Position numbers and translations under genes: made by a program. From an uncultured Aquimarina sp. (GTDB lineage Bacteria; Bacteroidota; Bacteroidia; Flavobacteriales; Flavobacteriaceae), in contig CANMWA010000009.1 of the NCBI GenBank assembly GCA_947501475.1, positions 76,308 through 140,307 of the forward strand: a stretch of 64,000 nt of DNA, written 5' to 3'. Positions within the stretch are counted from its first letter, which is position 1, and the number at the start of each line of letters is the position of its first letter. Positions 1 through 64,000 of this stretch are shown here, one piece after another. A model generated the notes under the pieces. The model worked only from the letters and a program-made list of their open reading frames with translations. It made no database searches and was not told where the DNA came from.

Positions 1-1
1 T

Positions 2-865
2 AAACTACTAGAGCATGATGATTTTCTTAAAAAGAACAAATTCACCATGCTGGGAGAAGTAGCCACGGTTGGTTATAGAAATCGATATTATGAGACTTTA
101 GGTAAAACCAAAGCCCATAACAAAATGCTATCTGCCTTATGGAGAGAAAGTCCTTTTTCTAAGATTGATAAGGGGCAAAAATTAATGACGATGGCTGCAT
201 TTTTACATATAGATAAAGATGATAATTCGCTTGTAGTAGAATTAATAAAAGCCTCATCGTTATCTGTTGAGGGATGGTTAGAACATTACTTACAGGCTTA
301 TTTAGCTCCGCTTTTGCATTGCTTATTTCAATATGAATTAGTGTTTATGCCTCATGGCGAAAATTTGATCATGGTTTTAGAAAATAATATTCCGGTAAAA
401 GTACTTATGAAAGATATTACCGAAGAGGTTGCCATTTTTGATAAAACAATAGAATTACCAGAAAAAGCAAAACGATTATATATCGAAGTTGATAATGAAA
501 TCAAAGCACTAGCTATTTTTACTGATGTCTTTGATTGTTTCTTTAGATTTCTATCCGATATTTTGGTAGTACAAGGCGGGTATTGTGAAACTATATTTTG
601 GAAACAAGTGGCAAACTGTATTCTAAAGTATCAAGAAGAACATCCTCAGCTTTCAGATAAATTCCAGCAAATTGATCTTTTTGCACCAGAATTCAAAAGA
701 TGTTGCCTTAATCGATTGCAATTGATGAATACACAGCACATGCTTAATCTTGTAGATCCAGTAGAAAGTTTGCAATTTAAAGGAACTCTAAAAAACCCTA
801 TTGCTCAATATAAAACAAATAAAAAACACACAAAATCAAATCAATCTTATGCAGCAGCACAATAG
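2..865 (+). CDS. IucA/IucC-family (NIS) siderophore synthetase, C-terminal part; 5' truncated by window edge
   Basis: Frame is open from base 2 (KLLEHDDF...). Motifs LSALWRES, PLLHCLFQYELVFMPHGENLI, MKDITEE and CCLNRLQL are typical of IucA/IucC plus the C-terminal FhuF-like domain. Confidence 0.9.
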   Translation, partial: KLLEHDDFLKKNKFTMLGEVATVGYRNRYYETLGKTKAHNKMLSALWRESPFSKIDKGQKLMTMAAFLHIDKDDNSLVVELIKASSLSVEGWLEHYLQAYLAPLLHCLFQYELVFMPHGENLIMVLENNIPVKVLMKDITEEVAIFDKTIELPEKAKRLYIEVDNEIKALAIFTDVFDCFFRFLSDILVVQGGYCETIFWKQVANCILKYQEEHPQLSDKFQQIDLFAPEFKRCCLNRLQLMNTQHMLNLVDPVESLQFKGTLKNPIAQYKTNKKHTKSNQSYAAAQ

Positions 866-1955
866 AATACTAGCAATAGACCTTGCAAGGGGTGTAAGTG
901 TACTTATGGTTATTTTGGTACATACGCTTTGGATTTATGGTGATACCCAAACTCAATCCCAAACCTGGTTGGGATCTATAATCCACTTTATAGGAAAAGG
1001 AACCCCGATGTTTTTGATCGCTATGGGCGTATCTTTTACATTATCTCGTAATCAAAATATAAAATTGTCTATTAAAAGAGCTTTCTATATTCTTATCATG
1101 GGGTATGTAATGAATTTTCTAAAGTTTGTACTTCCTGCTCTGGTAGGAACGGTCCCTGATAGTTTTATAGAAGCCTATGGCTGGACAACTCCTGCAACCT
1201 TTGATAATATGATCTACATGTTGGGGACTGGCGATATTTTACAATTGGCAGGGGTTTCATTATTATTTATGGGGCTTATTAACAAACTCTCTAAGAATAA
1301 ATATGTGCCATTGATTATTGCTTTATGTATTGCAGTTTTAACGAAAGAGGTTCATGGTTTTAGATTTGGTATTACTGGTATAGACTACGTTATGGACCTT
1401 TTGTGGGGAGCAGAGTGGAATGTATATTTTGCCGTATTTCCATGGTTTTCTTTTATCCTTATCGGGATGTTCTTTGGGATGTGGTATAAAGAGAGAAATA
1501 AAAGCGATAACTACCTCTTTAGTAGAATGCTCATTGCTGGTGTAGTTTTAATGAGTATTGGTGGTGGATTATGTTATTATAATTTTAAATATCACTTTGG
1601 AGATTATTTTCATTTAGGTCCTGGCGGAACGATGTATTTGGCAGGATTCAATTTGGTTTTAATGTGGTTAGCACATGTCTTAGTCAACCGGATAAAAGAA
1701 AATAGAATCTTTAATTTCTTTTACTATTGTAGTAAAAGAGTTACCACAATCTATGTAATCCAATGGGTAATTATCTGTTGGGGGATGGGTTTTCTAGGAT
1801 ATCAACAGTTTGGAGTTATTGGTGTTGTATTACTAATCCCATTCTATATTCTTTTGACTTTAGGGATTCAAAAGTTTGTATTAGACAAAATAAAAACCTC
1901 AAAGAACCCTAAAAAACAAACAATTACTATTACTAAAAAACAAGTAACGGTATAA
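849..1955 (+). CDS. DUF1624 / heparan-alpha-glucosaminide N-acetyltransferase-like polytopic membrane acyltransferase
   Basis: RILAIDLARGVSVLMVILVH, F.IAMGVS, GDILQLAG and FAVFPW motifs; about 10 hydrophobic segments. ATG at 849 overlaps the synthetase stop and is preferred over the TTG at 801. Confidence 0.75.
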   Translation: MQQHNRILAIDLARGVSVLMVILVHTLWIYGDTQTQSQTWLGSIIHFIGKGTPMFLIAMGVSFTLSRNQNIKLSIKRAFYILIMGYVMNFLKFVLPALVGTVPDSFIEAYGWTTPATFDNMIYMLGTGDILQLAGVSLLFMGLINKLSKNKYVPLIIALCIAVLTKEVHGFRFGITGIDYVMDLLWGAEWNVYFAVFPWFSFILIGMFFGMWYKERNKSDNYLFSRMLIAGVVLMSIGGGLCYYNFKYHFGDYFHLGPGGTMYLAGFNLVLMWLAHVLVNRIKENRIFNFFYYCSKRVTTIYVIQWVIICWGMGFLGYQQFGVIGVVLLIPFYILLTLGIQKFVLDKIKTSKNPKKQTITITKKQVTV

Positions 1956-1967
1956 AAATAGTATGCT

Positions 1968-2795
1968 ATGCGAGAGTTTGATTGTGTTTCAGTAGAATAT
2001 TTTAAAGAAGAGCAACTTTTGTTCTGGAGAATTAAAGACACCGGAATGCCTAATTTTTGTCTAAAAGGCCTTCAAGAATTTAAGGAGTTCTCTTATTGGG
2101 TAAAAAATTACTTTTCACATCCTGACAGGCCTTTGAAATTTATCGTTTCAGGATCAGAACATCATGGTATATATAATATGGGAGGGGATTTGCCTTTTTT
2201 TTTGGATTGTATTACCTCTAATAATATAGAAAGATTAAGAGTATATGCTCATCTTTGTATTGATGCTATTCACAACATATATACCTCTTTTGAGTTACCT
2301 GTAATTACCATTGCGTTAGTAGAAGGGAATGCATACGGCGGTGGTTTTGAATGTGCTTTGGCCCATGATTTTATACTCGCAGATGAAACTGTTCAATTTG
2401 GACTGCCAGAAAATAAATTCAATTTATTTCCTGGGATGGGAGGATATAGTTTGTTATATCGTAAACTACATGCAGTAGATGTCGACGCTATTATTCGAAG
2501 TGGAAAAGTTTACAAAGCCAGATATCTTGAATCTTTAGGACTAATCGAACAGCTTATTACTAAAGGTTTAGGAAGAAAATCGTTACATAGTTTTATAAAA
2601 AAAATAGATGAACGGTTTAATTTTGAATATCATCATATCCAATGTAAAAAAGTTATCAATCCATTATTTAAGAAAGAATTACTAGAAATAACTGATATTT
2701 GGGTAGACGCATGTATGAAAATTAAGCCGTTTGATTTACGTAAAATGGAAATTTTGGCAAAAGCACAGGCTAGAAAAACTAAATCTATCTTATGA
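1968..2795 (+). CDS. rpfF: RpfF-like crotonase (DSF synthase type enoyl dehydratase/thioesterase)
   Basis: YNMGGDLPFF, ALVEGNAYGGGFECAL, GLPENKFNLFPGMGGYS and C-terminal ITDIWVD...LRKMEILAKAQARK match the RpfF subfamily pattern. Both catalytic Glu motifs (GGGFE, GLPE) are present. Confidence 0.8.
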   Translation: MREFDCVSVEYFKEEQLLFWRIKDTGMPNFCLKGLQEFKEFSYWVKNYFSHPDRPLKFIVSGSEHHGIYNMGGDLPFFLDCITSNNIERLRVYAHLCIDAIHNIYTSFELPVITIALVEGNAYGGGFECALAHDFILADETVQFGLPENKFNLFPGMGGYSLLYRKLHAVDVDAIIRSGKVYKARYLESLGLIEQLITKGLGRKSLHSFIKKIDERFNFEYHHIQCKKVINPLFKKELLEITDIWVDACMKIKPFDLRKMEILAKAQARKTKSIL

Positions 2796-3812
2796 TTTAT
2801 GGTCATAAGATGCATAGGTGTTTCTGAATTTTTTGGGAGTTACACCTTCAATTTTCTTAAATGCAGCAGTAAAATGTGTTGAGTTCTTATAACCTACCAA
2901 TTCAGAGATTTCATATATAGGTTTTTTGGTGTGATGTAGCAGCTGTTTTGCTTTTTTCATGCGTTGATCGGTTGCATATTCAAAGATAGTTTTACCAAAT
3001 ACTCTTTTAAATTCTTTCTTTAAAATAAAATCATTTAATCCAATTTGTCGCGATAATTGCTGTATAGAATATTGAACTGTAAGATCAGAAGAAATTAGAT
3101 GCTGGGTTTTGTATAATTTTTTGATCAGATTGTCAACTTGGTTTAGTATTTCTGGTTTGTTTACTTTTTTGGTATCTAATTGTAAGGCAATCAACTCCAG
3201 TATTTTTGATTCTAGAAATAAACGTTTTAACAACCCTTTTCTTTGATCTGATATGATTTCTGAAAGTATTTCTTGAGTTTTAGAACACAAGGGTTGAGTA
3301 AAGTTGTTTTTTAAGCTTTTTAATGAATATCGATCCAGAATATCATAGGCTTCATTAAGGCGATGCCTTTTGATAAATGCAATATCCATTCTGATTTTTA
3401 TTTCTTTTAAATGTTTACGTTTATAATATGCGATAGAACCACTAATTTTTGATGCATAGACTAGATAACTTTCTTGACTTTCATATACTAAATCATTGTT
3501 TAGACCATTGACTTTGATGATTTGCTCCCCTTCGATAAGAAAAGATAACTCAAGAAAATCTTTAGAAAAATACCCTTCAATAGTAAGATCTTTATTAAAA
3601 AGTATATCAAACACGCCTACTGATAACCCATCAAAACGATGAAGCTCAAAATATCCAGTTCCGTATTCCTCTAAACATTTAAATTTTTTTGAAGTGATCC
3701 CACACTGTTCTTGTGTAGTAATTAATTGCGAAATAGTATATAAAGTACATTTGTTTTTTTGGGTATTGGTTTCGGTTTTAAGTGACGTTTTTTTACGTCT
3801 TTTTTTATCCAT
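2790..3812 (-). CDS. AraC-family regulator, PchR/YbtA-like
   Basis: FLESKILEL segment and C-terminal HTH (LSRQIGLNDFILKKEFKRVFG...VGYKNSTHFTAAFKKIEGVTP); divergent from the TonB receptor. Confidence 0.9.
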   Translation of the reverse strand: MDKKRRKKTSLKTETNTQKNKCTLYTISQLITTQEQCGITSKKFKCLEEYGTGYFELHRFDGLSVGVFDILFNKDLTIEGYFSKDFLELSFLIEGEQIIKVNGLNNDLVYESQESYLVYASKISGSIAYYKRKHLKEIKIRMDIAFIKRHRLNEAYDILDRYSLKSLKNNFTQPLCSKTQEILSEIISDQRKGLLKRLFLESKILELIALQLDTKKVNKPEILNQVDNLIKKLYKTQHLISSDLTVQYSIQQLSRQIGLNDFILKKEFKRVFGKTIFEYATDQRMKKAKQLLHHTKKPIYEISELVGYKNSTHFTAAFKKIEGVTPKKFRNTYASYDHKS

Positions 3813-3842
3813 AAAGCGTCATTTTTCTCTTTCTATAGGTAG

Positions 3843-3882
3843 TAATTTTGCGATTATATTTATTTAGATCAAATATAAATAA
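3843..3882 (+). promoter_or_regulatory. Bacteroidota -7 promoter element (TAATTTTG, 3843-3850) followed by a palindromic Fur-box-like operator (3860-3882)
   Basis: TAnnTTTG match, then the inverted repeat TTATTTAGA-n5-TATAAATAA immediately upstream of the iron-uptake operon. Confidence 0.6.
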
Positions 3883-3922
3883 TATTATAACTTCTAACTA
3901 AATTGTTTCAAAAAAATTGTAA

Positions 3923-6307
3923 TTGTCAGTGGTAGTTTTAAGAAAAAAATGCAATGTCTTTTTTCTGTTTTTTGCTATACTATCATGTATAGCACAAAAT
4001 AGCATTGAAGGAGTTGTTCTAGACCAAAATTCGAATCCAATTTCTGAAGTATCTATTACTATAATAGAACTTAAAAATGTGGGTGTAATGAGCGATTTTG
4101 ATGGGAAGTTTGAAATTTCAGTCCCTCAAGGTTCTTATACTTTAGAAACTAGTTTTGTAGGTTTTAGAACCAAACGCGTTTTGATCAATGCAAAAACTCC
4201 TGAAAAAGTATTTGTCACGATCACCCTTCAAGAAAATATTGAAGAATTGACCGATGTAATCATTACAGGGAAAACACAAGCTCAAAATATTAGAGAAAAG
4301 GCTTTTGAAGTTGAAGTAGTAGAAACCAAAAATCTTAAGAATCTAAGCGTAGATATAAATTCGGTTTTAAATACAATACCTGGCGTGGTTGTTCGCGAAA
4401 GTGGTGGCTTAGGTTCGAGATTTAATTTTTCACTACATGGATTTTCAGAAAATCAGGTACGATTTTTTATCGATGGAATCCCCCAGGATAATTTGGGTAC
4501 TTCTTTGACATTTAACAACTTTCCTGCTACCCTTATTGAACGAGCAGAGGTTTATAAAGGGGTAGTGCCAATATACCTGGGAGCCGATGCATTAGGAGGT
4601 GCTATTAACATTGTTACCAACCAAAGTAAAAAAACATTTTTGGATGTTTCTTATGATTCAGGTTCTTTTAATACACACAGGGCTACACTAAATGGAAACT
4701 ATCACAATAAAAATGGATTTGTGGCTCGAGTAGTCTCATTTTTTAACTATTCTGATAATGATTATACGATCAATCAAGTAGACCCAAGAGAAAAAGGCAT
4801 TGTTATACGAGATGAAAATGGTAACCGTACAGGAGAAATACTTGATAGTGCAGAACGGTTTCATGATGCTTACCAATCACAAATGGTACAAGCAAGAATA
4901 GGGTTGGTAGATAAAACATATGCAGATGAGCTATTTATTGGAGCAACAATAGCTTCTAATGATAATGAAATACAGCACGGGATTCTCGCCGTAAACCCAT
5001 TTGGAGATGTAAGAACTAAAGAAAATGTAACGCTAGGTTCTCTGGTTTATAAAAAAAATAGGATTCTTAGAATGCCTATAAAATTGAAAATATATGGGGA
5101 GCTTGCAAAAATACAATCAAAACAAATTGATACCTTTTCTAATAATTATAATTGGTCTGGAGAAGTTTTAGAACGAAATGATCAAACACGAGGAGAGTTG
5201 GGAGGCGCCAAAACACTATTTACCTTTGATGATCAAAGGCATATCATTAATACCTCTATAGCGTATGTGCCAAATAATTCGAATACGCTTCATTTTAATT
5301 ACACAAAAAATCACTTAAAACGACAAGGCAGTGATCCTTTTAGTATTTTCAAATCTCCTTTTGAAGATCCACATCATATTGATAAAAACATTTTAGGCTT
5401 GTCTTATGAGGTAGAAACCTTTAAGGAAAGATGGGAAACTACAGTGTTTTCAAAGCTGTTTTTGACAACAGTAAAAGGAATAATCGAGGATGAATTTGAT
5501 TCAAACGCAGCAACTAGATTCACAGCGTATAAAAATACTTCTCAAGAATGGGGGTATGGTATTGCATCTTCCTTTGATATAAATAATGAGATAAAGGCAA
5601 AGATTTCTTATGAAAAAACATTCAGAATACCTGAAGGTACAGAGCTATTTGGAGATGGGTTATTACTTAGTTCTAACCCCTTTTTAGAACCTGAACAAAG
5701 TGCTAATGTTAATGTTGGTTTTTTATGGAAAAGTAAAGCCAGTAACCTTCAGTTAGATGTAGATATGAATTCTTTCTATAGAGGTACTAAAAACCTTTTC
5801 TTTTTGTCGCCTGAAGGTGTGAAAGCTCGCTATATAAATCTAGCCGAAACCAGAAATGTAGGTTTTGAAGGAGAAATATCGATTTCTCATAAGGAACGTT
5901 TTTATGTAATTGCTAATGCTACATATCAATATATCACTGATGCCGTTAGGGATATTCGTGTGCCTAATCAGCCTTATTTTTTCGGAAATTTTAGAACAGG
6001 TTACACATTTCAGAACTTATTCTCATTTCAAGGAAAACTTACGATATCGTGGAATTCTCTTTTTACAGAAGAGTTTCCTTTTCAGTCCTTTAATGATGGA
6101 AATACCAATGATCGATTACGCATTCCACAACAATTTTCGCACAATTTACAATTAGGGTATTCTTTAGATGACCGCTATCATATATCTCTTCAGGTTAGAA
6201 ATTTAACAGATGCTAGCGTGTTTGATAATATTGCTGTTCAAAAACAAGGGCGTGCCTTTTTTGTGAAACTAAGATATTTTTTCAGTCAAAATAAATCCAA
6301 AATTTAA
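3923..6307 (+). CDS. TonB-dependent receptor (CarboxypepD_reg-like N-terminus, plug, beta-barrel), probable siderophore uptake
   Basis: Signal peptide; plug motifs IPGVVVRESGGLGS, RFFIDGIP, IERAEVYKGVVPIYLGADALGGAINIVT; C-terminal QGRAFFVKLRY. Exact start is uncertain (TTG 3923 or GTG 3929). Confidence 0.92.
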   Translation: MSVVVLRKKCNVFFLFFAILSCIAQNSIEGVVLDQNSNPISEVSITIIELKNVGVMSDFDGKFEISVPQGSYTLETSFVGFRTKRVLINAKTPEKVFVTITLQENIEELTDVIITGKTQAQNIREKAFEVEVVETKNLKNLSVDINSVLNTIPGVVVRESGGLGSRFNFSLHGFSENQVRFFIDGIPQDNLGTSLTFNNFPATLIERAEVYKGVVPIYLGADALGGAINIVTNQSKKTFLDVSYDSGSFNTHRATLNGNYHNKNGFVARVVSFFNYSDNDYTINQVDPREKGIVIRDENGNRTGEILDSAERFHDAYQSQMVQARIGLVDKTYADELFIGATIASNDNEIQHGILAVNPFGDVRTKENVTLGSLVYKKNRILRMPIKLKIYGELAKIQSKQIDTFSNNYNWSGEVLERNDQTRGELGGAKTLFTFDDQRHIINTSIAYVPNNSNTLHFNYTKNHLKRQGSDPFSIFKSPFEDPHHIDKNILGLSYEVETFKERWETTVFSKLFLTTVKGIIEDEFDSNAATRFTAYKNTSQEWGYGIASSFDINNEIKAKISYEKTFRIPEGTELFGDGLLLSSNPFLEPEQSANVNVGFLWKSKASNLQLDVDMNSFYRGTKNLFFLSPEGVKARYINLAETRNVGFEGEISISHKERFYVIANATYQYITDAVRDIRVPNQPYFFGNFRTGYTFQNLFSFQGKLTISWNSLFTEEFPFQSFNDGNTNDRLRIPQQFSHNLQLGYSLDDRYHISLQVRNLTDASVFDNIAVQKQGRAFFVKLRYFFSQNKSKI

Positions 6308-6319
6308 AATTAAGTAAGT

Positions 6320-7648
6320 ATGAAAACTCAAAAATGGAATTTCTATAGTATAATAATGATTATAGCAGCGATGTCTGCTTTTTCTTGTAGTGATGATGAT
6401 AATGAAACCGGATCAAATCCAGACCCAACAGCGACTACTAAATATGCGGTTGGTTTTCAAACATTACCTGTAGCTCAAGCTGGACCGGTTGATTATATGT
6501 TACAATTAAACTCTTTAGAATCTTTAACTACAGGAGAATTAACTGTAGAGGGGCAAGGTATACCTCAAACTGGTTGGCGATTTTTTCATCAAGCAGGTAA
6601 TACAATTTTTACAGCAGGTTATGTTGAAGATAGAACATGTATCTCATATCAATTAGACGAAAATGGTGAACTTAAAAAGAAAACCGATTTTGTATATCAA
6701 ACCACATTAAATAACTACTTGACTGTAGACGATAAAACGCTGCTAGCTGTAGAGTTGGCTTTTGGCGTATCGGATCCAGATGCGACTTCGATCCCAGATC
6801 GTAGTTTTTATGAAATAAACGCAGAAACAGGTCAGGTGGATCGTATAATTAGCCATCCTGTCGATAGTAGTGTAGGTGACGGAACTGCTGCAAATCCGCC
6901 TTACTTACCTTGGATAACGGGTATGGTGGTAAGAGATGGTAAATTATTTTTGTCGTATCATAAATATTTTCCTGATGGAAATGGAAATGCTATCGCAGTT
7001 GATAAAGCCTATATAGCAGTTTTAAAATACCCAGAATTTGAATTAGAAAAATTGATCGAAGACGATAGAACAAGTTCTATTGGGACTAATGGGCCAAGTA
7101 CAGGTATTGAACAAACAGAAAATGGAGATATTTATTCATATTCTTCCTCTTCACTAACATCTGGTATATCTGGAGCTACTAAGCCCTCTGGTGTGTTAAG
7201 AATTAAAAATGGCGAAACTGATTTTGATACAACATACTTTTTTGACGTAGAAAACGCAGCTAACGGAGGTAAAATATATTGGATGGATTATATAGATAAT
7301 GGAAAAGCTCTTGCTCGAGTTGTTCTTGATGATACTTTAGGTCAATGGGTAGCCTTTAGAGAGCAAGGAGAACAATTAAAATTAGTAGTATTAGATCTTA
7401 TAAATAAAACTGTTACCGATGTACAAGGAATCCCTCCTCATGCTAATCGGTATAGCTCACCAACGTTTGTTGAAGATGGAAAAGCTTATATAAGTGCAAG
7501 AACAGGAGAACTTTTAAATGAAAGCAGCACCAATACAGCAGACGGAGAAACTTATGTATACATTGTAGATCCTGCAACCGCAACCGCAACCAAAGGAGCA
7601 AAGATTAATGGATATGCTCTCAAAGGTATTTTTAAAGTAAGTAAGTAA
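6320..7648 (+). CDS. DUF4374-type surface lipoprotein (XusB-like siderophore-binding propeller)
   Basis: Lipobox SAFSC followed by acidic SDDDNE export signal; motifs YSSSS, KPSGVLRIKNGETDFDTTYFFD, YIVDPATATATKG; lies between a TonB receptor and a PepSY gene. Confidence 0.75.
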   Translation: MKTQKWNFYSIIMIIAAMSAFSCSDDDNETGSNPDPTATTKYAVGFQTLPVAQAGPVDYMLQLNSLESLTTGELTVEGQGIPQTGWRFFHQAGNTIFTAGYVEDRTCISYQLDENGELKKKTDFVYQTTLNNYLTVDDKTLLAVELAFGVSDPDATSIPDRSFYEINAETGQVDRIISHPVDSSVGDGTAANPPYLPWITGMVVRDGKLFLSYHKYFPDGNGNAIAVDKAYIAVLKYPEFELEKLIEDDRTSSIGTNGPSTGIEQTENGDIYSYSSSSLTSGISGATKPSGVLRIKNGETDFDTTYFFDVENAANGGKIYWMDYIDNGKALARVVLDDTLGQWVAFREQGEQLKLVVLDLINKTVTDVQGIPPHANRYSSPTFVEDGKAYISARTGELLNESSTNTADGETYVYIVDPATATATKGAKINGYALKGIFKVSK

Positions 7649-7664
7649 TTCAACTTTTGAGAAT

Positions 7665-7698
7665 AAAACACTCCTAAAATGTTTTTTAGGAGTGTTTT
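7665..7698 (+). terminator. Intrinsic terminator / mRNA-stabilising hairpin between lipoprotein and PepSY genes
   Basis: Perfect 15-bp inverted repeat AAAACACTCCTAAAA / TTTTAGGAGTGTTTT with a 4-nt loop. Confidence 0.75.
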
Positions 7699-7720
7699 CT
7701 AATCACTAAAATCTTGATGC

Positions 7721-8902
7721 ATGTTTTCAGCAAAAAAGAAGAATACTCGCAAAACAATTCTGCAACTCCATAAAATATTGGGATTAGCTACTGGTATTGT
7801 ACTTTTTATTGTATCCATTACTGGCTGTTTATGGGTTTTTAAAGATGAAATCGAAAGTTTTTATGACGACTATACATATGTAACTCCTCAAGAAAAAGGT
7901 TTTATAGCACCTTCTTTAGTAAAAAATATAGCCGAAGGTATAATTCCTGATAAAATCATTCATGGTGTTGTATATGGTAAACCCAATGAAGCCATTGAGG
8001 TAGTTTTTTATCAATCAGAACCTGAAATATTTTATCAAAGTGTTTTTTTGAATCCGTATACAGGTGATTTCATTAAACGAATAAATAATGATTCGGGTTT
8101 TTTTGGTTTTGTACTAAAAGGACATTTGCGTTTATGGCTACCAGATGCAATAGGTTCTAGAGTTGTATCCTATTCAATTTTATTGTTTTTGATCATAATG
8201 GTTAGCGGAATTTTTTTGTGGTGGCCCAGGAATAATAAAAATTGGCGTCAGCGCTTAAAATTTGATTGGAACAGTAAAACACGCTGGAAACGTAAAAATT
8301 TTGACCTACATACAGTTACAGGATTTTACATTTCTTCATTTGGATTGATATTGGCATTTACAGGGTGTGTTATGGCATTTAATTGGTTCTATTTTATTGC
8401 ATATAAAGCTACTGGAGGCGATAAGGCACCACAATTTATAATGCCCAAAAATATAAGTAAAAATAGCGTTGACCCTGTTCAAAATCCATTGTATGATGAA
8501 TTGATTCCTTTTTTATATAAAAAGTATACAAATGCAAAAAGTTTTGAACTTCATTATCCCGAAAATGATTCAACGTCTGTGCTGGTCGAGGTAAGTAATT
8601 CTAAAGGATTGTATTATAACATGGATTACCTTTTTTTTGATCAGAATACGTTACAAGAAATAGAAACCACCAGTATTTATGGAAAATATAAGGATGCCAA
8701 ATTTGCTGATAAGGTAATTCGTATGAACTATGATATTCATATTGGTGCTATTGGCGGCATTGTTGGTAAAATCATAGCGTTTTTAATAAGCCTTATTTGT
8801 GCTTCATTACCAATAAGTGGTATTTTATTGTGGTATGGAAGAACGTATAAAAGAAAACCTAGAAATCTTAGTAAGATAAAACCTTCTTATGATACTCTTT
8901 AG
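7721..8902 (+). CDS. PepSY-associated TM helix domain protein (iron reductase/uptake, XusC-like)
   Basis: LHKILGLATG...SITG, LKGHLRLWL, SGIFLWWP, FDLHTVTGFY and DIHIGAIGG His motifs. Confidence 0.9.
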   Translation: MFSAKKKNTRKTILQLHKILGLATGIVLFIVSITGCLWVFKDEIESFYDDYTYVTPQEKGFIAPSLVKNIAEGIIPDKIIHGVVYGKPNEAIEVVFYQSEPEIFYQSVFLNPYTGDFIKRINNDSGFFGFVLKGHLRLWLPDAIGSRVVSYSILLFLIIMVSGIFLWWPRNNKNWRQRLKFDWNSKTRWKRKNFDLHTVTGFYISSFGLILAFTGCVMAFNWFYFIAYKATGGDKAPQFIMPKNISKNSVDPVQNPLYDELIPFLYKKYTNAKSFELHYPENDSTSVLVEVSNSKGLYYNMDYLFFDQNTLQEIETTSIYGKYKDAKFADKVIRMNYDIHIGAIGGIVGKIIAFLISLICASLPISGILLWYGRTYKRKPRNLSKIKPSYDTL

Positions 8903-9476
8903 AATAGTCTGATGGTGAAACACCATATTGTTTTTTAAAGCACTTTGCAAAATATGAATGATCAGAAAACCCAGTTTGATAACCAATTTGAGTAATCGAA
9001 TCTACGTTTTGTTGTAATAAATGTGCTGCCTTTTTTAATCGAATTGTTCGAATAAATTCTGTAGTAGATAATCCGGTTAATGCTTTAAATTTTCGATGAA
9101 GCTGTGTTCTGCTCATATGCATTTCAGACATAATTGTCGAAACATTAAGTCCAGGGCTACTTATATTACTTTTAATATAATTTGAAGCCTGCTGTAAAAA
9201 TTTTTGATCCCGAGTTTGTATTTTGACTCCTGAAAGATCAACTATAGTGTTATTTTGATATGTTTTTTTAATCTTTTCACGGATTGCAATTAGATTTTCG
9301 ATATAGGTATTGAGTTCTTCTTTATTCCAGGTCCAATAACTATTAAAAGATTTATCAATACTAATAGCAGATGTTGTGATTAGATTTTGTTTTGTGAGCA
9401 TATCATAATGTTTTACTTTGTTTTGCGTATACTCATCAATGTTTCCAATTTGCGTTGTGAGGCTTTCAAAATTCAT
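8868..9476 (-). CDS. Stand-alone AraC-family regulator resembling the C-terminal output domain of hybrid two-component systems
   Basis: DQKFLQQA...MHMSRTQLHRKFKALTGLSTTEFIRTIRLKKAAHLL...GFSDHSYFAKCFKKQYGVSPS. Confidence 0.85.
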   Translation of the reverse strand: MNFESLTTQIGNIDEYTQNKVKHYDMLTKQNLITTSAISIDKSFNSYWTWNKEELNTYIENLIAIREKIKKTYQNNTIVDLSGVKIQTRDQKFLQQASNYIKSNISSPGLNVSTIMSEMHMSRTQLHRKFKALTGLSTTEFIRTIRLKKAAHLLQQNVDSITQIGYQTGFSDHSYFAKCFKKQYGVSPSDYSKEYHKKVLSY

Positions 9477-9539
9477 AACTAACCAATTTTGTTTAGGCCC
9501 AAATATACAGGTGTCATTATCCTGAAAACAAACAGAATA

Positions 9540-9555
9540 TCTACGTATTCCGGAA
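9540..9555 (-). promoter_or_regulatory. Candidate operator TTCCGGAATACGTAGA upstream of the divergent AraC gene
   Basis: 14/16 identical to the motif at 11610-11625 on the + strand. Confidence 0.45.
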
Positions 9556-9888
9556 AAACTACTATCAATTCAGTGAATGCGTTCGTATATTTATCTACAT
9601 TAAATTATTGATAATGAAGTTATTATGTTTTTTTCGGATAAAAAATGTATCTAAAATAGAAATGAGTATATTTATGACTTAGCAAGTATATATTTTGGTA
9701 CATTTTATCATTAATATTTTAATCTTTTAGCAAAAAACTTTAAGATATTGCATAGTAAACAATACTTTTTTTGAAAAGACGTTTGAATTATTTTAGGGAT
9801 TGGAAGGCAAAAATTAGATATATAACCTATTAAAAAATAAATGGTTATGCCTTTAAATATCTTGTAAATACAAGGAAATTAAGTAAGA

Positions 9889-11550
9889 ATGAACTATAAA
9901 AAAATACTTTATAAAAGTATACTTTTACTACTGTACACAATATCTGCAATTGCTTATCAAGATACTACCATATCTCAAGAGAGTGAAGGAGATCTAAAAC
10001 AGATAGATTCGATTTTTACCCTACATAAAAAAGACCTTGACATTGCCAAAAGAGATCAAGATACTGCAAAAATGGCTCAAGGCTTTTATTATTTATCTAT
10101 TATTACTGATAGTAATATTTCTCAAAAATATAGTGATAGTGTTATAGCATTAACTCAAAACCGTAGTTTTCAGAATTATCCCATGCTAGCCTATCAAAAT
10201 AAAGCTACTATTTATTATAATGAAGGTAATTTTAAACAAGCTTTTGATTATTATCTTAAAACAAATGAAGAAGCCCAGAAATATAATAACGAGTTATACT
10301 TTCACCAGAGTATTAGGGATATGGCAATATTAAAAGCACACGTTGGTGAGCATGAAACAGGATTAGAACCTTTAAAAAAGTGTTATGAATACTTCTCTAA
10401 AATAAAAGAAACAAATTCGCTTGATTATTTGATAACACTTTTTGCATTATCAGACTCATATAATAAACATAAAATGTTGGATTCTGCTACACTTATTAAT
10501 ATGCTAGGAATAGAAGAATCAATACGCTTGGATAATAAGGATTTTGGTGATGGGTTCTATTTTACCTTTAACGAAGGGATTAATCAATACTATAAAGAGA
10601 ACTATCAAGCTGCAAAAGATAGTTTGGATAAATCATTAGATACATTGACCGCGATAGGAGATCTGGCAAATGAAGGAATGGCCTATTATTATTTGGGAAA
10701 AACCTTATCTGCATTGAATGATCAACAAGGGGCTATTAATGCACATAAGAAAGTCGATGAAATATTTCAGAAAACCCCAAGAGTAATTCCTGAGAGTCGA
10801 CAAAGCTATGAAATTCTAATTAGTCATTATAAAAAAATAGGTGATCGTGATAATCAATTAAAATATATCGAACGATTGATTACTATCGATAGTGTTATCA
10901 ATAGTAATTATAAATATTTAATTAAAAATGTAGTACAAAAGTATGATACCCCTAGACTTCTTTCCGAAAAACAAGAAATTATTGATTCGTTAGAAGATGA
11001 TAAAAAGTCATCAACGATGATGAATATTATATTGGTTGTTGTAAGCATATTGTTTTTAAGTTTTTGGATATTTAATTACTTTAAAAGAAGAAATTATAAG
11101 AAAAAATTTCATGAATTGTATTATTCTTCTGCGCAAACCAAAGTTGGTAGACAAGGTTCATTAAATCAAGAAAACCAAGAGCCAATAGGAGTATCTGAAG
11201 AGATTATCGAAGATATATTGCATAAGCTTGATGAATTTGAGAAAAATTTAAACTTTTTACAGCCCGATATCACTACAAGTACACTTTCTAAGACTTTTAA
11301 TACCAATTCTAAATATTTATCTAAAGTGGTAAATAGATACAAAAAGAAAAATTTTAGTGTATATATAAATGATTTAAGAATCGATTACTCTGTAGCAAAA
11401 CTTAAAGAAGATCAAAAGTTTAAACACTATACGATGAAAGCTATTGCTCAGGAAATTGGCTTTAATACAACCCAGGCGTTTTCTAAATCTTTTTATAAAA
11501 AGAATGGAATTCACCCTTCTTATTTCATTAAACAGCTACAAAGACAATAA
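9889..11550 (+). CDS. Transmembrane one-component regulator: signal peptide, TPR repeats, TM helix, AraC HTH
   Basis: N-terminal signal; TPR-like helices (AYQNKATIYYNEGNFKQAFDYYLK, AYYYLGKTLSALNDQQGAINAHKK); TM IILVVVSILFLSFWIF; HTH (LSKTFNTNSKYLSKVVN...INDLRIDY...IAQEIGFNTTQAFSKSFYKKNGIHPS). Confidence 0.9.
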   Translation: MNYKKILYKSILLLLYTISAIAYQDTTISQESEGDLKQIDSIFTLHKKDLDIAKRDQDTAKMAQGFYYLSIITDSNISQKYSDSVIALTQNRSFQNYPMLAYQNKATIYYNEGNFKQAFDYYLKTNEEAQKYNNELYFHQSIRDMAILKAHVGEHETGLEPLKKCYEYFSKIKETNSLDYLITLFALSDSYNKHKMLDSATLINMLGIEESIRLDNKDFGDGFYFTFNEGINQYYKENYQAAKDSLDKSLDTLTAIGDLANEGMAYYYLGKTLSALNDQQGAINAHKKVDEIFQKTPRVIPESRQSYEILISHYKKIGDRDNQLKYIERLITIDSVINSNYKYLIKNVVQKYDTPRLLSEKQEIIDSLEDDKKSSTMMNIILVVVSILFLSFWIFNYFKRRNYKKKFHELYYSSAQTKVGRQGSLNQENQEPIGVSEEIIEDILHKLDEFEKNLNFLQPDITTSTLSKTFNTNSKYLSKVVNRYKKKNFSVYINDLRIDYSVAKLKEDQKFKHYTMKAIAQEIGFNTTQAFSKSFYKKNGIHPSYFIKQLQRQ

Positions 11551-11609
11551 TAATAACCGAAAACTATTTCGTTATAATTTATTGATTTTCAGTTATTTAA
11601 AAAGTGTCA

Positions 11610-11625
11610 TTCCGGAAAACGTACA
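11610..11625 (+). promoter_or_regulatory. Candidate operator TTCCGGAAAACGTACA upstream of the peptide genes
   Basis: Near-identical copy at 9540-9555 (reverse strand); partial TTCCG repeats at about 11641 and 11671. Confidence 0.45.
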
Positions 11626-11704
11626 GGTGGTAGATTAATATTTCCGTTTTTTTATAGAATTATTCATAATTTCCGGTTTGAAAAAACGTAATTACTCAAA
11701 CTCA

Positions 11705-11902
11705 ATGAAAAAAGCAACAAACAAAAAATTAAGCTTAGACAAACTAAATATTACAAAGTTGTCTAAACAAAATACCATTAAAGGGGGGATTGTTTACAAT
11801 ACTTACCAGTTTACCTGTCAAACAGATTTAACGGTAAGACCTCGTGCTACAAATACAACTACAGGTTGCTCAAGTGGTCAATGTGAGGCAGCATTGAATT
11901 AG
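11705..11902 (+). CDS. Small double-glycine-leader Cys/Thr-rich peptide precursor 1 (class I lanthipeptide-like leader KKLSLDK)
   Basis: MKKATNKKLSLDKLNITKLSKQNTIKGG, then core IVYNTYQFTCQTDLTVRPRATNTTTGCSSGQCEAALN. ATG at 11705 aligns with the paralogue start. Confidence 0.75.
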   Translation: MKKATNKKLSLDKLNITKLSKQNTIKGGIVYNTYQFTCQTDLTVRPRATNTTTGCSSGQCEAALN

Positions 11903-11992
11903 AATAGCTCTTTTGTGTATACATTTTATAATTTTTACAAAAAATGTATTACTAAAAACTCAATTTTTATTGTCAAATAATTACTCAAACTC

Positions 11993-12199
11993 ATGAAAAA
12001 AGCAAGAAACAAAAAATTAAGCCTAGACAAATTAAATATTACAAAATTAACTAAACTAAATTTTGTAGTAGGAGGATATGTTGAAAGTCAAGTAATAGGT
12101 GTAAATGGCTGTGAGCCAGATTTAACAGTAAGACCACGTAATACAGGTACGACTGCAGAATGCCCAACTAATGGACAATGTGAAAACGAATTTGCCTGA
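11993..12199 (+). CDS. Small double-glycine-leader peptide precursor 2
   Basis: MKKARNKKLSLDKLNITKLTKLNFVVGG, then core YVESQVIGVNGCEPDLTVRPRNTGTTAECPTNGQCENEFA. The 5' UTR (AATTACTCAAACTC) and leader DNA are duplicated from precursor 1. Confidence 0.75.
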   Translation: MKKARNKKLSLDKLNITKLTKLNFVVGGYVESQVIGVNGCEPDLTVRPRNTGTTAECPTNGQCENEFA

Positions 12200-12243
12200 T
12201 TTTTTTTGTAATCAGTAGATCCTAATACGTATAACGTTTAGAG

Positions 12244-12279
12244 AAAAAAATGTGCACTCAGTCAGGTGCACATTTTTTT
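12244..12279 (+). terminator. Intrinsic terminator after the peptide pair
   Basis: 14-bp inverted repeat AAAAAAATGTGCAC / GTGCACATTTTTTT with an 8-nt loop and a U tract. Confidence 0.8.
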
Positions 12280-12480
12280 ATAATGATAATGTGCTTTTTT
12301 AAGAAAGTATAGCTAGTAGTTAATAACAAATTTAACTAGGAAAAGTAAAATAAAATGATAAATCATAATTAAAACCTCTTATTTTTAAATAACTTTAACA
12401 AAAACTAAGTTTTAGCACTCTATTTTTAAGAATTTCATAATTAAGGGTTTTGTGCAAAACAATACATATTTAAGGGTTTC

Positions 12481-14706
12481 ATGATAAGGTTTTTGATAAT
12501 TTTAATTAGTATTGGCTCAGTTTCATTAAGCTGGGGGCAAATAAATACCAATGAAAAAAAATCTTTTGTAGTTGGTAATACTTCAGAAAAAATTGAGATT
12601 GATGGTGATCTAAGTGAAGCTGTGTGGAGCAAATTAACTCCTGCCAAGGATTTTGTACAGTACTTCCCTTCAGACTCCCTTCCTGCAAAAGCACAGACAG
12701 AAATTTATATGTGTACCGATAAGAAAAACCTATATATCGGTATAAAATGTTATGCGATTGGTAATGATTGGATCGTAAATTCGTTACGCAGAGATTATAG
12801 AGCCGGAGGATCAGATAACATTACCTTTTTGTTTGATACATTTGATGATGGTACCAATGCATTGTATTTTGGAATTAACCCAGAAGGCGTACTTCGTGAA
12901 GGAATCATAAGCAACGGAGGTAATGTATTAAGGGATTTTTCGACCTCCTGGGATAATAAATGGATAGGTGAAGCAAAGAAATATGATGGATATTATACTG
13001 CTGAGCTTGAGATCCCCTTCAGTACATTAAGATACCCCACACCTTCCAAAAAATGGGGGTTTTCTACATACCGTTTCGATTCTCAATCTAATGAAATAAG
13101 TACCTACTCTAGAGTACCTCGTAACCAGATTGTTTTTACGTTGGCATATCCCGCTGATATGATTTGGGAAGAAGAATTAACTACCAAAAGTAGTGCAGTT
13201 TCTTTAATTCCATTTGTGTCGTCTGGTTTTAATAAAAATTTCGAAGATGATACACCTTCAGATGATTTTTTTGAAGCAGGAGGTGATGTAAAAATTGCAC
13301 TAACACCAGGACTTAATTTGGATCTAACGGTTAACCCTGATTTTTCGCAAGTAGAAGTAGACGAGCAGATCACAAATTTGGATCGGTTTGAGATTTTTTT
13401 CCCAGAACGCAGACAATTTTTTCTGGAAAATGCCGATTTGTTTGGTCAGTTTGGTTTTGCCAATATCAATCCGTTTTTTTCTAGACGTATAGGGGTTGCT
13501 GAAGATGTAAATACCGAAGATTTAGTGCAAAATAGAATTTACGGTGGTTTGCGCATTAGCGGAAAAATTGATACCGATACACGAATTGGTCTTTTAAATA
13601 TGCAAACGGCTGCTAGTGATAATCAAGGTATATCAAGTACTAATTATGGAGTGGCTGTGGTACAACGAAAATTATGGACGCGTTCAAATATTGGTATAAT
13701 AGCCGTAAATAAGGAGATTTTTGATTATGAAGAATCCGACACCCTAGATATCAATAGATACAATAGGATGGCTGGTGTAGATTTTAATTATGCAACAAAA
13801 GATAATACCTGGTCTGGAAAAACATTTGTACATGGCACTTTTACACCAGAACAAGATGTGTCAATTGCTCAAGGAAGTACATTAAATTATAATACCAGAA
13901 AATTTGGTGTATTATGGAAACATGAATATGTAGATGAAGATTATAATGCCGAGGTTGGTTTTGTACCCCGTGCTAATTATTATAGAATTAACCCAGTTAC
14001 AGAACTTAGATATTATCCTCAAAACGAGTTTTTAAACAATCATACTTATAGCGCAGAAGGCGATATTTTTTGGCGCCCAGGTTTTGGTAAGACAGATCAT
14101 TTCTTTTCTGCAGGATGGGGAGGAGAGTTTGCAGAAAGGGCTTCTTTTGGCGTAAATCTAAATCATAATTATGTCTACCTATTTGATCCGTTTGATCCAA
14201 CAGGAACAGATTCTCTTGAGCTGGATGCTGATCAGGATTTTTCATATTTCAGTTTTACAGGAAGCTATAGAAGTGATAGGCGGAAAGTATTTAGTTGGAA
14301 TTTTAACCCATATATAGGCGAATATTTTAATGGTTGGCGATATGGGACAAGAGGAAATTTTACTATTCGTTACCAACCCAGAGGTTCATTTTCTCTTAAT
14401 TATGCGGTAAACTTTTTTGATTTACCACATCTTGATGGTGGCAGAGAGACGTTCTTAATTAGTCCGCGAATAGATTATACGTTTTCAAAGAGTTTATTTA
14501 CCTCGCTATTTGTGCAATATAATTCTCAAGATGATAATACCAACATCAATGCACGGATCCAGTGGCGTTTTGCTCCGGTATCAGATCTAATACTTGTGTA
14601 TACCGATAATTTCCTGACCGGAGAAGTAGATCCTTTAGATCGTTTTGCGTTTAATGTACGTACCCGATCTGTTGTGCTTAAAGTTACCTATTGGCTTAAT
14701 TTATGA
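12481..14706 (+). CDS. CBM9-like domain plus DUF5916 outer-membrane beta-barrel protein
   Basis: IEIDGDLSEAVW, GYYTAELEIPFSTLRY, LNLDLTVNPDFSQVEVD and FFPERRQFFLE motifs; signal peptide. Confidence 0.85.
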   Translation: MIRFLIILISIGSVSLSWGQINTNEKKSFVVGNTSEKIEIDGDLSEAVWSKLTPAKDFVQYFPSDSLPAKAQTEIYMCTDKKNLYIGIKCYAIGNDWIVNSLRRDYRAGGSDNITFLFDTFDDGTNALYFGINPEGVLREGIISNGGNVLRDFSTSWDNKWIGEAKKYDGYYTAELEIPFSTLRYPTPSKKWGFSTYRFDSQSNEISTYSRVPRNQIVFTLAYPADMIWEEELTTKSSAVSLIPFVSSGFNKNFEDDTPSDDFFEAGGDVKIALTPGLNLDLTVNPDFSQVEVDEQITNLDRFEIFFPERRQFFLENADLFGQFGFANINPFFSRRIGVAEDVNTEDLVQNRIYGGLRISGKIDTDTRIGLLNMQTAASDNQGISSTNYGVAVVQRKLWTRSNIGIIAVNKEIFDYEESDTLDINRYNRMAGVDFNYATKDNTWSGKTFVHGTFTPEQDVSIAQGSTLNYNTRKFGVLWKHEYVDEDYNAEVGFVPRANYYRINPVTELRYYPQNEFLNNHTYSAEGDIFWRPGFGKTDHFFSAGWGGEFAERASFGVNLNHNYVYLFDPFDPTGTDSLELDADQDFSYFSFTGSYRSDRRKVFSWNFNPYIGEYFNGWRYGTRGNFTIRYQPRGSFSLNYAVNFFDLPHLDGGRETFLISPRIDYTFSKSLFTSLFVQYNSQDDNTNINARIQWRFAPVSDLILVYTDNFLTGEVDPLDRFAFNVRTRSVVLKVTYWLNL

Positions 14707-14811
14707 CTATTACATAGATGCCAGAACACATTTTTCTACAGTAAAGGATCATTTTTCAAATGTAAGTGCTCGTTTTGTTAATGCAAGCCCTTCTTTTTAT
14801 GAATTCTATAT

Positions 14812-15561
14812 TTATCGATGTAATCGATCCAAAATTTCCATGACCTCATTCTTTTTTCTTACCGACACGGGAATGTTTTCTCCGTTTTTTAGCATAAGAT
14901 ACCCTCCGTCGGTTTTAATAAAAGCACTAATACATTGCAAATTAACTAAGTGACTTTGATGTACTCTTAAAAATTGATAGTTCTTAAGCATATCAGCAAA
15001 GTATTTTAAAGTTTTGGTTACAAAAATCTTTTGCTCATCTTGTAGATAAAAAATAGTATTATTACTGTCGGATTCGCAACGTATAATGTCATCTAGATTC
15101 ACAATAATAATTTTATCGAGTGTATGTAATGATATTTTATCGGGTTTTTGCTCTGGAGCCGACAGTGTGTCTTTTAAAATATTTAAACGCTCTCTATTGG
15201 GTTGAATTTGCTCTTTAGCTTTGGCTATGGCTTGCGCTAGTTCTTCATTTGAGTATGGTTTTAGTACATAATCGATAGCAGCAAATTTGAATGCCCTGAT
15301 AGCATATTCATCGCTAGCTGTTACAAAAATGATTTTGGATTTTAATTCAGGAAATATTTCTAAAACATCAAAACCAGTACCATCGCCTAACATAATATCC
15401 AAAAATAGGATATCGGGCTCTGTATTTCTTAATGATTTTGCCGCTTCAACAACACTTTGGGCTGTATCAATAATTTTTATTTCGGGATGATTCGTTTCTA
15501 GATCACTCTTCAAAAGTTGGAGTGCATCTGTCATGTCTTCTACAATAATAGCTGTTAGCAT
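14812..15561 (-). CDS. LytR/AlgR (LytTR) response regulator
   Basis: Receiver motifs IVED, LFLDIML, FVTA and K; LytTR motifs IIRCESDSNNT and FLRVHQSHLVN. Confidence 0.93.
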   Translation of the reverse strand: MLTAIIVEDMTDALQLLKSDLETNHPEIKIIDTAQSVVEAAKSLRNTEPDILFLDIMLGDGTGFDVLEIFPELKSKIIFVTASDEYAIRAFKFAAIDYVLKPYSNEELAQAIAKAKEQIQPNRERLNILKDTLSAPEQKPDKISLHTLDKIIIVNLDDIIRCESDSNNTIFYLQDEQKIFVTKTLKYFADMLKNYQFLRVHQSHLVNLQCISAFIKTDGGYLMLKNGENIPVSVRKKNEVMEILDRLHR

Positions 15562-15568
15562 AATAATA

Positions 15569-18500
15569 TTAATAATCGGTTTGTAATGGGATTTTGAAGG
15601 CTATTTGTGTTCCTGCAACAGTTTTGCCATTAGTAATGATTTCTTTTATATCTAAAGAGTTTTTGCCAGAAATAGATTCTAGCCTTTCTCTGGTTACTGT
15701 TAATGCCATAGATTGATGATCTGTATTGGTTTTTGCTTTCTGTGATTGAAAAATTCCTTGCCCATTATCTTCTACAGTGCAATGTAAGAATTCTTCGGTA
15801 GTATGAAACCGTACTTTTAATTCACCATCTCTACTACCTTTTAAAATACCATGTCGTACTGCATTTTCTACAAATGGTTGAATAAGCATAGGAGGGATTA
15901 ATATTTCTTCGGGATCAAAATCAGAATCTATATGAATATCATAAGTAAAAGACTTATTGGCCATTAATTGTTCTATTTCTACATAATGCTTCAGGGTTTG
16001 TATTTCTTGATCAAGAGTAATATAATCTTTTCTAGAGTTATATAAAGTTTCTCTTAATAAGGTAGCAAAGGTATTGATCGTTGTATTCATTCTTTGCGGG
16101 TTGTTGGTCCCCATAGCTTTAATTCCATTAAGTGCATTAAAGATAAAGTGTGGATTCATTTGTAGACGTAAAGCTTTTTGTTCTAGAGAGAGTAGGTGAT
16201 TTTGCATCTCTAATCGTTTGCGTTCTTCTTTGTTTTTTTGTTTTACTTTACGGATATAGGATAAAGCATATCCACCTAAAATTAATAGTATGGCAGCGAG
16301 AACCGCCAGTTGGAACCAGGTTTTTTCGTATATAGGACTATCAATAAAAAACTGAAATGTAATAGGATCACTCTCTTCCCATCTGTAGTTTCTGGATTGT
16401 GCAGAAAAGGCGTGTGCCCCATAGGCAAGCCCTGCCAGGTTTTGTTTATTATCTGATGACCATGGACTCCATTCAGAATTATTTAACCGTATACGATACT
16501 GTATATCATTGGGGTGATCTAGATCTATCGTTTTATAACTAAATGATAATTCGGTTTGGGTTGGTTTTAGTTTTAAGACATTATTACTATTGGTCCATGT
16601 ATTTAAATTTATAGAGTCTACAGTTTGGTAGGCTACTTCGATATTTTCAAAAAATAACTTGGGTTTTATTGTGGTCTTTGTAGTCTCACTGGGTTCGTAT
16701 TTTGTTAATCCATATATGGCTCCAAACCATAGGTTTCCATTTTCATCTTTGGCAACCGAATTTTGGCAGGTTTCTATTCCTAGGAAGCCATCATTTCTGC
16801 CAAAATGAAATATATCAACAATATCATTAGACTGATTGAGTTCTATTTTATCTACTCCACGTTCACTACCAACCCATAAATTATTTTGATCATCAAAGAT
16901 CATTTGATAGATATTATCCGAATAGGGTTTTTTTCTTCCTTTTAATTTTTTGACAGCAATATTTTCTCCTTTTAATTCAGACCACCATATCCCTCTACCA
17001 GCTGTACCTATATATAATTTACCTTTATGAAAAACTAAGGTGATGATAGCTGTTTTTTGATTTAAAACATTTCCAAAATGGGTAACCTTATTATTTTTGA
17101 TATATCCTAAATGACCATTTTGAGTAGCATACCATACTTTTCCTAAAGAATCTTGCTTCATATAACTAATCTGTAGATCCTTGATGCCATTTCTACGTTC
17201 AAACTTTTTTACATTGGTAATACTATTTTTTTCTGTATCAAATTTAAATCTTACAATACCTGTTGAATATGATGCTGCCCAAATTGTATTATTATTAACA
17301 TGTATTGTTCTAATCCAATCAGATGGTAAGCCTTTATCACGATCTATAATATAATTTTTGAATACTGTTTTTGTAATGGTATCAATCTTTATGATCGAAT
17401 CTGTTTTTGGTTCTTTGGTTTGAACAATGCTGTCAATTTGTTTGATTTCTTTAAAAAGAATCCCTTTACCATCGGTACCTGCCCATATGTTTCCCGAGGC
17501 ATCACTGGTTATGGTTTTGATTTTTACCTCAGATAAACGATCTGTTTGTGGGATGTGGTGTATTTTACCAATTGAATCAACTTTGATAAGACCAGCTTCA
17601 GAATTAGATGCCCAGATATCTTTTTTTGTATTATGAATTGCATATACACGATTACCTTTTAAACCACTATTTTGATCATAATGAATAAAGTTATTCTGAA
17701 AATATTTATAAAACCCACCACCAGAAGTTGCAATCCATATATTTGATTGTTGATCTAAAAGGCTTTTTCTGATATGTGAAACCGTCAAGCCGTTTTTACG
17801 ATTGATTTTCTTTTTTAGTTTACGTTTTTTGGCGTCTATTATAGTAATCCCTTCATTATCGGTTGCAAACCATAATTCATTTTCATTATGTGCAGAGATA
17901 TTATTTACGCGTAGGGGTTTAGCAATCCAACGATTTCCATAAGATTTTGCATTGGTGTTAATTACTAAGACACCTTGGTTAAAGGCTGCTGCAAAAACTT
18001 TGTTTTTATGATAAATAGCAGCTGTAAAATTATGAGCACTATGCCTTTCTATAATACTGGCATCATTACGAATTGCATTAAGTTTCCATAACCCTTTGCT
18101 TGTTGCTACCCAAAATAACCTACCATCAAAAACAATATTACTAATGATACTTGTATTTATGGAAGTGTTTAGCTGTATCTTTTTTAAACCTAATTCTTTT
18201 TGGTATTGATAGATTCCGATATTTGTGGCGAGGTAGGTTTTATTTTTTATACGACATATTTTATTAATTCTAGGGCCTTCAAGATTAGTAAATTTATCTT
18301 TTGTTTTTATAGATAGTCCCCCTTTGGTCCCTATAAAAAGGCTGTCATTTGCAAAAGTAAGCGTGTGGATGTAATTAGATTGCAATCCATCAGTTTCATT
18401 CCAGGTTTTAAATTCTTCACCATTAAATCTAGACAGCCCACCTCCTTGGGTTCCTAACCATAGATATCCTATTTCATCTTGTATAATATCATAAACCTGT

Positions 18501-18622
18501 GATTGCGGTAAGCCGTCTTCTAATGTATATGCTCTTAATTGATTATTCTGAGCAGATAAAGAGCTTAAGGTACTTAATGCCACAAAAGAAAATAAATAAC
18601 ATAAAAATCTATACAGGTTCAT
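15569..18622 (-). CDS. LytS-type sensor histidine kinase with two-component regulator propeller and Y_Y_Y domains
   Basis: GLPQSQVYDIIQDEIGYLWLGTQGGGL repeats, Y_Y_Y region, TM helix, LRLQMNPHFIFNALN, IQPFVENAVRHG, DNGQG. Confidence 0.92.
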   Translation of the reverse strand: MNLYRFLCYLFSFVALSTLSSLSAQNNQLRAYTLEDGLPQSQVYDIIQDEIGYLWLGTQGGGLSRFNGEEFKTWNETDGLQSNYIHTLTFANDSLFIGTKGGLSIKTKDKFTNLEGPRINKICRIKNKTYLATNIGIYQYQKELGLKKIQLNTSINTSIISNIVFDGRLFWVATSKGLWKLNAIRNDASIIERHSAHNFTAAIYHKNKVFAAAFNQGVLVINTNAKSYGNRWIAKPLRVNNISAHNENELWFATDNEGITIIDAKKRKLKKKINRKNGLTVSHIRKSLLDQQSNIWIATSGGGFYKYFQNNFIHYDQNSGLKGNRVYAIHNTKKDIWASNSEAGLIKVDSIGKIHHIPQTDRLSEVKIKTITSDASGNIWAGTDGKGILFKEIKQIDSIVQTKEPKTDSIIKIDTITKTVFKNYIIDRDKGLPSDWIRTIHVNNNTIWAASYSTGIVRFKFDTEKNSITNVKKFERRNGIKDLQISYMKQDSLGKVWYATQNGHLGYIKNNKVTHFGNVLNQKTAIITLVFHKGKLYIGTAGRGIWWSELKGENIAVKKLKGRKKPYSDNIYQMIFDDQNNLWVGSERGVDKIELNQSNDIVDIFHFGRNDGFLGIETCQNSVAKDENGNLWFGAIYGLTKYEPSETTKTTIKPKLFFENIEVAYQTVDSINLNTWTNSNNVLKLKPTQTELSFSYKTIDLDHPNDIQYRIRLNNSEWSPWSSDNKQNLAGLAYGAHAFSAQSRNYRWEESDPITFQFFIDSPIYEKTWFQLAVLAAILLILGGYALSYIRKVKQKNKEERKRLEMQNHLLSLEQKALRLQMNPHFIFNALNGIKAMGTNNPQRMNTTINTFATLLRETLYNSRKDYITLDQEIQTLKHYVEIEQLMANKSFTYDIHIDSDFDPEEILIPPMLIQPFVENAVRHGILKGSRDGELKVRFHTTEEFLHCTVEDNGQGIFQSQKAKTNTDHQSMALTVTRERLESISGKNSLDIKEIITNGKTVAGTQIAFKIPLQTDY

Positions 18623-18705
18623 AAAAGATTAATGAGGTTGATAACAAATATAATCAAACTGTTTTTTGGTAAAGAATTAAATGCTTATTTGTGTAATAAA
18701 ACAAA

Positions 18706-18734
18706 ACCGACATATCTGAATAAGATATGTCGGT
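18706..18734 (-). terminator. Hairpin between the hypothetical gene and the sensor kinase gene
   Basis: 12-bp inverted repeat ACCGACATATCT / AGATATGTCGGT; T-rich tail when read on the minus strand. Confidence 0.65.
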
Positions 18735-18792
18735 ATAATAAACAAAAGTTTCCCCCTTTTTGCTTATCAGATTGAGTTTGTGTTAGTTAAGT

Positions 18793-19368
18793 TTAGTAAC
18801 TTGTCGTAATCGCTGTGGTTTGTGAGGGATATACAGAGCCACCATTCCACGAATAGCTTTGTTTTAAGTTTACATATTTGATATCTGATGTATTTTTATA
18901 AAATGTTTGTGTCTGTAGGATGTTATCTTTTATACCATACTCTTGACTAGGAAATATATATTGAAAATCTGTATCAGAATTTTCACAGTATACATTTTTA
19001 AGTTCTGGCAATGCTACAATAGTATCACCATCCTGTGATACTGTAAAATAATACGCATCGACATGAGCACAACATGCTAAATATTCTACTTCCATCTTAA
19101 TCACCTCAGAGACCCCATCCAGACCGGGGTACTCTAAGGTGGTAATAAATATGTCCTCAAAAAGTTCGGTATCGTCAATGGTTAGGGTCGAAATTTTTTC
19201 GGAGCTATTTCCAGACCTAACCAGATTGACGATTAAAGCAGGAAGTTCTTGTCCCTGATCTTTAATTTCTGTTGTCACTAAATACTTATCAGTTTTAACA
19301 AAATCTTTTTGGGCATAGATATGTTGAAAACTTTGAAACAGAATGATAATTAAGGCAATATTTTTCAT
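18793..19368 (-). CDS. Hypothetical secreted protein
   Basis: Open frame; MKNIALIIILFQSFQHIYAQ signal peptide at the ATG at 19368; Cys motifs LACCAH and VYCE. Confidence 0.65.
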   Translation of the reverse strand: MKNIALIIILFQSFQHIYAQKDFVKTDKYLVTTEIKDQGQELPALIVNLVRSGNSSEKISTLTIDDTELFEDIFITTLEYPGLDGVSEVIKMEVEYLACCAHVDAYYFTVSQDGDTIVALPELKNVYCENSDTDFQYIFPSQEYGIKDNILQTQTFYKNTSDIKYVNLKQSYSWNGGSVYPSQTTAITTSY

Positions 19369-19983
19369 AGCATCATTATTTTGAGGTTGGCTATTTAAAG
19401 TAAAAGTAATGTCTTTCATATTCTCTAGACACACAGTTTTAGAATTCGTCACGATTCAATTAGAATTCGTTTATGCTAAAAAAAGATATTATAGCAGCTA
19501 TAGATGTAGATCATAAAGTATAGCCAATATTTATAGGCTGTTATAAGAAATATTCTTAAATATTTAAGTAAACATTTTAATACTCTAGAACAGCTTTGTT
19601 GTTGTCTATTATTAAGTTGCATATAACAGGGTAGATGTTTTCGATAAGGTTTGTCAATACAGTTATTACGGTGTAACCTCAAGGTGAAAATTTAATTTTT
19701 AGATAACATTTTTTACTCATTTTTTTTTGTACCTTCACCATGATTACCCCGATAAAATTATGGGTTTAGCAACCCTCTTTTTTAATGATTTGTCATTTAC
19801 ATTCTAGTAAGATAAATCTTTTCCTATTGATATAAATGAGAGGAAGACTTATATGTTTCTCATATAAGTTTAATGCCAGAGATTTTTAAAATACGTTGAC
19901 AAAACATTTTTATTTAAAAAATGTGAAGACAGTTTCTGTTTTTTGTCAAAGAGGATTTCTATTGCTTAAAATTTAATTTTAAT

Positions 19984-20559
19984 ATGATATTTCAGGTATT
20001 GCAAATATTAAGAGAAGAGGTAAATGATTATTTTGAAGATTCTAATCCAGTATCATTAGCAAATATAGCTGCTGTATCTTCTGGAGATAATGATGAAGAT
20101 GATTCAGATATTATTTTAACCTTGATCAATATAGATGAAGAATCTACACTAAAGAATATACCTAATTATAAGATTGAAGGTACTACGGTTTCTTATAAAA
20201 ACCCTAAAGTAAATGTAAATCTCTATATCCTTTTTAGTGCAAATAATAATAGGTATACAGAAGCCTTAAAGAGTATCTCAAAAATAATTGAGTTTTTTCA
20301 AGGTAAAAGTGTATTTACACAATCCAACAGTAATTTTGATAGAGGAGATGCAGATATGCAAGGTATTGGTGATTTCAAGTTCATTACAGAATTATACACC
20401 CCTACATTCGAGCAGTTAAGTTATATCTGGGGGATATTAGGAGGTAAACAATATCCATCGGTACTATATAAATTGAGATTATTAGAGATCGAAAGAGATA
20501 TTGTACAAGCACAAGGTTCAGTGATTACAAAGATCGACACAACTATAAACAAAAATTAA
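19984..20559 (+). CDS. DUF4255 / Pvc16-Afp16-like tail terminator (cap)
   Basis: LTLINIDEE, VNLYILF.A, Y.EALK.IS.II.FFQ and QLSYIWG.LGG..YPSVLYK motifs. Confidence 0.88.
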   Translation: MIFQVLQILREEVNDYFEDSNPVSLANIAAVSSGDNDEDDSDIILTLINIDEESTLKNIPNYKIEGTTVSYKNPKVNVNLYILFSANNNRYTEALKSISKIIEFFQGKSVFTQSNSNFDRGDADMQGIGDFKFITELYTPTFEQLSYIWGILGGKQYPSVLYKLRLLEIERDIVQAQGSVITKIDTTINKN

Positions 20560-21560
20560 TGAGTTTTAGGATCGAATATAAGCCTTTGATAGATATTAAA
20601 ATTGATCATGATTATTTTTTGGATTATGGTATAACAAAGTTTGAGAATCTATCAGATGATGAACAAAAAGTTCAACGAGCTAGCTATCGTATTTCAGATT
20701 TTCTTTCTATTACACCGACATTAAAAACTAGACAGTGTCTTGTCGATCATAAAATTATCTTACGGCAATTAGATGATGGTTTTACATTATTAGCTAATGT
20801 TGATCAATATACGGCATCTAATGGAGGTGCAACTGTGTTTTGTCCTAAGATTCAGCCTTCAAAAGATTTGATGTTAACATTCGAACTTAGGTTTACCGAT
20901 GCTTACTATAGAAATTATACCGATAGTATTGAAGATGAGAAAAATAGTTTTTTTTATTTCTCGAATACAAGACCAGATGGTGAAGATAACTCGTTACCTA
21001 TCTTCTTTAAAAATAAAAATAAGCACACCAAATTTTTACTCAAACCAGAAACTAGTAGAAGCATCATGTTTGATATAATTACAAATGAGATTGCTCCTAT
21101 AAATTCTCTTGGTCTGGAAAATATTGTATTGATTAAAGAAGAAGAAATAGAAGAGCCTGAAAATGCAGCTTTATTAAATACGTATATAGCATCTAAAAAG
21201 AGTGGCGGTTTAATAGGATATTTTCGCTTTGGTATTAATGGAAATGGAGGTAATGATATTTTGACGGATACCAATGTAGAAATACCAGATGGTGCAGATG
21301 AGGAACTAGGGTGTTTACCTGATCAAGTACCAAGTCCAATAGTTAATTTCGAAAACAGAAAAACATTTTGGAGGTATATAAAATTAGATACCAATGAGAT
21401 ATTTACTACAAAAAAAGTACAACCACTTACAAAAAATGGATTTGTAGAACTCAAACCAAACAAGTTAGAACCAAAATTAAGTAATGTTTTTATTCTCAAC
21501 CCAGGCAAGGATGGGGTTAGAATAGAAGAAGATAAAATTTATTCAGAAATATTTATTTAA
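20559..21560 (+). CDS. eCIS-associated protein, probable cap adaptor
   Basis: TAATG overlap with the DUF4255 gene; IKIDHDYF and FENRKTFWRY motifs; position matches the second cap gene of Bacteroidota CIS. Confidence 0.5.
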   Translation: MSFRIEYKPLIDIKIDHDYFLDYGITKFENLSDDEQKVQRASYRISDFLSITPTLKTRQCLVDHKIILRQLDDGFTLLANVDQYTASNGGATVFCPKIQPSKDLMLTFELRFTDAYYRNYTDSIEDEKNSFFYFSNTRPDGEDNSLPIFFKNKNKHTKFLLKPETSRSIMFDIITNEIAPINSLGLENIVLIKEEEIEEPENAALLNTYIASKKSGGLIGYFRFGINGNGGNDILTDTNVEIPDGADEELGCLPDQVPSPIVNFENRKTFWRYIKLDTNEIFTTKKVQPLTKNGFVELKPNKLEPKLSNVFILNPGKDGVRIEEDKIYSEIFI

Positions 21561-21590
21561 AACCTTTATACAAATCAAAATTCATTAATT

Positions 21591-23492
21591 ATGGCAACGT
21601 ACAGCACACCAGGAGTATACATCGAGGAAATTGCCAAGTTTCCTCCTTCGGTAGCTCAAGTAGAAACTGCAATTCCGGCATTTATAGGATACACCGAAAA
21701 AGCAACAAACAAAAACAAGGGTGATCTTAAGGGATTGGCAACTCGTATCACATCAATGTTAGAGTATGAAACGTATTTTGGCTTTGCAAAACCAGAAACT
21801 GATATTGCTGTATCTGTAGTCGAAGATGTGATTTCTATCACCAAGCCTGCTACCGGTAAAACAGCATCTCCTTTTCTTATGTATTATTCTTTACAGCTGT
21901 ATTTTGCTAATGGAGGAGGGCCTTGTTATATTGTTTCTATAGGGCGTTATGGAGACGATCTAGATACAGATGATGTTGCAGCTACTGCAATTGCTAATAC
22001 AAATGCATTAAATGATGGACTTAAAATAATCGAAAAAATTGATGAACCTACATTGCTTTTGTTTCCTGATGCTACATCGGTAACCGATACAGATGCATTT
22101 TATGGTTTATATCAAAATGCATTATTACAGTGTAATAAATTGCAAGATAGATTTACAATCATCGATACAAATGGTTATGATAATACAAGTATAGTAGACC
22201 CTAATATTGAAGCATTACGTAATGGGATTACATTAGGTAAAGATTTCAAGAAATATGGTGCAGCATACTACCCTTTTGTAGAAACCATATTAGATTTCTT
22301 ATATAATGATGTAGATATACAGGTTACTGCAAGCTCAAGCAAATCATTTTCAGAATTAATAAATGCATCAGCAGCATCTTTTACTTCTTATACATCGCAA
22401 TTAATCAGTGCAAAAACTGCACTTACAGGAGTAACAGATACCAAGGCAAAAGAAATAAAAACAGATATAACGGCAATTACCAAGAATGTTGATAAGCTTT
22501 TAAAATCAACAATCACATCTATAGATGCTGTTGTAACTGCAGCTGGAGCAGAACCTGCTTTGGGAGCTATTGTTACAAAACTTAATGCATTAAAAACAAG
22601 CCTAGGAATTAGTTTAACAACAAGTTTAAATAAACTTAAAAGCGCAACAACACAAGCTAATATCCTAAAAGCTGTTGATACAAATGCTGATAGTATCTTT
22701 AAAACTTTAGGGATTAATGAAGCTGATATGTCGCAATCAACAATACTAAAAGCAATAAGCGATAATATAGATTCTTCTGATATGGCAACTCTTAATGTTA
22801 CTCTAGGAGATCAGGCTACAGTAGAAAGCAAAATAGATTGCCCTCTTAATGATCTAGAATCTTTTGATAATTCGTTATACAACCGTATTAAATCAGAGAT
22901 TGGTCAAGTGCCAGTAGTATTACCTCCAAGTAGTGCTATGGCAGGAGTGTATGCTAGAGTAGATAATAATCGTGGGGTATGGAAAGCACCTGCAAACGTT
23001 GGGTTAAACTATGTGATAAAACCTACAGTGCATATTTCTCATGAAGAGCAACAAACATTAAATATTCACACCACAGGAAAATCAATTAATGCCATACGAA
23101 CCTTTGCTGGTAAAGGAACATTAGTTTGGGGAGCAAGAACATTAACAGGTAATGATAACGAATGGAGATACGTATCTGTGCGACGTTTTTTCAATTTTGC
23201 TGAAGAGTCTATCAAAAAAGCAACCGAGCAATTTGTTTTTGAGCCCAATGATGCCAATACCTGGGTAAAAGTTAAAGCTATGATTACTAACTTCCTGAAT
23301 TTGCAGTGGAGAGCAGGAGCACTAGCCGGAGCAACACCAGATCAAGCATTTTATGTAAATGTAGGACTAGGCGAAACCATGACCGCTCAGGATATTCTAG
23401 AAGGATATATGTTTGTAGAAATAGGAATGGCAGTAGTACGTCCGGCAGAATTTATCATTCTTAAGTTCTCTCACAAAATGCAAGAGGCATAA
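21591..23492 (+). CDS. Phage tail sheath protein (Afp2/3/4-like)
   Basis: TPGVYIEE, AIPAFIGYT, PPSSAMAGVYARVDNNRGVWKAPANV, GTLVWGARTL, WRYVSVRR, IGMAVVRPAEFI. Confidence 0.96.
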   Translation: MATYSTPGVYIEEIAKFPPSVAQVETAIPAFIGYTEKATNKNKGDLKGLATRITSMLEYETYFGFAKPETDIAVSVVEDVISITKPATGKTASPFLMYYSLQLYFANGGGPCYIVSIGRYGDDLDTDDVAATAIANTNALNDGLKIIEKIDEPTLLLFPDATSVTDTDAFYGLYQNALLQCNKLQDRFTIIDTNGYDNTSIVDPNIEALRNGITLGKDFKKYGAAYYPFVETILDFLYNDVDIQVTASSSKSFSELINASAASFTSYTSQLISAKTALTGVTDTKAKEIKTDITAITKNVDKLLKSTITSIDAVVTAAGAEPALGAIVTKLNALKTSLGISLTTSLNKLKSATTQANILKAVDTNADSIFKTLGINEADMSQSTILKAISDNIDSSDMATLNVTLGDQATVESKIDCPLNDLESFDNSLYNRIKSEIGQVPVVLPPSSAMAGVYARVDNNRGVWKAPANVGLNYVIKPTVHISHEEQQTLNIHTTGKSINAIRTFAGKGTLVWGARTLTGNDNEWRYVSVRRFFNFAEESIKKATEQFVFEPNDANTWVKVKAMITNFLNLQWRAGALAGATPDQAFYVNVGLGETMTAQDILEGYMFVEIGMAVVRPAEFIILKFSHKMQEA

Positions 23493-23533
23493 GCAATAAA
23501 ATCATCTAATAATAATTATTAAAGCATAAAAAA

Positions 23534-23977
23534 ATGGCAACAACATATCCATTACCTAAGTTTCATTTTAGAGTATCTTTCGGAGATTCAGAGTTTAACT
23601 GTACCGAAGTCTCAGGTTTAGATTTTGAAAGAGAAATGATCGAATATCGAGCGGGTGCAGATAACGAGTATCATAAAACTAAGCAACCCGGGCTTTCAAA
23701 ATACAGTAATATTACCGTTAAAAGAGGAACATTTGTTGATACCAACAAACAATTCTATGACCAATGGGTAAAAACTGTATATTTCCAAGAAGGCGAAGAA
23801 CAATATCGAGGAGATCTTACCATAAGCCTTTTAGATGAAAAACATGAGCCTGTAGTTACCTGGAAAGCAGAACGTGCTTATGTTACCAAAATACAGTCGA
23901 CAGATCTTAAAGCAGATGGTAACGAGATTGCTATCGAAACAGCAGAGTTTGTTCATGAAAAATTATCCTTGTTATAA
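23534..23977 (+). CDS. gp19-like tail tube protein (Afp1-like)
   Basis: YPLPKFHFRV, FNCTEVSGL, IEYRAG, KQPGLSKYSNITVKRG, DLKADGNEIAIE. Confidence 0.95.
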   Translation: MATTYPLPKFHFRVSFGDSEFNCTEVSGLDFEREMIEYRAGADNEYHKTKQPGLSKYSNITVKRGTFVDTNKQFYDQWVKTVYFQEGEEQYRGDLTISLLDEKHEPVVTWKAERAYVTKIQSTDLKADGNEIAIETAEFVHEKLSLL

Positions 23978-24423
23978 TGGCTTCGTACTATCCGCCAGTA
24001 GGTTTTCATTTTAAAGTCGAGTTTCAGGATATAAAAGGTGAAGTTAAAATTAATGATTATCAATTTCAATCGGTTTCTGGTCTTTCTGTAGATCTAGAAA
24101 CCGAAGAAGTTGCAGAAGGAGGAGAAAATAGGTTCAAACATAAAATACCTGTAAGAACAAAGTATCCTAATCTGGTTTTAAAACGAGGCTTATTGCTCGA
24201 TTCTGATTTGATAGAATGGTGTAGAAAAGCTATTGAAAATTTTGATATTAAACCCATCAACCTTACTGTGATGTTACTCAATGAAAAGCATGAACCTCTA
24301 TTAACATGGAGTGTAACACATGCATATCCTGTAAAATGGGTAGTCGAAGATTTTAATGCTGAAGAAAATAAACTGGTGATAGAATCACTTGAGCTTACAT
24401 ACAATTATTTCGAAACTTTATAA
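23977..24423 (+). CDS. Second gp19-like tube protein (Afp5-like)
   Basis: YPPVGFHFKV, FQSVSGL, EGGENRF, YPNLVLKRG, AYPVKW; TAATG coupling to the first tube gene. Confidence 0.93.
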   Translation: MASYYPPVGFHFKVEFQDIKGEVKINDYQFQSVSGLSVDLETEEVAEGGENRFKHKIPVRTKYPNLVLKRGLLLDSDLIEWCRKAIENFDIKPINLTVMLLNEKHEPLLTWSVTHAYPVKWVVEDFNAEENKLVIESLELTYNYFETL

Positions 24424-24433
24424 ATGTTATCTG

Positions 24434-24595
24434 ATGCCGATAGAAATTAAAGAATTACATATCAAAATCAATGTAGATGAAGGTAAAGGCAAACAACCTC
24501 CTATAGAGGTGAATAGTAAGAAAGAAAAATCAGCATTGGTTGCAGCTTGTGTAGAGCAGGTTATGGAAATTTTGGAAAAGCAGCAGGAACGTTAA
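24434..24595 (+). CDS. Small eCIS protein, DUF5908-like
   Basis: MPIEIKELHIKINV...CVEQVMEILEKQQER; ATG at 24434 is preferred over 24389. Confidence 0.75.
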   Translation: MPIEIKELHIKINVDEGKGKQPPIEVNSKKEKSALVAACVEQVMEILEKQQER

Positions 24596-24602
24596 AATTA
24601 TT

Positions 24603-25334
24603 TTGATTATGAGCGAAGGAAAATTACAGAAACTAATTATAAGATGCTATAAAGATGAAAAGTTTAATGAGGAGTTACCTCAACTAAAATATACAGCATT
24701 ACTAAATCCAGAAACCTATAGTTTTTCACTTAAAACAGAAGTTCAGGAAGATCAAGCTCAAGGAACTAGCTCTGATGATGTAAAATTTATCAGATCAATC
24801 CCAGAAGACCTTGATTTAGAATTTCTTTTTGATCGTACCGGGGTAATCGTACATTATGGAGATGATCCAAAATCAAGTAATGATGACAAGGTATATAAAG
24901 ATAAAGGTAACGGAATCATTGATGATCTAGAGGCTTTTAAGAAAGCAGTGTATGAGTATAATGGGGACACCCATAAACCTAATTATCTTAAGGTTATTTG
25001 GGGGTCACTTACTTTTCCTTGCCTTTTGGTTTCTATGGATGTTGAGTATAAATTATTCAAACCCGATGGTACTCCTTTAAGAGCAATCGTTAAGGCAAAG
25101 TTTAAAAAGTTTATAGAAAAAGAAAAACGAGCCAAGGAGCAGAATGATCAATCTCCAGACCTTACACACTATAGAGTGGTTAAAGCAGGAGATACGCTGC
25201 CCTTAATGACCTATAGAATTTACGGAGATCCAAAGTATTATCTAGAAATAGCAAGAGTGAATAACATCAGTAATTTTAGGAAACTTGCCATAGGTCAGGA
25301 ATTATATTTTCCACCTTTACAAAAACAATCGTAG
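24603..25334 (+). CDS. CIS tube initiator with LysM domain (Afp7-like)
   Basis: LLNPETYS, FLFDRTG, HKPNYLKVIWG, LFKPDGTPLRA; C-terminal LysM VVKAGDTLPLMTYRIYGDPKYYLEIARVN. Confidence 0.9.
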   Translation: MIMSEGKLQKLIIRCYKDEKFNEELPQLKYTALLNPETYSFSLKTEVQEDQAQGTSSDDVKFIRSIPEDLDLEFLFDRTGVIVHYGDDPKSSNDDKVYKDKGNGIIDDLEAFKKAVYEYNGDTHKPNYLKVIWGSLTFPCLLVSMDVEYKLFKPDGTPLRAIVKAKFKKFIEKEKRAKEQNDQSPDLTHYRVVKAGDTLPLMTYRIYGDPKYYLEIARVNNISNFRKLAIGQELYFPPLQKQS

Positions 25335-27080
25335 ATGAATAACAGTGGTGTCATACAAACTTCTAAGAGTTCGGATCTGGTTACTTTTAAAGTACTTGTT
25401 GATGGGCAAGAACTGTCTAAAGTATATCAAGTAAAAAGTATTCATATACACAAAGAAGTAAATAGAATACCTACAGCACAATTAGTACTTCTAGATGGAG
25501 ACGCTTCTGCTAGGGATTTTCAATTAAGTAATGATGAGTTTTTGATACCAGGTAAAGAAATTGAAATTACAGCCGGCTATCATTCTGATGAAGAAACTAT
25601 TTTTAAAGGGATCGTTATCAAACACAACCTCAGAATAAGATCTCATACAAGTCAATTGGTAATCGAGTGTAAAGATGAGTCTGTAAAGCTTACTATAGGT
25701 AAAAAAAGTAAATATTTTTATGAGAGTACAGATAGCGACATTTTTGAAGAAATCATAGGAACCTATGGGCTAGAAAGCGATGTAGAAGCTACAAATTTTT
25801 CTCATCCAGAGCTAGTACAGTATAATTCGTCTGATTGGGATTTTATATTGGCTAGAGCTCAAGCCAATGGTAAATTGTGTTTTGTTGATGATGGAACAAT
25901 AAGTGTTAAAGTACCAGATCTGGGACAAGCCGAAATAGAGACAATAACCTATGGGGCTACATTACTCGATTTTGATGCAGAGATCGATGCAAGACATCAA
26001 ATTAGTAAAGTTTCATCGTATTCATGGAGTTATGCAGATCAAGAATTATTAGAAATTGAAGCAAATGATCCAGCGGTTTCACTTAATGGAAACCTAAGCG
26101 CAGATGATTTATCACAAACGATAGGGCTCGAAAACCTAGAACTAAGACATGGTGGGGCAGTTACCGATACCGAATTACAAGATTGGGCAGATGCCAAATG
26201 GTTATTTCAACAATTATCAAAAGTTCGCGGTCGTGTAAAATTTCAAGGAATACCGCAAGTAAAACCAAATACCATACTTAAGTTAGAAGGAGTTGGAGAT
26301 CGATTTAATGGTAATGTGTATGTAACTGGAGTACGACATAGCCTTACCGAAGGAAACTGGACGGTAGATGCTCAATTTGGATTAAATCCAGAATGGTTTT
26401 CTGAAACCTATGATATTAATGCTACACCAGCATCTGGATTACTTCCAGCCATTCAAGGATTACAAATAGGGGTTGTGTCCCAATTGCAAGATGATCCCGA
26501 TGGCGAAGAACGTATACTAGTACAAATACCTATTATTGATAATCAAGAGCAAGGTATTTGGTGTAGAATGGCATCATTAGATGCAGGCGAAAATAGAGGC
26601 GCTTTTTTTAGACCCGAAATAGGAGATGAGGTTATTATTGGTTTTATCAATGAGGATCCAAATGATGCTGTAGTTTTAGGAATGCTTCATAGTAGTGCAA
26701 AACCAGCACCTATAACTGCTGCAGATGATAATCATGAAAAAGGATTTGTAACCCGTAGTGAGATGAAGGTACTTTTTGATGATGATAAAAAAACAATTAA
26801 TATTTCTACACCCGCAGGAAAACATATAGCATTAGATGAAGACGCTGGAACAATAATTATTGAAGATGAAAACGCTAATGTTGTGACTATAGATAGCGCA
26901 GGTATTCTTATGGAAAGTGCCGGCAATATAGAACTCAAAGCCTCTGGAGATGTAACCATCGAAGGAACTAATGTAAATATTACGGCAAGCGCAGCCTTTA
27001 AAGCCGAAGGCTCTTCTGGAGCCGAAGTCTCTTCTGGTGCAACAGCAGTGTTAAAAGGATCATTAGTGCAAATAAATTAG
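25335..27080 (+). CDS. vgrG: VgrG-like spike (Afp8-like)
   Basis: EVNRIPTAQL, QYNSSDWDFILARAQANG, FFRPEIGDEV...FINEDP..AVVLGMLH, gp5-like C-terminal beta repeats. Confidence 0.93.
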   Translation: MNNSGVIQTSKSSDLVTFKVLVDGQELSKVYQVKSIHIHKEVNRIPTAQLVLLDGDASARDFQLSNDEFLIPGKEIEITAGYHSDEETIFKGIVIKHNLRIRSHTSQLVIECKDESVKLTIGKKSKYFYESTDSDIFEEIIGTYGLESDVEATNFSHPELVQYNSSDWDFILARAQANGKLCFVDDGTISVKVPDLGQAEIETITYGATLLDFDAEIDARHQISKVSSYSWSYADQELLEIEANDPAVSLNGNLSADDLSQTIGLENLELRHGGAVTDTELQDWADAKWLFQQLSKVRGRVKFQGIPQVKPNTILKLEGVGDRFNGNVYVTGVRHSLTEGNWTVDAQFGLNPEWFSETYDINATPASGLLPAIQGLQIGVVSQLQDDPDGEERILVQIPIIDNQEQGIWCRMASLDAGENRGAFFRPEIGDEVIIGFINEDPNDAVVLGMLHSSAKPAPITAADDNHEKGFVTRSEMKVLFDDDKKTINISTPAGKHIALDEDAGTIIIEDENANVVTIDSAGILMESAGNIELKASGDVTIEGTNVNITASAAFKAEGSSGAEVSSGATAVLKGSLVQIN

Positions 27081-27120
27081 AAAGTATTGAACAAATAATA
27101 AAATTAAAGAATAATACAAT

Positions 27121-27411
27121 ATGCCACCAGCAGCAAGAATAAATGATATGCATGTTTGCCCAATGGTCAACCCAGGAGGAGCACCTCATGTAGGAGGGCC
27201 AATTTTACCAGCAGGAGAACCTACAGTATTAATTGCTGGGGTGCCAGCGGCTAGAGTAGGAGATATGGCAACATGTAGTGGTCCACCAGACTCAATAGTA
27301 GCTGGATCGGGGACTGTGATGATAGGAGGCATGCCAGCAGCACGTATGGGAGACTCTACAGCACATGGAGGATCTATAGTAGTAGGAGAACCAACGGTAA
27401 TGATAGGATAA
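27121..27411 (+). CDS. PAAR spike tip (Afp10-like)
   Basis: Three PAAR motifs; Cys/His metal ligands (HVCP, PH, C, H). Confidence 0.96.
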   Translation: MPPAARINDMHVCPMVNPGGAPHVGGPILPAGEPTVLIAGVPAARVGDMATCSGPPDSIVAGSGTVMIGGMPAARMGDSTAHGGSIVVGEPTVMIG

Positions 27412-27412
27412 T

Positions 27413-27823
27413 ATGGAAAATAAAAAATCTTTTTTAGGAGTAGGTTGGAGTTTTCCTCCAGAATTTAGCAAGAATGCTAAAAGTGTAAAAATGATTTCTG
27501 ATGAAGAGGATATCAAGAGTAGCCTCGAAATTCTATTAACTACACGTTTGACTGAGCGAGTAATGTTTCCGGATTATGGGTGTAATCTAGATGAACTTTT
27601 ATTTGAGAGTCTAAATAGAACATTAATCACCTATGTTTCTGAATTGATAAAAACAGCTATTCTTTATCATGAACCAAGAATAGATGCAGACCGTATAGAT
27701 ATTACCGAGAGTGATACACTGCAAGGAGAATTATTTATTAAGGTAGAATATATCATAAGAGCAACAAATTCTCGAAGTAATGTAGTGTTTCCATTTTATT
27801 TAGAAGAAGGAACTGATATTTAA
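27413..27823 (+). CDS. gp25-like baseplate protein (Afp9-like)
   Basis: FLGVGWSFPP, DIKSSLEILLTT...ERVMFPDYGC, HEPRI, NVVFPFY. Confidence 0.93.
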   Translation: MENKKSFLGVGWSFPPEFSKNAKSVKMISDEEDIKSSLEILLTTRLTERVMFPDYGCNLDELLFESLNRTLITYVSELIKTAILYHEPRIDADRIDITESDTLQGELFIKVEYIIRATNSRSNVVFPFYLEEGTDI

Positions 27824-27839
27824 TTCTTAAAACCAAACA

Positions 27840-30800
27840 ATGTCAGAAAAATGTGAAAATATTGATAGTATCCTAAGAAGAAATGCTAGGGATCAAGAAC
27901 AACGATATAATAAAATACTCGACCCAGATAGTCTAAAACTACATGATTTAGAAATCGAGGATTGGATGTTATTTGCATATAACTTTGCAAAACACATCAA
28001 CTATTTCAAACCAGAAAATGATAGCGCTCCTTCAGGAGATTGGCAGGATTTATTTCGTTATTTTAGTTTTAATGGTGATACTATTCCCTTACGAGGTGAA
28101 TCAGCATATCAAAAACTAAAAGATGAGATTACGGCAACGCTTGCGGCGCAAGAAAAAGAAGGAGAAGTTACTCCTCACTTTACCTTGTTTATTTGTTTTC
28201 TTAAATTATTAAGTCTGTCGCAAGAAAGATTTAATGGACTCACCAAAAGACACCTCGATTTTTATTATAAAGAAATCCTGAAAGTTGAAAAACTCGCTCC
28301 AGAAGCAGATAAAGTACATGTTTTATTCGAAATTGCTAAAAAAAGTGTTAACGAACGAGTGGCAGAAGGAACAGAATTAGATAGCGGTAAAGATGCAGAC
28401 GGGAATAAACGTATTTATAAAACTTCAGAAGAATTAATAGCCAATAAGGCACAAGTAGCTGTACTCAAGAATATCCATAACGATTTTAATTCAAAAGATT
28501 TAAAAGTAAGTGAAATAGCAAATTCTTATGGTGGTAATGGAGATGATTTTCCGGATACCGAAACCAATTGGTGGCCTTTTGGATACCCTAGTACCGAAAC
28601 CAATTATCCAGAATTAGATACTGCTTCAATTGGTTTTTCTATCGCCTCGCCGTTATTATTACTTCAAGAAGGAAAACGTAAGGTAACAATTACTATTTCC
28701 TTTCAAGAAACATTAGAATCAATGGATCCTCAGGATTTGGCAGATGTTATAGAGTTTTATGGCACTGGTGAAGAAGATTGGGTAGGGCCATTTAAACTTG
28801 ATAGTAATGAAACAAAAATTCAAGATAAACAATTAATACTTGGTTTTACTTTAGAGAAAGATATACCAGGTATTGTTGGTTATAATCCAGAGATAATACC
28901 AGGGGCGTATGATACTGCGTTTCCGATATTTCGGTTTTTGATAGATCAAAACAAAGAAATAGATCAAGATGGGGAGGTTGTTTCATCAAAAGGATACTCA
29001 TTGTATACCAAGATTGCCACCAAAACTCTTGAATCCATAAAAATATTTGTAGATGTAGATGATGTGACATCACTAGCTTTAGAGAATGATACAGGGGTGC
29101 TTAATGCAAATAAACCTTTCTATCCTTTTACTACGCAACCAGTCATTAAATCAAATTTTTATATCGATTACCCAGAGTTGTTTTCTAAACAATGGAGAAA
29201 TATGAGAGTACAAGTCGAGTGGAAAAATACACCACCAAGCTTTAATACTTTGTATAAAGATTATGGGACTGCTTATCAAGATATACAGGATAGCTATTTT
29301 ACAGCAAAAACAGAGATCCTAAGAAAAGAAATATGGGAAAAAGAAGACCAGCTTAGGTTGTTTACTATCAATGAAGGAGTATATACTGCCGATCATATAA
29401 TAAATAATACAAATGACCATCTGGCGGGTTCTAGCGGTCCGTTACGATTTTCATTAAACAAATCATTTTTACATAGTATTTTTCCAAGAGTGTATGCAAT
29501 TGCTATTGCTCAGGCAATTAAAGATCCTAAGCTTCCAGTGCCAGGAGAACCGTATACCCCATTAATAGAAACCATATCATTAGACTATGAAGCGGAAGAG
29601 ATTACGTACTTTTCTAAATACAATAAAAGAAGAAAATATTATACGAATGTAATTGATGAAAAAGGGTATCGTCAAAACCGGATCAAATTATTTCATGAAA
29701 ATGCTTTTGGACAACATGAAGAGCATGGATACCTTAAGAAGGTAAAAAAAGATAATGATATCCTGGATCAGGATGATTTTAATACTACTATTGCTGCGCA
29801 AGAAAACTCCTTAAGCGAATTTGAAGTTCAAGATATACAGAACAACAGTACGCTTATTCCAACATATTGTAGAGGAGGTTCATTGCTTATTGGATTAGAA
29901 GAAGCACAGATAAATCAACAAATTTCATTACTAATACAAGTGCTCGAAGGAAGTGAAAACCCAAATGATGAAGGTTTTTTATCTAATCAACGAGTAGAAT
30001 GGTCAGTTTTGTGTAGCAATCACTGGAAAGATATTCAGGACGATATCATTATCAATAGTACAGATAATTTATTAAAATCTGGAATTATAAAATTCGGAAT
30101 TCCAAAACAAGCGACCTCTCAAAATACTCGATTACCAGATGGATACATCTGGATAAGAGCAAGAATTCATAAAAAATATAATGCCGTTAGTAAAGTAAAA
30201 GCAATTCATGCTCAAGCGGTAGTTGCAGTTTTTGATGATCGAAATAATGAATTATCTCATTTAGAGAATAGCCTACCTAATGGTAGTATAAGTAAGTTGA
30301 TCACTAGAGTACCACAGATCAAGTCCATTAGTCAACCGTATAATTCTTTTGATGGAAGCCCTCAAGAATCAGATGAAACGTATTATAGACGTATTAGTGA
30401 ACGACTACGTCATAAAAATAGAGCAATAACACTATGGGATTATGAAAACCTGGTATTACAAAAATTTCCAGAAATCTATCAGGTAAAATGCCTTAATCAT
30501 ACTAATATGTTGGTGTCACCACCATCATTTTTATCACCAGGACATGTAGCACTGGTAGTTATACCTGATACAATTAATAAAAATGTGTTTGATATTTTTC
30601 AACCTAGAGTTAGTAAAGCCACATTAAATAAAGTAAAGCGGTATATAAATAAATTAAACACGATGCATGTCACTACAGAGGTAGTTAACCCTACCTATGA
30701 AGAAGTAGAAATATCACTTTCAGTTAAGTTTTTTGATCAATATGACGAAAATTTTTATACCAAACAATTAAGCGAAGATATAACCAAGTTTTTATCGCCA

Positions 30801-39779: not shown

Positions 39780-42700
39780 ATGACAACGACATTAGAGGCA
39801 ATAACCACCAATTTTAGACGGTTTACTAAAAACCAGGTGCTTACCGAGGGGCACCTTAACCAAATCGTAGATTATTTTGATGATCAGATACGACTGTCCA
39901 GAACCTGCCTTAGTGGCGTGGGAATCGTGTGCGGTTTTGAGGTAAACTGTGATGATATTACCAAAGAAATTACCATCACGCAAGGAGTAGGGGTAACCAC
40001 CGATGGAGACCTGTTTAGCCTGTTTTTACCAGCAGATGATGGCGATTTTCGTATCGATTTCGAATCGTTAGCCTACAAAGGATACAAAACTTATGATAAT
40101 AGTAATGTACAGTATGAACCATTTTTCTATAAAAATAATAAACAGATTACCCTACGAGAGCTCACTCTTGAGGATAGTGGTAATGGGGTTAAACCTCTAA
40201 ATGGTCTAGCTACGCTTAAAGACATGGTTGTGTTATTATACCTCGAAACCTTTGTTGAAGACACAGATTTATGTACGACTCTGGGGTGTGATAATCAGGG
40301 TGAAAATAGAGTGGCAAATCATAAGGTGTTATTGGTAAATAAAACCGATGCGCAGCATATTATTGATCAAGATCCATCGATTCAAAAAACTAATTATAGT
40401 AAACTATATTATGATCTGCCCGAGGTGATCATGAATAAAGTGGTAGCTGTCCCAGATATTTTTGATTCATATACTGATCTAAAACGAAGTTTTGCCGATG
40501 CTATTTTAGATAAAGAAGTGATCAAAAATCTAGGTGACGGTTTTAAAATCATGTTAGGAATGGACTATATCGATGCTCCTGATCTCCTTTCAGAAATAGA
40601 AACAAAAATAGATCAGGTATTCGATTTTGAAGCACCTAATGCTCCTGCAGATGTACAATATCGTTATGATCTGCTTAAAGATCTGGTCGATACATATAAT
40701 GAAATCAAGCAAATACTATTACATATTGATGTATCTGATTGTTGTGCTGGATACCAGGATTTTCCTAAACATCTAATGATAGGTGAGGTTCAAAAAGAAG
40801 GTCAATGCTACGCATATAGACATGGGTTTTATAAATCTCCGATATTAGCAAATAATACATCTACTGGATGTGAAAGTTGCGATCCGGTAACACTAGATTA
40901 TGATTTTGAAGGCAGTACCGATGATGTACCTGCTTGCGAGGGTAGTATCGATCCCAATGGAGATCATGGCCACCATATCGTTTTTGTAATCGATGAGTCT
41001 GGTTCTTTTAGGCGACAAAAAGAATTTGTAACGCAAGCACTTAATGGATACTTGGATTCTGTTATGAATACGAATACCTATGTGTCTCTTATCGGGATGA
41101 CGTATAACGATAATACAGTAAGACAAGATCATTTGATTTATAGACCGGTAGCAGATCCAAGTTTACGAGATTGGATCTCTATGTTTGCCGATCCGTCGTC
41201 TCCAAGTTATCGTATTGGGGGTGATTTTTGGGGCACAGGCTATACTGTAGTAATAGATGCAATTCTCAATACCAGAGTTCCCGACCCGGCCATTGTGATC
41301 ACCTTGGCAGACGAATACCCCGGGGGGACTCATATAATTTCTGCAGAACGGGCAACCTATATTAAGAAGAGAACAAAACTTTTTAATTATATCGTGGATT
41401 ACGATAACAATAATATTCTTGCCCCTAATGCTGCTAATTCATTACCACCAGGCAACATTGCAAGTATCGATGGAGAGTCTGATCTAGACACTGCCGATTA
41501 CTTTTTTACAGCCAACTTTAATGATCTTGAAATTAAGATCAAAAACCTAAATGAATCACTAATCAATTCTAATATATTTTGCCAGGAAACAACAGCAGAT
41601 GAGGTAGATCCTTCAAAAGGAGAACTTACCATTTGTTATAGTGCTGATAAAAGTGAACAACGACTTTTTAGTTTAATTAAGAGAGTAGCATTACAGCTAA
41701 CCAATTATAATCCTGAGTATAGATTTGTCAAAATAACGCCATCACTAGAACTAGGAGTTTTAAGTAAAAAAGCAATTCCATTCTATTATAATGTAGGAGA
41801 AAAACTGATCGAATACTGGGATTTTGATAAGACCGTGATGGGTAGACATAAAACCAATCTTAGTTATCACGATAGTCTTTTGGCAATCAAAAAACCATTA
41901 CAGTTTTGTATAGATAATGATTTTTATCGCGTTGAAGGACATTTGGGGCGTAATTACCTCGAAGTAATTGATAGAATCAATACGGTAAAAAAATCTAATA
42001 GTTTAGGATTTAATGTGGTAGCATTACCACTTAATTCTCGTGATGTAGTGGGTATAGATTATAAGGAATATTATCTGAGTAAAAATTATGGTTTAGAACA
42101 TAAAGCAGGAGTGCCAGAGGGAGGAACATTAATATTATTTTATTTAGAGACTACCCAAATTGAAGAAGATAGAATTTCTGAAGATTTTATAGAGGAACAA
42201 ACTCGAAGATCTGATAAAGTTCGCCGCGTTAAAACAGTCGAAGAAGGACAGAAAAACGAAAAACGTTTGCCTGTAGCATCTCAATTTAATACTTTATTTG
42301 TAAATGAAACCAACCCGGTGGTAGCAGATTTCTGTTTACCATATCTATGTTGTGATGAAAACGAACCAGATGCCTGCTTACCAGATGAAATAGTATGCTT
42401 TGATGAGGAAACAGAACGCATTCCTTTTGAAGTTACTCCAAGAAACGCTGTAGTAACAGCAGATGTTGCATTAGGCCTTAATGGGGGAGTAGTAATTGAT
42501 AGAGCTGGTAATTATTTCTTTGATCCAAAAATTGTAAGTGAAATACTTCATGGTACTCAGATTCGATTTAAAGTAAATAATCAACGATCAAAATTTTCGG
42601 TTAAAATATTTAGAAAACCAGAACTAGAAATTACAAATACATTAACCTATGAAAGCAATAGGACTGTTGCTCGTGTAATCTTTACCATTACAGGAAGCGA

Positions 42701-42992
42701 GTTAAACCAAATTAGTTTATACCGATGGGATTTTGGAGATGGTTCTCCAATATCTGATCAACAACCAAATTCAACTGGACAAGTAGTGCATAGTTATCGT
42801 TTACCAGTGAATAGTGCCAATATTGTTAATCCAAAATTAACTGTGGTAAAAGGGCTATGTGAAACAGAAGTACCTATCGATGAAATTGATTTTGGAGAAG
42901 TACCTTATTACTATTACTATGGTTCTGATAATGTTAAAGGTTTTGATCTCGACTCAGACAGTATTTTATCTATATCTATAGGAGATTTATAA
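39780..42992 (+). CDS. eCIS fibre-like protein A (Afp13-like N-terminus) with inserted vWA domain and C-terminal PKD-like domain
   Basis: NQVLTEGHLN...RLSRTCLSGVGIVCG N-terminus; VFVIDESGS MIDAS; FYRVEGHLG, GLEHKAGV, VVADFCLPY; YRWDFGDGS. Confidence 0.72.
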   Translation: MTTTLEAITTNFRRFTKNQVLTEGHLNQIVDYFDDQIRLSRTCLSGVGIVCGFEVNCDDITKEITITQGVGVTTDGDLFSLFLPADDGDFRIDFESLAYKGYKTYDNSNVQYEPFFYKNNKQITLRELTLEDSGNGVKPLNGLATLKDMVVLLYLETFVEDTDLCTTLGCDNQGENRVANHKVLLVNKTDAQHIIDQDPSIQKTNYSKLYYDLPEVIMNKVVAVPDIFDSYTDLKRSFADAILDKEVIKNLGDGFKIMLGMDYIDAPDLLSEIETKIDQVFDFEAPNAPADVQYRYDLLKDLVDTYNEIKQILLHIDVSDCCAGYQDFPKHLMIGEVQKEGQCYAYRHGFYKSPILANNTSTGCESCDPVTLDYDFEGSTDDVPACEGSIDPNGDHGHHIVFVIDESGSFRRQKEFVTQALNGYLDSVMNTNTYVSLIGMTYNDNTVRQDHLIYRPVADPSLRDWISMFADPSSPSYRIGGDFWGTGYTVVIDAILNTRVPDPAIVITLADEYPGGTHIISAERATYIKKRTKLFNYIVDYDNNNILAPNAANSLPPGNIASIDGESDLDTADYFFTANFNDLEIKIKNLNESLINSNIFCQETTADEVDPSKGELTICYSADKSEQRLFSLIKRVALQLTNYNPEYRFVKITPSLELGVLSKKAIPFYYNVGEKLIEYWDFDKTVMGRHKTNLSYHDSLLAIKKPLQFCIDNDFYRVEGHLGRNYLEVIDRINTVKKSNSLGFNVVALPLNSRDVVGIDYKEYYLSKNYGLEHKAGVPEGGTLILFYLETTQIEEDRISEDFIEEQTRRSDKVRRVKTVEEGQKNEKRLPVASQFNTLFVNETNPVVADFCLPYLCCDENEPDACLPDEIVCFDEETERIPFEVTPRNAVVTADVALGLNGGVVIDRAGNYFFDPKIVSEILHGTQIRFKVNNQRSKFSVKIFRKPELEITNTLTYESNRTVARVIFTITGSELNQISLYRWDFGDGSPISDQQPNSTGQVVHSYRLPVNSANIVNPKLTVVKGLCETEVPIDEIDFGEVPYYYYYGSDNVKGFDLDSDSILSISIGDL

Positions 42993-42998
42993 TACATT

Positions 42999-43847
42999 TT
43001 GGAAAAGATAAATATAATATATAGCCTTAATACACATCCCATTATCCATAATCGATGGAACATGGGAAATAAATTTGAAGATACAATTTATATGACAGCT
43101 ACTAGTGTTTTGCATAGCTGTTTATGGTACGATACAATAAAACTATATGTAGACCCTATTGCGTATCAATATCTTTCGGGTTTGCCTTGTGAGGTTATTA
43201 AGGTTGATTTTGATATTGATCAGGAATTATGGATGGAGTCAAAATTATATGCTATAAAAAATGAACATGAGCCTTTTGTGCATATGGATACCGATGTGTT
43301 TATCAAAAAACCGATCGAGTTTATTTTTGATAAAGTCATAGTTGAGCGCAAAGATGCAGCATATTATTATTACAAGAATTTGATCACCTTTTTTGATCAA
43401 TATTGTAAAGATATATCATTCTGGAATCCAGAAATTCCATATGCATGGAGTTGTGGTATCATAGGGTTTAAAGATTTGAGATTAAAAAATGAATTCGTTC
43501 AATGTTATACTATACTTAAGAATGTTTTGCGAGAACATAGACAGGCCTATGAATCTTTTAAAAAAGGGGAACGAGGCTATTTAGAAGTTGCACTGTTATT
43601 AGAGCAATATAACTTAACAAGTTTATTGTCTTATTTAAGAGTACAACCAAATGTTTTGATACCCGGAGATAGTAAAAAAGAACAATCGGTATATGCAAAT
43701 CAAATAGGCTATACTCATTTATTGGGAGCATCAAAGTATCATCCCAAAAATGTAAATAAAATGAAAGAACTATTAAAGACTAAGTTTTTATCTCATTATA
43801 ACAAGATTAAAAACAAATTTGAAGAAAATAGCATCATAAATGCTTAA
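42999..43847 (+). CDS. DUF6734-like GT-A-fold (DxD) glycosyltransferase-like protein 1
   Basis: WMESKLYA, FVHMDTDVF, CGIIGF, LLEQY, IGYTHLLGASK. The TTG start is supported by N-terminal alignment with the next gene. Confidence 0.65.
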   Translation: MEKINIIYSLNTHPIIHNRWNMGNKFEDTIYMTATSVLHSCLWYDTIKLYVDPIAYQYLSGLPCEVIKVDFDIDQELWMESKLYAIKNEHEPFVHMDTDVFIKKPIEFIFDKVIVERKDAAYYYYKNLITFFDQYCKDISFWNPEIPYAWSCGIIGFKDLRLKNEFVQCYTILKNVLREHRQAYESFKKGERGYLEVALLLEQYNLTSLLSYLRVQPNVLIPGDSKKEQSVYANQIGYTHLLGASKYHPKNVNKMKELLKTKFLSHYNKIKNKFEENSIINA

Positions 43848-43909
43848 TGAAAATTAGCATTAAGAAGCAACAATAACGATGTGATTAATACAATAAAGTA
43901 CTAATATAA

Positions 43910-45562
43910 ATGAATAAAATTGTTTACAGTTTCTGGACAAAACCAATCCGCCATAGGTGGGCAAGATATAGTGAAGAGCATAATCTTGAAGATATGCTTC
44001 AATCTTCTATTAATTGTATGTGTTTGTCTGTATTGTATGCCAAAAAATGGGGTTTTGAGGTAGAGATTATTACCGATTTAGATAGCTTTCACCATTTTAA
44101 GGATCTACCTGTAGATCATATCTCTACAGATCTTTCTTTTTTGAGTTATGACAGGACATGGACAAAAGGGAAAATGCTTGCTATAGCAAAGCAAACCAGA
44201 CCGTTTGTACATATGGATTGGGATGTAATTCTTAGAAAGAAAGAGGTTGCAAATATGATCAGGCAATGTACTACAGGAGTATTGGTGCAAAGTGTAGATA
44301 AAGTAGGCTTTGATCGACAATCAAAAGGAGCCAGGGAGATTACTTTTGAAGAGCTAAAATACTTAAAGTGGATGATAGATTTTAAGCCAAATACCGCTGA
44401 AGAAATTATCAAGACATATGATGCTGTTTGTAACACAGCTATTGTTGGTTTTAATGATATGAAAGTAAAGGATGCCTATGTCTCAAATTATTTAAAATGC
44501 CTTGAAATTTCAGAAGAAACAGATTGGATGGATATCTCTAGAGTGATAGACCAATATTCATTGTATTGTTCTGTACAATCAAATAATACAACAATTACTG
44601 AAATATTACCAAGTACCAATAATATCCAGGAAACTGCTAATGATATAGGATACACCCATTTTTCATTTTTGAGTAAGTATACAAAAGTGATACAAAACAA
44701 AATTGTCGCTAGGATTAATGAAGAATTTCCTCAGTATAACCATTTGGTTTCTCCAAAACCTACAATAAATAACCCAATAAAGTTAAGCCTTTGTACAGTG
44801 GTGATGAATCGTTTTGATCATATGGTAACCACATTAGAGCATAATGTAAAGGTTGCAAGGCAATTTAAAGGAGAAGTAGACATTAACATTCTTGATTATA
44901 ATTCTACTGATGGACTTGAAGAACATTTGTTTTTGCAAGATTGGTTTGTAGAGGGTATTGCAGATGGCTTGATCAACTATTATAAAAATTATAAGGCTAA
45001 GTATTTTCATAGAACGCTGCCAAAAAATACCATCCATAATATGGCATTAGGTGAGTATTTGATCAATGTTGATGCAGATAATTATATAAGCCCTAGTTAT
45101 CTAATGTATTGCAAAACAATTGCAGAGCATGAGAAAAACTTCTTTTTACGACCATCAATGCATAGTGCCAAAGGAAGTCTAGGACGTATTGTTGTGCACC
45201 GCGATGATTTTAAAAAATTAGGAGGGTACAACCTTAAAATATCTAATTACGGATATGAGGATGCAGAATTCACATTGAGATTACGAAAACTCGGTATTAA
45301 ACAAATCAATGTACCCTCACACATATGTCTTGATGCTATTGATCATGGAGATCATGATCGAATGGCTAATGAGAAACCAAGAGAAAAAGTTCGATTTGAT
45401 AATGCATTAGAAGATTCTGATTATGAAAATAAGATGATCGACTTTGAATTGTATCCAAACCTCAATGAGATAGTGGATATTGAGTTATTTAAGATTAATC
45501 ATAAAAAACAAAGAATTAAAATATATGACACCCGTACATATACTCTGGACAGAGCCATTTAA
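43910..45562 (+). CDS. DUF6734-like GT domain fused to a GT2/GT7C-like glycosyltransferase
   Basis: N-terminal domain: IVYSFWTKP, FVHMDWDVI, NTAIVGF, IDQY, GYTHF. C-terminal domain: LSLCTVVMNR, ILDYNSTDG, NVDADNY, DFKKLGGYN...YGYEDAEFTLRL. Confidence 0.72.
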   Translation: MNKIVYSFWTKPIRHRWARYSEEHNLEDMLQSSINCMCLSVLYAKKWGFEVEIITDLDSFHHFKDLPVDHISTDLSFLSYDRTWTKGKMLAIAKQTRPFVHMDWDVILRKKEVANMIRQCTTGVLVQSVDKVGFDRQSKGAREITFEELKYLKWMIDFKPNTAEEIIKTYDAVCNTAIVGFNDMKVKDAYVSNYLKCLEISEETDWMDISRVIDQYSLYCSVQSNNTTITEILPSTNNIQETANDIGYTHFSFLSKYTKVIQNKIVARINEEFPQYNHLVSPKPTINNPIKLSLCTVVMNRFDHMVTTLEHNVKVARQFKGEVDINILDYNSTDGLEEHLFLQDWFVEGIADGLINYYKNYKAKYFHRTLPKNTIHNMALGEYLINVDADNYISPSYLMYCKTIAEHEKNFFLRPSMHSAKGSLGRIVVHRDDFKKLGGYNLKISNYGYEDAEFTLRLRKLGIKQINVPSHICLDAIDHGDHDRMANEKPREKVRFDNALEDSDYENKMIDFELYPNLNEIVDIELFKINHKKQRIKIYDTRTYTLDRAI

Positions 45563-46439
45563 GAAGAATAATAAGAAAATAGAATCGTGTACTCATATGT
45601 TCTTAAGCGCTACCATGATCAAACAGGTTTATGGCGAGATTCATGTGATTACTGATAGATACGGTGAGTATTTAATCAATCAATTAGGATTGCCTTATGA
45701 CAAAGTGCATTTGGGATTAGATCAAGCTACAAGTGATTTTACATTTCCTGATGCCAAAGTTCTTGCTTACAAAATGCTCTCTGATATTATTCCGGGATAC
45801 TTGTACTTTGATTTTGATATTTTTATTACTAGACCGGTTCTTAAAAAAGATTTTATTGTGCAATGTGACGAAGGAGCATCGCCTTATCCATATCGTATAT
45901 ATCAATATTTGATTGACAAAGGAATCGAATTTTGTTATGATTACGAACTTTCGGATTTAAGGTTCTTCAATATGGGATTATTTCGTTGTGCTGATAAAAG
46001 AATTGTATACGAGTATTATGAATCCTATTTCACTACAAAATATCAAAATCAATATATAAAAATAGATGATGTACTGACTCCTCAATATGTGATGTTTTTA
46101 GAACAAAATTATATCTATAAAGTGTTACAAAAGAATAATTTACTCGACCAGGTACATGAGCATTTTCCTGCTCGGCAGAATCAATATAATAATTTTGGTT
46201 TTGATGTTTTTATAGATAAAGCAAATGCAATAATGAATGAATATGATAATGATGATTTAGAATTTGACCCAAATTATCACGCACCATCCGATATTAAAAA
46301 TATTGATATAACAGGATATACGCATTTGATGTATTTTAAAGAAAATGAAGAAGTGTTGACAGATGTAGTAGAATATGCATTTACGAACTATCCTAAAGAG
46401 TTTTCAAAATTAATGGTAAAAATGAAACATATTTGTTAA
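45525..46439 (+). CDS. DUF6734-like DxD glycosyltransferase-like protein 3
   Basis: VHILWTEP, LSATMIKQVYGEIHVITD, KVLAY, YFDFDIF, FNMGL, FLEQN, GYTHL. ATG at 45525 is preferred. Confidence 0.62.
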   Translation: MTPVHILWTEPFKKNNKKIESCTHMFLSATMIKQVYGEIHVITDRYGEYLINQLGLPYDKVHLGLDQATSDFTFPDAKVLAYKMLSDIIPGYLYFDFDIFITRPVLKKDFIVQCDEGASPYPYRIYQYLIDKGIEFCYDYELSDLRFFNMGLFRCADKRIVYEYYESYFTTKYQNQYIKIDDVLTPQYVMFLEQNYIYKVLQKNNLLDQVHEHFPARQNQYNNFGFDVFIDKANAIMNEYDNDDLEFDPNYHAPSDIKNIDITGYTHLMYFKENEEVLTDVVEYAFTNYPKEFSKLMVKMKHIC

Positions 46440-47990
46440 ATGACCAACGCAGGAAAACATATCATTAATAAAGTCTATGTAGAGGTAAATACTGCTTCCA
46501 AAGAACAGGCCTACCATATCAAAGATAATCTCGATGTGTTTTTAAAAGAGCATGTTTTTCAGCAAATAGAAAATCATTTTGACACCATTGAAAAAGACAT
46601 TAAAAATAATATTGTAAGAATAGAAAAGCTAGATTTGGATCTAACGGTAAACAGTGATTTTAAATATGATGATTTAAAACAAAAAATTACTGTAGGATTA
46701 GAGAAAGTGATTCGCGAAAAAATAGAAGATAGTATTGTTAGCAAAGATCATGAGGATATATTTCTAACGAGTGATGATAATATCCTTACATCCTTTTTTT
46801 ATTTCCTCGAGAGAGGCACTATGCCCTGGTGGAAAGGAATAGAAACTTCAAGTTTTTTGCTGGATGATGAGGTGTTATATGGCGTCTTAGAAAAAAATGA
46901 ATTTGAGCGCTTGTTTCAAGAAAAAATAAAACAATCTTATGTCAGAAAACGATTTATAAAACAGTTTTCTGATCAAGCTATTATCACAATATTGATACAC
47001 TCGTATAAGAATAGTAGCGCCAATAATCATATAGATATCACAAGACTCTTAAACGATGAATTGATTTTGTTGTTAGAAGCTGTACAACCCGAATTTAGAA
47101 CAGAAATCTGGAATCAAATCATCATCTTTTACACCACAGTTAATCCAGCATCATTATATCAGACGATTTATAAGCTAAAGGATACTTTGTATATAGAAAA
47201 CGAGAAATCTATAAAATCAATTCAGATTAACAGTTCAGAAATCTTTAAAAATTTTCAAAAGAAGATTGTATGGTTCGATATGTTGATCGAAACACGACAA
47301 TCTAATAATGATACAATTAAGAGTGATGATCCAAAACCAATACACTTAGCGAAAAAGGATACAGATAAAAATATTGAAGATCAAATAAAAACTGACGATA
47401 AAAACCGTCAGGGTATTAAAGATGATATAGGAGAACCCAAGGTAGAACCAATAGATGAAAATACTGATCAAATAGATCAAGATAATGTTCTTGAACAAGA
47501 AGGATACTATCTAGAAAATGCAGGATTAATACTAATACATCCGTTCCTGAAACATTTTTTTGAACATTGCGAATTACTCAATGAAGATGGCACCATTAAT
47601 GATCCCGAATTGGCAGTGCATGTCTTACATTATCTAACGACAAAAAATGAAAATCAGCCAGAATATCTTATGATACTCGAAAAATTTTTATGTAATGTCC
47701 CAATTCATAAATCAATTCATAGAAATATTACAATACCTCAAAAAATCAAGGAACAATCAGAGGAGTTATTACAAGCAGTAATTCAAAACTGGGGAGCACT
47801 CAAAAATGCCTCTTCAGATTTATTACGCAATGAATTTTTGCAACGATCTGGTAAACTTGTGCTCACTGATAAGAGCCCCAAAATTATTGTAGAAAGAAAA
47901 ACACAAGATATTCTTTTGGATAGATTGCCGTGGAATATAAGTATCGTAAAACTACCATGGAAAGACAAGCTAATCTTTGTAGACTGGTAG
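46440..47990 (+). CDS. Contractile injection system tape-measure protein (Afp14-like)
   Basis: KHIINKVYVEV N-terminus, YFLERGTMPWW, LENAGLILIHPFL, LRNEFLQRSGKL, DILLDRLPWNISIVKLPW. Confidence 0.88.
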   Translation: MTNAGKHIINKVYVEVNTASKEQAYHIKDNLDVFLKEHVFQQIENHFDTIEKDIKNNIVRIEKLDLDLTVNSDFKYDDLKQKITVGLEKVIREKIEDSIVSKDHEDIFLTSDDNILTSFFYFLERGTMPWWKGIETSSFLLDDEVLYGVLEKNEFERLFQEKIKQSYVRKRFIKQFSDQAIITILIHSYKNSSANNHIDITRLLNDELILLLEAVQPEFRTEIWNQIIIFYTTVNPASLYQTIYKLKDTLYIENEKSIKSIQINSSEIFKNFQKKIVWFDMLIETRQSNNDTIKSDDPKPIHLAKKDTDKNIEDQIKTDDKNRQGIKDDIGEPKVEPIDENTDQIDQDNVLEQEGYYLENAGLILIHPFLKHFFEHCELLNEDGTINDPELAVHVLHYLTTKNENQPEYLMILEKFLCNVPIHKSIHRNITIPQKIKEQSEELLQAVIQNWGALKNASSDLLRNEFLQRSGKLVLTDKSPKIIVERKTQDILLDRLPWNISIVKLPWKDKLIFVDW

Positions 47991-48041
47991 CGATACATAG
48001 ATAATAAAATAGTGAAATAACTAATAAAATACACACAAATC

Positions 48042-51000
48042 ATGATCACCAAATTAGCCAAAATAACACCTGGTTTTAGAAGGTTTTCCAGAAGTCAATT
48101 TCTGACAGAAAACCTGTTAAACCAACTATTTGATCATTTTGATGACCAGATTCGTTTATCTAGAGTGAATCTAAGTGGTGTTGGGATTGTCTGTGGTTTT
48201 GAGGTAAGCAAAACTGCTGATGTAATTACTATACAACAAGGACTTGGGGTTACTACAGATGGGGATTTGTTACACCTGTATGTTGATCTAGACGAAGGCG
48301 GTAAGAGTATTAAATTTCCTAGCATAGCGTATACACATTTTCGAGTGTATGACAATAGTAAATCAGAGTATAGCCCGTTTTTTTATCAAGACAATAATCA
48401 AATAGAGTTATTTGAATTACTGCCCGGATACGAAAACTCAGAAACACTAAGTTTAAGTAATTTTCCGAGAGAAGATAGACCAGATCTAGAAGATATGGTA
48501 GTGCTTATTTACCTAGAAAACTATGAGCGAAATATTAATAAATGTAGTAGTTTAAACTGTGATGGTGAAGGGACAGATATTGTAGCAAATTATAGAATTT
48601 TAATTACTTCTAAAGCCGATGCAGCATATATTAATAGCTATGATAATACAATAAGCAAACCTAATTATGGTAAGTTATATTATAAGATTCCAGAGATATT
48701 ACTTCCAAAAGTAATTGTAACCGCCGAGGATTTTGAAAGCTCAATAAAATTAGGCAAACGTTTATCATTGCCTTTCGAAAACCTAAAATTATTAAATAAT
48801 CTTGTCGAAGGTTTCTCAGCCATATTCGATGTTTTGCAATTACCAGATCTCAAACAAAGACTACTAACAAAGTTCAATGATTTATTTATATCAACAACGG
48901 GTTCTGATCTTATACTAGATGATTTACAATATCGATATGATATATTAAAAGATGTAGTAGATACTTATAATGAGATAAAAAGACTTTTGCTAGAATTGTC
49001 CTCTAGAGCATGCAACGCAAATCAAGGAGATTTTCCTAAGCATTTAATGTTGGGCGAAGTATCAAAAGAGGGGGTTTGTTATAGCTGTAGGCATAGTTTT
49101 TATAAATCGATATTACATACTTCTAAAAGCGGGGATCCTTGTTTTGATTGTAATGCAATAGCAAATGATCAAAACGATACTATTTGTTTTGATATTCATG
49201 AGCCAGAACAACTACTTTACAGTCTTTTGATACGAGTAGTTAAACAACTCGAAAATTATAACTCAAAACATACTGAAATTAAAATAACACCTTCATTCTT
49301 ACAAGGTAGTTTAGGAAGAAAAGCGATTCCGTTTTATAATGATGTAGACAACACATTACTAAAACTTTGGGATTTTGAGAAATCTGCAAAAGGAATAGAA
49401 ACCTCTAATAGAAGTTATCATAGAGATTTATTAAATACTGATGATCCATTTGCAATATGTATCGATAAAGATTTTTATAGAATCGAAGGACATCGAGGTC
49501 AAGATTATAAAGCTGTACTTAATCGATTAAAAGAACTAAAACGAGAACATGCGATAAGTTTTAATGTTGTCGCACTAGGGATTTCTAGTAATTTCTTTAC
49601 GCAAGAAGGCAATAGCGAAGAAATTAGTATCCCTATGAGAGGGGGCGAAGAAAACTATACGTCATATTATGTAAATAATAGGCCAGGACTAGAGCATAAA
49701 GCAGGAGTAACCCCAAAAGGAACTTTTGTGATTGTATTTTTAGAGGATTTCCTTATACAGGAAGGTAGAAGTTTAAAAAATAGAGTAGCAAAAATAGAAG
49801 CCGCTGAGGGATTTGAAGGATCATTTAATCCTGTAATAGCAGATTTTATGGTTCCTTACTTATACTGTGATGAAAGTCTGCCAACGTTAAAACTCCCAGA
49901 AGAATCTATATGTTTTGATAGCGATACCAAGCCAATACCATTCGAAACCACTCCCAAAGATGGTTTTGTAGTCGCTTTGGTACCTAGAGGTCTAAACGGA
50001 GGAGTTACACGAAACGCAAATGGGAGATCATTTTTTAACCCTAAACTAGTGAGCCCGCAGCTTATTAACACCCCAATAAGATTTGAAATAAATAATCAGG
50101 ATACAGATGCGGTAATCACAATTCATCGCAGACCAGAACCAATAATTACAACTACGGTTACTTATGATAATCCGTTCAAAACAGAAGTTACAGTAACATA
50201 TACGGTATCTGGTCCATATAGTAGCGAAATTACCGAATACAAATGGGACTTTTTAGGAGACGGTAATACAGTTATTATCGAACCAGATGCTTCTGGAAAT
50301 GTGGTAAGAAACTACCAAAACCCAGTAGCACCAAACCCTACTGTAATCAGTTCAAAACTCGATGTAAAAACTGATTTTTGTAGCAATACGATACTTATTG
50401 ATCCTATTATTTTTGATGACCCAATAGTAATAGAACTCGATTTTGATAGAAACGAAATTTGCGTGAATCCTGCAGCATGTGATGTTCCTACACACATTGC
50501 TTTGATAGTAGATGAATCTGGATCTATAAGCGGAAATGAAATTACCGAAATAAAAGATGGATTAAGAGCTTTTATTGACGGTCAAGAAGGTACAAATAAT
50601 GTGATCACATTATTAAATATGCATGACTCAGATAACGGAAGACCTCTTAATATTATAGATGAATTACCAATAATTGCCAGCACAAAAGGTCGGTTTACAC
50701 AATGGATAGATAATTATCGTACATCTGCATCTGGAGCAGCAGGCAATTCGCATTTTTGGACCAGCGGAATAGGGTATTTAATTAATGATTTACCTAATGT
50801 TCTCAATAGCCTTAAAACAAATCCAGACATTGTAATTTTAATAGCCGATGGTGTTGCTGCTACTGATTCTTTGCGATTTAAGCAAAGAGTGGCTGCGCTA
50901 AATTCGAGATCACATTTGTTCTTTTATGCATTAAGTAGCCCAACTGAAACTGCAGTAGGATATGGTAATGACTTACCAGGGTACCTTAGAAATCAAGTGC

Positions 51001-52199
51001 TCGACAGATCACCTATTAGAATCAATGCTGATTTCTCAAATATAGAAACAGCAGATTATGGCACATTTGCTAGTTTTAACCAATTAGCAAGATTTTTAAC
51101 GAATCTAAAACAGATTTTAGATAATGCAATTGGTTGTATCGAAAAAATTAACATAACGGCATTGCAACCTATACAAGGATCTGTACAGACAGCAGGAAGT
51201 ACGGTGTATAATGGTATAGACATACAAGGGCGTACGATCTCAATTAATCCAAAAGAGTTTGATGCCTATGGTGAAGAGATCGCATTTACAGTAGATGGAT
51301 TTGAAACAAATGAAACACTACTCGTAGAAAGAGCTCCAGAAGAAGTTAGGGTTGCAGTAAATGAGATTGTATATAACGAGGATAGAACAAAAGCTACAGT
51401 AACATTTGGTGTTAGTGGTAACTTCTTACCAGTATTTCCTTCTTTATTATGGAACTTTGGTGATGGAACTGAAGAACAACAAGGGTCAGAATTAGCTCAA
51501 AAGCATGAGTATACAGATATTGCAAATTTACCCAATAGAACTGCTAGTGTAAGTGTAGAAATTGCAAACCCTATATGTGGCCCAGTTACACAAGGAGTAA
51601 GAGTAGTATTCGAAGATGTCGAAGAAAAAGTATCACTAAGAATTAATCCTAGAATGTGTTTGGATTCGGCTACCGAAATGGATAGCGCTCTTACGGTACC
51701 ATTTGTAGTCACTCCCGAAGGAGGAAAATTAAAGGTTGTACGACGAACCAACGGAATGCGTATAGGAACAAATCAGATTGTATTTACCCCTTCAACCTTT
51801 AGGAGGTATGATACGCCTATAGCGTTTACAGTAAATGACCAACCAGTACCAGATACTTTAACGGTAACGAAGAAACCTAATGTTGATTTCAGTATGCAAA
51901 TTGGACCTCTCGAGATTGGAGAAATAATAGAAGATTCAGAAGGAGATATTATCGGAGGAGGAGAAGGAAGAATATTTGCAAGTAGTGTTAAGTTTAGTAT
52001 TGTGAATCTAAATGAGTTTGATGAAACACAATATAAATTTTCTTGGATTTTTGGAGATAATAGCACTTCTGAAGAGAAGAACCCTACACATCGCTATAGA
52101 TATAGAGGTGATGTTGCTGTGCCAGTAGAATTAACAGTTTCTGATGGGTTTTGTGAAACCGCAGTCGCGCAAGTATTAAGAATAAGAGTTGCTACTTGA
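48042..52199 (+). CDS. eCIS fibre-like protein B (paralogue of A) with vWA domain and three PKD-like domains
   Basis: Same N-terminal core (QFLTENLLNQ...RLSRVNLSGVGIVCG; FYRIEGHRG; GLEHKAGV); ALIVDESGS; YKWDFLGDG, LWNFGDG and SWIFGD...NPTHRY. Confidence 0.72.
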   Translation: MITKLAKITPGFRRFSRSQFLTENLLNQLFDHFDDQIRLSRVNLSGVGIVCGFEVSKTADVITIQQGLGVTTDGDLLHLYVDLDEGGKSIKFPSIAYTHFRVYDNSKSEYSPFFYQDNNQIELFELLPGYENSETLSLSNFPREDRPDLEDMVVLIYLENYERNINKCSSLNCDGEGTDIVANYRILITSKADAAYINSYDNTISKPNYGKLYYKIPEILLPKVIVTAEDFESSIKLGKRLSLPFENLKLLNNLVEGFSAIFDVLQLPDLKQRLLTKFNDLFISTTGSDLILDDLQYRYDILKDVVDTYNEIKRLLLELSSRACNANQGDFPKHLMLGEVSKEGVCYSCRHSFYKSILHTSKSGDPCFDCNAIANDQNDTICFDIHEPEQLLYSLLIRVVKQLENYNSKHTEIKITPSFLQGSLGRKAIPFYNDVDNTLLKLWDFEKSAKGIETSNRSYHRDLLNTDDPFAICIDKDFYRIEGHRGQDYKAVLNRLKELKREHAISFNVVALGISSNFFTQEGNSEEISIPMRGGEENYTSYYVNNRPGLEHKAGVTPKGTFVIVFLEDFLIQEGRSLKNRVAKIEAAEGFEGSFNPVIADFMVPYLYCDESLPTLKLPEESICFDSDTKPIPFETTPKDGFVVALVPRGLNGGVTRNANGRSFFNPKLVSPQLINTPIRFEINNQDTDAVITIHRRPEPIITTTVTYDNPFKTEVTVTYTVSGPYSSEITEYKWDFLGDGNTVIIEPDASGNVVRNYQNPVAPNPTVISSKLDVKTDFCSNTILIDPIIFDDPIVIELDFDRNEICVNPAACDVPTHIALIVDESGSISGNEITEIKDGLRAFIDGQEGTNNVITLLNMHDSDNGRPLNIIDELPIIASTKGRFTQWIDNYRTSASGAAGNSHFWTSGIGYLINDLPNVLNSLKTNPDIVILIADGVAATDSLRFKQRVAALNSRSHLFFYALSSPTETAVGYGNDLPGYLRNQVLDRSPIRINADFSNIETADYGTFASFNQLARFLTNLKQILDNAIGCIEKINITALQPIQGSVQTAGSTVYNGIDIQGRTISINPKEFDAYGEEIAFTVDGFETNETLLVERAPEEVRVAVNEIVYNEDRTKATVTFGVSGNFLPVFPSLLWNFGDGTEEQQGSELAQKHEYTDIANLPNRTASVSVEIANPICGPVTQGVRVVFEDVEEKVSLRINPRMCLDSATEMDSALTVPFVVTPEGGKLKVVRRTNGMRIGTNQIVFTPSTFRRYDTPIAFTVNDQPVPDTLTVTKKPNVDFSMQIGPLEIGEIIEDSEGDIIGGGEGRIFASSVKFSIVNLNEFDETQYKFSWIFGDNSTSEEKNPTHRYRYRGDVAVPVELTVSDGFCETAVAQVLRIRVAT

Positions 52200-52273
52200 T
52201 TATAGCAGTATAAAAGATCACGAAATCCTGATCTTTTATGTTTAAATTTATATACTATATTAAAAGAGAAATT

Positions 52274-53116
52274 ATGAAAACAATACGATACCGTTCTCGA
52301 GGAGAAGATGTTCATTACTTAGAAGAGATACTAACAAAATTAGGATATACGGTTTATGTTTCTAATTTTTTTGGAAAAGATACCCATGAAGCTGTAAAGG
52401 ATTTTCAGGCTAAAAATGGATTGGTGGTTGATGGTATAGTTGGTCTTAAATCCTGGTCAAAACTTATTGAAGCCGAAAGAAACCTGATAGCATTTAATGA
52501 TAAATTTTTATCAGAGCAGGATGCCAAAGAGTTTGCAACTCAGTTTGGTCTTGAATTAGCAATGGTAAAAGCAGTTAATGAAGTAGAAAGCAGAGGTAAA
52601 GGGTTTTTGGTGTATGGAAGACCTGTAATTTTATTTGAAGGACATATATTTTGGAGAGAATTAGAAAAACGAGGAGTGAATCCTTCTCAATACGTGTCTG
52701 AGCATACCAAAAATGTATTATATAAAAAATGGACTAGAACTCATTATAAAGGTGGGGCTGGTGAATATGATCGATTAGAAAAAGCTGCAGGGATTTCAGA
52801 TATACCTGCATTTCATGATGCTGCATATAGTGCTGCTTCATGGGGGGCTTTTCAGATCATGGGGTTTCATTATGACCATTTGGGATATGCATCTATAGAT
52901 CATTTTGTTTCAGAAATGTATGAGCACGAAAGAGAACACCTTAAAGCTTTTGGCAAATTTATCGAGAAGACTTCTTTTAAAGGAAAAAAACTAATCGATT
53001 GGATAAAAGAGAAAAATTGGGCCAAATTTGCAGAAGGATATAATGGACCAGGATATAAAAAGAATAAATACGATATCAAATTGAAGAACGCCTATGTCAA
53101 GTACAGTAACAACTAA
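52274..53116 (+). CDS. Endolysin: peptidoglycan-binding domain plus DUF3380 N-acetylmuramidase
   Basis: RGEDV..LEEIL..LGY...FQAKNGLVVDGIVG; AVNEVESRG, ILFEGHIF, SWGAFQIMGFHY. ATG at 52274 is preferred. Confidence 0.9.
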   Translation: MKTIRYRSRGEDVHYLEEILTKLGYTVYVSNFFGKDTHEAVKDFQAKNGLVVDGIVGLKSWSKLIEAERNLIAFNDKFLSEQDAKEFATQFGLELAMVKAVNEVESRGKGFLVYGRPVILFEGHIFWRELEKRGVNPSQYVSEHTKNVLYKKWTRTHYKGGAGEYDRLEKAAGISDIPAFHDAAYSAASWGAFQIMGFHYDHLGYASIDHFVSEMYEHEREHLKAFGKFIEKTSFKGKKLIDWIKEKNWAKFAEGYNGPGYKKNKYDIKLKNAYVKYSNN

Positions 53117-54449
53117 TACCATACATGAAACCGAAATACAAACGTTATTTCAATATCTAGAAAGGTATATAACATATAGACTTGATAAAGAGTTTAAAAA
53201 TGAAAAAACCGAATTACCGATACTGTATTTAGATTCTTACAAGTCTCCTTTAGCAAGTTTTATAATAAATAACAAACTCTCTGAGGTAGATGTAGTATTA
53301 ATACTTCTTGCACTTATACCACATATTAACCCTGCGTTATTGCAACAAATCGTGTCTGCGTATTTTCCAGATGGAGGTCAATTTATAGATTTTGGTGGGG
53401 CAACAGGTAAATATCATAGAGGCATTATCCCCACAGGAGAAACAGCTTTATATATCATTGTTGGAAACAACCTTGATGAACGCTTATCACTTATAGAGTA
53501 TATAAGCTCTAGGTCATCACTTTTCAAACAGCAAATATTATATATAGAAAATGTACCCAAAGGTGAACCAGTGATGAGTGGTAAATTACTTATAGATCAG
53601 GAATATTTATCATTATTAACTACGGGTAGGATATTAAAACCTAAACTTGGTCAAGATTTTCCTGCCAGCCTTATTACCACAGATCTTGAATGGACCGATT
53701 TGGTGTTACAAGAAAAAACATTAGATCAAATTCAGGAAATAGAAGTTTGGTTGAAGCATAATGATATATTGATGAATGAATGGAACATGAAGAGCAAAAT
53801 CAAACCTGGATATAGAGTAATGTTTTATGGCGCTCCTGGAACCGGTAAAACACTTACCGCTAGTTTACTAGGTAAATATACAGGCCGAGACGTATACCGT
53901 ATAGATTTATCTATGGTGATTTCAAAATATATAGGAGAGACCGAAAAAAACTTATCTTCTTTGTTCGATAAAGCAATCAATAAAGATTGGATCCTTTTTT
54001 TCGACGAAGCCGATGCTATATTTGGTAAAAGAACTAATGTAAGAGATGCCCATGATAAATATGCTAATCAAGAAGTTTCTTATTTATTGCAGCGTATAGA
54101 AGCGCATCCTGGGCTAGTTATTTTGGCTTCAAATTTTAAAACAAATATCGATACTGCATTTACAAGAAGGTTTCAATCTATTATCGAATTTCAGCTTCCA
54201 GGCAACGCCGAACGACTACAACTATGGCAAAAAATATTACCTAACAATATTGAATTAGAAGATAAGATATCTTTGGATGAATTGTCTAGAAAGTATGCTA
54301 TTACAGGAGCAAATATTGTAAATGTTATACAATATGCCAGTTTAAAAACTATAGCAAATAAGCAACAGCAAATTAGGCTGAGTTACCTTCTTGAAGGCCT
54401 TAAAAAAGAATATACCAAAGAAGGGAAAACCATTACAATTACTTCATAA
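53094..54449 (+). CDS. AAA+ ATPase (Afp15-like)
   Basis: Walker A GAPGTGKT, IDLSMVISKYIGETEKNL, Walker B LFFDEAD, DAHDKYANQEVSYLLQRIE, AFTRRF. Confidence 0.95.
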   Translation: MSSTVTTNTIHETEIQTLFQYLERYITYRLDKEFKNEKTELPILYLDSYKSPLASFIINNKLSEVDVVLILLALIPHINPALLQQIVSAYFPDGGQFIDFGGATGKYHRGIIPTGETALYIIVGNNLDERLSLIEYISSRSSLFKQQILYIENVPKGEPVMSGKLLIDQEYLSLLTTGRILKPKLGQDFPASLITTDLEWTDLVLQEKTLDQIQEIEVWLKHNDILMNEWNMKSKIKPGYRVMFYGAPGTGKTLTASLLGKYTGRDVYRIDLSMVISKYIGETEKNLSSLFDKAINKDWILFFDEADAIFGKRTNVRDAHDKYANQEVSYLLQRIEAHPGLVILASNFKTNIDTAFTRRFQSIIEFQLPGNAERLQLWQKILPNNIELEDKISLDELSRKYAITGANIVNVIQYASLKTIANKQQQIRLSYLLEGLKKEYTKEGKTITITS

Positions 54450-54565
54450 CAAACCTTACCTTATTGGATAAATCTTCTTTTTTGAAATATATGTTTTACA
54501 GGTTGTAAATTAAGTAATTAGCTATTTTTTTTAGTATCTTTAAGAGTGAACCTTCTATTGTATCC

Positions 54566-57475
54566 ATGAAGAGTACTTATCTCATATTCTTTCTAATAAT
54601 CAATGTCTGGGGAGTTATAGCTCAAAAGTTCAAGTATGTCACTTATGAAGGAGATCAAGTGCCTTTTAAGAAAGTAAATCAAGTACTTCAGGATATACAC
54701 CAATACACCTGGTTGGCAACCGATCAGGGATTGTATCGCTTTAATGGCACAACATTTCAAGAGTATAACACTTCATCACGAAGTAGACACATAAAATGTA
54801 TAATTCCTTGGACAAAAGACACCTTGCTTTTTTCAAATGATGCAGGAGTATACAAATTGTTTTATAAAGAAAATGAACCACAAATACATCCTTTTAGTCT
54901 AAGTGATAGCTCAAAAAAAAGGATAAGTTACCCTGAGCAATTATTCAAAGATTCTAACAATAGACTTTGGATTGCTCAACAAGACGGAGCCATATTTTTA
55001 AAAAACCTTACAGATGGTAGTTTACAAAAAACACCTTTGATAACTGAACAAAAACCTTCAGAAATGTTCTTTGGAGAGGATAAGTTTGGTATAGTTTGGG
55101 TGTTAGTTCCTCAAAATGGACTCTATTATTTTGAGGAAACTACCAAAGAGTTTATAGGACTAAATTCATATAATGATGCATTACATTTTTATGTAGAAGA
55201 TAACCATATTTGGTTGTTAGGTAATCAAATTCAAAAACTGCAAATTGATAATGATCAAAATGTTTTAAGTCAGAACCTTATAGATAATAAAGGTTTGTAT
55301 TTCTATACTATCAATAAAGATATATCAGGAACATATTTTCTAGCTTCGGATCAAGGTATCTATACACTAAAAGATGGTCAAAGCCAGTATATCAATAAAA
55401 TATTTGGATCTAATGATCCGCATCGAGTAGATGAGCTTCGATATACATCGATAAACCATTTATATTTCTCTCCAGATCAGATTCGTTCAGGCGGGAAAAT
55501 ATGGGTAAGCACCTCTAATGGCTTTGGGTTATTATCCTCTAGTTATTTTCAGAGTGTGTCTGGTATGTCGCATGATAATGTATTTAGTATAAGTGCAGGT
55601 AAAGACAATGAAGTTTTAGTATCCGAAAATACAGTCAATAGGATAAAAAATGTAGATGGACAGATAAGTTTTGAACCGATTGAAGGAGTAGATCGTGCCA
55701 CAGCCATAACCTCTGATAACAACAATACGTGGTTTGGTACCGCAGATGCAACTATTTTTCAATACAAAGAAAGGGTTTTGCATGCGACCTATGATATGAA
55801 AGACAGAGGAGGGAGTATATTTTACATGTTTACAGATCATGTTGGTGATAATTGGTTTTGTCAGGCACCAACTGATGAACCTATTGTTGGTGTAGCCAAA
55901 ATTGATGTAGATGGCAGGGTCATATTATATGATGAAGCCAATGGTTTGGTAAGTCGTATTTTGGTGATTCGTGAAGGAAACCATTCAGAACTATATGCGG
56001 CAGGTATAGGTAGTAATAGTTATTTGTATAAATACAATAGAGAGGCTGATGTATTTGAAAATAAAAGCCTACCCTTTTCATTTAAGGTTAGTCGTAATTT
56101 TGAAGTACATGATTTATCCATAGACGATAAAGGCATTGTGTGGCTAGGTACCACAGATGGTCTTTTAAAATATGATACTCAAACTATTCAGCGTATTGAT
56201 CTTGGTCCTTATACTAAGAATGAGATCAGATCTGTTTGTGTGATCCCAGACGGAGAAGGGTTATGGTTAGCTACAGATACCAATGGATTAGTGCATTTGG
56301 ATAAGCAAGGAGATTATGTAATTTTTGACGAAAAAAGTGGTACACTATCCAAAGTGGCCTCGTATCGTAGTATGATTATAGATAGTAACAAACAACTTTG
56401 GGTTGGTACAGCCGAAGGTGCTGTATATTCTACGCAATCTAACCCAAAACCACTTACCACCAAGACGCCTATTTGTGATACAATAAGCATAAATAATGAG
56501 TCGCAAAAATTTAAAAAACCATTACGTTTTAAAGAAGACATTGCTATTGCATTACATATTAACACAATAATTTATCCAGGAGATAATATTAAGTATCAAT
56601 ATAAGATTTATGAAGAAAATACCCAAGATGAGGGATTAAACATTCCTTGGTCATCACCTACAGAAAATAACCAAATTGTACTTCAAAAACTAAAAGCAGG
56701 CACATATTTTTTATTGGTAAAAGCACAAAAACAAGGAGGATACTCATGGAGTGACCCTTTGAAAATTGATCTTGAAATCAAAGAAAAGTGGTATAAAACA
56801 TTTTTAGGAATGTTATTTCTCATTTTAGCAGGTATCTTATTATTATGGTACTTCTTGCGTTTGTTGGTGTTTAGAAAAACAAAAAACCTTAAAACTGCAC
56901 TCTCAAGAAAACAAAAGGAACTTAGCGAAAAAGAAGAAGTAATTGTTTCTCAAACGAATATATTAAAAGCTCAGAAACAAGAACTAAAAAGTGCGGGAAC
57001 CAATATTGATCTCTTGTATCAATTGATACAAGAAATACCACAGCGAGCAGTTTGGGATGAGGCGTTACCGGTTTTAGCAAAACTAATTGAGTTTCCTACA
57101 GGAGTCGATGCTTTTGAATTGGCTTTTAAAAGAGGAGAAAAAATACGATATCGTGGTTGTAAACGAGAAGATTCTAAAATAAAAGATCGAAATGAAGGAT
57201 TTAATGAAAAAGAAAATCTGGCAACGTATGCGCTATTAAGAAATAAATCTGTGGTGATAGGAGATTTTGATCTTGAAAGCACTCAATATATTAATAAAAA
57301 AAATGATGAAGGATATCCGTCCAGAATGCTAGTGCCTTTTGAGCAGATAAATGGTACAGTAGCTGTTTTCTGCATCTTTGGGAAAGAAAAGAATAAGTTT
57401 ACACAAAGAGGGTTAACCATGATTCAAATTTTAACTACTTTTCTTTCAGTTAAAATAGTAGACGAGCTAAAATAA
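54566..57475 (+). CDS. Membrane sensor: beta-propeller, Y_Y_Y, TM helix, coiled coil and C-terminal GAF-like domain; no kinase domain
   Basis: WLATDQGLYRFNG-type repeats; YFLLVKAQ...YSWS; TM GMLFLILAGILLLWYFL; terminal SRMLVPF..ING.VAVFCIFGKEKNKFTQRGLTMIQIL GAF pattern, then stop. Confidence 0.75.
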   Translation: MKSTYLIFFLIINVWGVIAQKFKYVTYEGDQVPFKKVNQVLQDIHQYTWLATDQGLYRFNGTTFQEYNTSSRSRHIKCIIPWTKDTLLFSNDAGVYKLFYKENEPQIHPFSLSDSSKKRISYPEQLFKDSNNRLWIAQQDGAIFLKNLTDGSLQKTPLITEQKPSEMFFGEDKFGIVWVLVPQNGLYYFEETTKEFIGLNSYNDALHFYVEDNHIWLLGNQIQKLQIDNDQNVLSQNLIDNKGLYFYTINKDISGTYFLASDQGIYTLKDGQSQYINKIFGSNDPHRVDELRYTSINHLYFSPDQIRSGGKIWVSTSNGFGLLSSSYFQSVSGMSHDNVFSISAGKDNEVLVSENTVNRIKNVDGQISFEPIEGVDRATAITSDNNNTWFGTADATIFQYKERVLHATYDMKDRGGSIFYMFTDHVGDNWFCQAPTDEPIVGVAKIDVDGRVILYDEANGLVSRILVIREGNHSELYAAGIGSNSYLYKYNREADVFENKSLPFSFKVSRNFEVHDLSIDDKGIVWLGTTDGLLKYDTQTIQRIDLGPYTKNEIRSVCVIPDGEGLWLATDTNGLVHLDKQGDYVIFDEKSGTLSKVASYRSMIIDSNKQLWVGTAEGAVYSTQSNPKPLTTKTPICDTISINNESQKFKKPLRFKEDIAIALHINTIIYPGDNIKYQYKIYEENTQDEGLNIPWSSPTENNQIVLQKLKAGTYFLLVKAQKQGGYSWSDPLKIDLEIKEKWYKTFLGMLFLILAGILLLWYFLRLLVFRKTKNLKTALSRKQKELSEKEEVIVSQTNILKAQKQELKSAGTNIDLLYQLIQEIPQRAVWDEALPVLAKLIEFPTGVDAFELAFKRGEKIRYRGCKREDSKIKDRNEGFNEKENLATYALLRNKSVVIGDFDLESTQYINKKNDEGYPSRMLVPFEQINGTVAVFCIFGKEKNKFTQRGLTMIQILTTFLSVKIVDELK

Positions 57476-57645
57476 TTAAGAATTATAAACCATAAATTGA
57501 TTGTTTGGTAAGAAGTGTAACTTTGATATAAGTGCGCTAAGCCTTATGTATTACTAAAAGTTATGATGCTTTATGTGATAAAGTAAAAAAATAATATAGA
57601 AGAAGAGTAATCAAAATTAATTCATTCTTTTATATTTTTAACATT

Positions 57646-58119
57646 ATGATTGACAACTTTGAAAACGAATTTTTTGGTATCGGTATTCTAAACGGTAAAA
57701 CTCCAGAAAACCTAGGAGTACTATGGCGCTCTGCTCAAAATATGGGAGCTAGTTTTATTTTTACCATTGGCAATCGATATGCAAAACAAGCCAGTGATAC
57801 CCATAATGCTGTAAAAGCAATGCCTTATTTTCATTACAATACATTTGATGATTTTTATACTCATTTACCAAAAGGTGCTATGTTGGTTGGAGTAGAACTC
57901 ACACCTGATGCCGAACCTTTAGAGAGTTTTAAGCACCCTAAACGATGTGTGTATTTATTAGGAGCCGAAGATCATGGGTTATCTAAAAAAGCTATAGAAA
58001 AATCACAATTTTTGATAAAATTCAAATCAGAATTGAGTATCAATGTAGCTGTAGCCGGAAGTATTATTATGTATGATCGTGGCATCTCAAAACCTAGATT
58101 TATAAGAGCTATAGAATAA
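57646..58119 (+). CDS. SpoU/TrmH-family RNA methyltransferase
   Basis: ENLGVLWRSAQNMGA, LVGVEL, YLLGAEDHGLS, SINVAVAGSIIMY. Confidence 0.92.
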   Translation: MIDNFENEFFGIGILNGKTPENLGVLWRSAQNMGASFIFTIGNRYAKQASDTHNAVKAMPYFHYNTFDDFYTHLPKGAMLVGVELTPDAEPLESFKHPKRCVYLLGAEDHGLSKKAIEKSQFLIKFKSELSINVAVAGSIIMYDRGISKPRFIRAIE

Positions 58120-58249
58120 ATGAGATGCGAAAACTTAATAGATCATTATAAGTAATTAAAACCCGATAGTATGATTTCTTATAATGATTGCTTTATACCA
58201 GATCCTTATTGTTGAATACTTGATACTTGTATAAGCATAGTAAATTGAT

Positions 58250-58422
58250 ATTGTTGCTTATCGTAAGCACATTGTTGAATAGCTGGAGTTTATTGTATAG
58301 CACCAGACTGACATTGTAACATATCGCAAGCACATTGTTGAATAGCTGGAGCTTATTGTATAGCACCAGACTGACATTGTAACATATCGCAAGTGTGTTG
58401 TTACAAACCAAAACCTTATTGT
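58250..58422. repeat. 21-nt periodic array containing a near-perfect 63-nt tandem duplication (58259-58393); antisense heptad-repeat ORF 58193-58450
   Basis: ATTGT at 58250, 58271, 58292, 58313, 58334, 58355, 58376, (58397 GTTGT) and 58418; 63-mer copies start at 58259, 58322 and 58385. Confidence 0.85.
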
Positions 58423-58522
58423 AACGCGCCTGAAGTTTTTTGTACTGCATATATATCCTGCTGAGGTATAGATTGGTTACTTATTGGTTGAATTGTGACC
58501 AATACAAGTTTAATTACAATTT

Positions 58523-59905
58523 TTGTTACTACATTTATCACAACTACGATTACTATTTATGCTAAAAACAATAGAAAGTCTTGTTGAAGATTTTAGTTCC
58601 TGGGTTTGGGATTGGCCTTTACTGATACTTCTTATTGGAGGGGGTATATTCTTTTTGATTTATTCTCGATTCACACCGTTTTTCTATTTTAAACATGCGA
58701 TTGAGGTACTTAGTGGAAAATATGATAAAGAACATGCGCCAGGTGAATTAAGCCATTTTCAAGCGTTATCTTCGGCGATTGCAGCTACGGTCGGCATGGG
58801 TAATATTAGTGGTGTTGCTGTAGCTATTGTTATGGGAGGTCCAGGAGCTGTTTTTTGGATGTGGATAAGCGCTTTGATCGGTATGGCAACAAAATTTTAT
58901 ACCTGTACGTTGGCAGTTATGTATCGTTCTGAAGATGCTAATGGTCGATTATTAAGTGGTCCAATGTATGTAATTACCAATGGTTTGAGTAAACATTGGA
59001 AACCCTTGGCAATACTTTTTGCCGTAGCGGGATTGGTTGGTACTTTGCCTGCTTTTACGGCTAATCAATTAACACAAACGCTGGTTGATGTTTTAGACTG
59101 GAATGATAGTTATAAGTGGTATATCGGGTTTGTGCTGGCAGGAATAGCTTCTCTTGTAATCTTTGGAGGGATCAAACGAATAGGGATTGTTGCGAGTAGA
59201 TTAGTCCCGTTTATGGTTGTGCTGTATTTTGTTACGGTAATTACAATTTTAATATTGCAGTTCGAGGTTCTTCCTGAGATGTTTATGTTGATTTTTGAAG
59301 ATGCATTCTCAGGTAAAGCTGTTGCAGGTGGTGCTCTTGGATATTTAATTAAAACAGGTGTAAAAAGAGCGGCTTTCTCTAATGAAGCAGGTATAGGGAC
59401 TGCTCCAATGATGCACGGTACTGCAAAAACCAATGAGCCTATCAGAGAAGGGTTAGTGGCTATGTTAGGCCCAGCTATTGATACATTGTTAGTATGTACT
59501 CTTACAGCTTTGGCGATACTTTCTACTGGAGCTTGGCAAGATACAGACGATAATGGGATTTCTCTTACTTTAAAGGCTTTTAATGCTGTACTTCCTTACG
59601 GATTAGGAGATGTGGTTGTGGTTATTATGGTTTTGGTGTTTGCTTTTTCTACCTTATTCTCTTATTCTTATTATGGTGCAACTTGTTTAGGGTTTTTAAC
59701 CAAACCTAAGTATGGTAAATATTACAATTATTTGTATATCATATCAATTGTAATTGCAGCAGTGGTCAAAATTGATTTTGCAATTAATCTTATAGATAGT
59801 GCTTTTGCTTTAATGGCTATACCTACTGTAATTTCTGGATTGATACTGGCCCCAAAAGTGAATGCTATGGCAAAAACTTATTTTATAAAACTTAAGAAAC
59901 CTTGA
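58523..59905 (+). CDS. Sodium:alanine/glycine symporter (AGCS/AlsT family)
   Basis: ATVGMGNISGVA, GGPGAVFWMW, GVKRAAFSNEAGIGTAP, GPAIDTLLVCTLTA, ALMAIPT. Confidence 0.95.
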   Translation: MLLHLSQLRLLFMLKTIESLVEDFSSWVWDWPLLILLIGGGIFFLIYSRFTPFFYFKHAIEVLSGKYDKEHAPGELSHFQALSSAIAATVGMGNISGVAVAIVMGGPGAVFWMWISALIGMATKFYTCTLAVMYRSEDANGRLLSGPMYVITNGLSKHWKPLAILFAVAGLVGTLPAFTANQLTQTLVDVLDWNDSYKWYIGFVLAGIASLVIFGGIKRIGIVASRLVPFMVVLYFVTVITILILQFEVLPEMFMLIFEDAFSGKAVAGGALGYLIKTGVKRAAFSNEAGIGTAPMMHGTAKTNEPIREGLVAMLGPAIDTLLVCTLTALAILSTGAWQDTDDNGISLTLKAFNAVLPYGLGDVVVVIMVLVFAFSTLFSYSYYGATCLGFLTKPKYGKYYNYLYIISIVIAAVVKIDFAINLIDSAFALMAIPTVISGLILAPKVNAMAKTYFIKLKKP

Positions 59906-59919
59906 TATAGTAGTATTCT

Positions 59920-61935
59920 TTACTTCCTAACGATAAACTCACTTCTTCTATTTTCTTGATGCTCTTCTTCGGTACAAGGCACGTCGTTTTTACATTTGTT
60001 AAGTAATCTTCTTTCGCCATAAGCTTTACCTCTAATTCTTCGCCAATAAATATCTCCTTCTTCGACAATATATTTTATGGTAGCTCTCATTCGTTTAACG
60101 CTCAGTCTTTTATTATACCAATAACTCGATCTGCTATCGGTGTGAGATCGAACCTCAATTTTTAAATCTGGATGCGTGTTCATTGTAGAAATAATCTTTT
60201 GTAATTCTACTTCAGCTTCAGGAGTAATTATAGAATCATCAAGGCCAAAATAAATAGGCTCCATCTGTAAGACTTTTGATAAGTCATCTCCAACATTTAC
60301 AGCAACCGAGGTCAATAATTTATCACCGTCGTTTATAGAGTTTAATGGAAGAGGAACTTCGTTTACAAATTCTAAAACATCATCTGTAGTTAAGGTTATT
60401 TCTTTTGGAGTATATTCTTCTAAGTTTATTTTTATAAGATAATCGGTATTACAATCTACATTAAAGTTATAATTACCAGTAGTATTCGACGTTGTTTCAG
60501 CTATTTGATTTCCAACAGAATCTATTAATGTAACAGTAACATTTGGTAGACTTTCATTAGTTTGGCTATTATAAACGGTGCCTTCAATATATTGCTTACA
60601 TGAAGTTATTAATTCTTCGGTTTGTTTAAAACTATAAATATCATCATTTCCTTTTCCTCCTTTTCGATTACTGGCAAAATACCCAATTTTGGTATCCTCA
60701 TTAAGCACAAAAGTAAAATCATCTTTTGGGCTATTTACAGGCCTACCAACATTAAATGCCGAAGAAAATCCTGATTCTTGAGGTACAGCAATAAAAATAT
60801 CTAAACCACCTAAGCCTACATGACCATCACTAGAAAAATATAAACTACCGCTATCACTTATATATGGAAAAGTTTCTCGACCTTCGGTATTAATATTATC
60901 TCCTAAATTTTTGGGCTGACCAAATTTTCCATTACCTAATACATCAACAACAAATAAATCCGATTGACCTAATGTGCCTGGCATATCACTTGCAAAGTAT
61001 AGTTTTTTACCATCAGCACTTAATGAAGGGTGTGATACAGAGTAATTATCGCTTGTAAATGGAAGCTCTTTAATATCTGCCCATTTCCCCTCTTTCATAG
61101 TTGCCATATATATTTTTAATAATACAACACCTTTTTTGCTAGTTCCTAACTTATTATTGAAGTAGTTGTTCCTAGAAAAATATACAGTTTTACCATCTTT
61201 ACTAAAACTTGTCGACGATTCATGAAATTTAGTATTGATTTTGCCTTTTAATTTTACTGGTGGCTCTAATGCAATTTGGTCTTCTTTGATATTTGAAGAA
61301 AATAGATCTAAAAATGGCATACTATTCCATCCATGTATCTTAGAGTCTTTTTTTTCTTTGCCCCTAGATGATGCAAAAATAATCTGGTTTTGGTTATTAA
61401 AACTTGGTGCGTATTCTGAGTTTTTAGAATTGATATTCAGTGTATAGAGTTCGTATTTACCCGATTGCAATTCGATAAAATCTAAATAATCTCTTTTTTT
61501 AACAAACGACAGCGCTCTTTTATCGTTTCCAGTAATGGTATTAAACTGATCCATAACTTGGTCAGCTTCTTTGTAACGTTCTACACTTTTTAAACTTTGT
61601 GCATATCGAAATAGATATTCAGGACTAAAATCATTTGGATAGGTATTGATTAATTTTTCATACCACTCCATCGATTTTTCTAATTCTCCGGTAAAATAAA
61701 ACGAATCGGCAAGTTTTTGATAAAGCAAAGGCGACGAGTATTCTTTTTGAGCCACATCAAGATAGATTGCCCTAGCATCTATATAGGCAAATGCGTTAAA
61801 ACGTTCATCGGCTTTTGTTATGTTTTTTTCAAAATCTTGGGCTGTGAGACTTAATGATAAAAGTAAAAAAATGTATGCTAGTAATGAATTACTTTTTGCA
61901 GTAGTAAAAAAAGAAATTAATAAGTAATCTTTCAA
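59920..61935 (-). CDS. OmpA-family protein with TPR, PD40 and CarboxypepD_reg domains (PorE-like)
   Basis: INTKFHESSTSFSKDG, SHPSLSADGKKLYFASD, GHVGLGGLDIF, NSPKDDF, HTDSR...YN..LS, NRRSEF. Confidence 0.9.
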   Translation of the reverse strand: MKDYLLISFFTTAKSNSLLAYIFLLLSLSLTAQDFEKNITKADERFNAFAYIDARAIYLDVAQKEYSSPLLYQKLADSFYFTGELEKSMEWYEKLINTYPNDFSPEYLFRYAQSLKSVERYKEADQVMDQFNTITGNDKRALSFVKKRDYLDFIELQSGKYELYTLNINSKNSEYAPSFNNQNQIIFASSRGKEKKDSKIHGWNSMPFLDLFSSNIKEDQIALEPPVKLKGKINTKFHESSTSFSKDGKTVYFSRNNYFNNKLGTSKKGVVLLKIYMATMKEGKWADIKELPFTSDNYSVSHPSLSADGKKLYFASDMPGTLGQSDLFVVDVLGNGKFGQPKNLGDNINTEGRETFPYISDSGSLYFSSDGHVGLGGLDIFIAVPQESGFSSAFNVGRPVNSPKDDFTFVLNEDTKIGYFASNRKGGKGNDDIYSFKQTEELITSCKQYIEGTVYNSQTNESLPNVTVTLIDSVGNQIAETTSNTTGNYNFNVDCNTDYLIKINLEEYTPKEITLTTDDVLEFVNEVPLPLNSINDGDKLLTSVAVNVGDDLSKVLQMEPIYFGLDDSIITPEAEVELQKIISTMNTHPDLKIEVRSHTDSRSSYWYNKRLSVKRMRATIKYIVEEGDIYWRRIRGKAYGERRLLNKCKNDVPCTEEEHQENRRSEFIVRK

Positions 61936-62098
61936 ATGTCCCAGTATTTATTAATAGATAAATTGTTTCCACGGGGTGTTTGAAAACTTGCTCGAATCTA
62001 AAATTATAAAAAAAATCAAATTAAATTAACAGAATACTAATTATTTGCTAACCATTTTTGCTTTTTAAATGTTAACAAATCAATAATGCCATTATGAA

Positions 62099-62130
62099 TT
62101 GTTTTCTTGTTTAATATTCATCTACCTTTG
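62099..62130 (+). promoter_or_regulatory. Bacteroidota sigma70-type promoter of era
   Basis: TTG (62099-62101), 21-nt spacer, TACCTTTG (62123-62130), 15 nt upstream of the ATG. Confidence 0.65.
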
Positions 62131-62145
62131 CATAAAATTAAGAGT

Positions 62146-63027
62146 ATGGCTCATAAAGCAGGTTTTGTAAATATTATTGGCAATCCCAATGTTGGTAAAT
62201 CTACATTGATGAACGCTTTTATAGGAGAAAAACTATCTATAATAACATCTAAGGCACAAACAACCAGACATCGAATTCTAGGGATTGTTAATGGAGATGA
62301 GTTTCAGGTAATTTTATCAGATACCCCAGGGATTATAAAACCAGCTTACGAACTTCAGGAATCTATGATGGGTTTTGTGAAGTCTGCTTTTGAAGATGCA
62401 GATATATTAATTTATATGGTAGAAATTGGAGAAAAAGAACTCAAGGATGAAGCTTTTTTTAATAAAATACAGAGCGCTAAAATCCCAGTATTACTTCTAC
62501 TAAACAAAATAGATCTGTCTGACCAAGAAAAACTTGAAGAACAGATGCAGTTTTGGATACAAAAAGTACCTAATGCCGAGGTATATCCCATCTCTGCTTT
62601 AGAAAATTTTAATGTAAAAGAAGTATTTAATCGTTTGGTTGAACTGTTGCCTGATTCTCCAGCATTTTACCCAAAAGATCAATTAACAGATAAGCCCGAA
62701 CGTTTTTTTGTAAATGAAGCAATTAGAGAAAAGATTTTACTGCATTACAAGAAAGAGATCCCATATGCTGTAGAAGTTGAAACCGAAGAGTTTGTCGAAG
62801 ACGAAGATATTATCAGAATTCGATCGGTAATTATGGTCGAGAGAGATTCTCAAAAAGGAATTATTATTGGCCATAAAGGATCTGCATTAAAAAAAGTAGG
62901 TACCGAAGCTAGAAAAGATCTAGAAAAGTTTTTTGGAAAAAAAATACACATAGAACTCTATGTGAAAATTAATAAAAACTGGAGAAGTAATCAACGGCAA
63001 TTAAAACGTTTTGGCTATAATAATTAA
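62146..63027 (+). CDS. era: GTPase Era
   Basis: GFVNIIGNPNVGKSTL, AQTTRHRI, DTPG, NKID, ISAL, KH domain GIIIGHKG. ATG at 62146. Confidence 0.98.
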   Translation: MAHKAGFVNIIGNPNVGKSTLMNAFIGEKLSIITSKAQTTRHRILGIVNGDEFQVILSDTPGIIKPAYELQESMMGFVKSAFEDADILIYMVEIGEKELKDEAFFNKIQSAKIPVLLLLNKIDLSDQEKLEEQMQFWIQKVPNAEVYPISALENFNVKEVFNRLVELLPDSPAFYPKDQLTDKPERFFVNEAIREKILLHYKKEIPYAVEVETEEFVEDEDIIRIRSVIMVERDSQKGIIIGHKGSALKKVGTEARKDLEKFFGKKIHIELYVKINKNWRSNQRQLKRFGYNN

Positions 63028-63430
63028 TCTATTTATTAAGAATTCTAAATGAGTATGTTAACTAATTATTTGTAGTTTTTTTCTTACTTATATTTTTTAA
63101 TTGTGTTTTTTAAGGGTTAAAATGAGTGTTTTAACGTTTTAATGAGGTTTTGTAGCTGATTTTCAACGGTTAATCTCTATTTTAGGAATCCAAATTTCTA
63201 AAAGCCCTAATTATGAAACATACAATACTTCTTCACACTTGCTTATTAAGCAGTTAGTTAATCAAAATTTTAATTATGTATAAAACAGGAAAGAAATATC
63301 TTTTGATGGTTTATACATAGTTATATGTTTTTGATTGAAGATCTATAATAAGATTATCTTTTCTAATTACGAATACCCCTAATATATTTGCTAATCAATT
63401 CATTTTAATGAATTAAATAAAACAACAACA

Positions 63431-64000
63431 ATGTCAAAACTTACATGTAAACTTAATGTTTTAAGCAAAAAAATATCGAAATTCGATACTCCTTTGTTTT
63501 TTAGCTTAATAATGATGGTAATTTTTATTACTACCGCTGGATTTAATGAGGTAGAAGATAAAAAAAATAGTGATCCACTTGACGATAACATCTGTACACT
63601 CACAGTAGATGCTGGAGAAGATGTTAGACTTTGTGATCAAAGCGAGGTGATTCTTACAGCTTCAGTGTCGGGACAATCACAATGCACCGATTGCGCCAAT
63701 GTATATAAAATTGAGAACACTTTAGAGTGTAGAAAAAATTACAATTATGTACTTTGGTTGAAAGATGATAAAAAAAATAAGGTAAGAACTTTTTCTAATG
63801 TAGATTTAAGTTGGAGCGAATTTGCAGATGGAACGGCAACGTTAAAAGGAACTGTAGTTGATAATAATGATGCGCAAATCACTTTAGATGTCGATGTAAC
63901 TTATTCTGGTAAAACTACTACAAAACCTCAAAATAGCCCAAAAAATCATTTTTGCTATACTGAAAACTCTAATGGATGGATTTATTATACGGGTGTAACA
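63431..64000 (+). CDS. N-terminus of a large secreted/adhesin-like protein (probable T9SS cargo), 3' truncated by window edge
   Basis: Translated by hand: open from the ATG at 63431 to the window end; hydrophobic FFSLIMMVIFITTAG, then CTLTVDAGEDVRLCDQSEVILTASVSG Ig-like motif. Absent from the ORF track because it has no stop in the window. Confidence 0.65.
   Translation, partial: MSKLTCKLNVLSKKISKFDTPLFFSLIMMVIFITTAGFNEVEDKKNSDPLDDNICTLTVDAGEDVRLCDQSEVILTASVSGQSQCTDCANVYKIENTLECRKNYNYVLWLKDDKKNKVRTFSNVDLSWSEFADGTATLKGTVVDNNDAQITLDVDVTYSGKTTTKPQNSPKNHFCYTENSNGWIYYTGVT

Follow-up and report, generated by a model that had tools for sequence, protein, structure and literature searches.

The last gene of a siderophore operon at the start of the window (the whole 64-kb stretch of Aquimarina DNA analysed here) encodes a 275-aa crotonase that is a genuine member of the RpfF/DfsA branch of DSF synthases within the crotonase superfamily. 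The best reading, to which we give a probability of roughly 0.55, is that this enzyme supplies a lipid-tailed siderophore with its cis-2-unsaturated fatty tail. The known role of DSF synthases is to produce quorum signals; in the present case, siderophore operons contain a monophyletic branch of the family, apparently recruited for biosynthesis. Judging from gene order, the RpfF-like gene has most likely been captured as the terminal, probably co-transcribed accessory gene of a desferrioxamine/bisucaberin-type NIS operon in a few genera of marine Flavobacteriaceae.

Gene order and family membership of the crotonase

Of the synthetase gene, only the 3' part falls within the window; its start and the remaining operon lie upstream. 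The genes are arranged as follows:

2..865, + strand: 3' part of a DesD/BsbD2/TenD2-like NIS synthetase (287 codons; C-terminal part of IucA/IucC plus an FhuF-like domain)
849..1955, + strand: AT3/HGSNAT membrane acyltransferase (368 aa), orthologue of hp2 of the Tenacibaculum maritimum ten operon
1968..2795, + strand: RpfF/DfsA-family (DSF-synthase-type) crotonase (275 aa), the operon's last gene
2790..3812, - strand: convergent AraC-family regulator (340 aa; Pfam HTH_18/HTH_AraC)
3923..6307, + strand: TonB-dependent outer-membrane receptor of siderophore type, MxcH-like (Pfam Plug and TonB_dep_Rec_b-barrel; N-terminal CarboxypepD_reg domain)
6320..7648, + strand: DUF4374 (XusB-type) surface lipoprotein, the receptor's partner (Pfam DUF4374 5.5e-24)
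7721..8902, + strand: PepSY_TM inner-membrane protein, XusC-like, third gene of the uptake set (Pfam PepSY_TM 5.6e-58)

The synthetase frame matches Pfam FhuF (2.5e-42) and IucA_IucC (1.2e-9) and ends in a TAG stop at 863-865; in related loci, the upstream synthetase ORFs share 58-68% identity with the Tenacibaculum DesD2 reference (blastp). The acyltransferase matches HGSNAT_cat (1.3e-22) and Acyl_transf_3 (5.3e-15), and most likely starts at ATG 849 (MQQHNRILAIDLARG...) because its homologues and the Pfam match begin there. A mechanical ORF list also offers an upstream TTG at 801 as a start. With ATG 849, the synthetase and acyltransferase overlap by 17 nt, and 12 nt separate the acyltransferase stop (1953-1955) from the crotonase ATG at 1968, which is the coupling of the three genes that the original prediction described. 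The 3' ends of the araC gene and the crotonase gene overlap by 6 nt, and the AraC protein probably regulates the siderophore cluster. The receptor scores 449 bits on the NCBIfam MxcH model, under that model's cut-off, and its synteny is kept in loci L008, L010, L014, L088, and L090; synteny of the PepSY_TM gene is also kept in related loci. The Pfam accession for DUF4374 carries XusB as a second label.

No intrinsic terminator was predicted in window positions 1-2795, and the scan of 1-4200 returned a single weak one, within araC and not above shuffles. A sigma-70 promoter scan of 1-4200 gave 20 promoter-like sites against 21 expected from shuffles, Bacteroidota promoters being outside its coverage. 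A search for public sequencing runs (DNA or RNA) containing window positions 1-4000 found none.

The crotonase matches Pfam ECH_1 and scores 273 bits on NCBIfam NF006452 (PRK08788), against a curated cut-off of 177; the DfsA and Xcc RpfF fragments, from characterised relatives, reach 345 and 357 bits, and a Franconibacter homologue 398 bits. The narrow Xanthomonas RpfF equivalog, NF053515, gives the window protein 158 bits and has a cut-off of 550. This sub-cut-off score is no argument against synthase function because the DfsA fragment (216 aa), from a proven BDSF synthase, obtains only 175 bits on the same model. In phmmer searches against the PDB, DfsA/RpfF (1e-48) and Xcc RpfF (2e-37) were the leading matches, with ordinary crotonases at best 7e-14. 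In all replicates (200/200) of a neighbor-joining tree (206 columns, 200 bootstraps, distance-based method only), the RpfF-like sequences stood apart from three ordinary crotonases, PaaF and PaaG among them. The flavobacterial clade, also at 200/200, is nested within the RpfF-like family and is sister to DfsA and Franconibacter in 161/200. An AF2 model of the crotonase (pLDDT 92, pTM 0.90) retrieved DfsA, RpfF, or RpF-1 entries at all of Foldseek ranks 1-12 (TM 0.88-0.92, rmsd 1.4-2.1 Å); the next matches, at E ~5e-15, trail these by some six orders of magnitude in E-value. The superposition agrees with the family's build of a crotonase core plus a C-terminal helical region. The designation "RpfF-like" in the original prediction is right at the family level, agreeing with NF006452, tree, fold, and catalytic residues and failing on the narrow NF053515 model alone, and the phylogeny places the protein with RpfF/DfsA (200/200) and not among ordinary enoyl-CoA hydratases; none of the computational tests gave an outcome that would refute that prediction.

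The catalytic glutamates of Xanthomonas RpfF are Glu141 and Glu161, and roles have been assigned to several pocket residues (PMC9864630). E128 and E148 of the window crotonase align to this pair, and both glutamates, whose presence the original prediction had noted, are invariant across the 85 flavobacterial homologues (47-77% identity across ~85 sequences). Pocket residues G85, G137, G138, M170, and W258 (Xcc numbering) are conserved in at least 83 of the 85 sequences, and the window protein retains six of the seven members of the Xcc set Gly85, Leu136, Gly137, Gly138, Met170, Trp258, and Leu276. The Leu136 position is Tyr in 82 and Phe in 3 of the 85 flavobacterial sequences and Leu in 101 of 104 outside sequences. 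The clade-specific changes are Y123, K150, and C249 in window numbering (L136Y, L163 to Lys, and A262C in Xcc numbering), K150 being Ala in DfsA. At the level of sequence comparison, the Tyr at L136 and Lys at L163 suggest an altered substrate or partner in the flavobacterial clade.

Operon context across Flavobacteriaceae

The RpfF-like gene is the last gene in at least 13 des/bsb/ten-type loci, including those of Aquimarina, Kordia, Tenacibaculum, and Flavivirga, where this type is defined by one or more IucA/IucC synthetases plus DesA, DesB, and DesC on one strand; the flavobacterial loci counted are a sample and not a census. These loci come from other homologues, since exact-sequence queries with the window protein and with P0002, its best homologue, matched no contig. 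Spacing between the preceding gene and the RpfF-like gene in these loci ranges from -4 to 59 nt. The arrangement is not due to chance, because the gene closes the same operon type in at least 13 independent loci. Embedding of the gene in an NIS operon, as described in the original prediction, is conserved across the four named genera. A full set of DesA decarboxylase, DesB monooxygenase, DesC acyltransferase, and IucA-IucC synthetase lies upstream of the orthologue in loci L001, L006-L010, L012-L014, L089, and L091. Of the 12 des/bsb/ten-type loci for which a downstream flank is available, 10 have the convergent araC gene directly after the RpfF-like gene. In the T. mesophilum and T. aiptasiae loci, the RpfF-like gene begins 12-24 nt after a homologue of hp4, and the NCBI-named T. 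aiptasiae protein (P0076) is encoded in this operon type.

The accessory genes form a modular block oriented towards lipids. The AT3/HGSNAT acyltransferase is always present (13/13 des/bsb/ten-type loci listed), whereas nitroreductase, lipase/esterase, and FA_hydroxylase genes are variable. Aquimarina hainanensis carries a module of DesC-like acyltransferase, FA_hydroxylase, AT3, lipase, and RpfF-like genes with no NIS synthetase within 10 kb upstream, and the RpfF-like copy of Flavivirga aquatica is split into two ORFs. The copies of A. aquimarini and I32.4 (L088, L090) are divergent, lie ~800 bp from the preceding gene, and have degraded motifs. An ACP-like gene and an AMP-ligase near these copies were considered as proof of a lipid-tail pathway; this association was downgraded because these strains carry another type of NIS cluster upstream, the ~800-bp gap intervenes, the motifs are degraded, and the strains are close relatives, and it may be a coincidence.

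The published ten operon of T. maritimum, tenABECDC2D2-hp1-4, in which hp2 is described, is transcribed from tenA to hp4 as a single iron-repressed mRNA, as shown by RT-PCR (PMC12276236). Because hp4 and the araC gene that follows it have consecutive locus tags (PMC12276236), this cluster has no RpfF-like gene. It is nevertheless the source of 20 acyl-desferrioxamines, whose tails include both saturated and unsaturated chains; the RpfF-like gene is therefore an optional tailoring gene and not a general lipidation gene. The T. mesophilum bsb (bisucaberin B) cluster, as published, spans 8.8 kb and six ORFs and ends at bsbD2. Neither published cluster description, ten or bsb, mentions a crotonase or DSF-synthase gene.

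Among the scanned window ORFs of at least 150 aa, none encodes RpfB (AMP-binding ligase), RpfC (HisKA-REC-Hpt), RpfG (HD-GYP), or RpfR (PAS-GGDEF-EAL), and the original prediction had already reported the last three as missing. No RpfC/G/R/S-type receptor stands beside the RpfF-like gene in any flavobacterial locus examined. A convergent RpfC-type hybrid kinase (HisKA-HATPase-REC-Hpt) adjoins 35-40 of 57 sampled non-flavobacterial homologue loci and none of the flavobacterial loci examined; the closest non-flavobacterial relatives are found in signalling contexts.

Proposed tail supply and competing readings

In tenacibactin K, the N-hydroxylated N15 bears an iso-pentadecenoyl group that is alpha,beta-unsaturated in cis configuration (J = 11.4 Hz); the compound occurs alongside tenacibactins L (cis-4) and M (saturated) (PMC8767563). 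Its producer, Tenacibaculum sp. C16-1, has a 16S rRNA 99.4% identical to that of T. aiptasiae. Tail supply is the best reading, and most likely ranks above a quorum signal, because tenacibactin K bears a DSF-type cis-2 tail and the T. aiptasiae protein is encoded in this operon type. The tail-supply option of the original prediction thereby gains independent chemical support, from the cis-2-enoyl iso-C15 hydroxamate tail of a compound made by a T. aiptasiae-like strain. RpfF enzymes convert 3-hydroxyacyl-ACP to cis-2 acids, iso-branched ones included (PMC9864630; PMC4542539), and Tenacibaculum lipids are dominated by iso-C15 and 3-OH iso-acids (PMC12281758).

Like its relatives, the crotonase would take a 3-hydroxyacyl thioester from fatty-acid synthesis, mainly iso-branched C15-type chains on ACP, dehydrate it to the cis-2-enoyl thioester, and then probably hydrolyse it. 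The released cis-2-enoic acid would be re-activated by a ligase encoded outside the cluster; the published cluster has no fatty-acid ligase for this step (PMC12276236). One of the two DesC-type N-acyltransferase domains would then load the acid onto N-hydroxycadaverine, giving N-hydroxy-N-(cis-2-enoyl)cadaverine as the end unit of an amphiphilic acyl-desferrioxamine comparable to tenacibactin K. The AT3 acyltransferase would be a second tailoring enzyme, which may add a cap, acetyl or some other acyl, to an amine. We infer that the crotonase makes the tail, what its substrate is, and that the Aquimarina of the window produces such a compound. As a counterpoint, hp4, of the FA_hydroxylase/desaturase family, could be the source of some double bonds. 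Literature searches found no work linking RpfF or DSF to siderophores in Flavobacteria or tenacibactin to a crotonase or RpfF, and nothing useful on rhizobactin 1021 tail synthesis; acylated NIS products were not covered in a Bacteroidetes genome-mining paper.

An unlikely, though tenable, alternative is that the free cis-2-enoic acid acts as a DSF-type signal, coupled to iron starvation by co-transcription and read by a non-RpfC/RpfR sensor such as the AraC protein, either alone or alongside tail supply. All catalytic and most pocket residues of the signal-making RpfF/DfsA enzymes are retained, the flavobacterial clade groups as sister to the RpfR-linked BDSF synthases (161/200), and its nearest outside relatives occupy signalling contexts, as described above. 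The convergent araC gene directly after the RpfF-like gene in 10 of the 12 loci listed with a downstream flank also fits, since some AraC-family regulators (HilD, ToxT, Rns) bind fatty acids, cis-2-unsaturated ones included. However, AraC regulators next to siderophore clusters usually sense the siderophore, and the regulator is independent of the synthase, because the T. maritimum cluster has the same araC gene without an RpfF-like gene. Receptors of the RpfC/G/R/S type are absent from the scanned ORFs (at least 150 aa) of the 64-kb window and from the neighbourhood of the gene in the flavobacterial loci examined, the cis-2-enoyl acid has been found incorporated in a Tenacibaculum siderophore, and the systematic L136 to Tyr and L163 to Lys changes suggest a changed substrate or partner. 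To our knowledge, no case of DSF signalling has been described in Bacteroidota, and our searches found none. A dual role is distinctly improbable: the cis-2-enoic acid would serve as siderophore tail and as a DSF-family signal made only in iron starvation, read by AraC either free or once released from the siderophore. If true, making an iron scavenger that cells share would itself convey information on density or relatedness, and Bacteroidota would possess a DSF circuit whose receptor belongs to a new class.

Other forms of lipid handling, which we regard as improbable, would make the crotonase a general acyl-ACP/acyl-CoA thioesterase, a hydratase/dehydratase editing the attached tail, or a hydrolase recycling acyl-thioester intermediates, with the variable neighbours AT3, Abhydrolase_3 lipase, and FA_hydroxylase as partners. 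The thioesterase activity of RpfF besides its dehydratase activity (PMC9864630) is consistent with such roles, as are the lipid-oriented accessory block with its constant AT3, the A. hainanensis module standing apart from any NIS synthetase in the 10 kb upstream, and the tenacibactins L and M that accompany K. This explanation, however, leaves the conservation of a DSF-synthase-type enzyme and the cis-2 congener unaccounted for, and both glutamates required for dehydration are invariant. That the gene encodes an ordinary beta-oxidation enoyl-CoA hydratase, or is a decaying passenger with no role in the cluster, is barely credible. Pfam gives ECH_1/ECH_2 only, but beta-oxidation and hydratase models score the protein at no more than 65 bits against cut-offs of at least 249 (best FadB, 65 vs 870), and the tree and fold put it inside the DSF synthases; model scores, tree, fold, and catalytic residues together contradict the hydratase identity. 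The split Flavivirga aquatica copy and the divergent, distant copies of A. aquimarini and I32.4 would suit a passenger, but identities of 47-77% with invariant catalytic residues (~85 sequences) and the fixed operon position in the four named genera argue against it.

If tail supply is confirmed, the cis-2-enoyl tail of tenacibactin-type siderophores, so far unexplained, will have a gene assigned to it, and the bsb/ten clusters (possibly including database entries with six bsb ORFs) will be extended by conserved AT3 and RpfF-like tailoring genes. The gene would also become a genetic marker predicting cis-2-enoyl amphiphilic siderophores in marine Flavobacteriaceae, including fish- and invertebrate-associated Tenacibaculum and Aquimarina, and would raise the question of cross-talk between the siderophore or its breakdown products and DSF sensing in neighbouring Proteobacteria. 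Membership in NF006452 should not by itself lead to annotation as a "DSF synthase" if that term implies that a signal is made.

Comparison with known DSF and siderophore systems

The closest solved relatives of the window crotonase are the BDSF synthases DfsA of B. cenocepacia (RpfF_Bc, Bcam0581, PDB 5fus) and Cronobacter turicensis RpfF (6dgn). DfsA and the window enzyme share 41% identity over 206 aligned columns (phmmer 1e-48; model TM 0.92, rmsd 1.4 Å), membership in NF006452, the catalytic Glu pair, the GGGFE and FPGMG motifs, and W245. DfsA-type enzymes produce a free signal and work with RpfR (PAS-GGDEF-EAL) as their receptor, whereas the window gene, with no receptor gene found nearby, sits at the tail of a siderophore operon. 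X. campestris RpfF (PDB 3m6m/3m6n) has the same family and fold (2e-37; TM 0.89), with Glu141/Glu161 kept. Unlike in the Xanthomonas rpfBFCG arrangement, no rpfB, rpfC, or rpfG lies near the window gene, and its predicted product would enter a siderophore instead of being secreted as a signal.

Among siderophores, rhizobactin 1021 and acinetoferrin were originally proposed as analogues; they do carry 2-enoyl tails, but these are trans-2, and the relevant precedent is cis-2. Mycobactin likewise bears a cis-2-enoyl fatty tail on an N-hydroxy amine, forming a hydroxamate in an amphiphilic siderophore. Its lipid-tail pathway comprises FadD33/MbtM, the MbtL ACP, the FadE14 dehydrogenase, and the MbtK acyltransferase, so that an acyl-ACP dehydrogenase, and not a crotonase, creates the double bond, and its scaffold is of NRPS/PKS and not NIS origin. 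The ten and bsb clusters are of the same operon type as that of the window, with which they share the AT3/HGSNAT acyltransferase (hp2), a convergent araC gene, and genes for TonB-dependent uptake, and their products are desferrioxamine-like and often acylated. In contrast to the ten operon, the window operon has no hp1, hp3, or hp4 between synthetase and crotonase. Tenacibactins K-M, which are known as chemistry alone and are linked to the gene through the 16S similarity of their producer, are desferrioxamine-type compounds with an iso-C15 acyl hydroxamate, and the acyl group of tenacibactin K is cis-2-unsaturated, the product type of RpfF.

The siderophore locus and its surroundings

The window opens within the NRPS-independent siderophore (NIS) synthetase gene of a siderophore operon. 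The genes of the locus are as follows.

Genes of the siderophore locus
2-865, + strand: C-terminal half of the NIS synthetase (287 residues), comprising the end of the IucA/IucC domain and a complete FhuF-like domain
849-1955, + strand: AT3/HGSNAT-family multi-pass membrane protein (AT3; 368 aa, ATG at 849, stop at 1953-1955)
1968-2795, + strand: crotonase-fold protein, the RpfF-like protein (275 aa, ATG at 1968)
2790-3812, - strand: AraC-family gene, convergent on the crotonase gene
3923-8902, + strand: TonB-dependent receptor, DUF4374/XusB-type lipoprotein and PepSY_TM protein, a siderophore-uptake set forming an XusABC-like trio

The ATG of AT3 at 849 lies ahead of the synthetase stop codon (863-865), and 12 nt separate the AT3 stop from the crotonase ATG at 1968; the coordinates, the 17 nt overlap and the 12 nt gap of the original prediction are thus all correct. 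No intrinsic terminator is predicted between these three coupled genes. The 3' ends of the operon and araC overlap by 6 nt (2790-2795), where ttatga carries both stop codons, and at homologue loci L006, L008, L009, L013, L089 and L091 the two ends are likewise at most 7 nt apart or overlapping. Any read-through from the operon would run antisense to araC and might interfere with its transcription. The uptake trio adjoins the biosynthetic operon, and its receptor scores 449 bits on the model of the myxochelin receptor MxcH, under the cut-off of 925.

Further along the window, a TPR and HTH_18 regulator (9889-11550) precedes two paralogous small ORFs on the + strand (11678-11902, 74 aa; 11993-12199, 68 aa), and a DUF5916 protein (12481-14706) follows them. 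These ORFs share the leader KKLSLDKLNITKL(S/T)K...GG and have Cys in their C-termini; they resemble precursors of Bacteroidota GG-leader RiPPs or bacteriocins. Between these RiPP-like genes and an extracellular contractile injection system (eCIS; 19984-54449, + strand) lie two genes on the - strand (14812-18622), for a response regulator of LytTR type (249 aa) and a Reg_prop/His_kinase sensor of 1017 aa. The eCIS is complete and includes Pvc16_N, sheath (21591-23492), CIS_tube, Phage_base_V spike and Baseplate_J components, a 1598-aa eCIS_core protein (33856-38652), three DUF6734 genes, a CIS tape-measure protein, a 1385-aa PKD protein, a muramidase and an AAA ATPase. GC content, otherwise about 0.33, reaches 0.45 at 34-36 kb, within the eCIS_core gene.

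Family membership and pocket residues

Five independent tests, namely NCBIfam models, PDB matches, a tree, structural comparison and residue conservation, agree that the window protein is RpfF-like, as originally predicted, rather than an ordinary hydratase. Its top NCBIfam model is NF006452/PRK08788 (273 bits; cut-off 177), and FadB, PaaF, EchA and similar models score at most 65 bits. NF006452 is a broad DSF-synthase family, on which fragments of DfsA (the Burkholderia cenocepacia BDSF synthase) and of Xanthomonas (Xcc) RpfF, as well as the Franconibacter and alphaproteobacterial homologues, score 345-398 bits. On the narrow Xanthomonas RpfF equivalog, NF053515 (cut-off 550), the window protein obtains 158 bits, and the fragment of DfsA, a proven BDSF synthase, reaches just 175 bits. 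Against PDB sequences, E-values are 1e-48 for DfsA and Cronobacter RpfF, 2e-37 for Xcc RpfF, and no better than 7e-14 for ordinary crotonases.

The phylogeny proposed with the original prediction was built by neighbour joining, a distance-based method, from 206 shared columns, with PDB fragments among the sequences. In 200/200 bootstraps, it set every RpfF-like sequence, the window protein included, apart from three ordinary crotonases, two of them E. coli PaaF and PaaG. Flavobacterial members group together as a single clade (200/200) inside the DSF-synthase family, with DfsA and Franconibacter as its sister (161/200). An AlphaFold2 model of the window protein (pLDDT 92) retrieved DSF-synthase entries as its top 12 Foldseek matches (TM 0.88-0.92, rmsd 1.4-2.1 Å); ordinary crotonases followed at E-values roughly six orders of magnitude higher, and Pseudomonas aeruginosa DspI ranked 48th.

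In Xcc RpfF, Glu141 and Glu161 are catalytic, and Gly85, Gly137, Gly138, Met170, Trp258 and Leu276 line the pocket (PMC9864630). The window protein has every one of these residues, including the two glutamates already noted in the original prediction. All except Leu276 are conserved in at least 83 of 85 flavobacterial sequences; the Leu276 position holds Leu in 52 of the 85 and Ile, Phe or Met in the others. The systematic exception is the Leu136 position, which is Tyr in 82/85. Two further changes are specific to the clade: Lys150 replaces Leu163, two residues past the second glutamate, and Cys249 replaces Ala262. With the family residues kept alongside these three substitutions, the window protein is a true DSF-synthase family member with a distinctive pocket. 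That the gene encodes an ordinary hydratase, or is a dead passenger, is essentially excluded.

Genomic context across relatives

Among the named matches listed, homologues with at least 47% identity occur only in Aquimarina, Kordia, Tenacibaculum and Flavivirga. The next homologues fall to 41% identity or less, and their loci, among the matches listed, are mostly proteobacterial. The loci from the genome scan are a sample, which contains at least 13 flavobacterial loci sharing this operon type; the 13 annotated comprise five Aquimarina-type, Kordia, Flavivirga, four Tenacibaculum and two further assemblies. Conservation of the neighbourhood in Flavobacteriaceae, a check put forward earlier, is complete in this set: the RpfF-like gene is terminal in an NIS-type operon at 13/13 loci, ending the strand of a desA-desB-MFS-desCD-(desC2-desD2 or second desCD) cluster, at a distance from the preceding gene that ranges from a 4 nt overlap to 59 nt. 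An AT3 gene is likewise found in all 13, and a nitroreductase, an Abhydrolase_3 lipase/esterase and an FA_hydroxylase-family gene each occur in just part of the clusters. A convergent AraC gene directly follows the RpfF-like gene at 10 of the 12 loci with downstream flank, often within 1-7 nt or overlapping.

Several loci depart from this arrangement. In Flavivirga aquatica (L014, 10001-10833), the RpfF-like gene is broken up into ORFs of 96 and 175 aa and is a probable pseudogene; the remaining cluster looks intact, which suggests that the RpfF-like gene is dispensable. A. hainanensis (L011, 5873-10840) carries an orphan accessory module of a DesC-like acyltransferase (206 aa), FA_hydroxylase, AT3, lipase and RpfF-like genes, followed by a 956-aa protein; an NIS synthetase is absent from the 10 kb upstream examined, and the module may act in trans or on foreign siderophores. 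A. aquimarini (L088, 7526-10819) and Aquimarina sp. I32.4 (L090, 7544-10834) have a second NIS cluster type, which encodes an IucC-acyltransferase fusion of reversed domain order, MatE, an 80-aa ACP-like protein (EWDSMSHL motif; weak ACP match, 5.8e-5) and a 463-aa AMP-binding ligase. There, a spacer of 808 bp (L088) or 790 bp (L090) precedes a divergent RpfF-like copy in which GGAFE is present and GGDLPFF is replaced.

Outside the flavobacteria, the neighbourhood is mostly of a signalling type. Of 57 such homologues, 35-40 have downstream a convergent HisKA-HATPase-REC-Hpt hybrid kinase (RpfC architecture), and the Franconibacter homologue is followed by a PAS-GGDEF-EAL protein (RpfR architecture). 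Among the matches listed, the pairing with an RpfC-architecture kinase is widespread in loci L015-L086, mostly from Alphaproteobacteria (Acetobacteraceae, Sphingomonadales, Rhodospirillales, Hyphomicrobiales), and also occurs in Terriglobia, Opitutaceae and Deferrimicrobiaceae MAGs. Given this contrast with the flavobacterial NIS operons, the clade appears to have shifted from a signalling to a biosynthetic neighbourhood. Among the scanned ORFs of at least 150 aa in the 64-kb window, no RpfB, RpfC, RpfG or RpfR candidate was found, in line with the earlier statement for the last three.

Proposed tail supply, its rivals and the published clusters

The most likely mechanism (probability about 0.55) is that the RpfF-like enzyme supplies a cis-2-enoyl siderophore tail. 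The enzyme would take a 3-hydroxy-(iso)acyl thioester out of fatty-acid synthesis, dehydrate it to the cis-2-enoyl form and then probably release it. A ligase encoded elsewhere would re-activate the acid, one of the two DesC-type acyltransferase domains would place it on N-hydroxycadaverine, and the NIS synthetases would add N-hydroxy-N-succinyl-cadaverine units, so that this Aquimarina would make an amphiphilic siderophore. AT3 would carry out a distinct tailoring step. HGSNAT proteins, to which it is related, transfer acetyl to a free amine across a membrane; speculatively, such a reaction could account for the N-acetyl caps found in T. maritimum. The lack of a ligase in the cluster was also remarked upon by the T. 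maritimum authors (PMC12276236).

The most telling literature item concerns tenacibactin K, which bears an iso-pentadecenoyl group on the N-hydroxylated N15 (PMC8767563). HMBC correlations of both olefinic protons (near 6.0 and 6.3 ppm) to C14 (166.2 ppm) show that the double bond is conjugated with the carbonyl, and a coupling constant J = 11.4 Hz marks the bond as cis (PMC8767563). This cis-2 iso-branched acyl group is exactly a DSF-family acid. RpfF enzymes are described as deriving acids of this kind from 3-hydroxyacyl-ACP intermediates in the synthesis of branched-chain fatty acids (PMC9864630; PMC4542539), and Tenacibaculum lipids are dominated by iso-C15 and 3-hydroxy-iso acids (PMC12281758). 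The producer, Tenacibaculum sp. C16-1, would connect to the RpfF-like gene through T. aiptasiae, to which it is matched by 16S only (99.4% identity; PMC8767563). In the literature searched, no paper tied tenacibactins or these clusters to RpfF, DSF synthase or crotonases.

Acylation in T. maritimum, which proceeds without an RpfF-like gene, counts against tail supply (PMC12276236; PMC12224167). So does the FA_hydroxylase-family gene, which may create further double bonds, for example the one at cis-4 in tenacibactin L. A rather unlikely alternative, which could coexist with tail supply, is that the enzyme makes a DSF-type signal coupled to iron, which the AraC regulator next to it may read; however, none of the known receptor types is linked, the AraC gene also exists where the synthase is absent, and a cis-2 acid has been found as part of a siderophore. 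More doubtful still is a wider function in lipid handling, for example as a general thioesterase or in tail editing.

Two related clusters have been described. The bsb cluster of T. mesophilum was reported as six ORFs ending with bsbD2 that yield bisucaberin B in E. coli (PMC6164419). Its T. maritimum counterpart, tenABECDC2D2-hp1-4, encodes in hp1-4 a nitroreductase, an HGSNAT/AT3 protein, a lipase/esterase and a "sterol desaturase"; by RT-PCR, tenA to hp4 form a single mRNA, stronger with iron starvation (PMC12276236). A T. maritimum strain yields 20 amphiphilic acyl-desferrioxamine-like compounds, with tails of variable length and unsaturation on an N-hydroxy-N-acyl-cadaverine unit (PMC12224167). 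Unlike the window, the published ten cluster is without an RpfF-like gene, since hp4 and araC carry consecutive locus tags. In T. mesophilum and at the locus of the NCBI-named T. aiptasiae protein, the gene lies 12-24 nt past the hp4 homologue; neither the bsb nor the ten paper mentions it (PMC6164419; PMC12276236). The DSF-synthase gene family and the NIS cluster type were already known; new are a monophyletic DSF-synthase branch that has become fixed in last position in NIS operons of marine Flavobacteriaceae, and its match to a cis-2-enoyl siderophore tail of previously unexplained origin.

Follow-up and report, generated by a model that had tools for sequence, protein, structure and literature searches.

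A membrane-bound TPR–AraC regulator beside lanthipeptide-type precursor genes in Aquimarina: a probable orphan copy of a Flavobacteriia-wide cassette with candidate operator-driven feedback

Peptide-based cell–cell signalling is well established in Firmicutes; for Bacteroidota, no description of it was found in the literature searched. In the RRNPP systems of Firmicutes (PlcR–PapR, NprR–NprX, ComR–ComS and Rgg–SHP), a single protein combines a TPR-type sensor with a DNA-binding domain, the gene of the cognate small peptide directly adjoins that of the regulator, a palindromic operator upstream of the regulator and peptide promoter regions leads to positive feedback, and paralogous cassettes have diverged in specificity. 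The cassette described here lies in 64 kb of DNA from an uncultured Aquimarina sp. (the whole stretch analysed, hereafter the window) and resembles these systems in all of these respects, the feedback being in its case a proposal. The differences concern both topology and parts. The TPR domain of the window regulator is predicted to be periplasmic (signal peptide plus one TM helix), whereas RRNPP receptors are cytoplasmic and their peptides are re-imported; its HTH is AraC-type and C-terminal, whereas that of RRNPP proteins is XRE-type and N-terminal (or there is a phosphatase domain); and its peptides carry a Gly-Gly (PCAT-type) leader, whereas RRNPP peptides are exported by Sec/PptAB and then re-imported by Opp. 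Moreover, the window system belongs to Bacteroidota and has no detectable sequence homology to RRNPP proteins.

Another close relative is the class I lanthipeptide cluster of Bacteroidetes (pinensin type, with split LanB and a C39 transporter; Walker et al., 2020, PMC7268733). The window peptides have both the leader motif and the GG cleavage site in common with these clusters, and cassettes related to that of the window are situated directly upstream of genes for split LanB, LanC, S8 peptidase and PCAT. The window copy, in contrast, has no LanB, LanC or PCAT gene within 64 kb, and its leaders score below the cut-off of the NF038153 profile. In autoinduced bacteriocin and lantibiotic loci (NisRK; PlnABCD, ComCDE), the likeness is that a GG-leader or lanthipeptide product, once exported, could reach a membrane receptor from outside the cytoplasm and so induce its own structural genes; the receptor there is a histidine kinase with a response regulator, whereas in the window a single polypeptide without phosphorelay is found. 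Single-pass membrane-tethered transcription factors with a periplasmic sensor are also known from the ToxR/CadC/TcpP type, although these have an N-terminal cytoplasmic winged helix and a C-terminal sensor, so that domain order and DNA-binding fold are reversed in the window protein. Finally, the hybrid two-component systems (HTCS) of Bacteroides share the C-terminal AraC-type output on a membrane sensor, but contain kinase and receiver domains that are absent from the window regulator.

The regulator, the peptide genes and their neighbours

The features of the locus are collected in Table 1. The regulator matches Pfam TPR_12 with 47.2 bits (gathering cut-off 30.1) and HTH_18 with 37.1 bits (cut-off 33.6; residues 466–548), and its C-terminal AraC-type double HTH (Pfam HTH_18/HTH_AraC) places it among the AraC/XylS proteins. 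In the AF2 model (pLDDT 83), a hydrophobic N-terminal helix (residues 3–23) is followed by 16 TPR-type helices (33–341), a single long helix (354–412) and a helical-bundle HTH domain (437–552). The sole strongly hydrophobic 19-mer of the protein, residues 377–395 (MMNIILVVVSILFLSFWIF), is followed by NYFKRRNYKKKF, a positive cluster that fits the positive-inside rule. From the signal-like N-terminus, the single TM helix and this cluster, the TPR domain is predicted to be outside the cytoplasm. An exported TPR domain, one TM helix and a cytoplasmic AraC HTH had been proposed in an earlier note on this DNA, and Pfam, AF2 and hydropathy bear this architecture out, its topology being a prediction. 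The best structural match of the TPR domain in Foldseek is the eukaryotic LGN (E = 2.6e-7), with NprR (5dbk; E = 1.5e-4) and RapH/RapJ (about 2e-4) below it, and profile searches gave no family-level sequence match of the regulator to Rap, NprR, PlcR or PrgX. As LGN scores better, the modelled resemblance to RRNPP proteins is to be taken as generic. An eight-repeat TPR superhelix is nevertheless of the kind that binds extended peptides, and peptide binding by the modelled domain is plausible.

Table 1. Features of the cassette and its surroundings (positions in the window)
Feature	Position	Strand	Description
Small soluble AraC-type transcription factor	8868..9476	-	202 aa; Pfam HTH_18 2.3e-24
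Operator copy 2	9544..9556	-	TTTCCGGAATACG on the minus strand
Membrane-anchored one-component regulator	9889..11550	+	553 aa; Pfam, AF2, hydropathy, family alignment
Regulator: signal or anchor helix	9889-9957		aa 1-23
Regulator: predicted periplasmic 8-TPR superhelix	9985-10911		aa 33-341
Regulator: juxtamembrane helix			conserved
Regulator: TM	11017-11079		about aa 377-397
Regulator: AraC-type HTH, predicted cytoplasmic	11197-11544		aa 437-552
Operator copy 1	11609..11621	+	ATTCCGGAAAACG, palindromic core TTCCGGAA; motif recurrence across loci
Precursor peptide gene 1	11705..11902	+	65 aa; leader MKKATNKKLSLDKLNITKLSKQNTIKGG; core IVYNTYQFTCQTDLTVRPRATNTTTGCSSGQCEAALN
Precursor peptide gene 2, paralogue of gene 1	11993..12199	+	68 aa; leader HMM
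Hairpin terminator	12244..12279	.	15-bp stem AAAAAAATGTGCAC…GTGCACATTTTTTT; RNA fold
LytTR two-component system (response regulator and sensor kinase)	14812-18622	-	convergent to the peptide genes

The two double-glycine peptide genes and the terminator that the earlier note had placed directly after the regulator were likewise recovered. Both peptides are recognized by the leader HMM among 4249 small ORFs (E = 2.9e-14 and 2.6e-13 for peptides 1 and 2). They are 60% identical and have in common the leader MKKAxNKKLSLDKLNITKL…GG and the core motif C..DLTVRPR.T.TT..C…GQCE, each core containing 3 Cys and many Ser/Thr. Both the leader and a 5' UTR segment (AATTACTCAAACTC) are duplicated between the two genes; of 28 leader codons, 16 are identical between the two, 6 differ synonymously and 6 non-synonymously. 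Orthologous peptides are present in another Aquimarina genome, so the two window ORFs are real genes. A word-indexed protein search with both peptides matched only the peptides themselves, and relatives were reached with an exhaustive HMMER search and a 31-sequence profile; a generic Gly-Gly leader regular expression missed this leader type and returned mostly noise, and the leader HMM was used instead.

The terminator segment (101 nt) folds with an MFE of -27.2 kcal/mol (z = -3.9). It was missed by a simple terminator pattern scan. An A-tract precedes the hairpin and a T-tract follows it, and with such tracts on both sides it could terminate transcription in both directions. A hairpin between the two peptide genes was also considered and set aside as not significant (z = -0.03). 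On the other side of the regulator, the small AraC gene is divergently oriented and carries the same operator in its promoter, and it is probably a member of the regulon. In L001, the orthologous locus, it again adjoins the regulator, and the genes beyond it differ. An eCIS cluster is another neighbour of the cassette.

Recurrence and divergence of the cassette

The regulator has 227 homologues, mostly in Aquimarina and other Flavobacteriia. A single regulator sequence as query of the genome collection found at least 3 loci; for locus finding, a 21-sequence alignment was too diverse and an 8-sequence alignment worked. Adjacency of regulator and peptide, fixed beforehand as the check on which the idea could fail, proved to be enriched. 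Starting from the peptides, the regulator family was found directly upstream in 10/10 independent look-ups (Dokdonia, Aquimarina, Flavobacterium and metagenomes), one of these being a truncated remnant. Starting from distant regulator homologues (24–64% identity), 16 of 80 have a leader-HMM ORF on the same strand, mostly 40–160 nt downstream, and such ORFs are almost absent elsewhere in the flanks of these 80. This amounts to an approximately 25-fold enrichment within 1.2 kb downstream of the regulator homologues. About three quarters of the homologues (~60/80) have no such peptide downstream and adjoin S9 peptidases, small membrane proteins, DsbH-like thioredoxin proteins and other unrelated genes; the sensor domain thus does not have to act as a peptide receptor.

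Between the window and L001, which has three peptides sharing a CxDLTTRPR core, identity is 66% for the regulator, 59% for the small AraC protein and about 40% for the peptides, and 96% for the adjacent LytTR response regulator. The regulator–peptide module therefore evolves faster than its flanks. Within the regulator, the TPR domain diverges faster than the HTH (59% vs 82%). In the paralogous loci L002–L004 the cores differ, and Aquimarina genomes contain numerous paralogous cassettes that differ from one another in core and in operator.

The LytTR system deserves consideration at this point, since it could be the true receptor in a Gram-negative version of ComCDE or PlnABCD, with the AraC protein acting only as a production regulator. 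Firmicutes GG-leader pheromones do signal through LytTR systems, and a LytTR regulator and kinase converge on the peptides not only in the window but also in L091 and in L001, where they are directly adjacent to them. A cognate receptor, however, is expected to diverge together with its peptides, and the 96% conservation of the response regulator counts against that role and rather indicates a conserved backbone; besides, the system is missing from most other cassettes, and its window copy is set apart from the peptides by one intervening gene, an unrelated DUF5916. A receptor role for the LytTR system is accordingly regarded as very improbable.

Palindromic operators and the link between regulator and peptides

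A palindrome of the type GTTTTCC-GGAAAAC, with the core TTC-N2-GAA, is found 59 nt past the regulator stop codon and 84–96 nt ahead of the ATG of peptide gene 1. Its motif and position are kept in L001–L004, L007, L008, L010, L052 and L085–L092. Of 26 loci examined, 18 have the core about 90 nt ahead of the ATG of their first peptide gene, against a background of 9.6% (binomial P = 3e-13), and in 17 of these 18 it keeps to a fixed interval, -77 to -95 from that ATG. The operator sequence itself varies between loci, with CG, TA or CT centres and with a GGAATTC-N2-GAATTCC type in Flavobacterium. A second copy of the locus's own 13–16-mer (≤2 mismatches) is present upstream of the regulator or of a divergent gene in at least 13 of 18 loci. 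In the window, this second copy precedes the ATG of the divergent small AraC gene by 68 nt and that of the regulator by 333 nt; L001 has the same arrangement (5719–5731, 67 nt before the small AraC ATG). Such pairing of locus-matched sites points to a locus-specific autoregulatory circuit. The peptide-side operator and its locus-matched second copy tie the regulator to the transcription of the peptide genes, as in circuits of the PlcR–PapR type, and a transcriptional link between regulator and peptides is considered likely.

Several observations bear on how these sites are read. The sites of AraC/XylS proteins are as a rule asymmetric or direct repeats; a palindrome is unusual for them and might be the target of a different factor. 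The second copy in the window is positioned to serve the divergent small AraC gene, and less clearly the regulator. The window peptide promoter has no clean Bacteroidetes -7 box (TAnnTTTG), which most relatives have, and a sigma-70 promoter scan was uninformative, promoter-like sites being fewer than the shuffle mean. Two other explanations were examined and rejected: the palindrome as a terminator of the regulator gene, because of its 2-nt centre, the lack of a T-tract and the matching copies upstream of other genes; and chance adjacency of regulator and peptides, on the operator statistics and the downstream enrichment.

The regulator might control the peptide genes while sensing something else, such as a competitor, cell-envelope stress or a partner protein, so that the peptides would be pure outputs (bacteriocins or RiPPs) without feedback. 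The family members that lack a GG peptide suggest that the TPR sensor has no inherent bond to a single peptide, proteins are common ligands of TPR domains, and many cluster-situated RiPP regulators answer other cues. Against this stand the unbroken linkage seen from the peptide side, the invariance of regulator plus precursor across loci in which the maturation genes vary, and the divergence of the TPR domain in step with hypervariable cores. Furthermore, an operator in the regulator's own promoter region, as found in many loci, corresponds to positive autoregulation, which is typical of autoinduction circuits. Sensing of another cue, with no feedback, is on balance judged rather unlikely.

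Nature of the peptides and proposed circuit

The motif LxLxKx5L…GG has been described as the leader motif of the class I lanthipeptides (LanA) of Bacteroidetes (PMC7268733). In both window peptides, L9, L11, K13 and L19 of KKLSLDKLNITKL…GG fit this motif, although their scores against NCBIfam NF038153 (lant_leader_L1a), 15.9 and 13.2 bits, are below the cut-off of 22. A related Aquimarina peptide is labelled 'class I lanthipeptide' at NCBI. In Flavobacterium and metagenomes, related cassettes head clusters with split LanB, LanC, S8/S9/S15 peptidases or C39 exporters (PCAT), and LanB and LanC adjoin homologous cassettes in L013, L048, L087, L089, L090, L092 and L093. Given this known leader motif and this genomic company, the window peptides are read as putative LanA-type precursors in an orphan cassette, and not necessarily as unmodified pheromones. 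No LanB, LanC, radical-SAM maturase or Peptidase_C39 transporter was detected among the scanned ORFs of more than 100 aa in the window. The absence of an adjacent modification enzyme or transporter, which the earlier note had remarked on, thus holds for the 64-kb window and fails for the system: since relatives' cassettes head maturation clusters, it is a property of the orphan copy. The idea of a new kind of signal peptide also had to be given up, the leader being of a known Bacteroidetes class I lanthipeptide type (PMC7268733). The suggestion that the layout is uncharacterised stands, as no published description was found in the literature searched. Although unexplained TPR genes have been noted in Bacteroidetes RiPP loci, a TPR–TM–AraC regulator linked to GG-leader peptides, and likewise its operator, is absent from PMC7268733, its supplements and the other literature searched. 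What is new here is the palindromic operator paired within loci, on a cassette that recurs across Flavobacteriia.

A dedicated peptide quorum-sensing system would give these data another meaning: unmodified or minimally processed pheromones, used for signalling only, would be sensed by the periplasmic TPR domain, and the cassettes would be private channels. The lack of a maturase in 64 kb, the many paralogous Aquimarina cassettes and a TPR fold compatible with peptide binding are in its favour, as are the regulator-then-peptide order and the paired operators, which match PlcR–PapR and ComR–ComS logic. The module also diverges quickly relative to its flanks, as pherotype loci do; such divergence, however, is equally typical of bacteriocin loci. 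The LanA-type leader, the homologous cassettes that head LanB/LanC/peptidase clusters and the cores rich in Ser/Thr and Cys, like those of lanthipeptides, all argue against peptides devoted to signalling, and this explanation is held to be unlikely.

The reading that we favour, and regard as somewhat probable, is that of an orphan copy of a Flavobacteriia-wide regulator–precursor cassette, in which a membrane-bound TPR–AraC factor would take part in an operator-driven peptide feedback. The 553-aa protein would be a single-pass membrane transcription factor with its eight-repeat sensor in the periplasm and its HTH in the cytoplasm. Probably as a dimer, it would bind the locus-specific palindrome about 90 nt before the first peptide gene and in the region of divergent promoters that precedes the regulator, where the site would here serve the small soluble AraC gene, and binding would activate both promoters. 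For the two precursors, a C39-peptidase ABC transporter would carry out both cleavage at Gly-Gly and export, and LanB/LanC might also dehydrate and cyclise them; exporter, LanB and LanC would all be encoded beyond the window. The most likely input to the TPR domain would be the exported mature peptide or a processed form of it, which would close a positive feedback loop with the logic of PlcR–PapR or nisin–NisRK built from other parts. Autoinduction by the peptide is possible, at somewhat less than an even chance. In its fullest form, the proposal is that of a one-protein, periplasm-sensing autoinduction in Flavobacteriia, whereby the mature LanA-type product would bind the TPR domain, the factor would use the palindrome to activate the peptide promoter as well as the promoter region of its own gene, and the many paralogous cassettes of a genome, each having a core peptide, a TPR domain and an operator of its own, would be orthogonal private channels; this is speculative and appears doubtful. 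If true, RiPP, NRPS or exporter operons could be turned on through such channels, and the system would amount to a Gram-negative counterpart of RRNPP or ComCDE signalling assembled from unrelated parts.

The cassette makes a peptide-controlled feedback loop testable in Bacteroidota. It is a concrete candidate, with sensor and transcription factor in one membrane protein and the gene of the probable ligand next to it, and the predicted operator can be mutated or exchanged among paralogues. The paired locus-specific operators may in turn supply orthogonal regulator/operator pairs for synthetic biology in Bacteroidota. Finally, in Flavobacteriia many cryptic clusters, whether lanthipeptide-type, peptidase-associated or even NRPS, are marked by the cassette and probably turned on by it, and expression or activation of the regulator would therefore be a practical route to silent natural-product loci.

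The cassette and its precursor peptides

The earlier note had described, at 9889–12279, a TPR-TM-AraC regulator gene followed by two double-glycine peptide genes and a terminator, and the domains, the ORFs and the hairpin bear this out as written. By the names of its homologues, the window belongs to Aquimarina, family Flavobacteriaceae. The two peptides are 60% identical, with near-identical leaders (MKKAxNKKLSLDKLNITKL…GG) and a common core motif (C..DLTVRPR.T.TT..C…GQCE); the leaders also differ at synonymous sites, which shows both ORFs to be under coding selection. These leaders fit the LxLxKx5L…Gly-Gly motif of the class I lanthipeptide precursors (LanA) of Bacteroidetes, which often have a C39 protease alongside (Walker et al., PMC7268733). 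The NCBIfam class I lanthipeptide leader NF038153 also matches the window peptides with a score under its cut-off, and a related Aquimarina peptide carries the NCBI name "class I lanthipeptide". Judged by its sequence, the leader is of an already known type; each core holds three Cys and many Ser/Thr residues, and could allow lanthionine formation in trans. The scanned window ORFs of more than 100 aa include no dehydratase (LanB), cyclase (LanC), radical-SAM maturase or Peptidase_C39 ABC transporter, in agreement with the earlier claim that no modification enzyme or transporter lies next to the peptides. Upstream of the regulator lies a siderophore-type uptake cluster (47–8902), with an IucA/IucC-FhuF protein and an acyltransferase first, and downstream a large extracellular contractile injection system (eCIS) cluster (19984–54449).

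Features of the window, and operator variants of related loci (L handles)
Feature	Position	Strand	Details
AraC regulator, siderophore-type cluster	2790–3812	-	
TonB-dependent receptor, siderophore-type cluster	3923–6307		
DUF4374, siderophore-type cluster	6320–7648		
PepSY_TM, siderophore-type cluster	7721–8902		
Small soluble AraC gene	8868–9476	-	
Operator copy 2	9544–9556		upstream of divergent small AraC gene
Regulator gene	9889–11550	+	553 aa; TPR_12 and HTH_18 both above Pfam gathering cut-offs
Operator copy 1	11609–11621		ATTCCGGAAAACG
Precursor peptide gene 1	11705–11902	+	65 aa
Precursor peptide gene 2	11993–12199	+	68 aa
Hairpin	12244–12279	.	15-bp, flanked by A-/T-tracts; ends regulator-peptide unit
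DUF5916/CBM9 gene	12481–14706		between peptide terminator and LytTR response regulator
LytTR response regulator and sensor kinase	14812–18622	-	downstream of peptides
eCIS sheath gene	21591–23492		
eCIS Phage_base_V/VgrG-like	25335–27080		
eCIS Baseplate_J	27840–31064		
eCIS_core protein	33856–38652		1598 aa
CIS tape measure	46440–47990		
eCIS-cluster PKD protein	48042–52199		
eCIS-cluster muramidase	52238–53116		
eCIS-cluster AAA ATPase	53094–54449		
Operator, L001			GTTTTTCCGGAAAACG
Operator, L002, L003, L086			ATTCTAGAAAACG
Operator, L004, L007, L010, L085			TTTCCTGAAAACA
Operator, Flavobacterium-type loci			CGGAATTCAGGAATTCCG or CGAAATTCCTGAATTCCG

An AlphaFold2 model of the regulator, built from a 21-sequence family alignment (mean pLDDT 83), places a hydrophobic N-terminal helix at residues 3–23, a TPR superhelix of sixteen antiparallel helices at 33–341, a single very long helix at 354–412 and a helical DNA-binding domain at 437–552. 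Beyond the N-terminus, the only strongly hydrophobic stretch is residues 377–395, followed by NYFKRRNYKKKF. With the HTH necessarily in the cytoplasm, the prediction is a periplasmic TPR domain and a single-pass membrane protein that has the TPR domain outside and the AraC HTH inside. The top PDB matches found by Foldseek were the 8-repeat TPR domains of LGN/Pins (E = 2.6e-7), which bind extended peptides in their inner groove, and the RRNPP proteins NprR, RapH and RapJ ranked after them (about 1e-4). The modelled fold is thus compatible with peptide binding, without being specific evidence of it.

Regulator and peptide genes in related loci

Behind the nearest regulator homologue, in the L001 locus of another Aquimarina genome (64–66% identity), come three peptide genes that have the window-type leader and a CxDLTTRPR…C…C core and precede the same LytTR two-component system as in the window. 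There the peptides directly abut the response regulator, so the DUF5916/CBM9 gene of the window seems to reflect an insertion or deletion that sets the two genomes apart. Three paralogous Aquimarina regulators (L002–L004, 56–59% identity) have the same kind of leader downstream, with unrelated cores.

A metagenome scan with a regulator alignment gave 80 further loci (24–52% identity), and a leader HMM was applied to all 4249 small ORFs of all loci. Its matches lie on the same strand, almost exclusively directly downstream of the regulator, with a 25-fold enrichment there over the rest of the flanks. Such a peptide was present in 15 of the 80 eligible loci, or 16 once the frameshifted L052 regulator was corrected, and in 12 of the positive loci at most 200 nt from the regulator stop codon; three more loci have other Gly-Gly-type small ORFs in this position. 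Conversely, a profile from 31 peptides retrieved 64 small proteins, and all ten peptides looked up (from Dokdonia, Aquimarina, four Flavobacterium sources and three metagenome assemblies) have a TPR/HTH_18 regulator of 557–597 aa immediately upstream on the same strand, including one reduced to a 90-aa HTH remnant. The adjacency that the earlier note had proposed to check thus holds from both directions, and where this kind of peptide occurs it goes with this kind of regulator. The regulators make up the broader family: three quarters of its members lack a peptide link, and in a neighbour-joining tree the peptide-linked regulators fall in several clades, with two large clades free of peptides. 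One of these, a distant clade (24–28% identity; L056, L058, L061, L062, L064, L066–L070, L074, L075, L077–L080, L082), has no LanA-type peptide downstream, and shows various combinations of a conserved 32-aa membrane peptide (MKTKT.RIQLIKFAIG…), an S9-family peptidase and a membrane protein of about 135 aa in which the motif NCxCE…GIQFSK occurs.

The regulator and precursor form the invariant unit, and the maturation genes vary. After the cassette come an S15 peptidase and LanB (L013, L087), LanC and LanB (L048), S8 peptidases and a split LanB with or without a C39-peptidase ABC transporter, PCAT (L089, L090, L092, L093), three S8 peptidases (L008, L088), or a prolyl oligopeptidase (L009, L010, L085; with PCAT also in L009); PCAT and a membrane-fusion protein lie near the cassette in L086 and L090. 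The window and L001–L004 cassettes are orphans. A second Gly-Gly peptide type, with short proline-/lysine-rich cores, occurs in L009 (2482–2607, IRPPLKKDKIKIPRSGN), followed by the prolyl oligopeptidase and PCAT, and in L047 (860–994, DIIIDKDKIKPPRPGND); it may represent a RiPP-like family of its own, controlled by a regulator of this type. Divergent from the cassette, L094 (1305–2984) has a VKOR-thioredoxin fusion beside a 5-Cys core, the same peptide being found in its relative L035, and L088 (802–2296; cf. L008) has an HTTM (gamma-carboxylase-like) protein and a DUF5819 protein. These enzymes could act on the peptide as candidate modification enzymes.

Between the window and L001, identity is 66% for the regulator (TPR domain 59%, HTH domain 82%), 59% for the small AraC protein, about 40% for the peptides and 96% for the LytTR regulator. 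The whole module therefore diverges much faster than its LytTR neighbour, as is known in both pherotype and bacteriocin loci. That this neighbouring LytTR system is the true receptor is a weak alternative, because it is a conserved backbone and is missing from most cassettes. L003 (2112–5536) has a tandem pair of regulators, with 92% identity between their TPR domains and only 23–57% between their TM/linker/HTH parts. The single L002 regulator (3824–5518) is chimeric, its TPR domain matching L003 copy 1 and its HTH copy 2 (98% each), a pattern that suggests an exchange of sensor and output modules, through unequal crossing-over or domain swapping.

A predicted paired palindromic operator

The intergenic region 3' of the regulator contains a palindromic element with the core TTC-N2-GAA. 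Of 26 loci, 18 have this core in the 150 nt that precede the first peptide ATG, against a background of 9.6% of 150-nt windows (binomial P = 3e-13), and in 17 of the 18 it lies between -77 and -95. In at least 13 of the 18 loci, the intergenic region on the 5' side of the regulator gene bears a second copy of the locus's own variant (at most 2 mismatches over 13–16 nt). This copy stands 116–234 nt before the regulator ATG in L002, L003, L086, L008, L088, L089, L090, L092, L013 and L020. In three loci it stands 67–89 nt ahead of a divergently transcribed gene, which is the small AraC gene in the window and L001, and another Gly-Gly peptide in L004. The upstream copy of L085 (CTGTTTTCAGGAAAACAG) is a perfect palindrome. 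Elsewhere in the loci, matches of equal quality occur only about 0.06 times per kb. The data thus show palindromes that are paired, specific to their locus and set at a fixed distance from where the peptide begins.

The paired sites co-vary inside each locus and are different from one locus to the next, which points to a locus-encoded factor. The adjacent regulator is the obvious candidate for it; a palindromic site is atypical for AraC proteins. If the regulator is this factor, a second site before its own gene implies positive autoregulation. A terminator role was rejected, given the 2-nt centre, the lack of a T-tract and the copies upstream of other genes. In the window peptide promoter no clean Bacteroidetes -7 box was found. 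Two extra partial operator-like repeats, ATTTCCGTTTTTTT and TTCCGGTTTGAAAAAACG, lie downstream of the main operator (11640–11689), the second overlapping the expected place of this box.

Known systems and proposed mechanism

In its logic the circuit resembles PlcR-PapR and other RRNPP systems, which likewise have a TPR sensor, a peptide gene behind the regulator gene and a palindromic box in each of the two promoters; it also resembles autoinduced lantibiotic and bacteriocin loci. It does not belong to the RRNPP systems, because its sensor is predicted to lie in the periplasm, its HTH is a C-terminal one of the AraC type, and its peptide carries a Gly-Gly leader; nor is the regulator ToxR-type, since domain order and fold are opposite. 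Two papers mention TPR genes, left unexplained, in Bacteroidetes RiPP loci, and no more. The literature searched, in which subscription journals were thinly covered, gave no description of the cassette with its operator, and an earlier account is possible; the palindromic locus-specific operator is regarded as new.

The regulator–precursor cassette is obligate. A regulator dimer would bind the palindromes and activate the peptide genes along with the divergent small AraC gene, and in many loci its own gene too; this transcriptional link between regulator and peptide genes is quite probable. In L010 (2287–3187) and L085 (818–1718) an operator copy faces a NusG/UpxY-like antiterminator gene, behind which lies a large NRPS, and therefore the regulon of some cassettes may include non-ribosomal peptide synthesis. 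The peptides would be cut at Gly-Gly and leave the cell through a PCAT encoded elsewhere, and they might also be modified. Rival readings are a pure pheromone module, as in the earlier note, and a regulator that responds to some other signal in the envelope, the peptides being no more than its output. Should the periplasmic TPR domain sense the exported product, the feedback loop would be closed, and such autoinduction by the peptide is put forward tentatively, as somewhat less than an even chance.

Follow-up and report, generated by a model that had tools for sequence, protein, structure and literature searches.

Paralogous tail fibres of an Aquimarina contractile injection system carry homologous, predicted vWA modules at different positions

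Results

An injection system operon with two fibre genes

The analyzed window, a stretch of 64,000 nucleotides from an uncultured Aquimarina sp. (GCA_947501475.1 CANMWA010000009.1:76308-140307), carries a chromosomal extracellular contractile injection system (eCIS) operon of this member of the Flavobacteriaceae, and the best homologues were Aquimarina proteins. A full eCIS gene set was found between positions 19984 and 54449, with Pvc16_N, sheath, tube, CIS_tube, VgrG, PAAR, gp25, Baseplate_J, eCIS_core, CIS_TMP and AAA ATPase genes. The genes considered in this work were the following:

27840..33817, + strand: baseplate wedge genes, for a 1074-aa Baseplate_J protein (Cis11-like) and a 921-aa protein (Pfam matches)
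39780..42992, + strand: fibre paralogue A, 1070 aa, eCIS tail-fibre protein of the Cis19/Alg19 (eBAP4) family
42999..47990, + strand: genes between fibres A and B, three DUF6734 genes and a CIS tape-measure gene (46440-47990)
48042..52199, + strand: fibre paralogue B, 1385 aa, member of the Cis19/Alg19 family

The 921-aa baseplate protein is probably Cis12-like, judging from gene order and position, and one of the three DUF6734 genes has a GT2-like C-terminal part. The two fibre genes share one operon and are 5 kb apart, and the gene order of this region is the same in L001; in Aquimarina AD1 a single, tip-bearing fibre gene directly follows the Cis12-like gene.

Sequence and model comparisons place A and B, as a duplicated pair, in the Cis19/Alg19 (eBAP4) tail-fibre family. 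In phmmer searches of the PDB, A matched 9wt0_a (Alg19, E=7e-87) and 7b5h_AA (Cis19, E=3e-34), and residues 1-790 of B matched the same two entries (E=6e-91 and E=1.6e-21), while the C-terminus of B matched PKD_4 (E=4e-14). The AF2 model of full-length A also matched the 7b5h Cis19 chains in Foldseek (E=1e-23). The first-pass annotation had described both proteins as fibre-like; they are fibre proteins and almost certainly particle components, given the strong matches to Alg19 and Cis19, whose baseplate positions have been solved.

Location of the cassettes relative to a shared core

Each fibre could be divided into core segments and one inserted cassette:

39780..40898, + strand: A residues 1-373, shoulder and neck of the core (aligning with B1-376 and Alg19 residues 2-355)
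40935..41582, + strand: cassette A, predicted vWA, Cys to Cys (C386-C601), 216 aa (BLASTP, HMM, Foldseek)
41628..42893, + strand: A residues 617-1038, where the core resumes (aligning with B380-791 and Alg19 residues 358-494 and 884-1068)
48042..50414, + strand: B residues 1-791, unbroken core with shoulder, neck, middle, first Ig and PKD domains
50478..51137, + strand: cassette B, predicted vWA, Cys to Cys (C813-C1032), 220 aa (BLASTP, HMM, AF2 and Foldseek)
51138..52196, + strand: B residues 1033-1385, two more Ig-like plus PKD repeats, without a helical tip (PKD matches)

The long N-terminal core that the first-pass annotation had described as common to both proteins was collinear in BLASTP (A1-373 vs. 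B1-376, 45% identity, E=3e-94; A617-1038 vs. B380-791, 39% identity, E=1e-89). The cassette limits and flanking motifs reported there were exact. In A, the first block stops just past the CxxC motif CESC (40869-40880; residues 364-367) and the second includes TICY..EQRLFSL (TICY, residues 617-620), the middle domain, one Ig-like and one PKD domain, without a helical tip; in B, CFDC (49140-49151; residues 367-370) and TICF (49179-49190; residues 380-383) are separated by only 9 residues. Cassette B follows the core (B1-791) with its first PKD domain, as described. The homology claimed between the cassettes also held, since the interposed part of A (A368-622) aligned with B793-1054 (24% identity, E=6e-12), and profile and fold evidence agreed. 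Both contain DESGS (40992-41006, A405-409; 50511-50525, B824-828) and TADY (41490-41501; 51048-51059), and their beta4 segments read ITLADE (41298-41315) in A and ILIADG (50835-50852) in B.

The insertion site of cassette A (site 1) is a variable loop matching Alg19 residues ~355/358 (A360 and A627 align with Alg19 355 and 358), whose flanking residues were kept on both sides of the cassette. The gap at this site spanned 1-46 aa in 112 of 112 non-A homologues vs. 240-256 aa in A-types. Cassette B (site 2) lies directly after the conserved 'IC' at the start of the second Ig-like repeat; the internal repeats of B matched A924-1015 and related segments in BLASTP. A search with an HMM built from both cassettes located the segment again, at these two positions, in 8 A-type and 5 B-type orthologues (E from 1e-45 to 1e-98); none was found in any other of the 120 listed homologues.

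Assignment of the cassettes to the vWA fold

Scores against the Pfam VWA profile (PF00092) were 18.2 bits for cassette B and 13 bits for cassette A, below the gathering threshold of 23.8, so that the assignment needed profile and fold evidence, both of which were supportive. PF00092 was matched by all 14 aligned cassettes at E<=1 (best E 5.6e-7), and the cassette profile matched the integrin alphaM I domain in the PDB (E=2.7e-5). With the AF2 model of cassette B (pLDDT 77, pTM 0.81) as the Foldseek query, the top 50 matches were all vWA or I domains (~220 columns, best E=5.8e-8, TMq 0.49-0.63), and vWA matches were also obtained from the full model of A, with SpaC (6M3Y) ranking fifth. Structures of the vWF A3 domain (1atz, 1ao3, 1fe8) were among the fold matches. 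By profile and modelled fold, the cassettes are vWA domains.

Residues D12, S14, S16 and D124 were invariant in the 14 aligned cassettes, as were 24 columns in all. DxSxS and the beta4 Asp were invariant across 15/15 fibre cassettes and retained in 37-38 of the 38 cassettes found outside the fibres. The module carries the motif [SA]-D-[YF]-W, distant members having T at -2 from W (alignment only). At the position of the central MIDAS Thr, the alignment gives cassette A an Asp (DFW) and cassette B of the window a His (SHFW), and with this His metal binding by cassette B may be weak or absent.

The pairwise identity of the cassettes (24-27%) and their sub-threshold Pfam scores are what might be expected if the two segments were unrelated fillers with chance similarity, or not vWA domains. 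This reading was rejected as having a negligible probability in view of the BLASTP match between them, the invariant columns, the I-domain and vWA matches by profile and fold, and the match of the cassette profile to 122 representative proteins at E<1e-10.

The helical tip and the cysteine bracket

A usual member of the family has ~1150 aa, with Ig/PKD domains followed by a helical tip, which was present in 101 of 121 family members (in P0019 the tip aligns with Alg19 residues 1318-1439) and was found in none of the A-types and B-types when looked for. The distribution of the tip in these sequences indicates that both paralogue clades lost an ancestral feature, apparently gaining the vWA module in exchange.

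Inspection of the sequences bore out the earlier observation that each cassette of the window has Cys at both ends and none inside. The flanking pair was present in 15/15 fibre cassettes, and among the 38 outside cassettes the N-terminal Cys occurred in 33, the C-terminal Cys in 26 and both in 25, a pattern pointing to a bracket inherited from the donor module family, ancestral to the module rather than specific to the insertions. The absence of internal Cys is weak evidence: ~3-4 would be expected by composition, and the cassettes of four B-type orthologues contain one.

In the model of cassette B, C1 precedes beta1 by 5 residues and C220 follows the last helix by 3; from vWA topology, the two would be close to each other, and a disulfide between them is plausible. 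The A1 and A3 vWA domains of vWF are each closed by one disulfide that joins Cys flanking their N- and C-termini, although vWF is a vertebrate plasma protein and the likeness is one of analogy. Assembly of eCIS particles takes place in the reducing cytoplasm, and a disulfide could therefore form only after release.

The module family and the origin of the two cassettes

The portability attributed to the cassette in the first-pass annotation was supported: its profile matched 337 representative proteins, of which 38 (fibre representatives P0050 and P0121 not counted) are unrelated multidomain proteins containing the full-length module. The module family occurs mostly in large proteins with adhesin-typical Invasin_D3, PKD, fn3, LRR and Big domains. 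Judging from these matches, the cassettes belong to a Cys-bracketed module family common in large adhesin-like proteins of Flavobacteriaceae. The module has ~215 aa, and the family is recognised by a Cys shortly before beta1, DxSxS, the [SA]-D-[YF]-W motif, an Asp that follows beta4, a C-terminal extension with 'TADY' and a Cys past the last helix.

A-types and B-types were the only cassette-bearing clades among the 121 family members, and as fibres they are sister paralogues (A+B clade in 190/200 bootstraps). The cassette tree gave a different grouping, monophyly of the A and B cassettes (casA and casB) being recovered in 0/200 bootstraps. casA formed a clade with P0159 and P0182, small secreted vWA proteins (191/200), and casB grouped with Invasin/Ig adhesin cassettes, B-types joining outside cassettes to the exclusion of A-types in 200/200 bootstraps. 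The profile of B-type cassettes (HMM_B) scored outside cassettes at up to 163 bits vs. only 47-72 bits for A-types, and that of A-types (HMM_A) scored B-types at 55-86 bits vs. up to 93 bits for outside cassettes. Motifs and indels followed the same lines: casA, P0159 and P0182 share 'HIVFxxDxSxSF', 'GDExPGPY' and a shorter loop, while casB and P0122-P0132 share 'xTDG', 'SH[LI][FY]xY' and a longer loop. Trees were built by neighbour-joining on ~205 columns at 25-45% identity, and long-branch artefacts may be present in them. Trees, HMM scores and motifs/indels together favour two separate acquisitions, probably from different branches of the module family. The idea of two independent insertions can thus be kept in part: separate events are favoured, but their hosts are sister paralogues in one Aquimarina lineage, and so the events were not independent in context.

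Discussion

The reading we favour, with moderate confidence, is that A and B are sister tail fibres that each acquired a vWA module separately and at a different site, lost the tip, and use the module for MIDAS-type binding to a target. By homology with solved systems, each product would be a trimer whose N-terminal shoulder docks the C-terminal loop of Cis12 at a baseplate vertex. In A, a variable loop of the structured neck/middle region bears the module, looped out as an integrin I domain is; in B, the module sits between Ig-like repeats of the flexible distal arm. Once the particle is released to seawater, the terminal Cys pair, adjacent in the vWA fold, could oxidise to a disulfide closing the inserted domain, and the MIDAS-type site could bind Mg2+ or Ca2+, its coordination being completed by an acidic group on the surface of the target cell. 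Up to three vWA sites per fibre might be available, and two fibre types with vWA modules of different lineages and geometry may provide two binding specificities or reaches within a particle population.

It is odd for truly independent events that modules of the same family are found in both daughters of one duplication and are absent from ~100 other homologues. The module may instead have been acquired once, by one paralogue, and copied within the locus to a new position in the other, the copy in A then diverging fast. Besides the restriction of the module to two sister clades and the proximity of the genes in the operon, the cassette-to-core distance ratio is compatible with copying, as the A vs. 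B value (1.72) lies inside the within-clade range of 1.39-1.87, so that divergence alone also fits a cassette split at the duplication, and cassettes of A-types evolve somewhat faster than those of B-types (1.87 vs. 1.39). The lack of casA+casB monophyly, the position of casA with P0159 and P0182, with which its motifs and loop length agree, and the fact that HMM_A ranks B-types no higher than outside cassettes argue against it, and we regard copying as unlikely.

The vWA modules might also be structural or assembly elements that bind the cage, a neighbouring fibre, cargo or the producer's envelope, especially in A. Domains of the vWA type mediate protein-complex assembly elsewhere; cassette A is located where Alg19 has residue ~356, in a part wrapping the baseplate cage, and the middle MIDAS position is non-canonical. 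However, the module family occurs mostly in adhesin-type proteins, it was gained where the receptor-binding tip was lost, the module of B lies on the flexible distal arm, the part that touches the target in AlgoCIS, and DxSxS and the beta4 Asp do not vary in any fibre cassette; an assembly role therefore seems rather improbable. A more elaborate proposal, to which we attach little credence, is that the vWA of A acts as an integrin alpha I-like sensor, in which a MIDAS ligand would shift the C-terminal helix and, through the short, possibly disulfide-closed connection to the fibre body, contribute to outward tilting of the fibre before firing. If so, A would hold a built-in 'secondary receptor' sensor and the vWA of B, on its flexible arm, would be responsible for an initial, loose attachment. 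Integrin alpha I domains (CD11b/alphaM, 1JLM/1IDO) gave the best matches to the cassette by profile and by fold, and like it they are looped out from their host domain and have adjacent termini, DxSxS and the beta4 Asp; yet they are eukaryotic, have the canonical MIDAS Thr and no terminal Cys pair, and helix alpha7 allostery has been shown for integrins only.

Among characterized fibres, Alg19 of AlgoCIS (Algoriphagus machipongonensis; PDB 9WT0) is homologous to A and B in its shoulder, neck, middle and Ig/PKD domains and is likewise encoded in a Bacteroidota eCIS operon. It is a single-gene product of 1444 aa without vWA, with four Ig-like folds and a helical tip (residues 1251-1444), whereas A and B are duplicated, lack the tip and have one vWA module each. 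Alg19 is a baseplate-bound trimer whose shoulder docks the C-terminal loop of Alg12, and it mediates cell binding (10.1101/2025.10.08.681156; 10.64898/2026.05.27.728243); cryo-EM places both Alg19 and Cis19 as vertex-bound homotrimers held by the C-terminal loop of Cis12. Cis19 (All3314; PDB 7B5H; PMC8894136), the crown trimer of the thylakoid-anchored CIS of Anabaena, has the same N-terminal fold and family as A and B, but the system is cyanobacterial and anchored in a membrane, the distal parts of Cis19 are unmodelled, and it has no reported vWA cassette.

In a 2026 catalogue of receptor-binding domains in eCIS, the definition of eBAP4 is based on the tCIS crown protein, of which it comprises the first 200 aa, and passages of the main text and supplement associate eBAP4 fibres with PKD, Big11, VWA, Invasin_D3 and Cadherin domains (PMC12923769). 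The supplement lists two genes that are five gene numbers apart, downstream of a DUF4157 gene: 2606547948 (VWA 393-582, PKD 935-998) and 2606547953 (PKD 680-741, VWA 799-966, then two more PKD). The pair matches A and B in architecture and synteny and appears to be orthologous to them. Because the catalogue already ties VWA to eBAP4 fibres and includes this apparent orthologue pair, the novelty of our observation is modest, and the case is a neat rather than unprecedented one of modular receptor-binding evolution. The same passages report weak domain hits only, and insertion positions, module origin, the Cys bracket and tip loss are not discussed in them. Outside injection systems, the Gram-positive pilus tip adhesin SpaC (6M3Y) is likewise a bacterial Ig-like fibre with a vWA/MIDAS adhesive domain, though pili of this type are sortase-assembled and unrelated to contractile injection systems.

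Organization of the eCIS operon

A complete extracellular contractile injection system (eCIS) operon was found on the + strand within the window (G+C content ~33%), flanked by ordinary chromosomal genes (TonB receptor, histidine kinases, Na/Ala symporter and Era). The nearest homologues and related loci were from Aquimarina (Flavobacteriaceae). Gene order around the genes for the large proteins A and B was identical in another Aquimarina locus carrying both (L001), and Aquimarina sp. AD1 had one fibre gene only (1155 aa), directly 3' of the Cis12-like gene. No Rfam families were detected in the window, and no public sequencing runs containing the region were found. The operon comprises the following features:

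19984, + strand: Pvc16_N cap
21591, + strand: sheath
23534 and 23977, + strand: gp19-type tube
24603, + strand: CIS_tube
25335, + strand: VgrG-like spike
27121, + strand: PAAR
27413, + strand: gp25
27840, + strand: Baseplate_J protein, 1074 aa
31052, + strand: 921-aa protein, Cis12-like on the basis of its position
33856-38652, + strand: eCIS_core/DUF4157 protein, 1598 aa
38642, + strand: 219-aa unannotated protein, after the eCIS_core gene
39780-42992, + strand: protein A
42999-46439, + strand: three DUF6734 genes
46440, + strand: CIS tape measure
48042-52199, + strand: protein B
52238-53116, + strand: PG_binding_1 and N-acetylmuramidase gene, between fibre B and the AAA ATPase
53094, + strand: AAA ATPase

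Identity of A and B as tail fibres

The first-pass annotation had described A and B as paralogues with a common core, which was borne out by BLASTP (45% identity between A1-373 and B1-376; 39% between A617-1038 and B380-791). Its coordinates for a vWA cassette in each protein were exact (40935-41582, corresponding to C386 to C601 of A, and 50478-51137, corresponding to C813 to C1032 of B), the quoted motifs were present in place, and both segments have Cys at each end and zero internal Cys, as stated there.

Scans of whole A and B against Pfam, NCBIfam and PHROGs yielded PKD matches only, and no fibre family. In PDB sequence searches, the core of B matched 9wt0_a (E=6e-91) and 7b5h_AA (All3314; E=1.6e-21), A matched the same entries (7e-87 and 3e-34, respectively), and the AlphaFold2 model of full-length A (pLDDT 74) matched three Cis19 chains of 7B5H (E=1e-23 to 4e-20). 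Based on the PDB sequence matches and the match of the A model to 7B5H, A and B are two paralogous Cis19/Alg19-type tail fibres. Given this homology, it is very unlikely that they are not particle-associated, the condition under which the first-pass annotation would have been refuted. A role of A or B as cargo or effector was rejected, since both have a shoulder-homologous N-terminus and are built like fibres.

Entry 9WT0 corresponds to Alg19, which serves as tail fibre in the Algoriphagus eCIS (AlgoCIS); it attaches by its shoulder to the Alg12 C-terminal loop at the vertices of the baseplate, and its deletion abolishes cell binding (bioRxiv 10.1101/2025.10.08.681156; 10.64898/2026.05.27.728243). 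All3314 corresponds to Cis19, which forms the trimeric crown in the thylakoid-anchored CIS of Anabaena (PMC8894136). The class is named eBAP4 in a 2026 catalogue of eCIS receptor-binding domains (PMC12923769).

The cassettes as vWA domains

The two cassettes had been proposed to be homologous vWA domains, and pairwise, profile and fold comparisons all agreed with this. BLASTP aligned A368-622 with B793-1054 (24% identity, E=6e-12), and a profile of 14 Cys-to-Cys cassettes matched PDB entries for the I domains of integrin alphaM/alphaX and for further vWA domains (best E=2.7e-5), with the DxSxS motif and the beta4 Asp aligned. PF00092 was matched by 14/14 cassettes at E<=1 (best 5.6e-7), the window's own two scoring under the gathering threshold. 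The profile was needed, as a PDB search with the single sequence of cassette B returned nothing meaningful. The model of cassette B (pLDDT 77, pTM 0.81) showed the alternating beta-alpha pattern of vWA domains, and its best 50 Foldseek matches were all vWA or I domains, over ~220 columns; vWA domains were also matched by the full A model, ranked below Cis19.

Across cassettes, 24 columns were invariant, including C1, D12, S14, S16, W76, W94, D124, D193, Y194 and C220. The alignment showed a family motif [SA]-D-[YF]-W, with T at -2 from the W in distant relatives; by alignment only, this position, the putative MIDAS Thr, is occupied by Asp in A and by His in the window's B. For B, this apparently non-canonical residue at the middle MIDAS position calls for caution over the binding model set out below.

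Insertion sites

The insertion positions differ between A and B, as had been noted: site 1, used in A, is a variable loop after the CxxC motif, and site 2, used in B, lies within the second Ig-like repeat. At site 1, the gap between core halves was 1-46 aa in the 112 homologues without an A-type insertion and 240-256 aa in the nine homologues with the cassette at this position (A-types). The loop residues are kept on both sides of the A cassette and mostly deleted in B. Since A360 and A627 correspond to Alg19 residues 355 and 358, the A module is looped out of the structured shoulder-neck-middle body, and its linkers had low pLDDT in the full A model. In AlgoCIS, this body wraps the baseplate cage (bioRxiv 10.1101/2025.10.08.681156; 10.64898/2026.05.27.728243). 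The B cassette comes after the conserved 'IC' with which the second Ig-like repeat begins, the remainder of the repeat coming next, and is thus placed, by alignment, within the flexible distal arm.

A Cys cluster (CC...C...CxxC...C) flanks site 1 in most family members, spanning residues 321-367 and 619 of A (window ~40740-40880 and 41634; C321 is invariant) and 324-382 of B. It might form a metal or disulfide knot in the neck; the catalogue table lists a weak Ephrin_rec_like match at the same place in an orthologue (PMC12923769).

Distribution and loss of the tip

Among 120 listed homologues plus B, the cassette was restricted to nine A-types (including A; residues ~385-600) and six homologues with the cassette at the B position (B-types, including B; residues ~780-1030), and at least seven Aquimarina species representatives had both types. 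In neighbour-joining trees on Poisson distances (748 core columns), A-types and B-types were sister clades in 190/200 bootstraps, a grouping also recovered from each core half separately (98/100 and 87/100), and the pair was nested among cassette-less Flavobacteriaceae fibres.

The typical ~1150-aa fibre ends in a helical region matching the Alg19 'tip' (residues 1318-1439, E=6e-4). This tip was detectable in 101 of the 121 family members examined, and absent from all A-types and B-types. In AlgoCIS, the tip is the swappable part for re-targeting the particle (bioRxiv 10.1101/2025.10.08.681156; 10.64898/2026.05.27.728243).

A portable module with a Cys bracket

When 1.84 billion representative proteins were searched exhaustively with the profile, there were 337 matches at E<=1e-3 (122 at E<=1e-10), and only two of the 150 matches listed were Cis19-type, namely the A-type and B-type representatives (P0050 and P0121). 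The portability suggested by the first-pass annotation was evident from 38 other, unrelated proteins (330-2900 aa) carrying the module at full length, including the C-terminal 'TADY...NL...GC' extension, in combination with Invasin_D3, PKD, fn3, GBD_T9SS_assoc, Ig_7 or LRR domains; Kordia, Flavobacterium and Bizionia are among their host genomes. A Cys 3-5 residues before beta1 was found in 33 of these 38 proteins, a module-ending Cys in 26 and both in 25, and the bracket was kept in 15/15 fibre cassettes. As both Cys are also common outside the fibres, the bracket is a trait of the module family.

At loci other than those of eCIS, the large vWA-module proteins are each followed by a gene for ~226-246 aa (L011 11913-12593; L012 7249-7962; L015 7301-8041; L030 7271-7990), which in Kordia encodes a phage tail Collar domain, and in L030 an RHS/DUF6443 giant protein comes next (8022-13269). 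Adhesin and toxin-delivery genes may thus form a conserved neighbourhood here.

One acquisition or two

When 53 cassettes were placed in one tree, those of the A-types and those of the B-types were each recovered as a clade in 200/200 bootstraps, yet never as one together (0/200): the A-type cassettes grouped with those of P0159 and P0182, two 422-aa secreted vWA proteins (191/200), and the B-type cassettes with outside cassettes to the exclusion of A-types (200/200). Cassette B was 34-43% identical to outside cassettes compared with 26% to cassette A, and its profile scored outside cassettes at up to 163 bits and A-types at just 47-72 bits; the cassette A profile showed no preference for B-types. 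Cassette A, P0159 and P0182 share 'HIVFxxDxSxSF', 'GDExPGPY' and a short loop, while cassette B and P0122-P0132 share 'xTDG', 'SH[LI][FY]xY' and a longer loop. The agreement of tree, identities, profile scores, motifs and indels favours two acquisitions from different branches of one module family, and hence the two separate insertions first suggested from the window sequence.

The alternative, a single acquisition followed by a copy from one paralogue to the other, seems unlikely. Between A and B, cassette distance relative to core distance (a ratio of 1.72) resembles within-clade values (1.39-1.87), so that the depth of the split alone would be compatible with a copy at about the time of duplication; it is also striking that both events would have occurred in the two daughters of one duplication, and the trees indicating separate origins are distance trees at low identity. 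Evidence against such a copy comes from the lack of a joint clade, the affinity of cassette A for P0159 and P0182, the indifference of its profile to B-types, and the motifs and indels that separate the lineages. Base composition gave no clear sign of recent transfer (cassette GC 0.39 in A and 0.35 in B, flanks 0.33-0.37).

Proposed function and relation to known systems

The vWA fold has its N- and C-termini next to each other, at the other pole from the MIDAS site, and is insertable into a loop because its termini are adjacent. In vWF A1 and A3, a loop is closed by a disulfide. The cassettes resemble integrin I domains in fold and insertion logic, and vWF A1/A3 in their terminal Cys pair, which in the cassette B model precedes beta1 by 5 residues at one end and follows the last helix by 3 at the other. 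We infer vWA display, cation-dependent binding and a disulfide in A and B. Trimers of each would dock on the baseplate by their conserved shoulders, each presenting three vWA domains instead of the helical tip that was lost. In Mg2+/Ca2+-rich seawater, the DxSxS/Asp site would take up a cation whose coordination an acidic group on the target surface could complete, and the terminal Cys pair could close the loop by a disulfide after the particle exits the reducing cytoplasm. A, short and with its vWA near the baseplate, would differ in reach from B, long and with its vWA on an arm, and their ligands would probably differ, given two module lineages.

The association of VWA with eBAP4 fibres is already known from the catalogue entries, which also associate PKD, Big11 and Invasin_D3 with them (PMC12923769). 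Its supplement lists, for IMG genome 2606217188, genes 2606547948 (VWA 393-582, PKD 935-998) and 2606547953 (PKD 680-741, VWA 799-966, two further PKD), downstream of a DUF4157 gene (PMC12923769); on these entries, their identical architecture and synteny lead us to read them as an orthologous pair of A and B. The present analysis reveals no new kind of system. Its additions are the exact placing of both insertions on the Alg19 structure, the context of A and B as sister paralogues, the two different lineages that the modules came from, the ancestry of the Cys bracket and the correlated tip loss.

Tail fibres determine which cells an eCIS injects and are the part exchanged when particles are re-targeted. 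The locus shows that the Cis19/Alg19 scaffold can naturally accommodate an entire folded domain of ~215 aa at two very different positions, in A in a loop of the rigid neck/middle body and in B on the flexible arm between Ig-like repeats. Where the module has been recruited, the ancestral helical tip has been lost. Large adhesin-like proteins of Flavobacteriaceae and the fibres of injection systems share a circulating family of Cys-bracketed vWA modules. The result is a concrete, testable case in which receptor-binding domains are exchanged within a fibre class that has been little studied. Cultured strains suited to testing it are A. pacifica SW150, A. celericrescens KCTC 52897, A. spongiae DSM 22623 and Aquimarina sp. 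AU474.

Additional features of the locus

The eCIS_core (DUF4157) protein has an acidic N-terminal repeat (MEDEEVQTMSSEEDVQ..., repeated), its gene falls within a stretch of elevated G+C (45% at 34001-36000), and together with the product of the 219-aa gene it presumably represents cargo or effector and partner. The 478-nt intergenic stretch between the 219-aa gene and fibre A (39302-39779) has a G+C of 43% vs. ~33% nearby, degenerate 42-nt periodic repeats in both orientations (~39428-39690), among them perfect 13-nt inverted arms (39431-39443 and 39548-39560), and no Rfam match. About 440 nt of it are kept (73%) in just one further Aquimarina locus, L027. In the remaining A/B-type loci examined, alignment is confined to its final ~35-50 nt (a 36-nt gap in L001). 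An antisense ORF within it (39324-39773, 149 aa) is probably spurious.

The DUF6734 trio between fibre A and the tape measure is also present in L001 (4994-8390), and the single-fibre AD1 locus has one such gene (L002 15655-16521). The middle gene is fused to a GT2-like/galactosyltransferase-like C-terminal part. DUF6734 looks like an eCIS-linked accessory family, possibly glycosylating the fibres. The PG_binding_1 and N-acetylmuramidase gene, kept in L001, might help to release the particle or to penetrate the cell wall. On either side of the eCIS cluster is a Reg_prop (two-component regulator propeller) protein (15569-18622, - strand; 54566-57475, + strand), one with His_kinase/HATPase and the other with a weak GAF_2 match below threshold (20.9 vs. 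28.6 bits); together with an AraC-type TPR/HTH_18 protein (9889-11550), they are candidate regulators.

Follow-up and report, generated by a model that had tools for sequence, protein, structure and literature searches.

A fibre-adjacent cassette of predicted DUF6734 glycosyltransferases in an AlgoCIS-like eCIS locus, and its possible role in building a glycan on the injection particle

Work is under way to turn eCIS particles into programmable devices for protein delivery, and their targeting is assumed to depend on the fibre protein only. Two DxD glycosyltransferases coded for in such loci, Afp18 of Yersinia ruckeri and PaTox, are large multidomain cargo toxins with TcdA/TcdB-type domains and genes at the 3' end of the locus. 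Glycosylation of a particle itself is reportedly known from the mycobacteriophages, whose virions are reported to be modified by phage-encoded glycosyltransferases (Freeman et al. 2023): as proposed below, the glycosyltransferase genes are carried on a phage-derived element and the acceptor is a cytoplasmically assembled particle, but those enzymes belong to families other than the one described here and are linked to the capsid or to tail-tube C-termini rather than to tail and fibre genes. The AlgoCIS of Algoriphagus machipongonensis, for which Alg19 serves as the tail fibre, binds bacterial cells (preprint 10.1101/2025.10.08.681156), and the AlgoCIS papers describe no glycosyltransferase gene.

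An AlgoCIS-like eCIS locus was identified within a window of 64,000 nucleotides from an uncultured Aquimarina sp., in which the genes for a Pvc16_N cap, a sheath, three tube proteins, a VgrG-like spike, gp25, baseplate J, a 921-aa baseplate protein, a DUF4157 toxin plus likely immunity protein, fibre A, the glycosyltransferase cassette, a tape measure, fibre B, a muramidase and an AAA ATPase follow one another in that order. Sheath, tube, spike, gp25, baseplate J, tape measure, cap and AAA ATPase, the components by which an eCIS is recognised, are all present in one gene string, and the sheath matched that of AlgoCIS (7adz) with an E-value of 8.9e-185. DUF4157 cargo and a similar gene order are common to both loci; the three-gene cassette, the second fibre and the toxin/immunity insert are additional to AlgoCIS. 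The relevant features, all on the plus strand, are as follows.

19984..54449, plus strand: AlgoCIS-like eCIS locus, from Pfam scans and the sheath match
39780..42992, plus strand: fibre A, an Alg19-type tail fibre with N-terminal shoulder and neck and a C-terminal PKD-like domain
42999..43847, plus strand: gene 1, 282 aa, a stand-alone DUF6734 protein with a predicted GT8-like GT-A fold (Pfam E 4.5e-15)
43910..45562, plus strand: gene 2, 550 aa, a two-domain protein, DUF6734 GT8-like plus GT2/GT7C-like (Pfam DUF6734 E 2e-11)
45528..46439, plus strand: gene 3, 303 aa, a divergent DUF6734 paralogue (Pfam E 1e-13)
46440..47990, plus strand: CIS tape-measure protein (PF19268, E 4.5e-109), beginning immediately after the gene 3 stop codon
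48042..52199, plus strand: fibre B, a second Alg19-type tail fibre with C-terminal PKD domains (PKD_4, E 4e-14)

A profile of the first 330 residues of fibre A matched the AlgoCIS tail fibre Alg19 (PDB 9wt0_a, E 4.5e-68) and the tCIS protein All3314 (7b5h, E 7.8e-18), and the N-terminus of fibre B is a member of the same fibre alignment (A8). The 6 nt gap between fibre A and gene 1 and the 0 nt gap between gene 3 and the tape-measure gene, both recorded in an earlier note made from the sequence, were confirmed; 62 nt separate genes 1 and 2, while genes 2 and 3 overlap. The same note had placed the cassette between the two fibre genes, a description that holds for fibre A, its direct neighbour, but not for fibre B, from which gene 3 is separated by the tape-measure gene. 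The reading frame of gene 3 opens at a TTG (45480), but its start is most likely the ATG at 45528, since the resultant 303 aa product is close in length to the 304 aa orthologue from another locus (L001); the overlap with gene 2 would then be 35 nt, the corresponding overlap in L001 being 38 nt. Because the toxin is an endonuclease accompanied by a likely immunity gene, and because AlgoCIS binds bacterial cells, the eCIS in the window is probably aimed at bacteria. No genes for envelope-glycan or nucleotide-sugar biosynthesis were found in the window.

All three open reading frames, found at the positions given in the earlier note and recognised there as paralogues, matched DUF6734 (PF20508) above its gathering cut-off of 27 bits, the Pfam scan scores being 56.3 bits (gene 1), 44.3 bits (gene 2) and 51.8 bits (gene 3), and with pairwise identities of only 21–28% they are old paralogues. 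The additional domain that the note had assigned to the middle gene was also recovered, residues 308-469 matching Glyco_tranf_2_2 (PF10111, 28.3 bits; cut-off 27.3) and Glyco_transf_7C (PF02709, 27.1 bits; cut-off 23); together with a DxD and an acidic motif, these family matches mark the region as GT2/GT7C-like, with the sequence features of an inverting-type GT2/GT7-like domain. The positions of the domains and motifs, again on the plus strand, are given below.

About 43910-44749, plus strand: gene 2 DUF6734 GT8-like domain (Pfam)
About 44780-45440, plus strand: gene 2 GT2/GT7C-like domain (Pfam)
45068-45082, plus strand: DAD of the gene 2 C-terminal domain, residues 388-390
45248-45268, plus strand: YGYEDAE of the gene 2 C-terminal domain, at residue 447
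43281-43295, 44210-44224 and 45804-45818, plus strand: DxD motifs of genes 1, 2 and 3 in turn
43452-43469, 44432-44452 and 45966-45983, plus strand: N/C-x-G motifs of genes 1, 2 and 3 in turn
43599-43613, 44546-44560 and 46098-46112, plus strand: EQ/DQ motifs of genes 1, 2 and 3 in turn
43707-43736, 44648-44677 and 46314-46331, plus strand: GYTH motifs of genes 1, 2 and 3 in turn

Every motif listed in the earlier note was thus located. The key residues of gene 1 are K82, D97-x-D99, C152-G153, E202-Q203 and H240-x2-G243-x2-K246, and gene 3 retains the K, DxD (YFDFD), N-M-G, EQ and GYTH elements. K82, D97, D99, E202, Q203 and H240 were invariant in 91 of 91 aligned DUF6734 representatives with no more than 50% mutual identity, and were kept at 98–100% across all 146 representatives, in which diverse relatives K..DxD..NxG..EQ..HxxGxxK forms a near-invariant series; the motifs cannot therefore be ascribed to chance. 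No hydrophobic segment was detected in the cassette proteins (maximum 19-residue Kyte-Doolittle value ~1.0), nor, in agreement with the note, was any eCIS_core/DUF4157 domain found by Pfam scan. Gene 1 ends in a lysine-rich helix pair, its last 40 residues containing nine K/R as against three D/E. The products of these co-oriented, tightly packed genes are accordingly predicted to be soluble, cytoplasmic glycosyltransferases.

The GT-A fold for which the note had proposed a check was predicted with high confidence in the AlphaFold (AF2) models of gene 1 (pLDDT 92.9) and gene 2 (pLDDT 89.8), in both of which the first beta-strand begins at residues 3-5 (pLDDT 88-95). Foldseek searches returned 144-213 PDB matches each at E<=1e-3, the best 50 per search being nearly all nucleotide-sugar enzymes and mostly GT-A glycosyltransferases. 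Gene 1 matched GlyE, UGGT, glycogenin and LARGE1 with E-values from 6e-6 to 1e-4 (5gvv 6e-6, 5n2j 1e-5, 8cvz 2e-5, 7ui6 2e-5), as well as viral GT8 proteins (E 1.9e-7); several of these enzymes act on protein acceptors. The best fold matches of DUF6734 are the retaining GT8/GT24 enzymes, including glycogenin, GlyE, LgtC/WaaJ, the UGGT catalytic domain and the LARGE1 xylosyltransferase domain, although TM-scores against the models were just 0.4-0.5. The motif order K, DxD, NxG, (D/E)Q, HxxGxxK, at similar spacing, is common to GT8 and DUF6734, an alignment of E. coli WaaJ and WaaO reading LDAD, NSG, DQD and HYTGATKPW in the order of the DUF6734 consensus. These models indicate that DUF6734 has a GT-A fold with the predicted catalytic layout of retaining GT8-type enzymes.

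The term 'GT8-like', used in the earlier note, is consequently retained for fold and motif order, but was rejected as a statement of sequence-family membership: no PF01501 (Glyco_transf_8) match was recorded for the cassette genes at E<=1 by Pfam scan, and hhalign gave a probability of 0.6% for the 91-sequence DUF6734 profile against WaaJ plus WaaO, a template of only two sequences. The DUF6734 sequence profile matched nothing in the PDB. DUF6734 is a Pfam family apart from GT8 and has no studied member, and a literature search returned no paper that mentions it.

The whole chain of gene 2 matched best to bifunctional enzymes with two GT-A domains, an architecture shared by LARGE1 (2e-11), E. 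coli K4 chondroitin polymerase (K4CP, 3e-11), Pasteurella heparosan synthase 2 (PmHS2, 1e-7) and mimivirus R699. These top matches extended over 540-650 columns, but with global TM-scores of 0.25-0.30 and an rmsd of ~19 Å the packing of the domains must differ between them and gene 2, which in further contrast is predicted to be cytoplasmic and lies in a phage-tail-like locus. Its C-terminal domain alone was matched by beta4GalT7, SpsA, GtrB and TarS. LARGE1 and PmHS2 pair a retaining-type with an inverting-type domain, as gene 2 does.

DUF6734 comprises ~2,300 clusters at 50% identity. Its genome loci carried eCIS markers in 66 of 78 cases, from many phyla and including an Anaerolineae MAG, and in 23 of 26 eCIS loci of other phyla the gene directly followed a tail-fibre gene of the DUF6519/eBAP5 or Alg19-like type, DUF6519 being a fibre anchor (PMC12923769); a DUF4157 gene came directly after it in only 13 of the 26. 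The association with eCIS that the earlier note had proposed to look for is therefore borne out for this branch but not for the family at large, a second sample of 80 loci from its larger branch showing neighbours of phage type and no eCIS markers: these are phage-like contigs, with the gene often beside a sigma-factor gene and sometimes inside a tail module. The DUF6734 gene that is present as a single copy in the eCIS of other genera and phyla is orthologous to gene 1, and it is against gene 1 that distant eCIS homologues score best. In Aquimarina agarilytica, DUF6734 comes after a tail-fibre-like gene (Peptidase_S74), and the 10 kb on each side contain no eCIS markers; in a myophage (contig L086) it lies between baseplate hub and tail-fibre genes; the linkage to fibre genes recurs, then, in independent settings. 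In Flavobacterium the gene is two genes from the fibre and adjoins DUF4157 genes, and a 41%-identical pair resembling genes 2 and 3 occurs in an NRPS cluster that also encodes a GT1 enzyme and an S8 peptidase.

Two close sister loci have no cassette, which is therefore optional for this particle type, and what the earlier note called a new system is better regarded as an accessory enzyme module. The number of DUF6734 genes goes with that of the fibres and not with that of the cargo genes: in Aquimarina, three DUF6734 genes accompany two fibres and a single DUF4157 gene, while in other loci a single fibre is found with one or two DUF6734 genes and as many as five of DUF4157. A wholly different fibre C-terminus and the second fibre appear in Aquimarina where genes 2 and 3 have been gained.

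Across 41 Flavobacteriia loci, the pairwise identities of gene 1 correlated at Spearman 0.94 with those of the baseplate gene, at 0.89 with those of the fibre N-terminus and at 0.81 with those of the tape measure. The toxin domains vary by locus, Endonuclea_NS_2 in one and Ntox15 in another, and gene 1 keeps 41-46% identity even between loci with unrelated fibre C-termini (~5% identity). These comparisons indicate that gene 1 is inherited with the particle core genes, unlike effectors, which are swapped.

The reading that is tentatively preferred, though at somewhat less than even probability, is that the cytoplasmic enzymes furnish a protein of the particle, most likely the fibre, with a short glycan. 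Action on a cytoplasmically assembled particle is consistent with soluble proteins that have no hydrophobic segment; the support from gene neighbourhood is circumstantial. The glycan would be added during particle assembly in the producer cytoplasm, before release by lysis, with ordinary nucleotide sugars as donors and a structural protein, most likely the tail fibre, as acceptor. Gene 1 would attach the first sugar, from which the domains encoded by genes 2 and 3 would go on to make a chain with as many as four linkages, or a repeating unit, and the product may alter the binding, the stability or the visibility of the fibre. The earlier note held such a pathway to be undescribed for eCIS, and no description of a glycan-building cassette of this kind was found in the literature. 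Were fibres or other parts indeed glycosylated by a conserved family, here as a compact set of three genes and four domains, then a hidden post-translational layer, which heterologous production in E. coli would miss, would underlie the target range, the stability and the immune visibility, and DUF6734, a family of phages and eCIS without literature, would gain a function. The optional nature of the cassette and the silence of the AlgoCIS papers were counted against a particle glycan, as were the Flavobacterium position beside DUF4157 genes, the phage branch beside a sigma-factor gene and the pair in the NRPS cluster.

A bolder form of the particle-glycan reading, to be regarded as very improbable, would have the fibres carry a polymer that binds or shields the target, with gene 1 priming a fibre residue, gene 2 laying down a repeating disaccharide as a co-polymerase, a role suggested by its pairing of retaining GT8-like and inverting GT2/GT7-like domains as in LARGE1 and heparosan synthase, and gene 3 capping or branching; DUF6734 would then serve generally as the glycosyltransferase that matures the fibres of contractile tails, in phages and eCIS alike.

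It is rather unlikely that the enzymes instead modify a lipid-linked or envelope glycan of the producer, such that released particles fail to adsorb to kin cells or debris, in the manner of phage receptor modification. WaaJ and WaaO, with their DxD, NSG, DQD, HxxGxxKPW order, are LPS-core glucosyltransferases of GT8, and the lysine-rich C-terminal helices of gene 1 could form a peripheral membrane anchor, although the cassette proteins have no membrane segments. The probable bacterial target and the arrival of genes 2 and 3 along with a new fibre C-terminus and a second fibre would also suit such remodelling, a purpose that phage-borne relatives could share. However, genes that mask a receptor should vary as receptor specificity does, whereas gene 1 is conserved despite the unrelated fibre C-termini; moreover, DUF6734 is kept in phyla with very different envelopes, that of the Anaerolineae MAG included, and the window is devoid of the biosynthetic genes for envelope glycans or nucleotide sugars.

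A particle glycan and injected effectors, the two alternatives framed by the earlier note, remain the right ones, and the evidence leans towards the former without deciding between them. It is unlikely that the cassette proteins, like Afp18 and PaTox, are injected as cargo and glycosylate a protein of the target cell. Tandem paralogues do resemble effector arrays, an eCIS toxin that is a glycosyltransferase has a precedent in Afp18, and an immunity gene is unneeded if the producer has no target. Furthermore, in the available part of Danov et al. 2024, a machine-learning screen, the gene 2 orthologue of Aquimarina sp. AU474 is already listed as a candidate toxin (classifier score 0.971; signal-peptide score 0.223); the classifier, as described there, is guided largely by where a gene lies and by the composition of the N-terminus, and the orthologue is not among the candidates that part describes as tested. 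The signatures of eCIS cargo, DUF4157 or a disordered N-terminal leader, were looked for in the cassette proteins and were absent, the fold starting almost at the N-terminus; equally, in the 150 best DUF6734 representatives the domain begins within the first 36 residues, mostly at residues 1-9. Unlike Afp18 and PaTox, the proteins are small and leaderless, lie among structural genes rather than at the 3' end, are inherited with the core (gene 1) while toxins vary, and gave no match to the GT44 TcdA_TcdB catalytic domain, either in Pfam at E<=1 or among the 50 best PDB fold matches; relatives are also present in tailed-phage genomes. If they were toxins, they would form a new small class of glycosyltransferase effectors without known loading signals.

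Modification of the DUF4157 cargo, for example of its long acidic or disordered linkers, that keeps it inactive or competent for loading is highly improbable: DUF6734 does directly precede DUF4157 genes in half of the 26 loci of other phyla and in Flavobacterium, and many eCIS toxins lack immunity genes, the role of DUF4157 being unknown (PMC8213781), but adjacency to the fibre is the more conserved (23 as against 13), a fibre gene separates cassette from toxin in the window and other Aquimarina loci, copy number is independent of that of DUF4157 genes, and the phage relatives have no DUF4157 partner. Equally doubtful is a mobile module without any particle role, for instance in polysaccharide or natural-product decoration, riding in phage-derived loci, which the optional cassette, the NRPS-cluster pair and the larger branch outside eCIS loci would allow, but against which stand the predominance of eCIS loci in the first sample, the fibre-adjacent position kept across phyla, the co-divergence of gene 1 with core genes and the tight spacing (gaps of 6, 62 and 0 nt plus one overlap).

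For phage-derived particles, glycosyltransferase genes placed within the string of structural genes were recorded both in the window and in the phage contigs L085 and L086; L085 has a pair resembling genes 2 and 3 immediately upstream of the gene for the tape measure, an arrangement also seen in the window.

Pfam scans confirmed a complete eCIS on the forward strand of the window, within which three glycosyltransferase-like (GT) genes, collectively termed the cassette, lie between two fibre genes.

19984-54449, + strand: the whole locus, comprising cap (Pvc16_N), sheath, two gp19-type tubes, CIS_tube, VgrG-like spike, gp25, baseplate J and a 921-aa baseplate gene, then the genes listed below, and finally an AAA ATPase gene
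33856-39301, + strand: 1598-aa protein with DUF4157 (eCIS_core, the domain of cargo toxins), then a 219-aa gene
39780-42992, + strand: fibre A
42999-43847, + strand: gene 1 of the cassette
43910-45562, + strand: gene 2
45528-46439, + strand: gene 3
46440-47990, + strand: CIS tape-measure gene
48042-52199, + strand: fibre B
52238-53116, + strand: muramidase

The sheath matched that of AlgoCIS, the eCIS of Algoriphagus machipongonensis (7adz; E 8.9e-185), and a profile of the first 330 residues of fibres A and B and their relatives retrieved both PDB 9wt0 chain a (E 4.5e-68) and the Anabaena tCIS protein All3314 (7.8e-18). Since 9wt0 is Alg19, the AlgoCIS tail fibre that is attached to the baseplate wedge and serves, as trimers, to bind bacterial cells (preprint 10.1101/2025.10.08.681156), these matches identify the locus as AlgoCIS-like, and the label of fibre given to both genes by the earlier note was correct. 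An alternative identity for the fibre N-terminus as DUF6519, the domain (eBAP5) that anchors eCIS tail fibres to the baseplate (PMC12923769), was rejected on the basis of a non-significant hhalign result, the region being of the Alg19/All3314 type. Both fibres also contain a DxSGS motif (VFVIDESGSF, 40992-41006; LIVDESGSISG, 50511-50525) resembling a vWA/MIDAS metal-dependent adhesion site, no VWA Pfam match being reported for either region.

The cassette itself was readily verified: each of the three genes scored above the Pfam threshold for DUF6734 (PF20508) at mutual identities of 21-28%, and gene 2 carries the additional GT2/GT7C domain previously noticed, which passed both the Glyco_tranf_2_2 and Glyco_transf_7C cut-offs and includes DAD and YGYEDAE motifs. 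The genes point in the same direction as the fibre and tape-measure genes and are closely packed with them, the proposed coupling at both ends being exact: 6 nt separate fibre A from gene 1 (TAA, TACATT, then TTG), and 0 nt separate gene 3 from the tape-measure gene. Internally, genes 1 and 2 are 62 nt apart, and genes 2 and 3 overlap. No hydrophobic segment was found in the three products, nor any DUF4157 domain, the latter as had been claimed. The start of gene 1 was assigned to the TTG at 42999 because homologues span 98-99% of the resultant 282-aa ORF and the first beta-strand of the predicted fold occupies residues 5-10; the public call (261 aa) is consequently 21 codons short at the 5' end (42999-43061). 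Gene 3 probably starts at the ATG at 45528 to yield a product of 303 aa, the Aquimarina sp. ERC-38 orthologue having 304 aa.

AlphaFold2 models made from homologue alignments for gene 1 (pLDDT 92.9, pTM 0.91) and gene 2 (pLDDT 89.8, pTM 0.80) were confidently of the GT-A fold. The best PDB fold matches of gene 1 (E 6e-6 to 1e-4; TM-scores 0.4-0.5) were GlyE, the UGGT catalytic domain, glycogenin and the LARGE1 N-terminal domain, all retaining GT-A enzymes of the GT8/GT24 type, together with Stealth-type phosphotransferases; in a viral structure library the top match was a 'glycosyltransferase family 8 protein' (1.9e-7), followed by DxD transferases of phages and giant viruses. As a whole chain, gene 2 matched bifunctional enzymes with two GT-A domains, namely LARGE1 (2e-11), K4 chondroitin polymerase (3e-11), heparosan synthase 2 (1e-7), CHSY3-CHPF, mimivirus R699 and WbbM, although global TM-scores were low (0.25-0.30); its C-terminal domain alone matched beta4GalT7, SpsA, GtrB and TarS.

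Alignment of 91 DUF6734 representatives sharing no more than 50% mutual identity demonstrated that K82, D97, D99, E202, Q203 and H240 were invariant and that N151, G153 and K246 were conserved in more than 90%, with the same outcome for all 146 representatives. The motif order K, DxD, NxG, EQ, HxxGxxK matches that of the Escherichia coli GT8 enzymes WaaJ and WaaO (LDAD, NSG, DQD, HYTGATKPW). Direct membership of GT8 was nevertheless rejected at the sequence level: the cassette genes gave no Pfam match to PF01501, and hhalign against WaaJ/WaaO returned a non-significant probability of 0.6%. PDB sequence searches with gene 1 and with the DUF6734 profile found no match, and that with gene 2 returned weak matches to beta4GalT7 and spurious ones to helicases. 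The description of these domains as GT8-like in the earlier note accordingly holds for fold and motif order, yet not for sequence, for which reason DUF6734 is best regarded as a family apart, GT8-like and made up of probable retaining glycosyltransferases. Taken with the inverting type of the GT2/GT7C domain, the cassette is thus predicted to consist of three retaining-type domains and one inverting-type domain, its products being, by model and motif, soluble cytoplasmic GT-A enzymes with catalytic motifs intact.

A HMMER search of 1.84 billion representatives detected DUF6734 in 2,329 clusters at E<=1e-3 (1,292 at E<=1e-10), nearly all of them free-standing proteins 260-300 aa long whose domain begins a few residues from the N-terminus at most, plus a few fusions of 500-650 aa; no DUF6734 model was present in PHROGs, NCBIfam or PADLOC. 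Two samples of loci were then compared. The first, obtained by searching a single genome of each species with a profile prepared from close relatives of the window genes, yielded 78 loci. Tape-measure, Alg19-type fibre, DUF4157 and AAA genes were present in 40 of the 42 from Flavobacteriia (Aquimarina, Flavobacterium, Tenacibaculum and Gilvibacter included), and eCIS markers in 26 of the 36 from other phyla, among them Acidobacteriota, Gammaproteobacteria (e.g., Dyella), Paraburkholderia, Fibrobacterota, Chlorobiota and Anaerolineae. In 23 of these 26 a fibre-type gene immediately precedes the DUF6734 gene, which bears out the co-occurrence with fibre genes that the earlier note had proposed as a check; the upstream ORF was identified as DUF6519 in 20/26, and a DUF4157 gene lies directly downstream in only 13/26.

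By way of contrast, eCIS markers were found in none of the 80 loci of the second sample, drawn from metagenomes and representing the larger 'HIDGDVF' branch, for which the scan profile was a narrower subset, the 91-sequence alignment being too diverse. Neighbouring genes were of phage type, led by a sigma factor (14/132) and followed by baseplate hub, tape measure and tail protein, with endolysin, holin and DNA methyltransferase genes also present. Nearest-neighbour labelling of the 146 representatives assigned 80 to the phage/virome-type branch, 15 to phages and 35 to an eCIS-linked group, leaving 16 unmarked. On both counts DUF6734 is not confined to eCIS: the family belongs to phages and phage-tail-like elements, part of it being fixed in eCIS loci.

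Individual contexts confirmed that, in phage and eCIS lineages independent of each other, relatives are repeatedly found next to tail and fibre genes. A search of IMG/VR found one locus, a myophage contig with the order sheath, tape measure, two baseplate hub genes, DUF6734 (Pfam E 2.7e-54), two small genes and tail fibre, and tblastn of gene 2 against 50,697 GenBank phages gave matches via the GT2 domain only. Phage contig L085 encodes small and large terminases, further genes, a DUF6734+GT2 gene, a DUF6734 gene and a tape measure (phrog_3336, 2.4e-28), such that the DUF6734 pair adjoins the tape measure upstream as in the window. L085 (10001-15458) and L088, both from metagenomes, represent a small group of phage contigs in which DUF6734+GT2 and then DUF6734 lie directly 5' of the tail tape-measure gene, a slot usually filled by tail assembly chaperone genes. 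In Aquimarina agarilytica, DUF6734 and DUF6734+GT2 genes come after the gene for a 1197-aa Peptidase_S74 tail-fibre-like protein, with no eCIS markers in the flanking 10 kb on each side.

Other settings were also recorded. Many aquatic phage-like contigs from metagenomes (L116, L119, L126, L128, L130-L133) share a fixed string of a ~300-aa gene, apparently the phage sigma-factor match noted above, a ~70-aa gene, DUF6734 and a ~74-aa gene, not obviously part of a tail module. In locus L004 (10001-12362) a gene pair with 41% identity to genes 2 and 3 belongs to an NRPS cluster with a GT1 enzyme, S8 peptidase, thioesterase and TonB-dependent receptor, and may glycosylate the peptide product. In loci of the Flavobacterium and Gilvibacter types (L002, 9426-10004; L003, 9456-10004) a conserved 182-192-aa gene of no family, the counterpart of which is missing in the window, separates the tape-measure gene from DUF6734 and overlaps the start of the latter by 4 nt.

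[quoted passage not shown] Between Aquimarina and Flavobacterium types the fibre C-termini are unrelated (~5% identity), yet gene 1 still shares 41-46%. In Aquimarina two fibres are accompanied by three DUF6734 genes, the GT2 domain and a single DUF4157 gene, as against a single fibre, one or two DUF6734 genes and two or three of DUF4157 in Flavobacterium. Toxin domains vary by locus, with Endonuclea_NS_2 in one and Ntox15 plus a Tdi1-type immunity gene in another. A protein search using the fibre N-terminus gave chiefly fragments of frameshifted assemblies and only two usable sister loci (VgrG 59-66% identical), both with fibre, tape-measure and DUF4157 genes and one of the two also with an AAA gene in the stretch covered; DUF6734 was absent from both, and neither the AlgoCIS papers nor their supplements mention a glycosyltransferase gene. 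The cassette is accordingly optional, an accessory dispensable for assembly.

Of the two roles raised by the earlier note, a particle glycan and a battery of GT effectors, the former is tentatively preferred, as a real possibility still somewhat short of probable: the cassette would glycosylate a particle protein, most likely the fibre, at the cytoplasmic assembly stage, with priming by the conserved gene 1 enzyme and extension by genes 2 and 3, a module found elsewhere too. A search of eCIS proteins for S/T-rich acceptor tracts found only a weak, unconvincing stretch of the sheath (residues 244-290). It is unlikely that the cassette instead remodels a surface glycan of the producer itself, thereby keeping particles away from kin, given that gene 1 is conserved across unrelated fibre tips and across phyla.

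Quite unlikely, too, is that the proteins are injected GT toxins. A published classifier awarded 0.971 to the gene 2 orthologue of Aquimarina sp. AU474 (PMC11297309 Dataset EV4), a machine-learning toxin prediction that favours this reading and is the only prior trace found; but the cassette proteins lack a leader or DUF4157 domain, are encoded among structural genes, have diverged with the core genes and have phage relatives. Modification of the DUF4157 cargo and carriage as passenger genes with no particle role are each very improbable, and DNA glycosylation, raised by the phage relatives, was rejected where the eCIS copies are concerned, the particle being free of DNA.

The preferred particle glycan was described by the earlier note as novel for eCIS, and the literature searched concurs: no paper containing the term 'DUF6734' was found, and a search combining eCIS with glycosyltransferases returned Afp18 only. 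The 2021 Pfam enrichment study reportedly predates the family model. DUF6734 is also absent from the text and 32 supplementary files of the 2026 eCIS fibre catalogue (PMC12923769). Glycosyltransferases and phage virion glycosylation are well known; what is new is a conserved GT family linked to eCIS fibre genes.

Several neighbouring features were also recorded. The C-terminus of the 1598-aa DUF4157 protein matches Endonuclea_NS_2 weakly, three acidic 'MEDEEVQTMSSEEDVQ' repeats are present at nt 34168-34287, and the 219-aa gene of no family directly after it is probably its immunity gene. The segment containing both (33856-39301) has a GC content of 0.40-0.45 against ~0.32 in its surroundings and, in Aquimarina, separates baseplate gene from fibre A, which in sister loci are directly adjacent; it looks like an inserted toxin/immunity module. 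The ensuing ~480-nt gene-free gap (39302-39779) contains a GC-rich hairpin of 9 pairs (39496-39516) in an AT-rich genome and may be a transcript boundary before the string of fibre A, GT cassette, tape measure and fibre B. A promoter and terminator scan performed at chance level, and the sigma-70 consensus is in any case unsuited to Bacteroidota. Large Reg_prop beta-propeller sensor proteins on either side of the eCIS locus (15569-18622, - strand; 54566-57475), one with a His_kinase/HATPase output and the other with a GAF domain, are candidate regulators of particle production. The muramidase, which bears a PG_binding_1 domain and lies between fibre B and the AAA ATPase as it does in Aquimarina sister loci, could serve in either lysis of and release from the producer or penetration of target peptidoglycan.
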